A stretch of 24,654 nucleotides of DNA, from positions 1 to 24,654 of IMG/VR virus record IMGVR_UViG_3300045988_113752. One strand, 5' to 3'. The notes under the pieces were generated by a model, which saw only the letters and a list, made by a program, of their open reading frames with translations, had not been told where the DNA came from and did not search any database. Within the stretch, counting starts at the first letter, position 1, and every line of letters begins with the position of its first letter. This document shows positions 1 through 24,654 of the stretch, one piece after another. Origin of the DNA: a virus (taxonomy: Duplodnaviria > Heunggongvirae > Uroviricota > Caudoviricetes). The position numbers and the translations under genes are program-made.

Positions 1-2
1 TG

Positions 3-332
3 GTTGATGCTTATCCGAAGATTCTGGCAGGTGTTCAGCAGCGCCAGGCAGAAGCCTGGCAGAAAACAACCGAGCAGTGGGCTGCGGATGTAAAAGCTGA
101 CAAAGAAATCGGTGGCGACAAGTTGATTTCTAACCTTAGCGCCGCACAGCGTGCGCTTGACCAGTTCGGGACACCTGAACTCAAAGAATATCTGAACACC
201 ACCGGGCTGGGTAATCACCCTGATCTGGTCAAAACGTTCGTGAAAATCGGAAAGGCGATGTCTGAAGATGGCATGGTCACCGGTGGTAATGAAGGCCAGC
301 GTAGTGCGGCCGAAGTGCTCTATGGCAAATAA
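3..332 (+). CDS. Scaffolding-like protein, C-terminal fragment (gene continues upstream of the window)
   Basis: Frame is open from position 3 to the TAA at 330-332, so the listed 123..332 ORF is the tail of a longer gene. It sits directly upstream of the capsid gene and is charged and Ala/Gln/Lys-rich. It ends in SAAEVLYGK, a motif shared with the ORF at 2219..2542. Confidence 0.45.
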   Translation, partial: VDAYPKILAGVQQRQAEAWQKTTEQWAADVKADKEIGGDKLISNLSAAQRALDQFGTPELKEYLNTTGLGNHPDLVKTFVKIGKAMSEDGMVTGGNEGQRSAAEVLYGK

Positions 333-340
333 GAGAGGAA

Positions 341-1333
341 ATGACAATGGCTGTTAAAGGCTTAACTGCGCTAACGCTGGCTGACTGGGGTAAGCGCGTC
401 GATCCAAACGGGAAAGTCGATAAGATTATCGAGCTTCTCGGTCAAACTAACCCGATCCTTCAGGATATGCCTTTTGTCGAAGGGAACCTTCCTACCGGAC
501 ACCGAACCACCATTCGTTCTGGTTTACCTTCAGCTACCTGGCGTTTGCTGAACTATGGCGTACAGCCAAGCAAATCAACCACAGTGCAGGTAACCGATTC
601 CGTTGGCATGCTGGAAACCTATGCTGAAGTCGATAAGTCACTGGCTGATCTGAACGGCAATACCGCTGAATTCCGCCTGTCTGAAGACCGCGCATTTATT
701 GAAGCGATGAATCAGCAGATGGCGCAGACGCTGTTTTATGGTGATTCCAGCGTTAACCCTCAGCAGTTTATGGGACTGTCCTCCCGCTATTCCAGCCTGT
801 CTGCGGGTAATGCTCAGAACATCATTGATGCTGGTGGCACGGGTACAGATAACACCTCAATCTGGTTAGTGGTGTGGGGCGAAAACACCGTGCATGGCAT
901 CTTCCCGAAAGGGCAGAAGGCTGGCATCCAGATGGAAGATAAAGGCCAGGTGACACTGGAAGATGCGAATGGCGGCAAGTACGAAGGCTACCGTACCCAT
1001 TACAAATGGGACAACGGACTTGCTCTGCGTGACTGGCGTTATGTTGTTCGCATTGCAAACATCGATGTCAGCAATCTTTCAGAACCTTCCTCTGCCGCAA
1101 ATATTGCGAAGTTGATGGTTAAAGCACTGCATCGCATTCCAAATCGTGGCATGGGTCGCCCGGTGTTCTACATGAACCGCACTGTAGGCCAGGCTCTTGA
1201 TCTGCAATCTCTGGAGAAAACATCTCTGGCGATCAGCGTAAAAGAGACAGAAGGCGAGTGGTGGACTTCATTCCGTGGTGTACCAATCCGTGAAACTGAT
1301 GCGCTTCTGGAAACAGAAGCCCGCGTGGTGTAA
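341..1333 (+). CDS. Major capsid protein (putative)
   Basis: 330-aa ORF with RBS agagagga 2-9 nt upstream of ATG 341. It follows the scaffold-like gene and precedes a hairpin. Size and position fit a major capsid protein; the fold assignment is inferred, not verified. Confidence 0.65.
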   Translation: MTMAVKGLTALTLADWGKRVDPNGKVDKIIELLGQTNPILQDMPFVEGNLPTGHRTTIRSGLPSATWRLLNYGVQPSKSTTVQVTDSVGMLETYAEVDKSLADLNGNTAEFRLSEDRAFIEAMNQQMAQTLFYGDSSVNPQQFMGLSSRYSSLSAGNAQNIIDAGGTGTDNTSIWLVVWGENTVHGIFPKGQKAGIQMEDKGQVTLEDANGGKYEGYRTHYKWDNGLALRDWRYVVRIANIDVSNLSEPSSAANIAKLMVKALHRIPNRGMGRPVFYMNRTVGQALDLQSLEKTSLAISVKETEGEWWTSFRGVPIRETDALLETEARVV

Positions 1334-1349
1334 CGCCTGTTATTAACCT

Positions 1350-1369
1350 GTGGGTCGTAACAGACCCAC
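1350..1369 (+). promoter_or_regulatory. Stem-loop after the capsid gene (GTGGGTC-gtaaca-GACCCAC), no U-tract
   Basis: Perfect 7-bp stem with 6-nt loop, 17 nt after the capsid stop. Not followed by a T-run, so more likely an RNA stability or processing element than an intrinsic terminator. Confidence 0.35.
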
Positions 1370-1384
1370 TAATGGAGAAAGAAG

Positions 1385-1822
1385 ATGATCACCGACAAAC
1401 TGTTGATGTTCTCCGAAGCTCAGGCGGTTACGAATACCGCGGCTTCTACTGACGTAATCGATCTCGGTCCAATTGACGGAAAACGTCGTGATATCGGCGT
1501 GGGTTACCCGCTTGAGTTTTGGGCGCTGGTTAACACAGCCGCCGCGGCAAGCGGTGATGCAACTGTAAACATCCAGTTGCAGACGAGTGAGAATAACAGC
1601 TCATGGACCACTATTTATGATAGTGGCGCACTGGCAAAGACCGCCCTGACAGCAGGTAAACGAGTTGTTTCTGCAAAGGTGCCTGCCGGTGTTCAGCGAT
1701 ATCTGCGTGTTAACTACTCCGTCGCAACTGGCCCACTAACGGCTGGCGAATTCACTGCTGGTATCAGTCTTGATGTTGATGCCAATACGCCGTATCCGAT
1801 CCGCTCAAAAGTAACTGGTTAA
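1385..1822 (+). CDS. Hypothetical virion protein (possible capsid decoration/head protein)
   Basis: 145-aa ORF with RBS ggagaaag upstream of the ATG. Location immediately after the capsid gene. Function inferred from position only. Confidence 0.5.
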   Translation: MITDKLLMFSEAQAVTNTAASTDVIDLGPIDGKRRDIGVGYPLEFWALVNTAAAASGDATVNIQLQTSENNSSWTTIYDSGALAKTALTAGKRVVSAKVPAGVQRYLRVNYSVATGPLTAGEFTAGISLDVDANTPYPIRSKVTG

Positions 1823-1832
1823 GGTGATATCG

Positions 1833-2168
1833 ATGTCAGGTGAGAAACCAAGATACCGCGTTCTGCGCCTCTCTCATATCCATAACACTCTGTGGCCGGA
1901 GGGGGCAGAAATCGAATACGAAGGTGAGCCCGGTAGCGCACTGGAACCTGTTAACGATGCAGCCAGACAGGCAAAAGCAAAAATTGCAGGAAAGGTGTCA
2001 ATGGCAGCAACCAGCACCAAAATCATCAACGATGTGTCAGATGATGGTGAACTGGATAAGCTCCGTGAAGAGTACGAATTGCTCTTTAACGAGAAGCCAC
2101 ACCATAACGCCAAAGCCGAAACGCTCCGCGAGAAGATCGCAGATAAGCGTAAAGAACTGGGCGTGTAA
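1833..2168 (+). CDS. Hypothetical protein (head module)
   Basis: The track ORF starts at GTG 1824; the first ATG is at 1833, with aaggtga upstream. Charged, Lys/Glu-rich 111-aa product. Followed by a terminator. Confidence 0.5.
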   Translation: MSGEKPRYRVLRLSHIHNTLWPEGAEIEYEGEPGSALEPVNDAARQAKAKIAGKVSMAATSTKIINDVSDDGELDKLREEYELLFNEKPHHNAKAETLREKIADKRKELGV

Positions 2169-2184
2169 GCCTCGCGGATCAGAC

Positions 2185-2206
2185 AAGGGGCTTCGGCCCC
2201 TTTATT
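2185..2206 (+). terminator. Rho-independent terminator (aaGGGGC-ttcg-GCCCCtt then TTTATT)
   Basis: GC-rich 5-7 bp stem with TTCG tetraloop followed by a T-rich run, downstream of the head genes. Confidence 0.55.
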
Positions 2207-2218
2207 GCAGGAGTGTAT

Positions 2219-2542
2219 ATGGAACTCGTAAACCTCAAAACCGGCACTGACAGCTACCAGGATGAGAGCGGAGAAACCAGAACTCGCGATGAATACCCGT
2301 GGGGGCTGTGCATCACTCTTAATAACGACACATTGAATAAGCTGAAGGCGCAACCTCAGGGCGTCGGAACAGAAGTGATGATAACTGCAAAGGCTGTTAT
2401 TCGAGGCCTGTCTGCCAGAGAAACTGACGATGGTGTTAATCGCAGCGCCGATCTGCAGATCACTGATATGGCGATCGCTCCTGTTTCCGGGGATGTAGAA
2501 AAATCAGCGGCTGAAACCCTGTACGGCAATGGGGGTGAGTAA
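2219..2542 (+). CDS. Hypothetical protein with scaffold-like C-terminal motif (SAAETLYG)
   Basis: The track ORF starts at GTG 2213; ATG at 2219 has gcaggag upstream. Its C-terminus (EKSAAETLYGNGGE) resembles the scaffold C-terminus (QRSAAEVLYGK) at protein level but not at DNA level. Confidence 0.5.
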   Translation: MELVNLKTGTDSYQDESGETRTRDEYPWGLCITLNNDTLNKLKAQPQGVGTEVMITAKAVIRGLSARETDDGVNRSADLQITDMAIAPVSGDVEKSAAETLYGNGGE

Positions 2543-3147
2543 TGGCCTCTGTAGTAGAGATCTGCAATCGTGCGCTGTCCAATATTGGCAATAGCCGCAG
2601 CATTAACAGCCTGACGGAAGCCAGCAAGGAAGCGGGGGAATGTTCGCTGCACTTTGAGGCCTGCCGTGATGCTGTGCTTTCTGATTTTGACTGGAACTTT
2701 GCTACCAAACGCGTGGCGCTTGCAGATACGAACAATCCACCGCCTGACTGGGAATATGCGTACCAGTACCCGTCCGATTGTCTGCGCATTACTGAAATTA
2801 TGCTTCCTGGTGTACGCAATCCAACAGCAGCAATGCGCGTTCAGTACGAAGTTGGTGCAGACACCAACGGAACAGGAAAGTTGATCTACACAGACCAGCC
2901 GCAGGCATGGCTCAAGTATGTATCTCGCGTTACAGATGTGAACATGTTTGATGCCATTTTTATGGAGGCGTTGGCCTGGCGTCTTGCGGCAGCTATTAAC
3001 ATGGCGCTGACTGGGAATGCAGACCTCGGTACGTTTGCCCTCAATATGTACAATCGCGTGATTCTTAGTGCTGGCTCGCATAGCCAGAATGAATCACAGG
3101 AACCACTGCCACCGGTTGACGAGTTTACCATTGCGAGGTTGTCCTGA
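2542..3147 (+). CDS. Tail tubular protein A-like (gp11-like adaptor), putative
   Basis: 201 aa; start overlaps the previous stop (TAATG). Immediately precedes a large gp12-like gene. Size and position match T7-type tail tubular protein A. Confidence 0.45.
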   Translation: MASVVEICNRALSNIGNSRSINSLTEASKEAGECSLHFEACRDAVLSDFDWNFATKRVALADTNNPPPDWEYAYQYPSDCLRITEIMLPGVRNPTAAMRVQYEVGADTNGTGKLIYTDQPQAWLKYVSRVTDVNMFDAIFMEALAWRLAAAINMALTGNADLGTFALNMYNRVILSAGSHSQNESQEPLPPVDEFTIARLS

Positions 3148-5618
3148 TGGCTATCAGTTGGATCCAGCCCAGCTTTGCCGGTGGTGAGATTGGACCGTCG
3201 TTGTACGGTCGTATCGACATGGCGAAGTACCAGGTGGCATTGCGCAAGTGCGATAACTTTATCGTGCGGCAGTATGGCGGCGTTGAGAATCGACCTGGTA
3301 CGCGTTTTGTCGGTGCCGCCAAATACCCAAATCGGAAATGCCGCCTGATCCCGTTCCAGTTCTCGACGGTTCAGACTTATGCTCTGGAGTTCGGACACCA
3401 GTACATGCGCGTTATCAAAGATGGTGCGTTGGTGCTGAACAGCAGCAATGTTATTTATGAAATTGCCACGCCATATACTGAAGCCGATCTGTTCCGAATT
3501 AAATTCACGCAAAGCGCCGACGTGCTTACGCTGGTTCACCCGGCATACCCGCCGAAAGAGTTGCGTCGCTATGCGCATGACAACTGGCAACTGGTTGATG
3601 TGGTAACGAAGAACGGGCCATTTGAAGATATCAATATTGACGAGTCAGTGACGGTTTATGCCAGCGCCAGCACCGGGACAATTACGTTAACGGCAAGCGC
3701 CTCTATTTTTGGCGCGGAGCAGGTAGGCAAATTGTTCTATCTGGAACAGCCAGCAGTGGATTCAGTGCCGGTATGGGAAACCAGTAAGAGTACGTCGATT
3801 GGCGATATTCGCCGTGCAGACAGTAACTACTATCGCGCCGTTACAGCAGGCAAAACTGGTACTTTGCGCCCTTCGCATACAGAAGGCACATCATGGGATG
3901 GCTGGGGCGGATCCGGTGATGATGATACTGGCATTGAGTGGGAGTATCTGCACAGTGGGTTTGGCATTGCCCGTATCACTGCTGTAAACGGCACTACTGC
4001 AACTGCCGAGGTGATTTCCTATATCCCTTCGCAGGTCGTTGGCGAGGATAATGCCAGCTATAAATGGGCTAAATATGCCTGGAACAGTGTTAATGGTTAT
4101 CCTGGCACTGTTGTTTATTATCAACAACGTCTTTACTTCGCCGCATCGACTGCGTTTCCTCAGACTATCTGGGCCAGCCGTACCGGGGATTATAAGGATT
4201 TTGGCAAAAGCAATCCTACGCAGGATAACGACAGAATTATCTACACCTATGCCGGGCGTCAGGTTAATGAGATCCGCCACCTGATTGATGTCGGTTCGCT
4301 GGTGGCACTGACTTCCGGAGGTGAGTACGTCATCACCGGCGACCAGAACAAAGTGTTAACCCCATCATCATTTGCATTCAGCTCTCAGGGATCAAATGGC
4401 TCGAGCAATGTCCCACCAATTGCCGTGGCGAATATTGCTCTGTTCGTCCAGGAGAAAGGCAGTGTTGTCCGTGATCTGGCCTACTCATTCGATGTTGACG
4501 GCTATCAGGGGAACGACCTGACCATCCTTGCCAATCATCTTTTTCAGAAGCACAGCATTGTTGACTGGTGCTTCTCTATTGTCCCTTACTCCAGCGCCTT
4601 CTGCATTCGTGATGACGGTAAATTACTGGTGATGACCTATTTGCGTGATCAGCAGGTTTTTGCATGGGCACCACAATCCAGTACCGGAAAATATGAAAGC
4701 ACATGCAGTATCAGCGAAGGAAATGAAGATGCGGTGTATTTCGTCGTTAACCGAACCGTTAACGGGCAAACAGTGAGATACATCGAGCGACTGTCCAGCC
4801 GTTTATTTACCAGCGATGAAGATGCTTTCTTTGTTGATTCTGGCCTTAGCTATGATGGAAGAAATACGTCTGACAGAACGATGACCATCACTGGTGGTTC
4901 TGGCGAATGGGATTATCGCGCGGAATATACAATCAGTGTTTCTGGTGGTGCGTACTTCACCAGTAGTGATGTCGGCGCGCAACTACAGTTCCCTTATGTC
5001 GGAACTGATCCTGATACTGGCGATGAAGTGTCAAAAGAATTACGTTGCGACATTATTTCTGTAACCAGCAATACCGCTGTAGTGGTTCGCGCTAACAGGA
5101 ACGTCCCGCCATCCCTCAGGAATGTGGCCACCACGAACTGGCAGATGGCGCGCCGGACATTTGGAGGCCTGTCTCATCTTGAAGGCCAGACCGTAAACAT
5201 TCTCTCTGATGCGAACGTGGAGCCACAGAAAGTGGTTTCCGGAGGTGCCGTCACGCTGGAATCACCGGGAGCTGTTGTGCACATCGGCCTGCCAATAACT
5301 GCTGAATTCGAAACACTGGATATCAACATTAACGGACAGGAAACGCTGCTGGACAAAAAACAGGTGATCCCGTCCGTTACTCTGGTTGTGAATGCCAGTC
5401 GCGGCATCTGGGCGACTACGCCCGGCGGTAAATGGTACGAATATCCACAGCGTGAATTCGAGTTCTACGATGATCCTGTTGATGATGCTACCGGAAAAGT
5501 AGAAGTGAAACTGGACAGTAACTGGGGCAAAAACGGACGTGTAAAAATCCGTCAGCTTGATCCGTTGCCGCTGTCTGTTCTTGCCGTTATTCCTCGCCTT
5601 ACTGTTGGGGGATTCTGA
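3147..5618 (+). CDS. Tail tubular protein B-like (gp12-like nozzle), putative
   Basis: 823 aa; start overlaps the previous stop (TGATG). The N-terminal pattern (GGEIGPSLYGRID...RKCDNF...RPGTRF) resembles the T7 gp12 family as I recall it. Size matches. Confidence 0.55.
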   Translation: MAISWIQPSFAGGEIGPSLYGRIDMAKYQVALRKCDNFIVRQYGGVENRPGTRFVGAAKYPNRKCRLIPFQFSTVQTYALEFGHQYMRVIKDGALVLNSSNVIYEIATPYTEADLFRIKFTQSADVLTLVHPAYPPKELRRYAHDNWQLVDVVTKNGPFEDINIDESVTVYASASTGTITLTASASIFGAEQVGKLFYLEQPAVDSVPVWETSKSTSIGDIRRADSNYYRAVTAGKTGTLRPSHTEGTSWDGWGGSGDDDTGIEWEYLHSGFGIARITAVNGTTATAEVISYIPSQVVGEDNASYKWAKYAWNSVNGYPGTVVYYQQRLYFAASTAFPQTIWASRTGDYKDFGKSNPTQDNDRIIYTYAGRQVNEIRHLIDVGSLVALTSGGEYVITGDQNKVLTPSSFAFSSQGSNGSSNVPPIAVANIALFVQEKGSVVRDLAYSFDVDGYQGNDLTILANHLFQKHSIVDWCFSIVPYSSAFCIRDDGKLLVMTYLRDQQVFAWAPQSSTGKYESTCSISEGNEDAVYFVVNRTVNGQTVRYIERLSSRLFTSDEDAFFVDSGLSYDGRNTSDRTMTITGGSGEWDYRAEYTISVSGGAYFTSSDVGAQLQFPYVGTDPDTGDEVSKELRCDIISVTSNTAVVVRANRNVPPSLRNVATTNWQMARRTFGGLSHLEGQTVNILSDANVEPQKVVSGGAVTLESPGAVVHIGLPITAEFETLDININGQETLLDKKQVIPSVTLVVNASRGIWATTPGGKWYEYPQREFEFYDDPVDDATGKVEVKLDSNWGKNGRVKIRQLDPLPLSVLAVIPRLTVGGF

Positions 5619-6082
5619 TGATCGATGTTCAAATTATTCCCGCTACCGAAGAGCATCTTCAGATGATTTTGCCGGATGTTCGTCAGGCTGATATTGACGA
5701 ACTGTATGCGGTATCGCTGATGACTACCAAAGATGCGCTGCGTGTTGGTCTGCGCACTGCGACTATGGCCTGGTCAGGGTTCGCGAACGGAGAACTGGTA
5801 ACCATGTTTGGCGTATCTCCGGCGTCAATGATCGGTGGCAATGGTACGCCCTGGCTGGTCGGAACCAGCCGTATTGAAAAATATCAGAGGACATTTCTTC
5901 GCCACTGCCGACCTGTATTGCAGCAGATGCTGGCAGTTTATCCGCGCCTGGAAAACTATGTCGACGAGCGAAACCATGTTGCCAAAGCATGGCTGCACTG
6001 GCTTGGATTCAGGCTTGAAGAAGCCGCGCCTTATGGTGCTCTTGGTCTTAATTTCCACAGATTTCACATGGAGAGAAAATAA
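5618..6082 (+). CDS. Internal virion protein (hypothetical)
   Basis: 154 aa, translationally coupled (TGATG) to the flanking genes. Positioned like T7 gp13. Product unverified. Confidence 0.5.
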   Translation: MIDVQIIPATEEHLQMILPDVRQADIDELYAVSLMTTKDALRVGLRTATMAWSGFANGELVTMFGVSPASMIGGNGTPWLVGTSRIEKYQRTFLRHCRPVLQQMLAVYPRLENYVDERNHVAKAWLHWLGFRLEEAAPYGALGLNFHRFHMERK

Positions 6083-6627
6083 TGTGCGATCCGGTTATTG
6101 CTGGTGGCGCAATGCTCGCCATGAGTGGCATTCAGGCATACACCCAGTACCAACAGGGAAAGTATGCCTCGAAGGTTGCAGAAGCGAACGCAGATATAGC
6201 CACTGCTCAGGCAAATGATGCAATAAACAGAGGTAACGCTGAAGCTGAGCAACGGCGCAGAGAGACCCGACAGCGGCTTGGTACACAGGCGGCGACAATG
6301 GGGGCTACCGGCGCTGATTTATCTACAGGTAACGCGCTGGATATATTTGGCGACACTGCCCAGTTTGGCGCTCTTGATTCTCTGACGACGGTGAATAACG
6401 CGCAACGCGAGGCTTACGGTTATCAGGTTCAGGCTGCCAACTATAAAGCAGAAGCCAGTTCAGCCCGTAAACAGGGGAATGTGGGATCAGCAACAACATT
6501 GCTCACTGCGCCTCTGAAGGCATACGGTGCGTACCAGATGTTTGGTGGGACGTGGAGTCCGTTTACTCAAAGCACCCCTGCGCCAATCGGGGCAGCAGCA
6601 GGAACCAGATTACCCGGAGGATTATAA
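6082..6627 (+). CDS. Internal virion protein (hypothetical), Ala/Gly/Gln-rich
   Basis: 181 aa with a hydrophobic N-terminus, coupled (TAATG) to flanking genes. Positioned like T7 gp14. Confidence 0.5.
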   Translation: MCDPVIAGGAMLAMSGIQAYTQYQQGKYASKVAEANADIATAQANDAINRGNAEAEQRRRETRQRLGTQAATMGATGADLSTGNALDIFGDTAQFGALDSLTTVNNAQREAYGYQVQAANYKAEASSARKQGNVGSATTLLTAPLKAYGAYQMFGGTWSPFTQSTPAPIGAAAGTRLPGGL

Positions 6628-9344
6628 TGCCAGTCGTACCAACAGTATCCGGACGCCAGGTGCAAAGTCGTGGTGTGCAAACCGGTGGTTTTCAGACCTT
6701 CGATGTTCCTCAAGCAGGTCAGGTGCTGGCGAATGTCGCAGATCAGTATGCGGTGGCATATGGTGAAGCCAGGCAGAAAGCGAATGTTGCATTGTCTCAG
6801 GATGCCATCCTTCAGCTTAATCAGCGCAGCAATGAACGTCTTTATAACCCTCAAACCGGTTTTTATGCACAACAAGGCAAAAATGCGATTGGTAAGGGGC
6901 AAGAGTACATATCTGGATTTGATCAGGATGTGGAAGAAATAGCTGCTTCATTGACTGATGAAGCAGCAAGAAATATGTTTTTGCAACAAGCCAGAACACA
7001 GAAAATTCAGTTCAGTACTGGAGTTCTCAGACATGAGATAGGGCAGACAAATGCCTATGAAGATGAGCAATATCAGGCAACGAGAAAATTATGGATACAA
7101 AATGAAGCGGATGCCTGGAATGACCCGCAAACTGCCACTTTAGCCAGAAATTCCAGAATGGTAGCCATTGCCAGATATGGAGCTGCCAGGGGATGGTCAC
7201 AAGAACGCATTCTGGAAGAAATAGAAAGTGATGATCGCCGTGCCACAGAAATGCGGGCGAAGAATTATGCCGCTGCCAATCCAGAAGGATGGCTAAATGG
7301 TCTGTTTCAGAAAAATGATTCTGGAGGCATGGACATGCGTGCCATACGCCTTGTTGAATCAGGTGATCGACATTTTAATCCTGATGGTAGTCTTCTTGAA
7401 GGACCGATAACATCTTCTGGAGAGAGAGCCCAGGGGAAATACCAGTTAATGCCGGGCACAGGGAAAGAACTGGCGGCCAAGCGTGGCGTTAAATACAACC
7501 CTACGGACGAACAACAGCATGAAATGCTCGCCAGTGACTATGTAAATCAACTGTATGGTAAGTACGGCTCCGAAATATTGACCGGAGCAGCATATAACTG
7601 GGGGATGGGTAACGTGGATAAACTGATCGCCAAAGTCGGTGATCCACGTAAAGGTGAAATATCAGAAGAAGAATTTATCCGAAATCTTCCATCAGAAACA
7701 CAAGGGTGGCTTTCCCGATATAGAAAAAATAAAACTGGAATGGATCCGCTGACTATTTATCAAATAGATAACCTTGCTAATAGTCAGATAGAAAAGCAAA
7801 GGAAGTTAATATTAGAACAGCTTGAGCCAGCTATTAATAACACCATGGCCCAGCTATATAACGGTGAGGTTCCAGATTATATACCGGCTCAGGAGACTAT
7901 CATCAGGGGGTATGGAAAAAATGCAGATAAAATAATCAATCAACTGGATATAGCGATTGATAACGCGAGAATATTCCAGGCAATTCAGTATTTACCTCCT
8001 TCTCAGCAGCAAGAAGAAATGCAGAAAGTGAAGCCTGAGGTTAACGATCCTCACTATGCGTTAAAACTCGATGCTTACGGAAAATTGTCTGCATTGCTTC
8101 AGCGATCAAATGAAGCAATTCAGGCGCAACGTGATTCACGCAGATTCAATGAGGCGCTGACAATAGGTGAAAAATTAGACCCAAGCAACAAATCAATGCA
8201 GAAAGCTGCTGATTACACAGAAATGGCGCAGAACTTTCGTATTAATGATGCCTCCACTCATGATGGGGTTGTTCGGCTTGTGGCTCAGACTGGCATCATG
8301 CCTTCGCAGGTCATCACGCAGCTTTCAGCAGTATCCAGATCCAGCAATCAGGAAGTGGTTAAAAATGCAGCGAATTTGTTTAGTCGGTTATATGAAACAG
8401 ACAATGCATCTATTGGAAATATGCCGAAGGATATGCAGGGTTTTTATCTGACTGTTAAGCAACTAACAGATTCTGGCATGTCTGCTGATGCGGCTATCGA
8501 GCAGGCGCAGAACCTGACGTACAACCAGACCGATGCTCTTAAAGCTCAATTGGCATCAACGCAGAGTTCAAAAGAGTACAAAAATAATCGCAGCAAGGCG
8601 ATGAATTCTGCTGTCAGCAATATGGCGCAGTGGTTCCGTTGGGATCCGTCTGCGGATGACCAGACGCCGGAAGCAGCTAGATTCCGTAATGACTATCAGA
8701 CGCTGTATGACATTAACTACCGCGTTGCTGGTGGTAACGCTGACGTAGCGAAGCAAATGACCAACCAGCAGATAGCCCGCACCTGGAGTATCAGCGAGGT
8801 TAACGGAGAAGCGCAGTTTATGAAATATGCACCGGAGGCGCTTTATCAATATGGGCCGTCAGGCTGGCAGGCGGCGCAGTGGAAAGCTGAAAAAGAACGG
8901 CTGATGTACGGTGAGCGCAAAGAGATTATAACAACCAGTCCGACGTTGCTTGGGATCACGTCAGGTAATGCTCCTGTAGTTGAGACAAAAACCCCTGAGA
9001 GTCGTATTAATGGAGAATTATTCATAACCCCTGACGTGTTAACACCTCGTAATGGTGATTACGCCATTATGGTAAGAACTAAGGATGAAAATGGCATCGA
9101 TCGGGTCCAGCCGTTTTATAACAAACATGGGCGTCCTATGCGTTGGGAACCATCACTAGAAGATTGGGAACCTTATAAGAAAATGCAGCAGGAACGGGAG
9201 CAGTACGAGCAGGAAGAAATTATGCGTGGACAGGCTATACGAAACTTCAAAGACAAGCATCGCGCTCTGGATGAGCAGTATCAGCGCCTGCATAACGAAC
9301 GTATGGACAAATTTAAAGATTACTTTTCGTGGGGATCTAAATAA
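6627..9344 (+). CDS. Internal virion/ejection protein with lytic transglycosylase (SLT-like) domain
   Basis: The track ORF begins at 6552, but ATG 6627 overlaps the upstream stop and has ggagg upstream. The protein carries ESG...GKYQLMPGTG...AAYNWGMGNV, matching the SLT catalytic-Glu / GLMQ / AYNAG motif pattern. Confidence 0.7.
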   Translation: MPVVPTVSGRQVQSRGVQTGGFQTFDVPQAGQVLANVADQYAVAYGEARQKANVALSQDAILQLNQRSNERLYNPQTGFYAQQGKNAIGKGQEYISGFDQDVEEIAASLTDEAARNMFLQQARTQKIQFSTGVLRHEIGQTNAYEDEQYQATRKLWIQNEADAWNDPQTATLARNSRMVAIARYGAARGWSQERILEEIESDDRRATEMRAKNYAAANPEGWLNGLFQKNDSGGMDMRAIRLVESGDRHFNPDGSLLEGPITSSGERAQGKYQLMPGTGKELAAKRGVKYNPTDEQQHEMLASDYVNQLYGKYGSEILTGAAYNWGMGNVDKLIAKVGDPRKGEISEEEFIRNLPSETQGWLSRYRKNKTGMDPLTIYQIDNLANSQIEKQRKLILEQLEPAINNTMAQLYNGEVPDYIPAQETIIRGYGKNADKIINQLDIAIDNARIFQAIQYLPPSQQQEEMQKVKPEVNDPHYALKLDAYGKLSALLQRSNEAIQAQRDSRRFNEALTIGEKLDPSNKSMQKAADYTEMAQNFRINDASTHDGVVRLVAQTGIMPSQVITQLSAVSRSSNQEVVKNAANLFSRLYETDNASIGNMPKDMQGFYLTVKQLTDSGMSADAAIEQAQNLTYNQTDALKAQLASTQSSKEYKNNRSKAMNSAVSNMAQWFRWDPSADDQTPEAARFRNDYQTLYDINYRVAGGNADVAKQMTNQQIARTWSISEVNGEAQFMKYAPEALYQYGPSGWQAAQWKAEKERLMYGERKEIITTSPTLLGITSGNAPVVETKTPESRINGELFITPDVLTPRNGDYAIMVRTKDENGIDRVQPFYNKHGRPMRWEPSLEDWEPYKKMQQEREQYEQEEIMRGQAIRNFKDKHRALDEQYQRLHNERMDKFKDYFSWGSK

Positions 9345-12300
9345 TGCCAGTTTATGCACAAGCTGAAGATCTTAATAACGGACTGATCCCGTCAGGTAAT
9401 GTTTTGCCGGAACAAACTGGGTTTGATGTTGCCCTTCCGGAAGGGGCTAATCCTGAGCCATTGCCACCGGAGCCTTCCGTATGGGGGGCTGCAATGCGAC
9501 AGAACAATATTCTGGCTGGTTTTTTCCGACCAGCCAGACAGTTTGAACCGGTCGAAGGTTATAACCCATATGCTGATAAAAATGAGTTGCACGGTTATGA
9601 ATACTGGGGGGCGAAATTTGCAGATTCCCGATCGCCAGAGGAAACGGCGTGGATTAAGCAGCAGATAGATGATGAAAATGAAGACAGACGTTTATTGTCT
9701 GATGCTGGCGTAGTTGGAACCCTTGCCAGTATTGCTGCGGGAATGGATCCGGTTACTGTTGCGTCAATGTTTATCCCCGGTGCTCAAGGAGGGGCACTGG
9801 CGCGTATTGGCTCACAGATTGCGATTGGTGCAGCCGGTACAGCATTAAGCGAGGTTGTGCTGAATAATCAGCAAATAACACGCTCATGGGGTGAAAGTGC
9901 CGCTCACATTGCAGCGGGTGCGATGATGAGCGGCGTGTTTGCCAGTGCTGGTGTTGCGCTTTCGCCATCCGTCCGGGCTGCAGCCACGCGTGAGGTTGCT
10001 GATGCTCTTGATAATATGAGCATTACATCAGCGACTGACAGGGCTGCCGCTTCGCTTTCTGATGGTGGTAGTGTTGGTGCTATGAAAATTGATACAGCGA
10101 CTCTGGATGATTTAACCCCTGTTTCCGGTGGGGTGGTTGGAAAGGCTGCATGGAAAGCAGGGAGCTATCTTACTCCTTTGACAAGGTTAATGGAGTCTCC
10201 GTCCAAGACAGTGCGAAAAACAACGCTGGAGTTAGCCGAAAATAATTTCACCCTTAAAGGAAATGAAAGGGGGATTGAAACACCGGTAGCTGTAGAAACC
10301 CGTACACGTGGATGGCAGCGTGAAGAAGCTGCTGTTGTTGTCGGAAATAAACAGGCATACGCAAAGTATAAAGCTGATGGTGGTGACATGAGTTTTGATT
10401 CATTTCGTCAGCAGGTTGGGAATGCTATGCGAAGCGGTGATGTGCATGCTAATCCTGTTGTTCAGGAAACGGCGCAGGCGATGCGAACTGTATTAAATCG
10501 GGTGAAGGTTGAAATGCAAAAGCTTGGTTTATTGCCGCCAGATGAAGAACTGAAAGCATTAGGCCAGGCAAGCTATTTCCCACGTATATATAAAGTTGGA
10601 AAAATAATCAGTGAACGCGATAAATTTCGACGTATTTTGGTTGACTGGTGGTCGAGAGGCAATAAAACACTGGATCCTGAGGATGCTGAAATTGCAGCGG
10701 ATATCGTAATTAATAAAATTACTGGTGCTAAGGTTCCACAGGATTTTGTCAGCGTATTTTCTGTAAAAGCCGCAGGTAGTACGAAAGAAAGAACATTAAA
10801 TGTGCCTGATAGTCTTATCAGGGATTATCTCGAAAGTGATGTGAATTACGTTCTACAACGTCATATCCGTGAAGCGGCAGCAGAAATTGAGTTGACGAGA
10901 ACATTTGGCAAACGAACTATGACAGAGCGTCTGCAATTAATTGAGGACGAATATGACAGTCTGTTACGGGAAGTGCCTGAAAAAATAAAGGCAAAATATG
11001 ACGAAAGTGTGGCAAATCTGAAAGCACGTTATGAGAGCAATGGTGAAGTTGTTCCTCAGGGTAAACTCGATTCATTAATGCGAAAGTACGAAAAGGAATT
11101 ACGGAAAGAACAGTCCAGACTTTCAAAATCAAGAGCAAATGATCTCAGAGACATAACAGCATTACGCGATCGTCTTGTTGGTACATATGGTATGCCTGAT
11201 GACCCGTCTTCGTTTTTTGTTCGTGCTGGCGCTTTTCTGCGGGATGTGAACTTCACGACAAAACTCGGTGGAATGACAGTATCAGCTATTCCAGATCTGG
11301 CCAGAGGGGTTATGGTTAATGGTTTCCGTAACTCCATGAAAGGCTATGCTTCTCAGATATCCCAATCACCGGCATTTAAGGCCAGCAAAGAAGAGATGTT
11401 GAAGATGGGGATTGGATTGGAAACTGTACTACATTCACGTTCTCGTGCAATTGGTGATCTTGTTGACAGTTCTTCCAGGACAACAGCAGTCGAAGCAGGA
11501 ATGGAGCGAATTACTGATGCCTTCGGCAAGCTGACACTCATGGATCGATTTAATGACATAAACAAATCCATGAACGGAATGCTCACGTCAGACGGTATTT
11601 TGTCTGGTGCGTTTTCTGCACGTCGCATGGCAAAACTCGGTATCAACGACAATATGGCTGCGCGTATTCGCAGTGAGTTCGAGAAACATGGTGAGGTAAT
11701 TGATGGATGGCACATTGGTAACTTTGATAAATGGGACGATCAGTACGTTGCCGGAGTATTCCAGTCAGCGGTTCTGAAAGACGTTAATAACACTATCATT
11801 ACCCCCGGTATTGGTGACACACCTTTATGGGCGAGTACTCCAATGGGGCGAACGATATTTCAGTTTAAATCATTCACAACGGCTTCATACAACCGTGCGC
11901 TACTTGGTGGGTTACAGGAAGGAACTGCGCAATTTTATTATGGCACTGCATTTCAGATTGCTCTTGGCTCACTGGTCTATGCGCTTAAAGAAGCATCGAA
12001 AGGGAAAAATGTTGACTGGTCACCAGAGAAGCTGGTGCTTGAGGGTATAGATAGATCCGGTATTCTTGGGCCATTGATGGAATATAACAATATGGCTGAA
12101 AAGGCTACTGGTGGTGCTGTTGGGCTGGGGGCTTTATTTGGCACTGGCACACAGTCTAGGTATGCCAGTCGTGGATTCGTAGGATCTCTATTCGGACCGT
12201 CATTTGGTCTTGCGGATAGCATCATTGATGTGACCGCAGGAGTGTTGAATGGTGATGCCGGTGATCGTATTGTGCATAATGTCCGAACCCTGATACCCGG

Positions 12301-12358
12301 CAATAACCTGTTCTGGATTGCGCCACTAATAAACCAGGTGGATCCGGTGATGCGGTGA
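9344..12358 (+). CDS. Large internal virion/ejection protein (hypothetical)
   Basis: 1004-aa ORF coupled (TAATG) to the upstream gene. Last gene of the structural operon before the AT-rich accessory region. Confidence 0.6.
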   Translation: MPVYAQAEDLNNGLIPSGNVLPEQTGFDVALPEGANPEPLPPEPSVWGAAMRQNNILAGFFRPARQFEPVEGYNPYADKNELHGYEYWGAKFADSRSPEETAWIKQQIDDENEDRRLLSDAGVVGTLASIAAGMDPVTVASMFIPGAQGGALARIGSQIAIGAAGTALSEVVLNNQQITRSWGESAAHIAAGAMMSGVFASAGVALSPSVRAAATREVADALDNMSITSATDRAAASLSDGGSVGAMKIDTATLDDLTPVSGGVVGKAAWKAGSYLTPLTRLMESPSKTVRKTTLELAENNFTLKGNERGIETPVAVETRTRGWQREEAAVVVGNKQAYAKYKADGGDMSFDSFRQQVGNAMRSGDVHANPVVQETAQAMRTVLNRVKVEMQKLGLLPPDEELKALGQASYFPRIYKVGKIISERDKFRRILVDWWSRGNKTLDPEDAEIAADIVINKITGAKVPQDFVSVFSVKAAGSTKERTLNVPDSLIRDYLESDVNYVLQRHIREAAAEIELTRTFGKRTMTERLQLIEDEYDSLLREVPEKIKAKYDESVANLKARYESNGEVVPQGKLDSLMRKYEKELRKEQSRLSKSRANDLRDITALRDRLVGTYGMPDDPSSFFVRAGAFLRDVNFTTKLGGMTVSAIPDLARGVMVNGFRNSMKGYASQISQSPAFKASKEEMLKMGIGLETVLHSRSRAIGDLVDSSSRTTAVEAGMERITDAFGKLTLMDRFNDINKSMNGMLTSDGILSGAFSARRMAKLGINDNMAARIRSEFEKHGEVIDGWHIGNFDKWDDQYVAGVFQSAVLKDVNNTIITPGIGDTPLWASTPMGRTIFQFKSFTTASYNRALLGGLQEGTAQFYYGTAFQIALGSLVYALKEASKGKNVDWSPEKLVLEGIDRSGILGPLMEYNNMAEKATGGAVGLGALFGTGTQSRYASRGFVGSLFGPSFGLADSIIDVTAGVLNGDAGDRIVHNVRTLIPGNNLFWIAPLINQVDPVMR

Positions 12359-12369
12359 GTTAAACACCT

Positions 12370-12933
12370 TTAGCATGATTCAGGGGAAACCCCAATATTA
12401 AATATGAGTGTCTCCCCTGAATCAGCATAATAATGTAATATTATTGACTTACGTTGTTTTCTTGCTTCGTAGAATAAACGCTCTTGCGGCGATAATTTGT
12501 GAAAACTGCCGGATGCACAATATATGTTTTTTAACTTTTCGCGGGTTTCTTTTATTGTATCTTCTGATATGTATTTTAGGTATTTATCCGTATAGATGTT
12601 GCTACTATAAGAAATTAATGTTTTGCTGTTGTTGTGATGTATTGTATTTTTATCGTTGAAGTCTGTATTTTTATTTACTGTCATTAGGTTTTTAATGATT
12701 ACATGTAATACAATAGTCTCCCCATCATCAATTCCATATTTGATGTCATAGTCAGTATATTTATTTGTTATACCGCTTCCTGATAGCGGCACTATGTACT
12801 CTGAGAAAAATGAGTTTGCCGCGTGACTATCAAGAGCAATAGCAGTTTGTTTGTGGTAAAAATAAAACAATATTGAGAGAGTCAAAATAATAGCGACGCC
12901 TAATGCAACCTTTAATATAGATATGGTTTTCAA
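12370..12933 (-). CDS. AT-rich accessory gene: signal-anchored or secreted protein of unknown function (candidate superinfection-exclusion-type moron)
   Basis: The track ORF (12370..12981) starts at TTG with no RBS. An internal TTG at 12933 has a perfect AAGGAG 7 nt upstream and gives N-terminus MKTISILKVALGVAIILTLSILFYFY, a signal peptide or anchor. The region is strongly AT-rich compared with its flanks. Confidence 0.45.
   Translation of the reverse strand: MKTISILKVALGVAIILTLSILFYFYHKQTAIALDSHAANSFFSEYIVPLSGSGITNKYTDYDIKYGIDDGETIVLHVIIKNLMTVNKNTDFNDKNTIHHNNSKTLISYSSNIYTDKYLKYISEDTIKETREKLKNIYCASGSFHKLSPQERLFYEARKQRKSIILHYYADSGETLIFNIGVSPESC
12377..12423. other. 11-bp inverted repeat (gattcagggga ... 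tcccctgaatc) with 25-nt loop, at the junction of convergent genes
   Basis: Perfect inverted repeat read directly from the sequence. It overlaps the 3' end of the minus-strand ORF. Confidence 0.3.
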
Positions 12934-13023
12934 AATATCGCTCCTTGTTGTAACATACATCAGTAATGTGGCGTTTTTCAATTGTATTAAAGACGTGTAA
13001 TATGTACACGCCTTTTGCTCTTC

Positions 13024-13455
13024 CTATTCAGGTATTTCAATTCCAAAACCATCTGCATCCCATGAGTTTTCACAGATGATGTAACCTAGTTCATTGAGCT
13101 TATTAAATGTTTTTTCAAAGATGATCTGGTAATCATTATCTGCAAGTGATTCCAGTTCAAGGTCATTAAGGTTTATATAAAAACTTGTATGTCCAAGTGT
13201 TATTTTCTTATTAATTTCATTAAAGGTTCTTTTGAAAATAATATTTGATATTTCATGTCGTGCATTGTTTGCAATGATTTTTGCTTCATAAGCAGAAATT
13301 ACGTCATCTTCATGAATATCTTTCAGAAAACTGGTGTCAAGACGTTGTACTATTTCAGCGTTCATTGATCGCTTATTGGCTTTTGCAGAAATTTCTATTT
13401 TTTCTTTTACTTCGACGGGAAGTCTGATCCTTAGTTGTGGATCTTCTCTGCTCAT
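13024..13455 (-). CDS. Mnt-like ribbon-helix-helix repressor with ~100-aa C-terminal extension
   Basis: N-terminus MSREDPQLRIRLPVEVKEKIEISAKANKRSMNAEIVQRL resembles P22 Mnt/Arc RHH domains as I recall them. Transcribed divergently from the Arc-like gene. Start chosen at the ATG giving MSRED; the track ORF starts 10 codons upstream. Confidence 0.55.
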   Translation of the reverse strand: MSREDPQLRIRLPVEVKEKIEISAKANKRSMNAEIVQRLDTSFLKDIHEDDVISAYEAKIIANNARHEISNIIFKRTFNEINKKITLGHTSFYINLNDLELESLADNDYQIIFEKTFNKLNELGYIICENSWDADGFGIEIPE

Positions 13456-13575
13456 GTTCTTCACCAAATATTGAGTTACTTGCAATGATTGAAGTATGCC
13501 TCACCGTGTGCTTGACATCAATGACGCACGGTGTGACAATTATTTTGCCCCACGGTGGGGCTAAGGAGATATGAA
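13456..13575. promoter_or_regulatory. Divergent promoter/operator region between the Mnt-like and Arc-like genes
   Basis: TTGACA at 13512-13517 with a weak -10 (gacaat) 17 nt downstream on the plus strand. Inverted half-sites CACCGTG (13502-13508) and CACGGTG (13527-13533) flank the -35; a third CACGGTG lies at 13551-13557. Confidence 0.45.
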
Positions 13576-13743
13576 ATGCAAAAAGCAAAAGAGATGTGTC
13601 AACGACGAGTTCGTTTTCCGGACGATGTGAAGTTAGCTATTGAAAGAAATGGCGAAAAAGAATGCCGAAAGTTCAATACAGAGATTATCTATCAGCTGAG
13701 GAAAGTGTATGGACTCACTGGTGAGAAGAATAGCGTGGCATAA
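13576..13743 (+). CDS. Arc-like ribbon-helix-helix repressor
   Basis: 55 aa from ATG 13576, with taaggag 8 nt upstream. RVRFPDDVKLAIERNGEKECRKFNTEIIYQLRKVY resembles P22 Arc. Directly upstream of the antirepressor gene. Confidence 0.6.
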   Translation: MQKAKEMCQRRVRFPDDVKLAIERNGEKECRKFNTEIIYQLRKVYGLTGEKNSVA

Positions 13744-13814
13744 AACAGCGAAGCCCCACGGTGGCCAGACCGTCAGGGCTTCAGTATCGTAAAACTACGT
13801 ATAGGAATTAACGA
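13742..13814 (-). ncRNA. Candidate sar-like antisense RNA covering the antirepressor RBS/start
   Basis: Minus-strand promoter TTGATA-N17-TATACT (plus coordinates 13849-13844 and 13826-13821) fires antisense across the ant RBS (13802-13805) and ATG (13816). A strong hairpin (13750-13782) is followed on the minus strand by GCUGUUUUA. Predicted length is ~70 nt. Confidence 0.4.
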
Positions 13815-13815
13815 C

Positions 13816-14754
13816 ATGACGAGTATAGCAACAGCAGTATCTACTATCAACGTGCCATTCCACGGCGCAGAGCTTTATGTTGTCAATCACAACGGCGAAC
13901 CGTATACCCCAATGAAACCTATCGTTGAGGGAATGGGGCTAGACTGGAAATCTCAACATAAGAAGATTTCTCAACGCTTCTCGAAGGGTATGGTGGAAAT
14001 CACCATACCTTCTGCCGGTGGGGTGCAAGCCATGATTTGTATGGCTTTACGAAAATTGGCAGCTTGGTTGAACAGCATCAGCCCTAACAAAGTCCGCCCT
14101 GAAATCCGCGACAAGGTAATCCAGTATCAGGAAGAGTGTGACGATGTGCTCTACGAGTACTGGACTAAAGGCCATGTGGTTAACCCACGCAAAGCTAAAA
14201 AGGCGTTGCCGGGTAAAATAACAACTGAACAGCAGGAAGCCATTAAACAACTCGTCATGAGTCGCGGTCAGTCTCTGCCAAAAGAAAAACAGGCTAAGGC
14301 GATGATCACCATGTGGTCGTCACTGAAATCTCATTTTGGCTGTTCGTACAAAGAAATTGGTGAAGATCAATTTGCCGAAGCGTTGTCTCTTGTTGCTCGG
14401 GTTCCGCTTGAAGGGGAGTATCTCCCTGCTGGATCTGCATCAGAGAATGATGAAGTGGCAGTCAAGATGTTAGATGCGCTTCGTGAGGCAATTAAAACAC
14501 AGACAAAATGTTATGGTTATCCACTGAAGCCCGGCTACCGTAGCCTGATTCATTCGCCGTCTGGTGTTCTCGGCCTGACGGAGAACTCACTGCTGATGAA
14601 TCTGCTGAACCAGTTACAGGAAGACGGGCACGATGTATCGGGCGCGGCGGCGGAGCTGACCACCATGTTCTGCTACATCGTCGGTGTGAGCAAATGCCTG
14701 CGTGATATCCAGACGCACGCGGAATACATCAACGACAAGGCAGGGTTCTTCTGA
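13816..14754 (+). CDS. Antirepressor-like protein (Ant-type N-terminal region plus shared C-terminal domain)
   Basis: 312 aa immediately downstream of the Arc-like gene, in the immI-like arrangement. The C-terminal ~78 aa are identical to the C-terminus of the Bro-N protein at 16006..16698. Confidence 0.55.
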   Translation: MTSIATAVSTINVPFHGAELYVVNHNGEPYTPMKPIVEGMGLDWKSQHKKISQRFSKGMVEITIPSAGGVQAMICMALRKLAAWLNSISPNKVRPEIRDKVIQYQEECDDVLYEYWTKGHVVNPRKAKKALPGKITTEQQEAIKQLVMSRGQSLPKEKQAKAMITMWSSLKSHFGCSYKEIGEDQFAEALSLVARVPLEGEYLPAGSASENDEVAVKMLDALREAIKTQTKCYGYPLKPGYRSLIHSPSGVLGLTENSLLMNLLNQLQEDGHDVSGAAAELTTMFCYIVGVSKCLRDIQTHAEYINDKAGFF

Positions 14755-14774
14755 CAGAACGGCGGCACAGGGAC
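14521..14774. repeat. Inverted repeat, left copy (~253 bp, ~97% identical to 15988..16240 in reverse complement)
   Basis: Aligned by hand: about 6 substitutions, all synonymous in the coding part, plus a small indel just after the stop codon. It encodes the shared antirepressor C-terminal domain. Confidence 0.8.
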
Positions 14775-14804
14775 GTGCAAAACGAAACTAGCGTGACATG
14801 TCAC

Positions 14805-14829
14805 AGGCCGCTTTCGCGGCCTTGTTTTT
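14805..14829. terminator. Bidirectional intrinsic terminator (AGGCCGC-tttc-GCGGCCT then TGTTTTT)
   Basis: 7-bp GC-rich stem, TTTC loop and T-run on the plus strand after the ant stop. It sits between convergent genes and is preceded by the perfect palindrome GTGACATGTCAC (14793-14804). Confidence 0.5.
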
Positions 14830-14989
14830 AACGAATGCCACCGCCGCCAGGGCGGGAATCCGCAGAACGCCCACCGCAGCGGGAGCCGTCAGCGGCAGTA
14901 TCGCTGTCGTGCTGACAACGACCGGCAAAGGCCTGAGTTGAAGCTACCAGAGACAACAAAACGAACAGTGCAGCAAATGCTTTTTTCAT
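14828..14989 (-). CDS. Small secreted Cys-containing peptide (hypothetical)
   Basis: Internal ATG at 14989 gives MKKAFAALFVLLSLVASTQAFA, a classic signal peptide, followed by a ~31-aa Gly/Arg/Asp-rich mature part with 2 Cys. The track ORF extends to 15061. Confidence 0.4.
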   Translation of the reverse strand: MKKAFAALFVLLSLVASTQAFAGRCQHDSDTAADGSRCGGRSADSRPGGGGIR

Positions 14990-15082
14990 TGTGAAATTTC
15001 CATCTATAAGCCACCTCAATGTGGCGTCAATGAGTGTAGCACTGACTTTTGTTTCGTCCACAAAAAAGCCCGCAGCGCGGGC

Positions 15083-15631
15083 TTACTTTTCTTCAGGTTT
15101 GTTGTCTTCAGATTTCTTCTTGATGCTTGGTTTTTGTCTAAGAACGAAAATACCAGCCACTGCAACAACTGTACCGATCACTGTGCCAGCTAGAACTTCA
15201 TGACCTGTTAAACCTAATAATGTTGCACAAGCTACTGTAAAAATAGTTGCACTCAGGCCAAACCACTGCCCACGTTTATCTCTATTAATAGCCCCGTCAA
15301 GTGCCTTTTCCTCCATTTTCTGGCGGTGAGCAAACTCCTTCTCCGTCAGCTGGAAGATGCGTTCGGGGGCATCAGGTAAAATATCCTGATACCCGCGAAG
15401 CAGATAGGGGGGAGGAAGCGGACCCTGAAACGCATGGTGAGCGACAACTATCTCCTGAATTTCAGGGCGATCAAGAACTCTTGTGAAGGCATCTGGGTGT
15501 TGAATGATCTCGTTACTTAGCCCTTCCTCAACTTCCTCGAACTCAGTTTCTTCGTTATCACTTGGTTGCCCAATAGATTTTTGCATATTTGTCGAAGGAC
15601 ATTCCTTTAGCTTCTGGTTTTCCTCTTGCAT
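15083..15631 (-). CDS. Membrane protein with acidic N-terminus and two C-terminal TM helices (DUF2335-like by memory)
   Basis: 182-aa ORF with aggga upstream. Contains a PPPYLLRGYQDILPDAPERIF motif and two hydrophobic helices near the C-terminus. Its 5' end overlaps the upstream gene by 74 nt in another frame. Confidence 0.45.
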   Translation of the reverse strand: MQEENQKLKECPSTNMQKSIGQPSDNEETEFEEVEEGLSNEIIQHPDAFTRVLDRPEIQEIVVAHHAFQGPLPPPYLLRGYQDILPDAPERIFQLTEKEFAHRQKMEEKALDGAINRDKRGQWFGLSATIFTVACATLLGLTGHEVLAGTVIGTVVAVAGIFVLRQKPSIKKKSEDNKPEEK

Positions 15632-15884
15632 TTGAGTTTTTCCCTGTCACTATTGCCCATTTTCCGCCAGCAGGCGCTGCAATTTTTTTTCCGTTCTTTA
15701 CTATATATTCAGCATAAACACGATTTTCTGACCGTCTGAGATCGTCTCCGACCATATTCATGTCTCTTGATATAACTTTGACGACAGAGTCTCGGTTTAA
15801 AGCCTTGGCATAGTTGGAGCCAGGAACGATACCCAAAGGGGTGCCAGACTCTATAGCCAGCTCCTTGACATATCTTCTGCTCAT
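15558..15884 (-). CDS. Hypothetical protein (108 aa), basic
   Basis: The track ORF starts at TTG 15899; ATG at 15884 is preceded by GAGG at 5-nt spacing. No recognisable family. Confidence 0.4.
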   Translation of the reverse strand: MSRRYVKELAIESGTPLGIVPGSNYAKALNRDSVVKVISRDMNMVGDDLRRSENRVYAEYIVKNGKKIAAPAGGKWAIVTGKNSNARGKPEAKGMSFDKYAKIYWATK

Positions 15885-15987
15885 ATGAACCTCAACCAAT
15901 CGACTTTACCAATCGGGTAATTTTAAACATGAGTATAATGCTTTTAACTGCAACGAGTGTAAACAATTATTGATAATTGTAGGCACA

Positions 15988-16240
15988 TCCCTGTGCCGCC
16001 GCCCGTCAGAAGAACCCTGCTTTGTCGTTGATGTACTCCGCGTGCGTCTGGATATCACGCAGGCATTTGCTCACACCGACGATGTAGCAGAACATGGTGG
16101 TCAACTCCGCCGCCGCGCCCGATACGTCGTGCCCGTCTTCCTGTAACTGGTTTAGCAGATTCATCAGCAGTGAGTTCTCCGTCAGGCCGAGAACACCAGA
16201 CGGCGAATGAATCAGGCTGCGGTAGCCGGGCTTCAGTGGG
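15988..16240. repeat. Inverted repeat, right copy (partner of 14521..14774)
   Basis: Reverse complement matches the left copy at ~97%. It encodes the C-terminal 78 aa of the Bro-N antirepressor. Confidence 0.8.
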
Positions 16241-16698
16241 GCGCTGTAGGTTTTGTTCTCTACCTTCATTGCCTGCATCACTGCTGATGCTGTGGCGTTG
16301 GCTACCTGGTCGGCAACCATCTTTATGCGTTCTTCCTGCGGGAGCGAGTTTTTAATGTAACTTCCGGTGCGGCGGATCTGAGGAAGAACCTCACCTGTAA
16401 CCCATTCAAGAAATCTGAATGCTCTCGTTCCCTCAGTCATTGCCTCTTTGCAACGCAGAATAAGGATGTAGAGACCTGATTCTGAAACGATGGATAGTTC
16501 TTGTATTCCACCAGGGGTCTGTATTGAATACAGCCCCTTTTTGTTCCAGCCTTTTTTATCAAGTTTTCTCGCTTGTGTAACATCAATATTCAAAGCATTG
16601 CACACATCTTTGGTGACAAACCAAGGTTCTCCGTCAATCATGAACATACGGATCTGGCAGGATGACTCAAAGGAAAAGATGGAAGGTTTGGTATTCAT
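16006..16698 (-). CDS. Bro-N domain antirepressor with shared C-terminal domain
   Basis: Start chosen at ATG 16698 (AAGGTGA 5 nt upstream), giving MNTKPSIFSFESSCQIRMFMIDGEPWFVTKDVCNALNI, a Bro-N/antirepressor N-terminal signature. The C-terminus is identical to the Ant at 13816..14754. Confidence 0.65.
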   Translation of the reverse strand: MNTKPSIFSFESSCQIRMFMIDGEPWFVTKDVCNALNIDVTQARKLDKKGWNKKGLYSIQTPGGIQELSIVSESGLYILILRCKEAMTEGTRAFRFLEWVTGEVLPQIRRTGSYIKNSLPQEERIKMVADQVANATASAVMQAMKVENKTYSAPLKPGYRSLIHSPSGVLGLTENSLLMNLLNQLQEDGHDVSGAAAELTTMFCYIVGVSKCLRDIQTHAEYINDKAGFF

Positions 16699-17011
16699 AG
16701 CGATCACCTTTGTAGTTAGGTTAATCACCACCGCTGAGACCAATCAGATGGTGGTGAACTGTGCAGAGTTGGTCTTACCGGCTACAAAGGAACCCGGCGC
16801 ACCTTTCGGTGCCCCCACACAGCCCACCATAGAATAGGTGCGCTTTACACATAAAAAAACCGCTTATGCGGCATATGTGCCTCTGTAGTAATCCGGGAGA
16901 CCAATCCCGGCACTGGATTTTGCCAGTGCCCGATTACTATGGCACAAGAGGAGTGCAATGTAAATTTACCGAAAAGGTAAATATAAGCACTCCTATTGGT
17001 AATTTCAAAAC

Positions 17012-17269
17012 TTATCTGGTTTGTTTTCGTAATTGTTCGGCACAATAGTCGAGATGTGTTTGCAGATCCTGCATAGACATCTGTGAGCTGGTGACGTAGT
17101 TAATCAGTGCAGTCAGTTCGGCAAGTGGGCCATCGACATTAAATCCATCCTTATCGAGATCCCGGAGTAATTTCATCAAGTGCGATCCCTCCACCAGTGA
17201 CCTGACGCCTCCCGGCGTGTGAATCCTTTCGGTAAATCCCTCTTCCAGTGGATAGTGATACTGCTGCAT
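17012..17269 (-). CDS. Small protein homologous to the antirepressor C-terminal domain, LexA-box controlled
   Basis: 85 aa from the second ATG (17269), which has GGAG 9 nt upstream; the first ATG (17284) has no RBS. YPLEEGFTERIHTPGGVRSLVEGSHLMKLLRDLDKDGFNVDGPLAELTAL aligns with YPLKPGYRSLIHSPSGVLGLTENSLLMNLLNQLQEDGHDVSGAAAELTTM of both antirepressors. Confidence 0.6.
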   Translation of the reverse strand: MQQYHYPLEEGFTERIHTPGGVRSLVEGSHLMKLLRDLDKDGFNVDGPLAELTALINYVTSSQMSMQDLQTHLDYCAEQLRKQTR

Positions 17270-17289
17270 CTTAATCTTCTCCATGCAAT

Positions 17290-17309
17290 AACTGTATATT
17301 TATACAGTA
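17290..17309. promoter_or_regulatory. LexA (SOS) box aACTGTATATTTATACAGTAg
   Basis: Perfect CTGT-N8-ACAG palindrome with all-AT spacer, near-identical to the E. coli LexA consensus TACTGTATATATATACAGTA. It lies 21 nt upstream of the start codon of the minus-strand small gene. Confidence 0.7.
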
Positions 17310-17345
17310 GCAAATAATTTGTTTGCTATCCAGCACGTTTTGCAA

Positions 17346-17362
17346 ATTACCTGAAAGGTAAT
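17346..17362. promoter_or_regulatory. Perfect palindrome ATTACCT-gaa-AGGTAAT upstream of the tailspike gene
   Basis: 7-bp arms with 3-nt spacer, immediately downstream of TTGCAA (17340-17345), about 105 nt upstream of the tailspike ATG. Confidence 0.3.
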
Positions 17363-17465
17363 ATCTATTCATATTCACAGTCTTTCTATCCATATATGGT
17401 TTTTTGGGTAATAGAATAACCAGATATGCGGCGCAACGGGTGCTGCGACTATCTGGAGATTTAAC

Positions 17466-19766
17466 ATGACGGTCTCAACCGAAGTTGACCACAACGAATA
17501 CACAGGTAACGGCGTTACGACATCATTTCCGTATACCTTCCGTATTTTCAAAAAATCCGACCTGGTTGTTCAGGTGTCTGACCTTAACGGTAACGTTACA
17601 AAACTAGTGCTGGATGCTGGTTATACGGTAACAGGGGCGGGAACTTATAGTGGCGGTGCAGTGGTTCTTCCGTCGCCGCTTGCTGCTGGCTGGCGAATCA
17701 CGATAGAGCGTGTGCTTGATGTGGTGCAGGAGACTGATCTTCGCAATCAGGGAAAATTTTTCCCCGAAGTTCATGAGGATGCATTTGACTACCTGACGAT
17801 GCTGATCCAGCGATGTTTTGGGTGGTTCAGACGTGCATTGATGAAACCATCTTTGCTTGCAAAATATTACGATGCAAAGCAAAACAGAATATCTAACCTT
17901 GCCGATCCATCACTTGAGCAGGACGCTGTAAATAATCGCTCAATGCGTAATTATGTCGATGCTGCAATCGCCGGAGTTATTGGTGGTTTTGGTTGGTTTA
18001 TTCAGTATGGTTCTGGAGCAGTATACCGAACGTTCCAGGATAAGATGAGAGACACCGTTAGTGTTCGCGATTTTGGGGCAAAAGGCGATGGTATAACAGA
18101 TGATACATCTGCATTGATTCTGGCTGCAGAATATGCACGAGAATCATCCAGAACATTACGAGCGGAAGGTAATTTTATTATTACGGAGACATTAAATCTT
18201 CGTAATGTCAGCCTCGAAATGACCAATGCTGTTTTTACCATATCCCACTCAGGGATAGGGGTATTGCTTGGCGGGAATGCATCAAACCCTAACAACCCAA
18301 GACAAAACTTCGGAACGATTATCAGAAATTCTGGTATTTCATCTGAAACGACACCGGATATTCGTATTATCGGGGCAAAAGGGCAGCATATTAACATTGA
18401 GCGTTGCGACTACTTACAGTTATATGCAAACTCTGATGATTCAGTATATGAAACAGATTATTCTATAGCCTACTCAACCTTTAACCTGAAAAAGGTCGAT
18501 ACAATTCATTTTCTTGGTGTAGTTAGAGGTTGGATAAACGAAAACAAGTTTTACCTAAACAGGACAAATAATGTGATTATTGCTGATAATCCGTATTCAC
18601 ATAATCACAACAAGTTTTTTGGTGGAACGATGGAGAATACTGGGGTTATTGACATTCAGCGTGGTAATAATAATCATTTTTACGGACTCCGTTTTGAGCG
18701 CAGACCAGACAACCCAGATGACACACAAAGAATTAATTTTGGTAGTTATACGTGGAATAATTCTGTTCAGGCATCATGGCTTAGCTTTTCTGCATATACC
18801 AATGAACCATATAACCCAAACAATCTTGTAACTGTCACTGATAATGGTAATGGAAATGCTGTATATCATATTCAGGAAGAACTAACTAATGAAGTGTCGC
18901 TTTTTTCAGTGAGTGAGAAAACGCCATTTTTATCAAGCGTTAATATGGGAAGTTCAGATACACCTGATTATGTTACAGATGTAAAAAGTGTGCGAAATTT
19001 AATTCATCTTGTTAATGGTAGTTTTGCTATTGGACGTAACTTCAGGACAATTTGGGAATCAGGTGATATAAGCGTCAGGAATGGCGATGTGTTTGCATTT
19101 ACTTCTGATGTCAGCGCATTCCGCATAAGGGTTTATGGAATTGATGAGAATGGCAGTGTTATTACAAATGAGCCTGAAGGGATTGGTTTTCCAGGGGCTT
19201 CATGGGATGATGAAAACAGTCGTTTTACTACCCAGTCTAACATCGGTAATGCAAAGTTTAGGATAACCGACAAAGGAGGAGTAAAATCAATAAGGGTTGT
19301 CATTCTGTCGGGTGGTAATACATCTGGAATTACCTTCAAATATATCAGATTTACCGGAAGATATTATAAGGATAGTTCTGCGTATCCTCGAAGAAATATG
19401 GATGATCATAATATCCACAGGTCTGGTGCTGTGATGTTTAATTCATCACTTGATGTCAAAATGGAAAATATAGCATCAGGTGTTACCTGTTATGTAAAAG
19501 ATGCATCTGATGTTAAGGTTAATATATTAAGAAATAGATACGTTGTTAAATCGGTGTCCGGGAATACTATATATGTGCGTAACCAGGATGAAATTTCATA
19601 TTCTGGTCCTTATGATGACTTTAAGGTTGCATATACTAGCGGGGCAAAAAATATGATTTCTGATGTTTCAGGAATTTCATCTAATGCAATAAAGTTATCA
19701 GGTAGTGTTCCTTCTGAAATATCAGAAGGAAGCAATATTGATTTGATTAAAATATTAACGAAGTAG
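17466..19766 (+). CDS. Tailspike protein: gp17-like N-terminal anchor plus pectate-lyase-type beta-helix depolymerase domain
   Basis: 766 aa with GGAG RBS. The N-terminal ~150 aa follow the pattern of T7 gp17-type tail fibre N-termini. The central DFGAKGDGITDDTSAL is the hallmark of pectate-lyase-fold tailspikes. The C-terminal half is AT-rich. Confidence 0.8.
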   Translation: MTVSTEVDHNEYTGNGVTTSFPYTFRIFKKSDLVVQVSDLNGNVTKLVLDAGYTVTGAGTYSGGAVVLPSPLAAGWRITIERVLDVVQETDLRNQGKFFPEVHEDAFDYLTMLIQRCFGWFRRALMKPSLLAKYYDAKQNRISNLADPSLEQDAVNNRSMRNYVDAAIAGVIGGFGWFIQYGSGAVYRTFQDKMRDTVSVRDFGAKGDGITDDTSALILAAEYARESSRTLRAEGNFIITETLNLRNVSLEMTNAVFTISHSGIGVLLGGNASNPNNPRQNFGTIIRNSGISSETTPDIRIIGAKGQHINIERCDYLQLYANSDDSVYETDYSIAYSTFNLKKVDTIHFLGVVRGWINENKFYLNRTNNVIIADNPYSHNHNKFFGGTMENTGVIDIQRGNNNHFYGLRFERRPDNPDDTQRINFGSYTWNNSVQASWLSFSAYTNEPYNPNNLVTVTDNGNGNAVYHIQEELTNEVSLFSVSEKTPFLSSVNMGSSDTPDYVTDVKSVRNLIHLVNGSFAIGRNFRTIWESGDISVRNGDVFAFTSDVSAFRIRVYGIDENGSVITNEPEGIGFPGASWDDENSRFTTQSNIGNAKFRITDKGGVKSIRVVILSGGNTSGITFKYIRFTGRYYKDSSAYPRRNMDDHNIHRSGAVMFNSSLDVKMENIASGVTCYVKDASDVKVNILRNRYVVKSVSGNTIYVRNQDEISYSGPYDDFKVAYTSGAKNMISDVSGISSNAIKLSGSVPSEISEGSNIDLIKILTK

Positions 19767-19776
19767 GATTAAATGC

Positions 19777-20091
19777 ATGGAATATAGAACCGGACATTTT
19801 ATTGCAATGGATATAACACCTTTCCTTCATGCGCTTTGTGCTGTGGCCGCACAGATACTGATTGGCCTTTTTACCGGAAACTGGGCTTACGGAGCGATAG
19901 CTGGTTGTACGTTCTTCATTGCGCGTGAACACACCCAGGCAGAATATCGCTGGATTGAAATGTTCGGGCATGGCAAGCGTATGAATATGCCGTGGTGGGG
20001 CGGTTTTGATCCGCGCGTATGGGATGTTGGAAGCCTGTTTGACTTTGTTGTTCCTGTTACTGTTTGTTTTGGTGTTTATTTCTATATTTGA
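19777..20091 (+). CDS. Small hydrophobic membrane protein (hypothetical)
   Basis: 104 aa with aggat 8 nt upstream, starting 11 nt after the tailspike stop. Two to three predicted TM segments and a Trp-rich motif (MPWWGGFDPRVWD). Confidence 0.5.
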   Translation: MEYRTGHFIAMDITPFLHALCAVAAQILIGLFTGNWAYGAIAGCTFFIAREHTQAEYRWIEMFGHGKRMNMPWWGGFDPRVWDVGSLFDFVVPVTVCFGVYFYI

Positions 20092-20313
20092 CTGCTACCG
20101 CGCCATCAAATGGCGCGGAATTCAACTAAGCCTCTATATTTTAAATCATTTCTGTACTGCAATCTCTTCAGAGTTATGTAAAAGGCAAGCCTTATTATCG
20201 ACATGAAAGGAAGGGGATTGACAATGCATGGGTAACAAAAAACCATAAATGGTTTATCATGCGTAATGCCTTTACTATTCAGGAGGTAGTTATGCATATA
20301 AACGGTGGAAAAC

Positions 20314-20718
20314 ATGTCAGCTCAACTAACCAGTGAAACTTTAAATCAGTGGCTTAGCATGAGTTCTCTGGCGGCGGTGATAGCAGGAGTTCCTCCTGAG
20401 GTTGCTTTGGGGGCTTTGGCTGGGGCGGTAATTTTTGTTACCTCTGCGGTAGAGTATCCTATTCGTCGTCGTGTACTCTTGTCGATGCTTAGCTTTCTCT
20501 GCGGCCTTCTTTTTTATAAACCAGCAGCATCAATTCTTATCGGCATAGCCAGCCTGATCCCTACCATCACGCAGGACTCTTTTGAAAAAGGGATTGTTTT
20601 CTCAGCTGGCGCATTCGTGTCAGCAATTGTTGCTGTGCGTATTGGTATATGGCTCTATCACCGTTCCGATAATCCACGCGAGTTAATTCCGGGGAGAAAA
20701 GACGATGGTAACGCATGA
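20314..20718 (+). CDS. Multi-TM membrane protein, first gene of lysis cassette (holin/antiholin candidate)
   Basis: Four hydrophobic segments. The track ORF starts at GTG 20305; ATG 20314 is preferred. Its end overlaps the start of the next membrane-protein gene. Confidence 0.45.
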   Translation: MSAQLTSETLNQWLSMSSLAAVIAGVPPEVALGALAGAVIFVTSAVEYPIRRRVLLSMLSFLCGLLFYKPAASILIGIASLIPTITQDSFEKGIVFSAGAFVSAIVAVRIGIWLYHRSDNPRELIPGRKDDGNA

Positions 20719-21013
20719 GTTTTTTTTGCTTATCACCAATGCAGTTATTTGTACTGGCATAGCAATTCGCGTTGTCACATTCCGGCGTAACGGCTCTCAA
20801 CATCGAAGATGGGGAGGGTGGCTTGCTTATTTCCTTATTGTTGCTGCGGCCAGTATTCCTGTTCGTGTCGTCTATGCAATCTGGTTACGCACGCCAATGG
20901 CTGTGGATTTATCTGAGGTCATTATCAACGCTGTCATGCTTGCCGCGGTTATTAAAACACGCGGTAACGTTGTTCAGATTTTCAAAATATCGAGGTCTAA
21001 ACATGGAGATTAA
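20705..21013 (+). CDS. Holin (putative, three TM segments)
   Basis: 102 aa with GGAG RBS, three hydrophobic helices and a charged C-terminus. Overlaps the endolysin start. Confidence 0.55.
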
Positions 21014-21632
21014 ACAATTCCAGCGAGCTGCTGGTATTAGCGAGGCGCTGGCCGCTCGCTGGTTCTCGCATATAACTTCTGCGATGAAAGAGTTTGGTAT
21101 CAGCAAGGCAGAAGATCAGGCAATGTTTATTGCTCAAGTTGGGCATGAGTCTGGGGGGTTCACCAGGTTGCAGGAGAATTTCAACTACAGCGTTACCGGA
21201 CTGGTGAGCTTTGTCCGGACTGGACGCCTCACCCAGGGACAGGCTAATGCACTGGGGCGCCGCGTTGGTGAACCACCATTGCCACTTGAGCGCCAGCGCG
21301 CGATCGCAAATCTGGTATACAGCAAACGCATGGGTAACAATGCTCCCGGCGATGGCTGGAATTACCGTGGGCGCGGGCTTATCCAGATTACCGGTTTGAA
21401 TAACTATCGTGACTGCGGAAACGGTCTGAAAGTTGACCTGCTGGAGAATCCTGAACTGCTGGCACAGGACGAATACGCGGCTCGTAGCGCGGCCTGGTTC
21501 TTCTCCAGCAAAGGCTGCATGAAGTATACCGGAGATATTGTACGTGTAACTCTGATTATCAATGGTGGCAGGAACGGCATCGACGACCGGCGCGCGCGAT
21601 ACATCACTGCCAGTAAGGTGCTGGCGGTATGA
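21003..21632 (+). CDS. Endolysin, glycoside hydrolase family 19 (chitinase-like lysozyme)
   Basis: Internal ATG of track ORF 20772..21632. [12 protein letters not shown] and [16 protein letters not shown] match the GH19 catalytic signature regions. Confidence 0.8.
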
Positions 21633-22111
21633 TCTGGGCATTCGCAAAAGCATACTGGAAACAGTTGGTTATCATGGCGATGCTTGCTGTTCTGGTCATA
21701 TCAGGAGTTGTCGCCTGGAATGCACACGGCAGTCGCCAGTACGATGCCGGGTATGCTCAGGCGGAAGAAGACCGCAAAGCCGAAGAAGACAAAGTTCGTC
21801 AGCACTACGAACAGGAGAAATCGATCAATGAACGTGAAGCGCAGCAGAGGATCGACCAGGCGCGCAATGATGCTCTTGATGCTGCCGCTCGCGCTGGCCG
21901 GTTGCAGCAACAGCTCGTTGCCATCCGTGAGCAGCTCAGGCACTATAACGCCATTGTCGGCGCTGGGACGTCAGCCGCAGACACCGGAGTTTTGCTTGCC
22001 GACGTGCTCAGTAAATCTCTCGAGAGAAACAGACAACTGGCAGAGTATGCTGACCGGGCAGCCGAAGCCGGAAGAGTCTGTGAAAAACAGTACGACACCC
22101 TGACCAGATAG
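21629..22111 (+). CDS. Rz-like i-spanin
   Basis: Start overlaps the endolysin stop (ATGA). N-terminal TM helix followed by a charged, coiled-coil-like periplasmic domain. Confidence 0.7.
21828..22103 (+). CDS. Rz1-like o-spanin lipoprotein, embedded in Rz in the +1 frame
   Basis: [26 protein letters not shown] has a basic n-region, hydrophobic core and LAGC lipobox. GGAG lies 10 nt upstream. The mature part is Pro/Ser-rich. Confidence 0.6.
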   Translation: MNVKRSRGSTRRAMMLLMLPLALAGCSNSSLPSVSSSGTITPLSALGRQPQTPEFCLPTCSVNLSRETDNWQSMLTGQPKPEESVKNSTTP

Positions 22112-22218
22112 CATGGCATTTTTCATGGTACTGATTTCCGGTGACGGTATATAAAACGGTACGAGGAAAATTGAGCTTTGGAAAAATGTTATCACTCAAT
22201 TGGTTATGGTGTCCGTAA

Positions 22219-22236
22219 ATAATTGAGTGGGAATGA
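22219..22236 (+). other. guaA: Remnant 3' end of guaA (ATA ATT GAG TGG GAA TGA = IIEWE-stop): probable prophage att junction
   Basis: E. coli GuaA ends ...PPATIEWE as I recall it. Here only the last codons are present and the frame is closed by TAA two codons upstream, so the upstream DNA is not guaA. A host-like terminator follows. Confidence 0.45.
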
Positions 22237-22262
22237 TTTTGATCCCTGCACTATGAATGAAC

Positions 22263-22292
22263 AAAACCCTCTGTTACTACAGAGGGTTTTTT
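22263..22292. terminator. Bidirectional intrinsic terminator (AAAA-CCCTCTG-ttacta-CAGAGGG-TTTTTT)
   Basis: Perfect 7-bp stem flanked by an A-run and a T-run, between convergent genes. Confidence 0.7.
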
Positions 22293-22330
22293 ATCTTCAA
22301 GAATTATAGGCTTGAAGTTACTTACATCGA

Positions 22331-22870
22331 TTAATTAAACCAGCTGTCCGATTTGTTCTCTTCTGCTTTGCCCACGCTTTTCATCAGATCGCGACCGCCT
22401 TCAGTCATATTTCTGTTGGCGTCAGCTTCAGATTGCACCACATCGGTTTGCGCAGCTTTGTGCTTCAGTTCCTGATCGATAAATTCGTTTTCTCGCTTAA
22501 CGCGGGCTTCTTCTTTTGCCAGCGCCAGTTTTTGTTTCTGAATCTCTAAGCTGTGTAGCTCATCTTCATAACTTTGATCGCGTTTTTTGTCCGCAGAGGC
22601 TTCGGCGTCCAGTTTATCCTGACGAGCTTTCTTATTTGCTGCTGCCGTTGCCGCTCTTTTGTTAGCGGCGGCCTGGGCATTTGCGCGACGTTGCTTCTCT
22701 TGCTGGATTTCCCTGTTGCGCTCCGCGACCCATTCGTCATGCTGCCTTTGCTCTTCATTTTTACCTTGCTGTTCAGCTTCTGCTACAGCAGAGAGTTGAT
22801 CCTGCAATGATGAGGCGATAGCCGGATAGCTTAAGGAGGCCAAGATGGCGCAAAGAAAAACTTTCTTCAT
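22331..22870 (-). CDS. yfgI: Periplasmic coiled-coil protein, YfgI-like (host gene)
   Basis: 179 aa with signal peptide MKKVFLCAILASLSYPAIA, then a highly charged Gln/Ala/Lys/Glu-rich sequence. Length and neighbourhood match E. coli yfgI as recalled. Confidence 0.5.
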   Translation of the reverse strand: MKKVFLCAILASLSYPAIASSLQDQLSAVAEAEQQGKNEEQRQHDEWVAERNREIQQEKQRRANAQAAANKRAATAAANKKARQDKLDAEASADKKRDQSYEDELHSLEIQKQKLALAKEEARVKRENEFIDQELKHKAAQTDVVQSEADANRNMTEGGRDLMKSVGKAEENKSDSWFN

Positions 22871-22885
22871 GACTCCTCCTGATTA

Positions 22886-23404
22886 TTAGCTCTTTTCAGG
22901 ACATTTAGTATTTGGCTGAATACGCGTTTCGTTATACGTTGTGGTAATAACAACGGCTAAACCTGTCGTAAACTGGCACTCTTTACCCACCTGGGTAGAG
23001 GTATACACTTTGGTGCCTTCCTTATATGTTAAAGAAACACCTTCCACTAAGGTTTTATCATTCACCATAGAACCCGCTGCCGCGCCTACAGCTCCGCCGC
23101 CAACTGCCCCTGCCGTCGTTCCGGAATTGCTGCCAGAACCGACGTTGTGGCCGATAACACCGCCAGCGACTGCGCCAATAAGCGCGCCGAAGGCTTGTGC
23201 GTTCCGTTTATTTTGGGAGTTGTCTACGGCAACTTTTGCGGGAAGAATGGAAATAATATTAACGGTTTTAGTTTCTTGTTTGGTATTCAGTTGATCGGTT
23301 TGATAAACATCGGCGGCATGATCGTCAGCATTTGACTGGCATCCTGCCAGAGTGAATGACGCTAACATTGCCACAGGCAGAAGACATTTTTTAAATTTCA
23401 TCAC
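22886..23404 (-). CDS. yfgH: Outer-membrane lipoprotein with glycine-zipper region, YfgH-like (host gene)
   Basis: 172 aa with LAGC lipobox and a Gly/Ala-rich segment (GALIGAVAGGVIGHNVG...GAVGGGAVGAAAG), similar in architecture to SlyB/Pcp-type lipoproteins. Confidence 0.5.
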   Translation of the reverse strand: MMKFKKCLLPVAMLASFTLAGCQSNADDHAADVYQTDQLNTKQETKTVNIISILPAKVAVDNSQNKRNAQAFGALIGAVAGGVIGHNVGSGSNSGTTAGAVGGGAVGAAAGSMVNDKTLVEGVSLTYKEGTKVYTSTQVGKECQFTTGLAVVITTTYNETRIQPNTKCPEKS

Positions 23405-23714
23405 TATTCCTTGTTATACACATTACGAAAAATAAGACATTTAAGATCATCAAAAGAGGAAAGTAAATGTATTGCGTATAAAGGGATAGATTAAATTTAT
23501 TAAAATTCACGCAGGGAATAATTTATAAAAATATATCATTACAACATATATATTAATTTTATATTTATTTCGCAGCCAAACAGGATAAACATCAGTCAGG
23601 ACAAAGACGTAAAATTTAAGATGAAAGAATATCTGCCGCTTTGATAATTCCAAAGAGCAAAAGCATCCGACAGCGAAGTGCCGTTAGGTTCTGTGAAAGT
23701 GGAGAAGGTAACCG

Positions 23715-23906
23715 CTAACGTTGTACCGGTGATTCGACGGAGAGTGTGGATTGCTGAGCTTCTTTTTTGCTCTGATGGTGCTGCCAGGCACCGACGGACG
23801 AGTAGATAAAACGGCCAAAGAAGAAGATAAAGCTGATGAGCAGTACGATACGGGTCATGCGACTGTTAAATCGGTGTCGTTTTCGCATACTGGTTGCCTG
23901 ACTCAC
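23715..23906 (-). CDS. yfgG: Small single-TM membrane protein, YfgG-like (host gene)
   Basis: 63 aa with a basic N-terminus and one hydrophobic helix (IVLLISFIFFFGRFIY). Size and position match yfgG. Confidence 0.45.
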   Translation of the reverse strand: MSQATSMRKRHRFNSRMTRIVLLISFIFFFGRFIYSSVGAWQHHQSKKEAQQSTLSVESPVQR

Positions 23907-24257
23907 AAAAGGTTCCTTGAAGTATGTCCCACGCTGTGGACGGTACTTACATTAAGGCACAACAGGACAAAATGGTCAATTCTTCGTTATGTAAAAAAGC
24001 GTCAGTGGATACATATTTTAATGTTATGGAAGTTAATTTAATTATTTACAATGATGATGTAATAATGATGAATTAACATGATAAACGTAATAATTCATTA
24101 ATCAGGGTTATTTTGTTTGATATATATCAATTGGAACTTTCATATGACACTTAGAATCAATGCTCTCTATAGTGATGAATAATCATCATTCGAAGTCAGG
24201 TGGGATGCCTGTCTGAATACACCTCCTTCAGGATGTGGGGGATTCTGCTGAGCATCT

Positions 24258-24654
24258 ATGAAACTGAATGCAACTTATATAAAAATACGTGATAAATGGT
24301 GGGGGCTTCCGCTGTTCCTGCCTTCTTTAATCTTGCCCATTTTCGCCCACATTAATACTTTCGCGCATATTTCTTCCGGTGAGGTTTTTCTCTTTTATCT
24401 GCCTTTGGCACTGATGATCAGCATGATGATGTTTTTCAGCTGGGCGGCATTGCCAGGGATCACCTTAGGGATTTTTGTCCGCAAATATGCAGAGCTGGGT
24501 TTTTACGAAACGCTCTCATTAACGGCTAATTTTATTATCATTATCATTCTCTGTTGGGGCGGTTACAGGGTCTTTACTGGATTTGCCCCTATATTTCCAG
24601 ACATCTGTTATCACTTAACCCATTACAAGCCCGCTGCCGCAGATATTCCCGTGG
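24258..24654 (+). CDS. pdeF: N-terminal fragment of a multi-TM membrane protein, probably the sensor domain of PdeF/YfgF (continues past window end)
   Basis: Open frame from ATG 24258 to the window end (132 codons) with several hydrophobic segments. Not in the ORF track because it has no stop. Assignment rests on synteny recalled from E. coli. Confidence 0.4.
   Translation, partial: MKLNATYIKIRDKWWGLPLFLPSLILPIFAHINTFAHISSGEVFLFYLPLALMISMMMFFSWAALPGITLGIFVRKYAELGFYETLSLTANFIIIIILCWGGYRVFTGFAPIFPDICYHLTHYKPAAADIPV

Follow-up and report, generated by a model that had tools for sequence, protein, structure and literature searches.

The question raised by this locus is what a small membrane protein does for a phage when its gene is placed between the tailspike gene and the lysis genes. 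The window, meaning the whole stretch of DNA analyzed (24,654 nt), is an epsilon15-like (Uetakevirus) prophage of Escherichia coli adjoining yfgI/yfgH. In related phages, the tailspike-lysis interval holds seroconversion genes: epsilon15 carries gp21, a member of the O-antigen ligase family, and gp22, an inhibitor of the alpha-polymerase, and phiV10 carries the O-acetyltransferase gene oac at the same locus. A sequence-only reading of the window had started from the premise that tailspike-adjacent genes of several temperate podoviruses serve O-antigen modification or superinfection exclusion, the former being true of these two phages, and its leading idea was that the small membrane gene modifies the O-antigen likewise. 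This gene shares the interval with gp21, gp22 and oac, and epsilon15 gp22 is itself a small membrane protein, but the seroconversion genes are carried on the strand opposite the tailspike, whereas the window gene lies on the tailspike strand. The divergent orientation that allows expression in the lysogen is a property of the seroconversion genes and not of the window gene. The tailspike and the reading frame that follows it are arranged as below.

17466..19766, plus strand: tailspike gene, assigned by sequence comparison.
19777..19806, plus strand: optional 10-codon N-terminal extension MEYRTGHFIA, present in the maximal ORF only.
19807..20091, plus strand: conserved coding sequence of 94 amino acids plus stop, phrog_1443 family (placeholder name 'Ybl63'), from the phrog_1443 match, PGAP and homologues.

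The ORF as initially described (19777..20091, plus strand, 104 amino acids from an ATG) is present in the sequence, and the gap between the tailspike and the conserved coding sequence is 40 nt in the window. That it is a genuine gene is borne out by its clusters of homologues, by dN/dS values of 0.15-0.24 against E. coli homologues, which indicate purifying selection, and by its presence in many E. coli genomes beyond what chance would give. The conserved protein starts at the second ATG (19807), giving 94 residues: the phrog_1443 alignment begins at ORF residue 11, DNA homology with other phages does not extend upstream of 19806-19810, the first residues of most homologues are the Met-Asp that corresponds to 19807, and the PGAP annotation in a 98.6%-identical genome is 285 bp long with the equivalent start. 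The extension MEYRTGHFIA is conserved in no homologue. The Shine-Dalgarno sequence is nevertheless better at ATG 19777 (AGGA, 8 nt upstream) and weak at ATG 19807, and both the 104- and 94-amino acid forms are recorded as called proteins, so that either ATG may serve as the translation start.

By its profile match (E=3.8e-55, ORF residues 11-104 against profile positions 1-94 of 97), the protein is a full-length member of phrog_1443, a family of approximately 95-100 amino acids with no assigned function, for which 'Ybl63' was the only source name found. Searches of Pfam, NCBIfam and PADLOC with the protein returned no useful match, and when 57 diverse members of the family were scanned against Pfam, the matches were scattered and all below threshold. 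The Pfam PhoR match (E=0.089) was set aside as a compositional match to the transmembrane (TM) hairpin and the Trp/Arg-rich segment. The family profile matched no PDB sequence, neither a fold search nor a search for transporter homology gave a match, and a literature search on the phrog_1443/'Ybl63' family found no relevant paper. The homologue in phiv142-3 is orf5; the papers on that phage dealt with orf6 and orf10 instead, and orf5 is not among the published list of serum-induced genes. The Gifsy defence gene GiPD474, which surfaced via the phiv142-3 literature, was rejected as a relative, being an unrelated ATPase-domain protein. Despite its anonymity the family is large: 563 homologue clusters were matched at 90% identity and, at 50% identity, 438 representatives, and 433 IMG/VR contigs match it. 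Among complete E. coli genomes, 1905 of 5426 (35%) carry the gene in a median of two copies and up to 7, and it is present in REL606 (E. coli B). A gene this common is without a name, a Pfam model or a literature.

The position of the gene is very consistent. The sequence-only reading had called for a search for homologues next to tailspike genes of other prophages, and these were found, along with homologues behind tail fibers and the variable proteins of diversity-generating retroelements (DGRs). In an IMG/VR survey whose narrow-alignment scan kept 80 loci, all close E. coli relatives, a tail fiber or tailspike gene lies directly upstream on the same strand in 77 of 79 loci, and such a gene is also found upstream in phage 21, REL606, and Leclercia, Pantoea, Chelativorans and Desulfovibrio prophages. 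Upstream partners elsewhere include lambda-type side tail fibers, a DGR variable protein and P2-type fiber assembly genes; within DGR cassettes the family gene sits between the variable protein and bAvd, and in phiHAP-1 it follows a fiber assembly gene. It usually abuts or overlaps the upstream stop codon, and in many lineages the gap lies between -16 and +4 nt. Hosts range from alpha- to deltaproteobacteria, and podo-, sipho- and myovirus prophages all carry the family, as do Aeromonas phages in which no integrase is in view, some of them with genomes of 235-240 kb. In phages, the family gene closes the receptor-binding-protein module and is co-oriented with the fiber or tailspike gene. That phages unrelated to one another place it so strictly hints that it is functionally tied to adsorption, entry or lysis, which a purely autonomous, host-like function does not explain.

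The identity of the receptor appears immaterial to this association. The N-terminal 165-270 or so residues of the window tailspike are common to epsilon15, phiV10 and phiv142-3, and its C-terminal receptor-binding part, encoded by DNA of low G+C, differs from that of all three phages. The small membrane protein is 89-98% identical beside tailspikes with unrelated C-terminal receptor-binding domains, and the family gene is independent of receptor specificity. Among syntenic phages, the gene is absent from epsilon15 and phiV10 and present in phiv142-3, EC.W1-9 and the window prophage. Such presence and absence is a trait of moron cassettes, which are flanked by a promoter and a terminator of their own; here no promoter rises above background, the gene is followed by a 9-bp hairpin that has no U tract, and in other phages the start of the family gene overlaps the upstream stop codon.

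The family also exists apart from phages, and stand-alone chromosomal orthologues in conserved synteny were observed. The Aeromonas chromosomal copy has the same synteny in five genomes of four species, and a Leclercia chromosomal copy occurs in five genomes. Sphingomonads have a resident copy behind ligA or beside PhyH, ftsZ and other genes, and alphaproteobacterial chromosomal neighborhoods show no conserved operon. No endolysin gene is found near the chromosomal copies. The Aeromonas copy lies near lipid A acyltransferase genes, in convergent orientation.

The protein had been described as having two to three TM segments and a Trp-rich motif. Three helices are predicted in the AlphaFold2 model (pLDDT 87), spanning residues 4-23, 26-52 and 74-93 in the 94-residue numbering used here, and the hydrophobic stretches match TM1, TM2 and TM3. 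The Trp-rich motif is real and invariant across 36 homologues from four genera. The corresponding features on the DNA are:

19816..19875, plus strand: helix 1/TM1, residues 4-23, with a near-invariant His8 (AlphaFold2 and conservation).
19882..19962, plus strand: helix 2, residues 26-52, TM2 running into the juxtamembrane segment A-R-E-H-T-Q-A-E-Y-R-W-I (AlphaFold2 and conservation).
19987..20025, plus strand: Trp-rich loop M-P-W-W-G-G-F-D-P-R-V-W-D, residues 61-73 (alignments).
20026..20085, plus strand: helix 3/TM3, residues 74-93, with a conserved S-x-L-D...P at its start (AlphaFold2 and alignment).

The best-conserved part of the protein is the motif FIAREHTQAEYRWI..FG.GKR.NMPWWGGFD.R.W, which is the part invariant in those 36 homologues. 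In the wider family alignment, R40, E41, Q44, A45 and E46 are near-invariant and W72 is invariant, and the window protein has every residue of the family core motif, H...(G/A)RE..QAEYRWI...G.R..MPW.GF..R.W...S.LD..P. There is neither a lipobox nor a signal peptide, and the protein ends in TM3 with no charged hydrophilic C-terminal tail, the tail averaging 2.6-4.5 residues with 0.5-0.7 Lys/Arg across the family. From the hydrophobic helices and the model, an inner-membrane location is predicted. The loop has 5.6 Lys/Arg residues, compared with about 0.7 across the membrane, and by the positive-inside rule the topology would be N-in/C-out, placing the N-terminus and the 37-residue conserved loop in the cytoplasm.

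The small membrane protein is very probably not a serotype-converting enzyme, and a role as a holin is unlikely. The reading tentatively preferred, at somewhat less than even likelihood, is that phages carry in this gene a copy of a widespread proteobacterial protein of the inner membrane, an accessory of host origin that is co-expressed with the late tail genes. The strict position across three tail types and four proteobacterial classes, together with the vertically inherited chromosomal copies, argues for a general inner-membrane role that is worth carrying for phages. Gene packing suggests that transcription would occur with the late tail genes and not from a lysogenic promoter of its own. 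His8 of TM1, Arg40, Glu41, Gln44 and Glu46 at the end of TM2 and Asp79 at the start of TM3 would come to lie at the same membrane face, a geometry derived from helix boundaries rather than coordinates, and these polar residues might combine with the Trp-rich amphipathic loop into one polar site. Such a site may bind something common to all Proteobacteria, whether a divalent metal, the head group of a lipid or a conserved partner in the inner membrane, and the protein would act alone in a host-derived auxiliary function, conditioning the inner membrane at a late stage of infection.

A bolder form of this proposal, which we regard as unlikely but worth stating, is that the family is a previously unrecognized, near-universal companion of receptor-binding proteins, an inner-membrane protein of host origin that podo-, sipho- and myoviruses of alpha- to deltaproteobacteria have time and again established as the closing, tightly packed gene of the tail-fiber or tailspike module, and that it serves a new late membrane step through its conserved His/Glu/Asp/Arg site at the membrane face; that step may be conditioning of the envelope, control of entry or exit, or supply of metal for fiber maturation. 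Knowledge of the function would annotate thousands of "hypothetical" genes and could reveal such a step.

Of the other explanations, the one that survives best is superinfection exclusion at the inner membrane, in which the protein would block the entry of incoming phage DNA in the manner of P22 SieA, T4 Imm or HK97 gp15, in the prophage or the lytic state. Genes for exclusion and receptor blocking often lie beside the receptor-binding gene, as with SieA, Cor and Llp, and a small, predicted inner-membrane protein at this site fits that pattern; it resembles SieA, Imm and gp15 as the product of a single gene in or beside the tail or receptor-binding region of temperate phages. Where many prophages reside together, each copy has the gene (the median of two and maximum of 7 per E. 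coli genome given above), it is intact in a decayed prophage with pseudogene tail genes, and independence of receptor type would be expected if incoming phages were stopped at the inner membrane and not at the receptor. However, exclusion genes are normally narrow in distribution and fast-evolving, and the approximately 60% identity between E. coli homologues and those of Aeromonas and Comamonas, as well as vertically inherited chromosomal copies, would be unusual among them. No homology to SieA, Imm or gp15 was detected, the window family being far broader, far more conserved and endowed with bacterial orthologues, and PADLOC gave no match. Packing with the late tail genes further suggests that expression is late, and neither lysogenic nor early, and the loop, if cytoplasmic, would be unable to touch an incoming tail tip directly. 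Taken together, exclusion is an improbable reading, if less so than those that follow. The receptor-blocking proteins T5 Llp and Cor (phi80, N15 and T1) resemble the window protein in being linked to, and travelling with, the receptor-binding gene, but they are outer-membrane lipoproteins directed at one receptor (FhuA), whereas the window protein has no lipobox and is constant across receptor-binding domains. As an observation on the prophage state, the intact gene in a decayed prophage and the multiple copies in E. coli also fit a protective function expressed by the prophage.

A part in lysis was suggested by what lies downstream, where the following features were delineated:

20098..20118, plus strand: GC-rich hairpin of 9 bp (CCGCGCCAU-CAA-AUGGCGCGG), from RNA folding.
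20205..20313, plus strand: regulatory region of the lysis operon, with the palindrome AACCATAAATGGTT inside it, from alignment with epsilon15 and phiV10.
20314..22111, plus strand: complete lysis cassette, from Pfam and PHROG matches, with the same order in epsilon15 and phiV10.
20305/20314-20718, plus strand: Phage_holin_8 protein of the lysis cassette.
20705-21013, plus strand: Phage_holin_3_7 holin of the lysis cassette.
21003-21632, plus strand: GH19 endolysin of the lysis cassette.
21629-22111, plus strand: Rz with embedded Rz1, of the lysis cassette.

The AT-rich spacer of about 220 bp reported ahead of the lysis genes measures 213-222 bp at 37-42% GC, counted from 20092 up to the start codon of the holin gene (GTG 20305 or ATG 20314). 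The hairpin within it begins 7 nt 3′ of the stop codon, is not called by intrinsic-terminator prediction and has no U tract; it forms the 3′ portion of the transferred module, and its stem survives in phiv142-3, where a G-U pair replaces a G-C pair. The hairpin may act as a weak terminator or may stabilize the 3′ end. No convincing promoter, none above background, was found upstream of the small membrane gene in the window, though one may be present there, as may a canonical terminator. The regulatory region is conserved in epsilon15 and phiV10, both of which are without the small membrane gene, and by this alignment lies outside the module to which that gene belongs.

As an accessory to lysis timing, the protein would serve as a holin, an antiholin or a membrane regulator of the cassette downstream. 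In the window, as in prophages of Comamonas, Acidovorax and Pantoea, it is encoded directly upstream of a lysis cassette, and holins (the epsilon15 gp23/gp24 types, lambda S, T7 gp17.5 and T4 t) are likewise small and packed with late genes. Three TM helices in about 95 residues recall class I holins, the holin genes of T7 (gp17.5) and T4 (t) are placed downstream of tail-fiber genes, and one of the 57 family members gave a weak Phage_holin_8 match (E=0.0036). Against this, epsilon15 and phiV10 share this cassette and the regulatory region ahead of it but lack the gene, the endolysin of the window is separated from it by 222 bp and two holin genes, and the small membrane gene lies outside the conserved lysis module. 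Betaproteobacterial prophages carry their own holin downstream of the family gene, and lambdoid copies sit at the end of the tail-fiber cluster beside unrelated cargo with no lysis gene in view. The protein matches no holin family in Pfam, NCBIfam or PHROG, hhalign found neither window holin to be related (probability <1%), and the charged C-terminal tail is missing. The non-phage chromosomal orthologues and the long, highly conserved loop, whose 37 residues are conserved from alpha- to deltaproteobacteria, are also unlike holins. The sequence-only reading had itself set a holin component against its own proposal; such a component is unlikely, given cassettes that are complete without the gene, and the wider lysis-accessory reading is also quite doubtful. 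The family protein was considered as sole holin of the Comamonas and Acidovorax prophages and rejected, each having its own holin between the family gene and the endolysin.

Less probable again, and best described as very unlikely, is a membrane factor that assists maturation of the receptor-binding protein, for example by supplying metal ions. Some fibers carry iron at HxH motifs, and the iron transporters FTR1/EfeU have REXXE iron motifs, of which the conserved His/Glu/Asp residues and the R-E-x-x-Q-A-E segment of the family might be reminiscent. A helper would also suit the consistent position and tight packing behind the last receptor-binding or fiber-assembly gene in three tail morphotypes, and neighbors include sitABCD (phage 21), pirin (Aeromonas) and PhyH (sphingomonads). 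Metalloprotein neighbors are, however, common by chance, and the failure to find transporter homology also counts against such a role. Stand-alone chromosomal copies occur without phage genes, epsilon15 and phiV10 assemble related tailspikes without the gene, and the receptor-binding proteins encoded upstream have unrelated folds.

Serotype conversion by modification of the O-antigen or lipopolysaccharide (LPS), the leading idea of the sequence-only reading, is not supported and is the most improbable of all, for although epsilon15 and phiV10 hold seroconversion genes at the same locus, gp22 is similarly small and membrane-embedded, and an Aeromonas chromosomal copy is near (but convergent with) lipid A acyltransferase genes, the strand is opposite to that of the known genes, BLASTP gave no alignment with epsilon15 gp22, Pfam gave no match at a meaningful score to O-antigen ligase/polymerase, acyltransferase_3, GtrA/B or Wzy, the protein is unchanged beside unrelated tailspike specificities, and the family also occurs behind protein-receptor fibers of the J/Stf type and a DGR variable protein, in sphingomonads, which are not known to have LPS, and in the Aeromonas phages without an integrase in view (235-240 kb genomes included). 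The strand, the lack of similarity, the constancy beside unrelated tailspikes and the copies in sphingomonads and Aeromonas phages together argue against a function specific to O-antigen type. The window gene is accordingly unsuitable for predicting serotype conversion or a tailspike-linked change of receptor.

The window holds an epsilon15-like (Uetakevirus) prophage of E. coli with a GP7-type capsid protein, a tailspike whose N-terminus is 67-70% identical to its epsilon15 and phiV10 counterparts, and a lysis cassette of the epsilon15 type, comprised of Phage_holin_8, Phage_holin_3_7, a GH19 endolysin and Rz/Rz1. The tailspike (17466-19766) is a mosaic in which residues 1-270 are ~79% identical to phage phiv142-3 and residues 1-165 ~70% identical to epsilon15; the remainder is unrelated and of very low G+C (32-37%), with a single weak pectate-lyase-like match. 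The far end of the prophage is bounded by host genes:

22331-23404: yfgI and yfgH, chromosomal

Since these genes are chromosomal, the prophage end lies within 22111-22331. This 220-bp stretch between Rz and yfgI, which must contain the prophage-chromosome junction, is also the one place in the region with a canonical intrinsic terminator (22263-22290; 12-bp stem and T run).

The small open reading frame that separates the tailspike from the lysis cassette (19777..20091, plus strand) is real, encoding 104 aa from an ATG. The conserved protein, however, putatively begins at a second ATG at 19807, giving 94 aa: the PGAP coding sequence in a 98.6%-identical E. coli genome is 285 bp, the alignment to phrog_1443, its PHROG family, spans residue 11 to the C-terminal end of the 104-aa frame, DNA similarity with other phages begins at 19806-19810, and the equivalent Met-Asp is the start in most homologues, usually with a good Shine-Dalgarno sequence just 5' of it. 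Here, though, ATG 19777 has the better Shine-Dalgarno (AGGA), and both forms are found among recorded proteins. The ten extra N-terminal codons are not conserved in any homologue. The other features proposed by the sequence-only reading are borne out. The two to three membrane segments are resolved by an AlphaFold2 model (mean pLDDT 87) as three helices (4-23, 26-52 and 74-93) with a loop at residues 53-73; the Trp-rich motif forms the family core and does not vary among 36 homologues, which come from Escherichia, Aeromonas, Comamonas, Leclercia and others (FIAREHTQAEYRWI..FG.GKR.NMPWWGGFD.R.W); and the spacer to the holin gene measures 213-222 bp at 37-42% G+C. Against E. coli homologues, dN/dS is 0.15-0.24.

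Over its full length the protein belongs to phrog_1443, a family of unassigned function. A word-indexed search matched 563 clusters at 90% identity, every one "hypothetical", and an exhaustive profile search gave 438 representatives at 50% identity, each of them a separate protein of ~60-140 aa and none part of a fusion. Across this wider set H8, R40, E41, Q44, A45, E46, W72 and P83 are invariant or near-invariant. Searches of the target in Pfam, NCBIfam and PADLOC gave no match, no Pfam model was convincingly reached by family members, and no solved structure matched the family in sequence. The placeholder "Ybl63" is the sole source name, and no literature was found under it or under phrog_1443. 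Databases list the gene repeatedly as "hypothetical"; the apparent novelty is a pan-proteobacterial small membrane protein kept directly behind receptor-binding genes in phages of all three tail types.

This placement recurs in very different phages. Among the IMG/VR loci of close E. coli relatives, 77 of the 79 with an upstream frame have, immediately 5' and in the same orientation, a receptor-binding-type gene (tail-fibre tip, tail fibre, post-stf frame or Uetakevirus tailspike), mostly at gaps of 9-45 nt. Lambdoid siphoviruses of E. coli (phage 21, mEp460 and many Lambda-like isolates) carry the gene behind their side tail fibres, and no lysis gene is in view there. PHROG assigns the product encoded upstream as a tail fibre, tailspike or tail protein in prophages of Leclercia, Pantoea, Chelativorans (alpha) and Desulfovibrio (delta). 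In those of Comamonas and Acidovorax the gene comes after both tail-tip and fibre genes, with its start overlapping the stop before it. Halomonas phage phiHAP-1 has the gene overlapping the stop of a tail-fibre assembly gene, with the sheath gene next, and a P22-like Aeromonas phage has it within the structural gene cluster. The 235-240 kb Aeromonas phages PS1, PS2, AVP1 and pAEv1810 also carry homologues, and the Aeromonas phage homologues are true members (E 1e-24 to 1e-29 against the family profile). Among Uetakevirus prophages that occupy the yfgI site in E. coli, target identity is 89-98%, whereas the receptor-binding parts of the tailspikes are unrelated. In two DGR cassettes a homologue separates the presumed variable protein from the first bAvd.

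Several of these loci have features of their own. A Desulfovibrio metagenome-assembled genome encodes, at 3112-6210 of its locus, a 935-aa tailspike with an epsilon15-type N-terminal domain (phrog_13893, phrog_1640), followed by the homologue at a gap of 0 nt, so that the tailspike-target pair is present in a delta-proteobacterial prophage. The DGR cassettes of Comamonas nitrativorans and Pigmentiphaga humi (4785-9787 of the locus) each contain two bAvd genes and two reverse transcriptases, and the interval between variable protein and bAvd is an unusual site for any gene in a DGR. Fourteen of the 80 IMG/VR contigs end 6-12 nt past the target stop codon; as the gene occurs in several copies, it may be a breakpoint for assemblies or provirus calls, and the predicted boundaries of E. 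coli prophages could be biased as a result.

Bacterial chromosomes, too, carry the gene as a resident. The order polB...pirin-target-RIO1 (minus strand)-lipid A acyltransferases is common to five Aeromonas genomes of four species; five Leclercia genomes have the target before a MetE-like gene and a urea-type ABC transporter, with an M3 peptidase upstream in four; and in sphingomonads it follows ligA or adjoins PhyH, ftsZ, cyclophilin, cyclopropane-fatty-acid synthase or EF-hand genes. No operon partner is conserved. In E. coli the gene is present in 1905 of 5426 complete genomes, at a median of 2 copies and up to 7, and in a decayed Qin-like prophage of REL606 it is intact beside tail genes that are pseudogenes.

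The sequence-only reading had proposed O-antigen modification or superinfection exclusion, by analogy with genes next to tailspikes. That proposal finds only partial support. Its positional premise is right, as seroconversion genes occupy the same locus in epsilon15 (gp21, of the O-antigen ligase family, and gp22, the alpha-polymerase inhibitor) and in phiV10 (oac). Superinfection exclusion may still be the function, but it fits poorly with the 60% identity seen between genera, the vertical inheritance in bacteria and the packing with late genes. A holin or antiholin is unlikely: the epsilon15 and phiV10 cassettes work without the target, beta-proteobacterial prophages encode a separate holin downstream of it, and lambdoid phages place it at the end of the tail-fibre cluster. 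It also has no charged C-terminal tail, profile comparison with both neighbouring holins was negative, and neither the highly conserved loop nor the non-phage orthologues are holin-like. O-antigen modification itself is not supported, as gp21, gp22 and oac all lie on the opposite strand whereas the target lies on that of the tailspike, it has no relevant domain and no similarity to gp22, it occurs unchanged beside unrelated tailspikes and with protein-receptor fibres, and its family is present in large Aeromonas phages and in sphingomonads, which are not known to make LPS.

The lysis module does not need the target to be complete and has a conserved upstream region of its own: ~100 bp 5' of the first holin gene (~20205-20304) are conserved in epsilon15, phiV10 and phiv142-3. 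This region contains a perfect palindrome, AACCATAAATGGTT, and a promoter-like GTAACA-17-TATCAT, and is a candidate regulatory site of the lysis operon. The transferred module (~19806-20200) is the target gene with a hairpin right after its stop codon (20098-20118; 9-bp G+C stem, no U tract), whose stem phiv142-3 keeps through a G-C to G-U change with a different loop. The whole spacer folds better than shuffled sequences (z = -3.0).

The target is a host-related, single-gene, accessory predicted inner-membrane protein. Its gene is fixed as the 3'-terminal one of the receptor-binding module and depends on neither receptor type nor lysis module. Our overall reading, tentative and somewhat less likely than not, is that it would be expressed with the late tail genes and carry one polar site. 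Gene packing suggests co-transcription with those genes, and the excess of K/R in the conserved 37-residue loop (5.6 versus ~0.7 on the other side) points to a cytoplasmic loop and an N-in/C-out topology. H8, R40/E41/Q44/E46 and D79, on three helices, would lie at the same membrane face and, with the Trp-rich segment, form the polar site, which may bind something present everywhere, for instance a metal ion, the head group of a lipid or a conserved partner in the membrane; any particular ligand is far less probable than the reading as a whole. The R-E-x-x-Q-A-E motif and presumably iron-linked neighbours (sitABCD, pirin, PhyH) are circumstantial and at most give leads. Widespread and odd in its placement, the gene is grouped with accessory membrane genes linked to receptor-binding genes.

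Elsewhere in the prophage, C4 antisense RNA (78.6 bits) and isrK RNA (74.7 bits) match by Rfam at 16747-16929 (minus strand), directly upstream of a Bro-N/Ant antirepressor gene (16006-16743, minus strand), in the P1/P7-type c4-ant immunity arrangement, here in a Uetakevirus prophage. Another antirepressor module occupies 13027-14754 and is of the P22 immI type:

13027-13485, minus strand: Arc-like repressor
13747-13814, minus strand: sar antisense RNA
13816-14754, plus strand: P22_AR_N antirepressor

The prophage thus has two different antirepressor systems with an antisense RNA in each, and between them lies a further uncharacterised accessory membrane gene, encoding a predicted DUF2335 membrane protein (15086-15631, minus strand).

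Follow-up and report, generated by a model that had tools for sequence, protein, structure and literature searches.

A composite control leader may precede the lysis cassette of an epsilon15-like Escherichia coli prophage

We propose, at what we judge to be about an even chance, that the 110 nt preceding the lysis cassette of an epsilon15-like prophage constitute a composite control leader, in which an internal promoter would be combined with translational coupling through a mini-ORF and with silencing of read-through RNA by a hairpin. The leader contains a mini-ORF with conserved start, Shine-Dalgarno sequence, and stop, a covarying hairpin of the + strand, and a recurring DNA box, and it is followed by genes that overlap one another. 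The mini-gene, the hairpin, and the DNA box together probably decide the timing of lysis protein synthesis. The fitness of a phage depends largely on when it lyses its host, and a prophage also has to keep its lysis genes safely off.

The window, i.e., the whole stretch of 24,654 nt that was analyzed, belongs to an epsilon15-like (Uetakevirus) E. coli prophage and carries its lysis cassette. The lysis region is 96% identical to that of phages EC.W1-9 and phiv142-3, 87% identical to that of phiV10, and 80% identical to that of epsilon15, with a shared gene order. The first gene of the cassette (20314 to 20718, + strand, as are all the following genes) encodes a gp23-like membrane protein (Pfam Phage_holin_8, E = 4e-12; PHROG 198, holin), which is a three-transmembrane protein according to the annotation of epsilon15 and phiV10. 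The gp24-like holin gene (20705 to 21013; Pfam Phage_holin_3_7, E = 2e-27; PHROG 217) starts 14 nt before the end of gp23, and the endolysin gene (21003 to 21632), of the glycoside hydrolase 19 type according to a domain search and the annotation of relatives, overlaps gp24 by 11 nt. The start of the Rz-like i-spanin gene (21629 to 22111; Pfam DUF2514, E = 7e-43) overlaps the endolysin stop (ATGA), and an Rz1-like o-spanin gene with the lipobox LALAGC (21828 to 22103) is embedded in Rz, as recognized from its translation and from the matching genes in epsilon15 and phiV10. A minus-strand ORF overlapping the leader (20106 to 20315, 69 aa) sits in nonconserved sequence and was treated as spurious. 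As regards the gp23-like protein, a first protein search returned only relatives with at least 80% identity, and an exhaustive one yielded a small family of 56 clusters. A distant branch of this family, the L198 type, has a different leader, yet a 17-bp + strand hairpin abuts its gene start.

The original prediction had pointed to an AGGAGG at 20281 to 20286 serving an ATG at 20292, which opens a 14-codon ORF closed by the TGA at 20334 to 20336 and overlapping, in another frame, the gp23-like gene that starts with the ATG at 20314; all these coordinates are correct. The mini-ORF (20292 to 20336, + strand; 14 codons and TGA, MHINGGKHVSSTNQ) covers codons 1 to 8 of gp23, and its Shine-Dalgarno sequence lies 5 nt before its ATG. 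We could also confirm that this is the strongest ribosome-binding site of the region, as the predicted pairing with the 16S 3' end amounts to -11.6 kcal/mol for the mini-ORF versus -5.1 for gp23, -8.1 for gp24, -6.6 for the endolysin, -4.0 for Rz, and -6.4 for the tailspike, every lysis-gene comparator being weaker. On its + strand, the 24.6-kb window has only two cases of an AGGAGG with an ATG 4 to 8 nt after it. The weak Shine-Dalgarno sequence of gp23, GGTGG (20304 to 20308, + strand), is located within the mini-ORF, at the foot of the hairpin, with a predicted unpaired probability of 0.22 to 0.51 depending on the transcript.

These features were then compared across 115 distinct leaders, obtained from about 200 loci. 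The ATG of the mini-ORF precedes gp23 in 107 of the 115 leaders, at position -23 in 95 of them and at -22 in the other 12, and its Shine-Dalgarno sequence (mean, -11.35 versus -5.51 kcal/mol for gp23) is the stronger of the two in 111 of 112 cases. In 110 of the 112 leaders that have a mini-ORF, this encloses both the Shine-Dalgarno sequence and the AUG of gp23. The mini-ORF commonly has 12 codons and ends at +13 in gp23 (97 of 120 leaders). Codon 5 of gp23 is CTA (105) or TTA (6) in all 111 leaders where it encodes Leu, and, where it encodes Val, Ile, or Met, it is written xTA-A or ATG-A; therefore, the stop is held at +13. In particular, this stop is kept in 68 of 70 distinct -23 leaders, while the adjacent synonymous sites vary freely. 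Given that the stop is at +20 in the lineage of the window and 5 nt before the gp23 ATG in phiV10, its exact position is not essential. Furthermore, in four L074-type variants among the eight leaders devoid of the ATG, the gp23 Shine-Dalgarno sequence is upgraded to AGGAG (-7.4 kcal/mol).

On the basis of this geometry, translational coupling is the best reading of the mini-ORF. The idea that the short ORF exerts control is thus retained as far as it concerns a conserved, strongly initiated ORF that overlaps the first lysis gene, and abandoned as far as it implies classical leader-peptide attenuation, since there is no terminator and the peptide is variable. The GTG at 20305, which had been mentioned as a possible start, is in the gp23 frame and would add Met-Glu-Asn to the protein; we reject it, as it falls inside the GGTGG of gp23 and has no Shine-Dalgarno sequence of its own. 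One sub-lineage has an in-frame ATG at -12, which is used by gene callers. A frameshift from the mini-ORF into gp23, yielding an N-terminally extended antiholin, was considered and rejected, as a TAA at -15 closes the gp23 frame and no slippery site occurs.

The start of the mini-ORF is part of a hairpin, supported by the minimum free energy (MFE) fold, by covariation, and by strand asymmetry, with the 5' arm at 20252 to 20273, the loop ACUAUUCA at 20274 to 20281, and the 3' arm at 20282 to 20303 (+ strand). The 3' arm holds most of the mini-ORF Shine-Dalgarno sequence, the AUG, and the first four codons, while the 5' arm, which follows closely after the palindrome described below, carries a -10-like hexamer. 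This element had not been noticed in the original prediction. In the window its MFE is -25.2 kcal/mol (z = -2.2), and over the relatives the stem spans 20 to 25 bp, with -22 to -35 kcal/mol, the latter value being reached in epsilon15. Since RNAalifold gave no consensus structure on the raw MAFFT alignment of the 115 sequences, the stem was specified by hand from these same sequences and then tested by pair counts and controls. Over its 20 pairs, 90.5% of the cells are paired in the 115 leaders, versus 27 to 50% for stems slid along the alignment as controls, and 12 pairs show changes on both sides. Compensatory cells number 72 versus 14.8 ± 3.6 in shuffles, none of 500 shuffles reaching the observed value, and G·U cells (407) far exceed A·C cells (25). 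The mean MFE is -24.1 kcal/mol for the + strand versus -10.9 kcal/mol for the minus strand, the former being more stable in 115 of 115 leaders; the hairpin is specific to the + strand RNA. Moreover, hardly any change is seen on the ATG side of the stem, while its 5' partners change from T to C and from A to G. In read-through RNA, the AUG of the mini-ORF is predicted to be unpaired with a probability of 0.00 or 0.03, versus 0.68 or 0.51, respectively, in an RNA starting in the loop.

The leader is 88 to 91% identical between phages whose gp23 coding sequences are only 68 to 72% identical. Between the window and epsilon15 the leader identity is 66%, with the hairpin, the Shine-Dalgarno sequence, the ATG, and the overlap all maintained. 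The Rfam 15 covariance models gave only a chance match (E = 1.4, far under the gathering score). The hairpin, which precedes and includes the mini-ORF start, lacks a U-run, and no terminator-like site was found between 20230 and 20320.

The rival explanation that best withstands these data, although we regard it as rather unlikely, is that the stem serves the processing of a long late transcript by RNase III. Transcription would read through from the tailspike operon, cleavage would free the gp23 ribosome-binding site, and the ATG and the Shine-Dalgarno-like run would be conserved only as stem. The + strand specificity of this long stem and its stability in epsilon15 are in line with such a role, as is the GenBank record of epsilon15, where a stretch covering exactly the hairpin element (24755 to 24817) is marked "RNaseIII," a putative cleavage site, in an annotation that is silent on the mini-ORF and the box. 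Also compatible with it is the gene located 5' of the leader, which lies on the same strand in the window and, according to a crude ORF scan, in most relatives, with no T-run terminator between the two. However, epsilon15 and phiV10 carry their upstream genes on the other strand, with a terminator in between, and processing alone leaves unexplained a stop held at +13 through amino acid changes in gp23, the invariance of the 3' (ATG) side of the stem versus the variable 5' side, the Shine-Dalgarno spacing of the purine run, and the stronger gp23 Shine-Dalgarno sequence in leaders without the ATG.

The third element of the composite leader is the DNA box. The original prediction had described a perfect 14-bp palindrome, AACCAT-aa-ATGGTT, at 20241 to 20254; the position is right, whereas the sequence consists of two inverted 6-bp arms flanking an AA, which is not self-complementary, and the arms measure 7 bp when extended to 20240 to 20255. 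Inverted repeats of the 6+2+6 type occur 9 times in the window versus 6.4 in shuffles, and those with 7-bp arms occur 4 times versus 1.6; the hexamer TTGACA, correctly placed at 20218 to 20223 (+ strand), occurs 12 times over both strands, about the chance number. As these counts are near chance expectation, neither the palindrome nor TTGACA is remarkable alone. The palindrome is contained in AAACCATAAATGGTTT (20240 to 20255), a copy of the 16-nt box TAT[C/T]CATAT[A/G]TGGTTT, whose CC and GG are nearly invariant in the 115 leaders. Further copies precede the tailspike gene, both in the window and in about 50 distinct relatives, as well as gp3 of epsilon15 and phiV10. In the window, the tailspike module (17346 to 17417, + strand) comprises an operator, ATTACCTGAAAGGTAAT (17346 to 17362), the box, TATCCATATATGGTTT (17387 to 17402), and GGTAATAGAAT (17407 to 17417), a layout that recurs in about 50 distinct relatives. 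If TAGAAT or TAATTT is taken as the -10 element of the tailspike and gp3 sites, their distance from the box to the -10 element deviates by 3 nt from that of the lysis leader, and the spacing is thus ambiguous. The box is probably a late-promoter element of the lysis, tailspike, and head operons, to which a regulator of the phage probably binds; conserved as part of this recurring box, the palindrome appears to be a sensible candidate for protein binding, as had been suggested. A late-regulator candidate is phiV10 p55/epsilon15 gp49, whose sole match is PHROG 536, "transcriptional regulator," with no Pfam domain. An RNA hairpin formed by the palindrome was also considered and rejected: only the C/G at the second pair is invariant, the third pair is broken in 27 of 115 leaders, and the dyad symmetry is moderately kept, with 79.7% of cells paired versus 77.5% in shuffles. 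A DNA site is preferred, because the box recurs at two other promoters without a pairing partner.

Two promoter candidates can be recognized next to the box. The first, P-a (GTAACA-17 bp-TATCAT, 20232 to 20260, + strand), is the top sigma-70-like match in the window (9/12), and the palindrome fills its spacer. The second, P-b, has its -10-like hexamer at 20262 to 20267 (+ strand); this is TATGAT or TATAAT in most relatives (column counts among the 115 leaders: T98, A100, T109, G97, A105, and T110) and CGTAAT in the window, where the G at the critical -11 position makes it weak. The conserved block of the leaders reads TTA(T/A)CC-17-TATGAT, followed, 7 nt downstream of the hexamer, by an A (105 of 115) after a pyrimidine, the putative +1, which falls in the hairpin loop (20274 in the window). 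The phiV10 version, TTAACC-17-TATAAT, matches at 10 of 12 positions. The -35 position of P-b fits the consensus poorly, and at the threshold of the scan tool no sigma-70-like site was found in the epsilon15 and Klebsiella-type leaders; by eye, no acceptable match to a CRP or IHF site was seen in the conserved block. The internal promoter of the window may instead be GTAACA-17-TATCAT, 6 nt upstream, or none at all.

From the arrangement of these elements, we infer where transcription starts, that the mini-ORF is coupled to gp23, and that read-through RNA is silenced. The box, at the -35/spacer position directly 5' of the -10-like hexamer, would be bound by the phage regulator, and the internal late promoter would start transcription inside the loop of the long inverted repeat, so that the mRNA would begin about 18 to 22 nt before the mini-ORF and lack the 5' arm. 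Ribosomes would load at the very strong Shine-Dalgarno sequence of the mini-ORF, cross the weak ribosome-binding site and start of gp23, terminate 13 to 20 nt inside this gene, and either reinitiate or leave the site open, allowing gp23 to be made. Through the overlapping stops and starts, translation would then continue into the genes for gp24, the endolysin, and the spanins, and therefore the lysis output would be set by the mini-ORF. Conversely, read-through RNA from the tailspike or moron genes would carry the 5' arm, pairing over 20 to 25 bp with the mini-ORF Shine-Dalgarno sequence and AUG; such transcripts would be translationally silent for lysis and likely substrates of RNase III. If transcription really started upstream, every transcript would form the hairpin and only processing would make the mini-ORF usable, which would undermine this model.

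It is also possible to hypothesize, although only tentatively, that a single inverted repeat makes the leader a two-state device, which acts both as a safety catch on lysis and to set its dose. The -10 element (TAT...) would pair with the mini-ORF AUG, the choice of the promoter that fires would decide translatability, and termination and reinitiation of the mini-ORF 13 nt inside the gene would set the level of the first membrane protein and hence lysis timing. If true, this would represent a lysis-control principle distinct from that of dual-start holins.

The same geometry, with the gp23 Shine-Dalgarno sequence and AUG enclosed in nearly all mini-ORFs and an upstream site about twice as strong, is equally expected if the mini-ORF acts as a brake, its ribosome traffic blocking independent initiation at gp23, keeping gp23 low relative to gp24, and tuning lysis timing. 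We consider this quite improbable: with a weak Shine-Dalgarno sequence at the foot of the stem, gp23 is expected to initiate poorly on its own anyway, a conserved stop near the start is a hallmark of reinitiation and not of occlusion, and the strengthened gp23 site of the ATG-less lineages suggests that the mini-ORF supplies ribosomes.

Taken literally, the original prediction implied a TTGACA promoter, a palindromic operator, and a leader peptide regulating the holin through its sequence or through stalling. All these elements are present, and peptides of the -23 lineage commonly begin with the six residues MHSKRW; still, this model seems very unlikely. The TTGACA position is occupied by TTGACA, TTGACG, TTTACG, or ATGACA only in the sub-lineage of the window, and the hexamer is absent from epsilon15, phiV10, and Klebsiella-type relatives. 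Nor does it have an acceptable -10 partner, as the sequence 17 bp downstream is AACCAT, a 3/6 match not called by the promoter scan; we therefore set TTGACA aside as a -35 element. Attenuation would call for a terminator or an alternative-hairpin logic, and neither is seen. The peptide itself is not conserved, as a frame change of 1 nt makes it differ from one lineage to another: in the lineage of the window, a 1-nt deletion turns it into MHINGG, and the plaque-forming phage EC.W1-9 carries exactly this leader. The codons for KRW are conserved because they are the gp23 Shine-Dalgarno sequence. Finally, a vestigial ATG, left over from an older gene start after a rearrangement of the 5' end and bound by ribosomes with no role, would fit the L198-type gene, which begins directly after its hairpin with ATGCAT (Met-His), the first two codons of the mini-ORF, but is very hard to reconcile with a start, Shine-Dalgarno sequence, and stop conserved across leaders differing by up to 34% and with the compensating Shine-Dalgarno gain where the ATG is lost.

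Parallels for the composite leader can be found outside lysis control. In plasmid R1, translation of repA depends on ribosomes arriving via the leader ORF. As in the phage, a short upstream ORF that is well initiated from an efficient ribosome-binding site stops at, or close to, the point where the real gene starts. The latter has a poor ribosome-binding site beside a stable stem, as gp23 may have; by analogy, a similar dependence might hold for gp23. Differences are that no antisense RNA is evident in the phage leader, that its hairpin buries the start of the leader ORF and not the downstream site, and that the mini-ORF stop lies 13 to 20 nt inside the gene instead of at its start. This tap-repA leader-peptide coupling was reportedly described by Blomberg, Nordstrom, and Wagner in 1992, and fold-back inhibition in IS10/Tn10 is said to have been reported by Davis, Simons, and Kleckner in 1985.

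In the phage leader, likewise, a translation start is covered by the 3' arm of an inverted repeat that pairs on the mRNA strand, and, with a putative internal start, a dangerous gene would be protected from read-through. In IS10, the native promoter is inside the inverted repeat, and only transcripts from outside carry the 5' arm, which silences the translation start. Unlike in IS10, the protected genes are a lysis cassette and not a transposase, and the buried start is that of the mini-ORF and not that of the protein gene.

Among lysis genes, lambda S has a dual-start motif with the sdi stem-loop, and its two in-frame starts give holin and antiholin. In both systems the first lysis gene begins with structured RNA and more than one start site, which affect holin function and lysis timing in lambda and may do so in the phage; in the phage leader, however, the stem is much longer and the upstream start gives only a peptide of 12 to 14 residues, a lambda-type dual start being excluded by the frame of the ATG at 20292 and by the stop at 20299 to 20301, which closes the gp23 frame upstream. 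A trpL-type attenuator is also absent, as no terminator hairpin with a U-run follows the leader ORF. RNase III sites are found in phage leaders such as the lambda N leader, sib, and the T7 R sites. With these the leader shares a long, nearly perfect stem of at least 20 bp, about two helical turns of double strand, which by analogy might be cleaved.

To our knowledge, the known translational controls of holins consist of in-frame dual starts and small stem-loops, and we know of no R1-type or IS10-type mechanism in a lysis cassette; an out-of-frame mini-ORF feeding ribosomes into the cassette, as we infer it, would differ from these. A full-text literature search for holins with an upstream ORF, translational coupling, or RNase III returned nothing relevant. 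The ZX5 paper reports that repressor overexpression abolishes holin and lysin mRNA and shows nothing further on this point. Forming or not according to the promoter used, the hairpin would shield the lysogen against read-through that arises in neighboring conversion genes expressed in lysogeny. The recurring 16-nt box offers a way to approach the late-gene regulator of these phages, of which we found no description in the literature, and reporter-phage or engineering work on phiV10-type phages could use the leader elements. The leader is present across Uetakevirus-like phages of Escherichia, Salmonella, Klebsiella, Citrobacter, and relatives. The arrangement is not annotated in the matching E. 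coli genomes, and a 301-nt query spanning the leader and the 5' part of gp23 matches 333 of 5,426 complete E. coli genomes (about 6%), 83 of them over at least 80% of the query.

The window covers the late half of an E. coli prophage of the epsilon15-like (Uetakevirus) type, and its segment from 20000 to 21700 is 96% identical to EC.W1-9 and phiv142-3, 87% to phiV10 and 80% to epsilon15. The lysis cassette encodes a gp23-like membrane protein (20314 to 20718, Phage_holin_8), a gp24-like holin (20705 to 21013, Phage_holin_3_7), a GH19 endolysin (21003 to 21632) and an Rz-like spanin (21629 to 22111), with the Rz1 gene (21828 to 22103) embedded in the latter. The four main genes all overlap with their neighbours, and the gene order is the same in the window, epsilon15 and phiV10. 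Upstream of the leader that precedes gp23, and on the same strand, lie the tailspike gene (17466 to 19766) and a 104-residue membrane ORF (19777 to 20091; PHROG 1443, function unknown). No T-run terminator was found in the window between these genes and the leader; there is only a GC-rich hairpin, CCGCGCCAT-caa-ATGGCGCGG, at 20098 to 20118, directly 3' of the membrane ORF, which we rejected as a canonical terminator since it lacks a T-run.

The original prediction described a strongly initiated 14-codon ORF (ATG 20292, TGA 20334 to 20336), here called the mini-ORF, that overlaps the gp23 start in another frame. All its coordinates were correct on re-examination of the window, and the strength attributed to the ribosome-binding site was confirmed: AGGAGG (20281 to 20286) has a predicted pairing energy with 16S rRNA of -11.6 kcal/mol, compared with values between -4.0 and -8.1 for those of the lysis and tailspike genes, and AGGAGG followed by ATG at the proper spacing occurs just twice on the plus strand of the window. 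With the gp23-like proteins of three lineages as queries, about 200 related loci were gathered from genomes and viral contigs, and 115 distinct leaders, spanning -92 to +6 relative to the gp23 ATG, were aligned. The mini-ORF ATG is present in 107 of them, at -23 in 95 and at -22 in the 12 of the window's lineage. Its Shine-Dalgarno sequence takes the form TAAGGAGG, AGGAGGT or AAGGGGG, with a mean energy of -11.35 kcal/mol versus -5.51 for the GGTGG of gp23, and pairs more strongly than the gp23 one in 111 of 112 leaders. Scanning with a pattern for the leader's 3' part retrieved 117 further contigs, in every one of which a gp23 homologue follows after exactly 23 nt. Eight leaders have no mini-ORF ATG; four of these, of a type with many members (L074), carry AGGAG (-7.4 kcal/mol) in place of the GGTGG of gp23, a gain that looks like compensation. 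In the relatives L014, L017, L040 and L053, a C-to-T change at -12 (AAACGG to AAATGG) gives gp23 an additional in-frame ATG, four codons ahead of its start; this ATG has no Shine-Dalgarno sequence of its own, and gene callers that take it give a 138-residue product.

In the -23 register, the mini-ORF has 12 codons, and its stop lies at +13 (97 of 120 leaders), encoded across gp23 codons 5 and 6. Where codon 5 specifies Leu (n = 111), it is CTA, the Leu codon that E. coli uses least, in 105 cases and TTA in 6, and the other four Leu codons never occur; where it specifies Val, Ile or Met, the combinations GTA-A, ATA-A or ATG-A still leave TAA or TGA at +13. This stop is retained in 68 of 70 distinct -23 leaders, and the third positions of the neighbouring codons vary freely. 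Such a pattern would be hard to account for except through selection on the stop in the frame of the mini-ORF. What the leaders conserve is thus the mini-ORF as a unit of translation; its peptide is not conserved. In the window's lineage, a 1-nt deletion turns MHSKRW... into MHINGG... and shifts the stop to +20; this variant works, to judge from the plaque-forming phage EC.W1-9, whose leader is identical to that of the window. In phiV10, the mini-ORF stops after six codons, 5 nt ahead of the gp23 ATG. With the start, the strong Shine-Dalgarno sequence and the stop position conserved, the proposal that gp23 may be translationally coupled to a leader ORF survives.

The key structural element of the leader, an RNA hairpin, had been overlooked. 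In the window, 20252 to 20273 pairs with 20282 to 20303 (-25.2 kcal/mol, z = -2.2), and the 3' arm includes most of AGGAGG, the mini-ORF AUG and its first codons; the epsilon15 stem is more stable still, at -35 kcal/mol. When the 20-pair stem was imposed on the 115 leaders, 90.5% of the cells were paired, with two-sided changes at 12 pairs and 72 compensatory cells versus 14.8 +/- 3.6 in shuffles (0/500), and sliding the partner by 1 to 3 columns as a control lowered the pairing to 27 to 50%. Since G.U cells outnumber A.C cells (407 versus 25; the other-strand reading would pair 73.6%) and the plus strand folds more stably in 115 of 115 leaders (mean -24.1 versus -10.9 kcal/mol), the structure belongs to the plus-strand RNA. 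No Rfam family matched the leader hairpin. Conservation of the leader exceeds that of the gp23 gene: the leader is 88 to 91% identical between epsilon15 and phages with a gp23 coding sequence that is 68 to 72% identical to its own. The leaders of the window and epsilon15 share merely 66% identity, with every logical element retained. In a distant branch of the protein family, whose leader is unrelated, the start codon is again adjoined by a plus-strand hairpin, of 17 bp. In this branch (L198 to L210, from viral contigs), the protein is 38% identical and begins MHED..., and the hairpin, within the 60 nt before the start, has two G.U pairs, a GGUG Shine-Dalgarno sequence in the 3' arm and a -10-like TAGCAT in the 5' arm.

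The assignment of TTGACA (20218 to 20223) as a promoter element was not upheld, this hexamer being confined to the window's sub-lineage and followed at 17 bp by AACCAT. The 14-bp palindrome (20241 to 20254) lies where it was reported, but it is not perfect, consisting of two inverted 6-bp arms that flank a non-symmetric AA (7-bp arms when extended to 20240 to 20255), and its symmetry among relatives is only moderate. Taken alone, neither has significance: the window has 12 copies of TTGACA, counting both strands, and palindrome-type repeats number 9 versus 6.4 in shuffles. The best promoter match in the window is GTAACA-17-TATCAT (20232 to 20260, 9/12), with the palindrome inside its spacer, and the relatives share a block of TTA(T/A)CC, a 17-bp spacer starting with ATATATGGTTT, and TATGAT. 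phiV10 scores 10/12; the epsilon15 and Klebsiella-type leaders scanned below threshold. The -10-like hexamer falls within the 5' arm of the hairpin and, 7 nt past it, the loop has a conserved A with a pyrimidine before it.

The palindrome forms the centre of a 16-nt box, TAT(C/T)CATAT(A/G)TGGTTT, of which another copy precedes the tailspike gene, both in the window (17387 to 17402) and in about 50 distinct relatives, with a constant layout of an ATTACC-N5-GGTAAT operator, 27 nt, the box, four bases and GGTAATAGAAT. Operators of this type are named repressor sites in the epsilon15 record. Both epsilon15 and phiV10 also have the box ahead of their head operon (gp3). Because it recurs before the tailspike and head operons, the box is most simply read as a late-promoter element; it is probably a protein-binding site. 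The gp3 operator-plus-box module, a third copy, spans 2931 to 3013 in epsilon15 and 3252 to 3335 in phiV10; its box reads AAATCATATGTGGTTA and is followed by AATT and GGTAATAATTT, and a box-like sequence occurs on the other strand between gp39 and gp40. The tailspike leader (17346 to 17465), which comprises the repressor-type operator ATTACCTGAAAGGTAAT, the box and the invariant GGTAATAGAAT, has a conserved hairpin (17420 to 17456) just before the tailspike Shine-Dalgarno sequence. Its 12-codon ORF (ATG 17426, TAA 17462 to 17464, ending 1 nt ahead of the tailspike ATG) probably arose by chance, since it has no Shine-Dalgarno sequence and is absent in Klebsiella-type relatives.

The shared box and the position of the -10-like hexamer suggest that transcription starts in the hairpin loop, which would yield an mRNA devoid of the 5' arm. 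In a loop-start RNA, the AUG of the mini-ORF is predicted to be unpaired with a probability of 0.51 (0.68 in the window), versus 0.03 in a transcript from upstream (0.00 in the window). It is possible to hypothesize that a loop start, coupling through the mini-ORF and silencing of upstream transcripts act together, a composite model to which we give an even chance. The translated-looking mini-ORF, the hairpin and the box, observed directly, stand on much firmer ground than the start, the coupling and the silencing that we infer. The mechanisms invoked are already known elsewhere: the leader resembles the fold-back inhibition of the IS10 transposase, where the inhibitory arm is present on outside transcripts alone, and shares its arrangement with the leader-ORF coupling of tap-repA in plasmid R1. 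The arrangement makes biological sense, in that genes expressed in the lysogen, of the conversion or moron kind, occupy the slot immediately before the lysis cassette.

By occlusion, the same geometry could lower, not promote, gp23 synthesis. A leader acting purely as an RNase III processing site would account for the stem, and the epsilon15 GenBank record annotates exactly this stretch (24755 to 24817) as an RNase III site, the sole earlier trace of the element. However, this would leave unexplained the conserved stop, the Shine-Dalgarno compensation and the one-sided invariance of the ATG: the ATG side of the stem is nearly invariant while its pairing partners vary from T to C and from A to G, so that pairing is not the only constraint on the ATG. 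Readings of the leader as an attenuator, a dual start, a frameshift site or the source of a functional peptide each fail specific tests.

The literature searched contained no description of the mini-ORF or of the 16-nt box. Among 5,426 complete E. coli genomes, 333 gave matches to a 301-nt query covering the leader and the gp23 5' region, and in 83 the match extended over 80% of the query or more, with 'putative holin' as the only annotation; the element is thus widespread, and it is directly testable. After Rz/Rz1, the window carries, at 22112 to 24654, minus-strand lipoprotein-like ORFs resembling host genes, where phage genomes have the integrase, so that the right end of the prophage, as integrated, is occupied by the lysis cassette. 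Furthermore, minus-strand matches at Rfam gathering score to C4 antisense RNA (16747 to 16834), isrK (16853 to 16929) and sar RNA (13747 to 13814) point to an antirepressor-control (immI-like) module, for which the mostly minus-strand ORF block between the tail genes (end 12358) and the tailspike gene is the candidate location.

Follow-up and report, generated by a model that had tools for sequence, protein, structure and literature searches.

A Uetakevirus-type lysis cassette with a conserved pair of holin-family membrane protein genes, a GH19 endolysin gene and an embedded Rz1 gene

Described lysis cassettes and the locus analysed

The closest described counterparts of the cassette considered here are found in the Uetakevirus phages epsilon15 (gp23 through Rz1), phiV10 (p27 to p30a), SPN1S and TL-2011b, which share all five genes with it, arranged in identical order and with identical overlaps. 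As in the present locus, an attP or attR site lies directly downstream of Rz in these phages. A related arrangement occurs in the P2-like Burkholderia phages KS5, KS14, KL3 and AP3, where a PF16931 gene is followed by an overlapping PF05449 gene directly upstream of the endolysin gene, again as here; the pair is also present in Ralstonia phage RSA1 and Pseudomonas phage phiCTX. Phage P2 itself has an analogous system, in which the class I holin Y, with three transmembrane (TM) segments, is accompanied by LysA, a separate multi-TM timing protein (PMC3091744). Lambda Rz/Rz1 is the prototype of the embedded two-component spanin, with Rz1 encoded wholly within Rz in the +1 frame, an arrangement shared by the present locus.

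The window, i.e., the whole stretch of 24,654 nucleotides of the Caudoviricetes record IMGVR_UViG_3300045988_113752, contains a lysis cassette of five tightly overlapping genes on the + strand at 20314-22111, as seen in the list of open reading frames (ORFs). The cassette and the adjoining prophage end comprise the following features:

20314..20718, + strand: M1, 134 aa, membrane protein of PF16931 (Phage_holin_8) with 3-4 TM segments; putative antiholin or co-holin
20705..21013, + strand: M2, 102 aa, three TM segments, predicted N-out/C-in, basic C-terminal tail; PF05449 (Phage_holin_3_7, formerly DUF754)
21003..21632, + strand: GH19 endolysin (muramidase type), soluble, 209 aa, no signal or SAR sequence
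21629..22111, + strand: i-spanin Rz, 160 aa, N-terminal TM segment at residues 12-30, charged periplasmic domain
21828..22103, + strand: o-spanin Rz1, 91-aa precursor inside Rz in the +1 frame; mature lipoprotein of 66 aa
22222..22238, no strand assigned: attR core, prophage-host junction at the 3' end of guaA

Identity and distribution of the cassette

All five ORFs were confirmed within the boundaries given in an earlier note on this DNA, and all five products match known families well above chance. These family matches uphold that note's reading of the region as a lysis cassette in which genes for two membrane proteins and a soluble GH19 endolysin precede Rz, with Rz1 embedded in the +1 frame; a search of NCBIfam gave a model match for none of the five proteins. 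At the nucleotide level the cassette is 96% identical to those of EC.W1-9 and phiv142-3, 89% identical to that of phiV10 and approximately 82% identical to those of epsilon15 and SPN1S, and it is present in 565 of 5426 complete Escherichia coli genomes (~10%). The prophage ends about 110 bp past the cassette at the 3' end of guaA: phage genomes align as far as position 22238, and prophage-free E. coli genomes align from 22222 on, with guaA beneath the match. The cassette is of the ordinary epsilon15/phiV10-like prophage type, located at the guaA end in E. coli.

Each of its genes falls in a known family, and the gene order has been annotated before; as a finding, the correct reading of a common, previously annotated cassette carries little weight. 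It is probably a canonical three-step Uetakevirus lysis cassette, composed of M2 as the likely holin, M1 as its putative timing partner, the GH19 muramidase and Rz/Rz1. The analysis establishes the gene identities, family memberships and predicted topologies, the strict synteny of M1 and M2, and the constraint that dual coding places on Rz and Rz1.

Expression signals

Neighbouring genes overlap by 14 nt (M1/M2), 11 nt (M2/endolysin) and 4 nt (endolysin/Rz), and this overlap of starts and stops suggests that the lysis genes are translated in a coupled manner. The five genes would be carried on one transcript made late in the lytic cycle. Two features lie immediately upstream of M1:

20243..20268, + strand: conserved upstream block, palindrome CCATAAATGG followed by the -10-like TGCGTAATG
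20292..20336, + strand: 14-codon mini-ORF that follows a strong Shine-Dalgarno sequence (AGGAGG, 20282-20287) and overlaps the M1 start in another frame

The block at 20243..20268 is kept in phiV10, in epsilon15 and in a further prophage of E. coli, with unrelated sequence farther upstream, and an RNase III site is annotated at its equivalent in the epsilon15 record. It may serve the lysis genes as a promoter or as a site of RNA processing. Scanning with a consensus promoter returned sites no more numerous than expected from shuffled sequence. The Shine-Dalgarno sequence and ATG of the mini-ORF are conserved in phiV10 and epsilon15, where the mini-ORF has 6 codons and stops 2 nt ahead of the M1 ATG. 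The start of M1 itself is backed by N-termini across the family. A lambda-type dual-start motif is absent from both M1 and M2, and GTG 20305 was rejected as an alternative M1 start; it would extend the protein by Met-Glu-Asn, none of them positively charged, and is separated from the Shine-Dalgarno sequence by 17 nt.

Endolysin

The endolysin matches the GH19 family PF00182 at 38.8 bits (cut-off 25.5) and phrog_181 at 1.8e-91. Its match to the solved SPN1S endolysin (4OK7) spans residues 1-208 with E=9.2e-116 and approximately 85% identity; the match to PaGH19Lys (9EOI) is at 3.6e-31. The motifs H-E-S-G-G-F and L-Q-E-N are identical in the endolysin and 4OK7. The catalytic residues of PaGH19Lys, a muramidase, have been named (PMC12329726), and in the present protein the catalytic positions are H48-E49 and E58, the two Glu residues aligning at an offset of +2 with E51 and E60 of PaGH19Lys. 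Muralytic activity is known for the close homologues SPN1S and LysSA05 (PMC12391199).

No 19-residue Kyte-Doolittle window in the protein reaches 1.4, so the endolysin has neither a signal nor a SAR segment, as expected of a cytoplasmic enzyme. Together with the PF00182 and 4OK7 matches, this result agrees with its earlier description as a GH19-type endolysin devoid of a signal sequence. Since it carries no export signal, the enzyme needs a holin.

Spanins

Rz matches DUF2514 (7e-43, 146.8 bits) and phrog_312 (1.5e-59), and its hydropathy peaks at 2.37 over residues 12-30, which marks an N-terminal TM segment. Rz1 starts 199 nt into Rz and is therefore in the +1 frame; it ends 8 nt ahead of the Rz stop and is therefore fully embedded. 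Its lipobox L-A-G-C places Cys26 after a 25-residue signal peptide, with Ser at +2, and Pro and Ser are abundant in the mature lipoprotein. The coordinates and sequence thus bear out the earlier claim of an o-spanin gene with an LAGC lipobox lying wholly inside Rz. The Rz1 ATG is preceded by AGGAG 10 nt upstream; a second in-frame ATG at 21867 is a less likely start.

The length of the Rz1 ORF is rejected as evidence by itself because 11% of the shuffles of Rz codon order yield a +1 ORF that reaches 91 aa or more. Only 38 of 20000 shuffles produced a Met with a lipobox after it. Each of the 43 distinct homologous Rz sequences examined, including that of a Klebsiella phage at 85% nucleotide identity, retains the Rz1 ORF with its lipobox and start, and nucleotide diversity is approximately threefold lower in the overlapped part of Rz at every codon position. 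Rz1 also matches phrog_11621 at 3.3e-40. The case for an embedded Rz1 is carried by the lipobox, the conservation and the family match. Both spanins belong to the same family as those of epsilon15, phiV10 and SPN1S, with 94% nucleotide identity to phiV10 for Rz and Rz1, and Kongari et al. 2018 assigned the phiV10 and epsilon15 spanins to their embedded 'Bcep176' family (PMC6139136). Rz/Rz1 is accordingly a predicted two-component spanin of the embedded 'Bcep176' architecture.

Membrane proteins M1 and M2

M2 matches PF05449 over residues 12-94 at 95.3 bits (cut-off 25.4, E 2.2e-27) and phrog_217 at 2e-35, and is approximately 84% identical to its epsilon15 and SPN1S counterparts. Hydropathy places TM segments at residues 6-26, 38-61 and 64-83, and an AlphaFold2 model of low confidence (pLDDT 60) likewise has three helices, in agreement with the three TM segments originally predicted. 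Across the family, the N-tail lacks Lys and Arg, loop 1 carries 3.5 Lys plus Arg and the C-tail 4.1, each TM segment has about one charged residue on average, and an RGN motif is conserved on the predicted cytoplasmic side. By tblastn, the family was found in 229 phage records, generally annotated as holin. On prediction, M2 has the features of a class I holin, namely three TM segments, an N-out/C-in topology, a charged C-tail and a gene overlapping the endolysin start, and it is a probable hole-forming, class I-type holin.

M1 matches PF16931 over residues 7-120 at 46.7 bits (cut-off 26.4, E 4.4e-12) and phrog_198 'holin' at 6e-42, and is 93% identical to epsilon15 gp23. The four TM segments assigned to it in the earlier note are only partly borne out: an AlphaFold2 model of moderate confidence (pLDDT 69) has four helices, whereas by hydropathy there are three hydrophobic stretches (16-46, 54-85 and 94-115), of which two are about 31 aa long and interrupted by prolines. 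Published predictions for M1 homologues give 2, 3 or 4 TM segments; three would put the N-terminus of M1 outside and four would put it inside. The TM segments have a high content of Gly, Ala and Ser, with invariant small residues (G33, G37 and G64) inside those of the family, and the charge pattern comprises an N-tail free of Lys and Arg, a positive predicted cytoplasmic loop and a charged C-tail. M1 had also been regarded as an extra protein larger than typical holins. Neither point stands, as 134 aa falls in the normal size range of holins and M1 belongs to Phage_holin_8, whose genes always lie directly upstream of a PF05449 gene in the complete loci sampled.

A Foldseek search of BFVD with the M1 model returned one borderline match, the family member annotated as 'holin' in Enterobacter phage EcP1 (E=1e-3), the others being non-specific helical proteins. 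Membership of the Pseudomonas aeruginosa pyocin holin Hol (PA0614) in PF16931 was considered and found to be unsupported; the pyocin R holins have been placed in TC 1.E.20, unrelated to the phiCTX type (PMC4684702).

Roles of M1 and M2

According to the preferred reading, M2 would build up in the inner membrane and then trigger at a set time to form large holes, through which the signal-less GH19 muramidase would pass to degrade peptidoglycan. In the last of the three steps an Rz-Rz1 complex would disrupt the outer membrane. M1, whose gene forms one fixed module with that of M2, would serve M2 as a dedicated partner in the membrane and would set the time of M2 triggering as an antiholin-type regulator held in fixed proportion to M2 by translational coupling. 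This role of M1 as the timing regulator of M2 is the best single guess. An antiholin role for M1 is plausible and not a new idea, as homologues of M1 in Burkholderia phages KS5, KS14, KL3 and AP3 have been termed 'putative antiholin' by prediction (PMC3091744, PMC5247547). A search of the accessible literature on PF16931, PF05449, DUF754, TC 1.E.56 and the epsilon15/SPN1S holins found no functional study; the holin and antiholin assignments therefore rest on prediction, and it is by inference that the hole is attributed to M2 and an inhibitory rather than a co-operative action to M1.

The division of roles is complicated by the holin-like charge pattern of M1 and by its holin label in both Pfam and PHROGs. 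The label would also suit the reverse assignment, with M1 as the hole-forming holin and M2 as an antiholin or regulator. M1 is moreover encoded by the first gene of the cassette and is more conserved than M2 within Uetakevirus (93% versus approximately 84% to epsilon15/SPN1S), and the Center for Phage Technology annotated both genes as 'putative holin-antiholin', leaving the assignment undecided. The class I signature, however, is cleaner in M2, with its three TM segments of about one charge each and strongly basic C-tail, while the Gly/Ala/Ser-rich composition of the M1 segments is more typical of packing helices; the DUF754 protein is also the holin in most published annotations, themselves predictions (PMC3091744, PMC5247547). 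A reversal of roles is accordingly considered unlikely.

Further constraints come from the distribution of the pair. The PF16931 gene lies directly upstream of the PF05449 gene in 273 of 275 loci, sampled from both sides via M2 and via M1, and the remaining two are cut at a contig end, so that no complete locus has one gene alone. The scans of viral contigs were seeded also with distant family members. All loci were collected by similarity to a few seed pairs, and lone PF05449 or PF16931 genes in more distant lineages could therefore be missed. The pair persists over 11 clusters at <50% identity, with gene overlaps of 4 to 14 nt, beside endolysins that include GH19, PG_binding_1 plus Muramidase, GH24 lysozyme and L-Ala-D-Glu peptidase types.

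Single-ORF M1-M2 fusions were seen in L216, L224 and P0067, arising from 1-nt changes in homopolymer runs. A programmed frameshift was rejected, since the frame of M2 relative to M1 varies by lineage (14-nt versus 4-nt overlaps), and a fusion would clash with the predicted topologies, in which the C-terminus of M1 is inside and the N-terminus of M2 outside. These fusions are probably sequencing errors or mutants.

The pair occurs in P2-like, lambdoid, N4-like and Casjensviridae phages with wholly different upstream neighbours. This distribution, together with the same-strand overlap of M1 with M2, speaks against M1 acting outside lysis, for instance as a lysogenic-conversion or superinfection-exclusion membrane protein adjoining the cassette by chance. 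Such a role could be imagined from epsilon15 and phiV10, whose genes just upstream encode serotype-conversion membrane proteins, and is judged highly improbable.

The strict co-occurrence bears on the preferred reading as well. The separately encoded antiholins described so far, of which P2 LysA is one, are non-essential. The lack of any locus with M2 and no M1 fits an essential subunit better than a modifier of timing, and M1 shows no homology to P2 LysA, the only separately encoded antiholin with which it was compared (hhalign of the M1 family, probability 0.2%). It is thus possible, albeit not favoured, that M1 and M2 form an obligate two-component (heteromeric) holin in which both proteins would be needed for the hole and neither would be an inhibitor. 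The persistence of the overlapping pair across divergent clusters and several endolysin types points in the same direction, and the invariant small residues that both families have in their TM segments, together with conserved motifs on the predicted cytoplasmic side such as RGN in M2, are compatible with a specific complex. Strict co-occurrence can also be explained by a co-adapted inhibitor that prevents premature lethal triggering, however, and the sampling was seeded from known pairs; the complex itself is a prediction.

More generally, it may tentatively be proposed that PF16931 and PF05449 proteins of Gram-negative phages constitute either an obligate heteromeric two-subunit holin or a holin that is unsafe in the absence of its dedicated partner. 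If so, they would represent a distinct, uncharacterised holin class, its two genes kept together as a single module in podo-, sipho- and myoviruses whatever the endolysin type. That the two genes behave as inseparable in such different phages and beside such different endolysins is of modest value in itself, and the labels 'holin', 'antiholin' and 'membrane protein' are applied inconsistently to its members across hundreds of phage and prophage records.

Comparison with known systems

The cassettes of the Uetakevirus phages are 82-97% identical to that of the window at the nucleotide level and embed Rz1 alike, and the differences are allelic only. The neighbourhood upstream differs: the window has a 104-aa membrane ORF on the + strand, in place of the O-antigen-modifying genes on the - strand of epsilon15 and phiV10. 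The pairs of the P2-like Burkholderia type are more distant, with 18-41% identity and an endolysin composed of PG_binding_1 plus Muramidase. P2 LysA, antiholin-like and with four TM segments, resembles M1 as a separately encoded multi-TM protein, but its gene follows the endolysin gene, unlike that of M1, and is non-essential; P2 Y belongs to PF04550 and LysA has no Pfam match, and the P2 pair is not homologous to M1 and M2. With lambda, the spanins of the window share an N-terminal TM segment in the i-spanin and a Pro-rich o-spanin lipoprotein in which the +2 residue is not Asp. Whereas lambda Rz belongs to PF03245, the spanin of the window is of the DUF2514, 'Bcep176' family, and its mature Rz1, at 66 aa, is longer than that of lambda and has two further Cys residues.

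Lysis cassette and prophage context

The lysis cassette comprises five plus-strand genes with overlapping ends at positions 20314-22111 of the window, and a described family (Pfam, PHROGs) was found for each product.

20314-20718, plus strand: M1, a membrane protein of 134 aa
20705-21013, plus strand: M2, a membrane protein of 102 aa
21003-21632, plus strand: endolysin, 209 aa
21629-22111, plus strand: Rz, the i-spanin, 160 aa
21828-22103, plus strand: Rz1, the o-spanin lipoprotein, 91 aa, within Rz

M1 matches Pfam PF16931 (Phage_holin_8) at 46.7 bits, with a cut-off of 26.4, and phrog_198 ("holin"); M2 matches PF05449 (Phage_holin_3_7, formerly DUF754) at 95.3 bits and phrog_217. The endolysin belongs to GH19 (PF00182; phrog_181 at 1.8e-91), Rz to DUF2514 and phrog_312, and Rz1 to phrog_11621 at 3e-40, the last two PHROGs being labeled "Rz-like spanin". 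An earlier note, made from the sequence alone, had placed and described the cassette correctly, as two membrane proteins ahead of a GH19-type endolysin, with an o-spanin gene (lipobox LAGC) embedded in the i-spanin gene. Lysis is read as following the canonical course from holin to endolysin to spanins.

The late region of an epsilon15/phiV10-like prophage makes up most of the window. Over its 2 kb, the cassette shares 96% identity with Escherichia phages EC.W1-9 and phiv142-3, 92% with TL-2011b, 89% with phiV10, ~82% with epsilon15 and SPN1S, and ~77% with prophage-derived phages of Klebsiella. Of 5426 complete E. coli genomes, 565 contain a match. In the records of phiV10 and epsilon15 the same five genes appear in the same order, embedded Rz1 included. 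Prophage-free E. coli genomes align from position 22222 on, with guaA under the match, and phage genomes align as far as 22238; together these limits place the prophage-host junction (attR core, ~17 bp) at ~22222-22238, 110 bp past the Rz stop and at the 3' end of guaA. A strong bidirectional terminator (22263-22290) is host DNA between guaA and yfgI, and the genes downstream of the junction are yfgI and yfgH.

The M1-M2 pair

Relatives of M2 were detected by tblastn in 229 records of the phage collection, with hosts including Ralstonia, Klebsiella, Pseudomonas, Salmonella, Escherichia and Burkholderia, whereas a single-sequence search recovered M1 relatives in only 37, because M1 diverges faster. 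Profiles of both families (from alignments A1 for M1 and A3 for M2) were used to scan three sets of loci. The first comprised 254 loci with an M2-family gene, namely the window itself, 13 regions from annotated phages or genomes, and 240 IMG/VR loci for which three distant family members had served as seeds. The M2 proteins of this set group into 15 clusters at the 70% identity level and 11 at 50%. An M1-family ORF lies directly upstream of M2 on the same strand in 252 of the 254, and the other two end at a contig edge. The pair was likewise present in 6/6 further phage loci, the weakest tblastn M2 matches included, and in all 15 bacterial loci retrieved with an M1-family query (Budvicia, Morganella, Proteus, Chromobacterium, Ralstonia and Crenobacter) an M2-family ORF follows M1 directly with a 4-nt overlap. 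The view of M1 as an "extra" protein in the earlier note is thus not borne out, since an M1-family ORF adjoins M2 in every locus not cut by a contig end.

The pair was seen in podoviruses (Uetakevirus), lambdoid HK639, the P2-like phages RSA1, phiCTX and Mana, N4-like FSL SP-058, Casjensviridae (Seifer, MA12), phi_D3 (filed under Yuavirus) and an Actinobacillus phage, accompanied by GH19, PG_binding_1 plus Muramidase, GH24 lysozyme or L-Ala-D-Glu peptidase endolysins. This distribution marks the pair as a single mobile two-gene holin module, independent of the endolysin beside it. M2 would act as the hole-former and M1 as its dedicated partner, most likely a timing regulator held at a fixed ratio through translational coupling. 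Because none of the complete loci sampled carries M2 alone, an obligate two-subunit holin formed by M1 and M2 is a serious rival, if a tentative one; reversed roles are possible but less likely, and a role of M1 unconnected with lysis is very unlikely.

Single-ORF fusions of M1 and M2 (216 or 232 aa) were observed in three independent lineages (positions 2087-2737 in each of the sampled loci L216 and L224, and protein P0067). They come from single-nucleotide differences in runs of G or A where the two genes meet and are probably sequencing errors or mutants; a fused product is at odds with the topologies predicted, and the frame of M2 relative to M1 varies between lineages.

Names for these proteins vary. 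In Burkholderia phages KS5, KS14 and KL3 the DUF754 protein was called "holin" and its upstream neighbor "putative antiholin" on the basis of position and TM predictions (Lynch et al. 2010, PMC3091744), a naming repeated for AP3 (PMC5247547). Center for Phage Technology records carry "putative holin-antiholin" for both genes, and PGAP uses "putative holin" and "phage holin family protein". No experimental test of an M1/M2-type pair was found in the searchable literature. P2 LysA is the classic separately encoded multi-TM antiholin-like protein; M1 shows no homology to it (hhalign probability 0.2%).

Topology of M1 and M2

M2 has hydrophobic segments at residues 6-26, 38-61 and 64-83, and its AlphaFold2 model shows three helices at low confidence (pLDDT 60). 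Across the family, the TM segments average ~1 charged residue each, and Lys+Arg number 0 in the N-tail, 3.5 in loop 1 and 4.1 in the C-tail, loop 2 being short and neutral. Class I holins such as lambda S105 and P2 Y are oriented N-out/C-in, and the charge pattern of M2 predicts the same.

In M1, three regions are hydrophobic (16-46, 54-85 and 94-115); the first two span ~31 residues each and are interrupted by PPE and KP. Its AlphaFold2 model (pLDDT 69) contains helices at 3-24, 28-44, 50-79 (kinked at 67) and 92-119. Across the family G33, G37 and G64 are invariant, the N-tail lacks Lys/Arg, and both the loop that follows helix B and the C-tail are positive. Two arrangements fit these features, three TM segments with an outside N-terminus or four with an inside one, and both leave the C-terminus cytoplasmic. 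The four TM segments proposed earlier are therefore possible, given the four modeled helices, but not established, given three hydropathy regions and published predictions of 2 to 4 for homologues (PMC3091744, PMC5247547).

Endolysin and spanins

The endolysin aligns over its full length with the solved Salmonella phage SPN1S endolysin (4OK7, E=9e-116) and with PaGH19Lys (9EOI, 3.6e-31), a demonstrated muramidase (PMC12329726); H48-E49 and E58 match the catalytic E51 and E60 of PaGH19Lys. Hydropathy revealed no hydrophobic segment anywhere in the protein, which argues for a cytoplasmic enzyme relying on the holin. The PF00182 match, the 4OK7 alignment and this absence agree with the signal-less GH19 endolysin of the earlier note.

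Rz1 starts 199 nt into Rz, and thus in the +1 frame, and stops 8 nt ahead of the Rz stop. Its ATG has an AGGAG 10 nt upstream, and the protein begins with a typical lipoprotein signal in which LAGC is followed by Ser at +2. The spanins of epsilon15, phiV10, SPN1S and TL-2011b have been assigned to one embedded family, "Bcep176" (Kongari et al. 2018, PMC6139136). Among 43 distinct Rz sequences from the sampled loci, including phiV10 and a Klebsiella phage (85% nucleotide identity), the +1 ORF, its MN(V/E)KR start and the lipobox are intact in all 43; the +1 frame does contain stops ahead of the point where Rz1 begins, and 9-12 stops interrupt the +2 frame. At each of the three codon positions, nucleotide diversity is ~3x lower in the overlapped part of Rz (0.035, 0.007 and 0.050, versus 0.101, 0.069 and 0.132 in the non-overlapped part), as dual coding predicts. 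ORF length alone is unconvincing, because 11% of codon-order shuffles of Rz yield a +1 ORF of 91 aa or more; just 0.2% contain a Met with a lipobox after it. The intact ORF and lipobox and the lowered diversity bear out the embedding claimed earlier.

Upstream flank

Behind a strong Shine-Dalgarno sequence (AGGAGG, 20282-20287), the ATG at 20292 starts a mini-ORF of 14 codons (20292-20336) that overlaps the M1 start in another frame. phiV10 and epsilon15 share both signals, but there the ORF has 6 codons and its stop comes 2 nt ahead of the M1 ATG. The element is conserved in presence though not in frame or length, and it may act as a leader modulating M1 translation. Further upstream, at 20243-20268, a block consisting of the palindrome CCATAAATGG followed by a -10-like TGCGTAATG is common to epsilon15 and phiV10, the DNA beyond it being unrelated. 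The epsilon15 record annotates an RNase III site at the corresponding place, and the block may serve the lysis genes as a promoter or as a processing site.

A plus-strand ORF of 104 aa (19777-20091) separates the cassette from the tailspike gene. It has 2-3 hydrophobic segments, matches phrog_1443 (function unknown) and has no Pfam or NCBIfam match. epsilon15 and phiV10 instead carry O-antigen-modifying genes on the opposite strand at this place, and the ORF may be a lysogenic-conversion or exclusion gene. The tailspike itself (17466-19766, plus strand, 766 aa) has an epsilon15 gp20-type N-terminal domain (~residues 1-220) matching many tailspike PHROGs, whereas its C-terminal part differs and is pectate-lyase-like; phrog_18162 spans the full length. 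Such a mosaic reflects a usual kind of modular exchange, in which the receptor-binding part is swapped.

Relation to known systems

The cassette is well known and widely distributed, and reference genomes carry annotations for all of its parts: the embedded Rz1, the GH19 endolysin without a signal sequence and both membrane proteins. An antiholin role had already been proposed, at the level of prediction, for M1 homologues. What is added here is the strictness of PF16931-PF05449 synteny across phage types and endolysin classes, which makes the pair a clean and cheap experimental target, though no surprise.

Follow-up and report, generated by a model that had tools for sequence, protein, structure and literature searches.

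A phage lysis cassette and a run of bacterial genes meet near the end of the DNA analysed here, a stretch of 24,654 nucleotides from a virus of the Caudoviricetes (IMG/VR record IMGVR_UViG_3300045988_113752), which we refer to as the window. The question raised by this locus is what kind of junction joins the two. The initial annotation of positions 22112..22292 had taken it for an attR-type junction, of the sort formed when a phage integrates into guaA at its 3' end. Our analysis upholds this reading, as the left flank is the P arm known from phiV10 and epsilon15, and the right flank is the guaA–yfgI region of both K-12 and a prophage-free strain. We are close to certain that 22112..22292 is the attR (P-O-B') of a Uetakevirus-type prophage, i.e., a podovirus like epsilon15, phiV10 and TL-2011b, inserted by its tyrosine integrase at the 3' end of Escherichia coli guaA.

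Reading the junction to the base

The last gene of the prophage's lysis cassette encodes an Rz-type i-spanin (21629..22111, + strand; Pfam DUF2514, E = 7.4e-43) and is syntenic with the Rz genes of epsilon15 and phiV10. Embedded in it, in another frame, is a gene for an Rz1-type o-spanin (21828..22103, + strand), with the lipobox LALAGC and a match to PHROG 11621, 'Rz-like spanin' (E = 3.3e-40). Rz ends at 22111, directly before the junction region, which had rightly been placed just after Rz/Rz1. From 22112 to 22221 (+ strand) extends the P arm of attR, a phage-derived and non-coding segment that aligns with the Rz-to-core part of attP in both phiV10 and epsilon15; at the empty host site, the 17-mer core alone matches and nothing corresponds to the arm. 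The attachment-site core, ATTGAGTGGGAATGATT, follows at 22222..22238 (+ strand), a single match with 0 expected by chance, and is made up of the last four codons of guaA and the stop codon (22222..22236), plus two extra bases. Next comes the host B' arm (22239..22330, + strand), identified as the guaA–yfgI intergenic region by its match to strain 5444 and to the reconstructed empty site, both described below. In other words, the right boundary of the prophage can be set to the base, with phage DNA up to and including 22221, the core at 22222..22238, and host DNA from 22239 onwards.

The guaA-like end had first been recognized from the string ATAATTGAGTGGGAATGA, read as the codons for IIEWE and a stop and matched to the C-terminus of GuaA. 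By exact string count, this string occurs once in the window (22219..22236, + strand; chance expectation 0), starting 108 bases past the end of Rz, and its translation is indeed I-I-E-W-E-stop. The C-terminus of E. coli GuaA, however, is ...KPPATIEWE*, so that the match stands for the IEWE-stop encoded at 22222..22236 and fails for the first isoleucine: the ATA at 22219..22221 is derived from the phage, and the host has ACC at this place. The true guaA part in the window amounts to ATT GAG TGG GAA TGA (22222..22236) and nothing more. Because GuaA ends in TIEWE and not in IIEWE, identity to the host begins at 22222, and not at 22219 as had been predicted. The in-frame TAA that had been said to close the guaA-like frame can be read directly from the sequence at 22216..22218 (+ strand), as the codon just before ATAATTGAGTGGGAATGA; it is borne by the phage, and it shows that the guaA-like end in the window is a non-coding remnant. 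This end is a duplicated core, rather than a damaged gene.

On the host side, the first gene past the junction is yfgI (22331..22870, − strand), assigned by Pfam (DUF5384, E = 6e-61) and by the annotation of near-identical genomes. It is followed by yfgH (22886..23404, − strand), yfgG (23715..23906, − strand) and the 5' end of pdeF, comprising its first 107 codons (24258..24578, + strand). The annotation of near-identical genomes and Pfam together bear out all four of these genes, whose names had initially been proposed from the sequence. The last 76 bases of the window (24579..24654) are the outer part of an IS2 element, inserted in pdeF after codon 107, and pdeF, which encodes a c-di-GMP phosphodiesterase, is thereby disrupted. 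The identical pdeF::IS2 junction is found in just 6 of 5426 complete E. coli genomes.

Between the core and yfgI, a terminator scan identified the guaA/yfgI intrinsic terminator hairpin of the host at 22263..22290, with the sequence AAAACCCTCTGT-TACT-ACAGAGGGTTTT, then TT. A G+C-rich stem of 12 pairs leads into a stretch of T residues, which qualifies the hairpin as an intrinsic terminator, and its fold energy is -19.4 kcal/mol on the + strand (z -5.6) and -18.7 kcal/mol on the − strand (z -5.5), where the tail, UUUUGUU, is weaker. In the empty site, the terminator lies 27 nt past the guaA stop codon, and it is found in the same place in K-12. It had been described as a host-type bidirectional terminator; bidirectional activity is plausible only, given the weaker tail on the − strand. 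A promoter scan detected no promoter-like sites in 21600..22900. Scans for Rfam families and tRNAs gave no match at the junction, and no tRNA was found anywhere in the window; the site is therefore not a tRNA-type att site.

Comparison with phage attachment sites and empty host sites

We compared the junction with both of its presumed parents in a four-way alignment of the window, the 3' end of K-12 guaA, and the attP regions of epsilon15 and phiV10. The window tracks the phage P arm rather than the host left of 22222, and the host rather than the phage right of 22238/22239. The only sequence common to all four is the core of 17–18 bp, with epsilon15 and the host sharing one extra T. The core is identical in the attB of K-12 and strain 5444, in the attP of phiV10 and epsilon15, and in the attL and attR of E. 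coli MSB1_8B, a related lysogen. When the window was searched against phage genomes with BLAST, similarity to EC.W1-9, phiv142-3, phiV10, epsilon15 and further phages spanned the holin–endolysin–Rz cassette and stopped at 22238/22239. Position 22239 is a T in the window and in the host, and an A in phiV10-type attP, which is consistent with an exchange inside the 17 bp.

The use of guaA by epsilon15-like phages, which had been suggested in the initial annotation, is documented in the literature. The sequence attgagtgggaatgatt is the published attP/attB core of phage vB_EcoP_ZX5, located at the 3' end of guaA, and was confirmed there when attB, attL and attR were amplified by PCR and Sanger-sequenced, which showed integration and excision of this phage at the site; the attP of phiV10 and that of epsilon15 are stated to be this core as well (PMC9782041). 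The published core has one exact match in the window, at 22222..22238, and is identical to the core found here. Moreover, the 3' flank of guaA is given as the target for integrases of the epsilon15 cluster (PMC8138268). The integration of epsilon15 itself into guaA is attributed to Kropinski et al. 2007, as cited in these two papers (PMC8138268, PMC9782041), and is also given in the GenBank annotation. The guaA attR is thus already published, and the junction in the window is a textbook-type att junction, real but ordinary, whose relevance beyond correct annotation is slight.

For the host side of the argument, we made use of strain 5444, a carrier of the pdeF::IS2 insertion in which guaA lies directly beside yfgI, i.e., in which attB is empty. 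Positions 22222..24654 of the window (2433 bp) align with this strain at 99.84% identity, with 4 mismatches and 0 gaps, and the alignment starts at the first base of the core. Within the 1.2 kb left of the core, the 17-mer matches strain 5444 and nothing else does. Alignment to a prophage-free strain had been suggested as a check on the initial reading, and its outcome is a right flank collinear with strain 5444 from the first core base. The comparison is effectively one with a 'cured strain', and this near-isogenic strain with an empty site offers a ready reference for designing PCR primers for attB, attL and attR. The six genomes with pdeF::IS2 are absent from the best matches to the prophage, and the one inspected (5444) is prophage-free at guaA. 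No genome in the E. coli collection spans the whole window, the best reaching 89% coverage at 98% identity.

We also reconstructed the empty site by joining the K-12 guaA end to positions 22222..22330 of the window. This reconstructed site is found with 100% identity over 182 bp in many prophage-free genomes. Among the 5426 complete E. coli genomes, the guaA–yfgI empty site is contiguous in 4463 and the Rz–yfgI junction is present in 360; the element in the window is a guaA-integrating Uetakevirus, and about 7% of these genomes have one of its kind at the site. Directly right of the core, the window has TTTTGATCCC where K-12 has TTTGACCC. We considered imprecise recombination as the source of this difference and dropped it, since many empty sites have the window's variant; because the reconstructed empty site is 100% identical in many genomes, the difference is, going by the sequences compared, an ordinary host polymorphism and not a recombination scar. 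In contigs from IMG/VR, several B' variants adjoin the same P arm. A scan of IMG/VR showed the core to be present in at least 119 viral contigs, and when the flanks were sorted, P-O-B', B-O-P' and P-O-P' arrangements were all present among the contigs bearing it.

Integration, the far end and alternative explanations

Strand exchange within the 17-bp core common to attP and attB would insert the phage into the chromosome. The phage's own, identical copy of the core lies about 190 bp upstream of int, and at the int-side junction guaA would be followed by the core and then by the P' arm, its reading frame staying full; such an attL would read guaA ...ACCATTGAGTGGGAATGATT, then the P' arm (AACAGCTAACTC..., a terminator, and GGTGACGGTAT / ATACCGTCA). 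The second copy of the core ends up some 40 kb away behind Rz/Rz1, as a remnant that codes for nothing; the original terminator of guaA and then yfgI come after it, and it is this second copy that the window shows. In the lambda convention, the int-side junction is called attL (B-O-P'); by the same convention, the arrangement of sequences in the window makes its junction an attR (P-O-B').

By analogy with arm-binding tyrosine integrases of the lambda and P4 type, strand exchange in the core is probably helped by arm-type sites. A candidate for such an integrase site in the P arm is GTGACGGTAT (22141..22150, + strand), the sole exact copy in the window. The P' arms of phiV10 and epsilon15 contain one direct and one inverted copy of this motif, and in the epsilon15 record it is annotated as an 'integrase' protein_bind feature, a prediction of the depositors. 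With regard to IHF, the consensus WATCAANNNNTTR gave 23 matches in the window when 1 mismatch was allowed, against 31 expected, i.e., no enrichment. Three IHF-like matches do cluster in the P arm (22190..22228), but this is no evidence for binding sites, considering that the window-wide count is not above chance. The sole basis for sites of accessory factors is the set of predictions by the depositors of the epsilon15 record.

An integrase and an intact guaA had been predicted for the far end of the prophage, outside the window, and this layout exists in the related lysogen MSB1_8B. In this genome, the order is guaB, full-length guaA (ending in ATIEWE*), core, P' arm and a tyrosine integrase gene, whose product is 88% identical to epsilon15 Int; at the other side, it is Rz, P arm, core, guaA terminator and yfgI. 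A complete phiV10-like prophage of about 41 kb lies between its attL and attR. For the prophage in the window itself, whose integrase, excisionase candidate, attL and guaA lie beyond the window and were accessible in relatives only, we infer an intact integrase and attL, and a continued ability to excise.

The P' arm contains a terminator as well, AACCCTCTGT-TTTT-ACAGAGGGTTTTT, located 46 nt past the core (locus L004, 4995..5018; L003, 4998..5027; L005, about 3140..3170). The guaA terminator of E. coli lies 26–28 nt past the core, and the 10-nt stem arms AACCCTCTGT / ACAGAGGGTT are identical in the two. A P' arm terminator with the same stem is also present in the Salmonella phage epsilon15. 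Other host flanks that adjoin the same P arm and core (IMG/VR loci L013, L030, L044, L045 and L068) have an unrelated terminator, AGCCCGCG...TGCGGGC / AGCCCGCG...TGCGGGCTTTTTT, and are taken to be from hosts other than E. coli. We tentatively suggest, as a possibility that we consider somewhat less likely than not, that the P' arm terminator and the core may represent a cassette captured from E. coli, made up of the 3' end of guaA and its terminator. After integration, the phage copy of the terminator would end guaA at attL and the host copy would end the lysis operon at attR, so that equivalent terminators would have been swapped. Such a terminator capture, if true, would suggest that the ancestor of this entire group of phages lived in an E. 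coli-like host.

Alternatively, the junction could be a fossil of past integration that no longer functions as an attR, left by a defective prophage, for instance one in which int/xis or attL have been lost or broken. Prophage decay is common, the other end of this prophage lies outside the window, and IS elements and pseudogenes occur in some of the related prophages at the guaA site. Against this, all of the window's large late genes have uninterrupted, full-length reading frames (ORFs of 823, 930, 1004 and 766 aa) and the lysis cassette is complete, the core and the P arm, including the arm-type site, are unaltered compared to active phages, and close phage relatives that share the core can be induced (PMC9782041). 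We therefore regard a fossil junction as improbable, though worth bearing in mind. Considerably less probable is that a different guaA-targeting element, such as an island like CMGI-3/GIsul2 or an unrelated prophage, possesses an integrase of the epsilon15 cluster and has acquired a Uetakevirus lysis cassette by recombination. The guaA 3' flank is targeted by other elements too (PMC8138268, and a paper on GIsul2), and about 960 of the 5426 E. coli genomes are without a contiguous guaA–yfgI empty site, compared to only 360 with the Rz–yfgI junction. Because of this discrepancy, other elements must occupy the guaA att site in several hundred E. coli genomes. In the window, however, all 22 kb left of the junction form a collinear Uetakevirus late region, running from the major capsid gene to the tailspike to lysis, and the complete prophage of MSB1_8B is enclosed by its attL and attR; this makes a different element very unlikely.

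The least credible explanation, whose probability we consider negligible, is a chance resemblance, or a fragment of a guaA pseudogene that arose by deletion or duplication without site-specific recombination. Only five GuaA-like codons are present, and a stop upstream closes them, which is all that speaks for it; on the other hand, the 17-mer has a chance expectation of 0 in the window, the same 17-mer stands beside the integrase gene in free phage genomes, and identity to the host starts at the very first base of the published core and runs on for 2.4 kb. The coincidence with the phage core and this 2.4-kb collinearity refute such a chance match or pseudogene fragment, and we rejected it in favor of an attR formed by integration at guaA.

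The prophage and its place among known systems

As a late region of the Uetakevirus type, the prophage part of the window has genes for the major head protein, tail and internal virion proteins, the tailspike and the lysis cassette. Three RNAs score above the Rfam gathering score, all on the − strand: sar RNA (13747..13814), C4 antisense RNA (16747..16834) and isrK (16853..16929). Antirepressor-type genes lie next to them at 13816..14754 (P22_AR_N) and 16006..16743 (BRO-N), and an Arc-like repressor gene is located nearby at 13024..13485. Because the RNAs adjoin antirepressor-type genes and an Arc-like repressor gene, the prophage seems to carry two antirepressor modules controlled by antisense RNA. 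Between the tailspike gene (17466..19766) and the first holin-like gene (20305..20718), the only ORF in the interval 19767..20304 is one of 104 aa (19777..20091), which has no Pfam match. An O-antigen-modifying gene is absent from this interval, which is the position of oac in phiV10 and of the serotype-conversion genes in epsilon15.

Among sequenced phage records, TL-2011b (NC_019445.1) is the closest to the prophage part of the window (coverage 82%, identity 97.4%). Its attR is the same, and it differs in that its record was excised from a chromosome and extends into host genes for about 3.5 kb beyond attR. Positions 41268..44784 of NC_019445.1 (locus L126) are host DNA, comprising yfgI, yfgH, yfgG and the start of pdeF. 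In this record, the yfgH homologue is labelled 'DNA methyltransferase', a database artefact that can mislead annotation. With lysogens of phiV10, vB_EcoP_ZX5 and phiv142-3, the window has in common the core ATTGAGTGGGAATGATT, the P arm with GTGACGGTAT, the location directly after Rz/Rz1, and the host flank, consisting of the guaA terminator and yfgI. In comparison to these lysogens, its prophage has another tailspike and another immI-like accessory region, and it is without an O-acetyltransferase gene between tailspike and holin; these differences leave the junction unaffected. Epsilon15 has the same core plus one T, which brings the sequence shared with attB to 18 bp, and the same attP layout (Rz, P arm, core, terminator, int), but DNA identity over the lysis and att region amounts to about 82%, and its host is Salmonella.

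More broadly, phages and islands of the P4, P22 and HK022 type insert at the 3' end of tRNA or protein genes and bring a replacement for it: their core covers the last part of a conserved gene, which remains intact at attL through the identical 3' end that the phage provides. The junction described here shares this principle, with the distinction that the target is the protein-coding gene guaA, of which 15 coding bases are duplicated.
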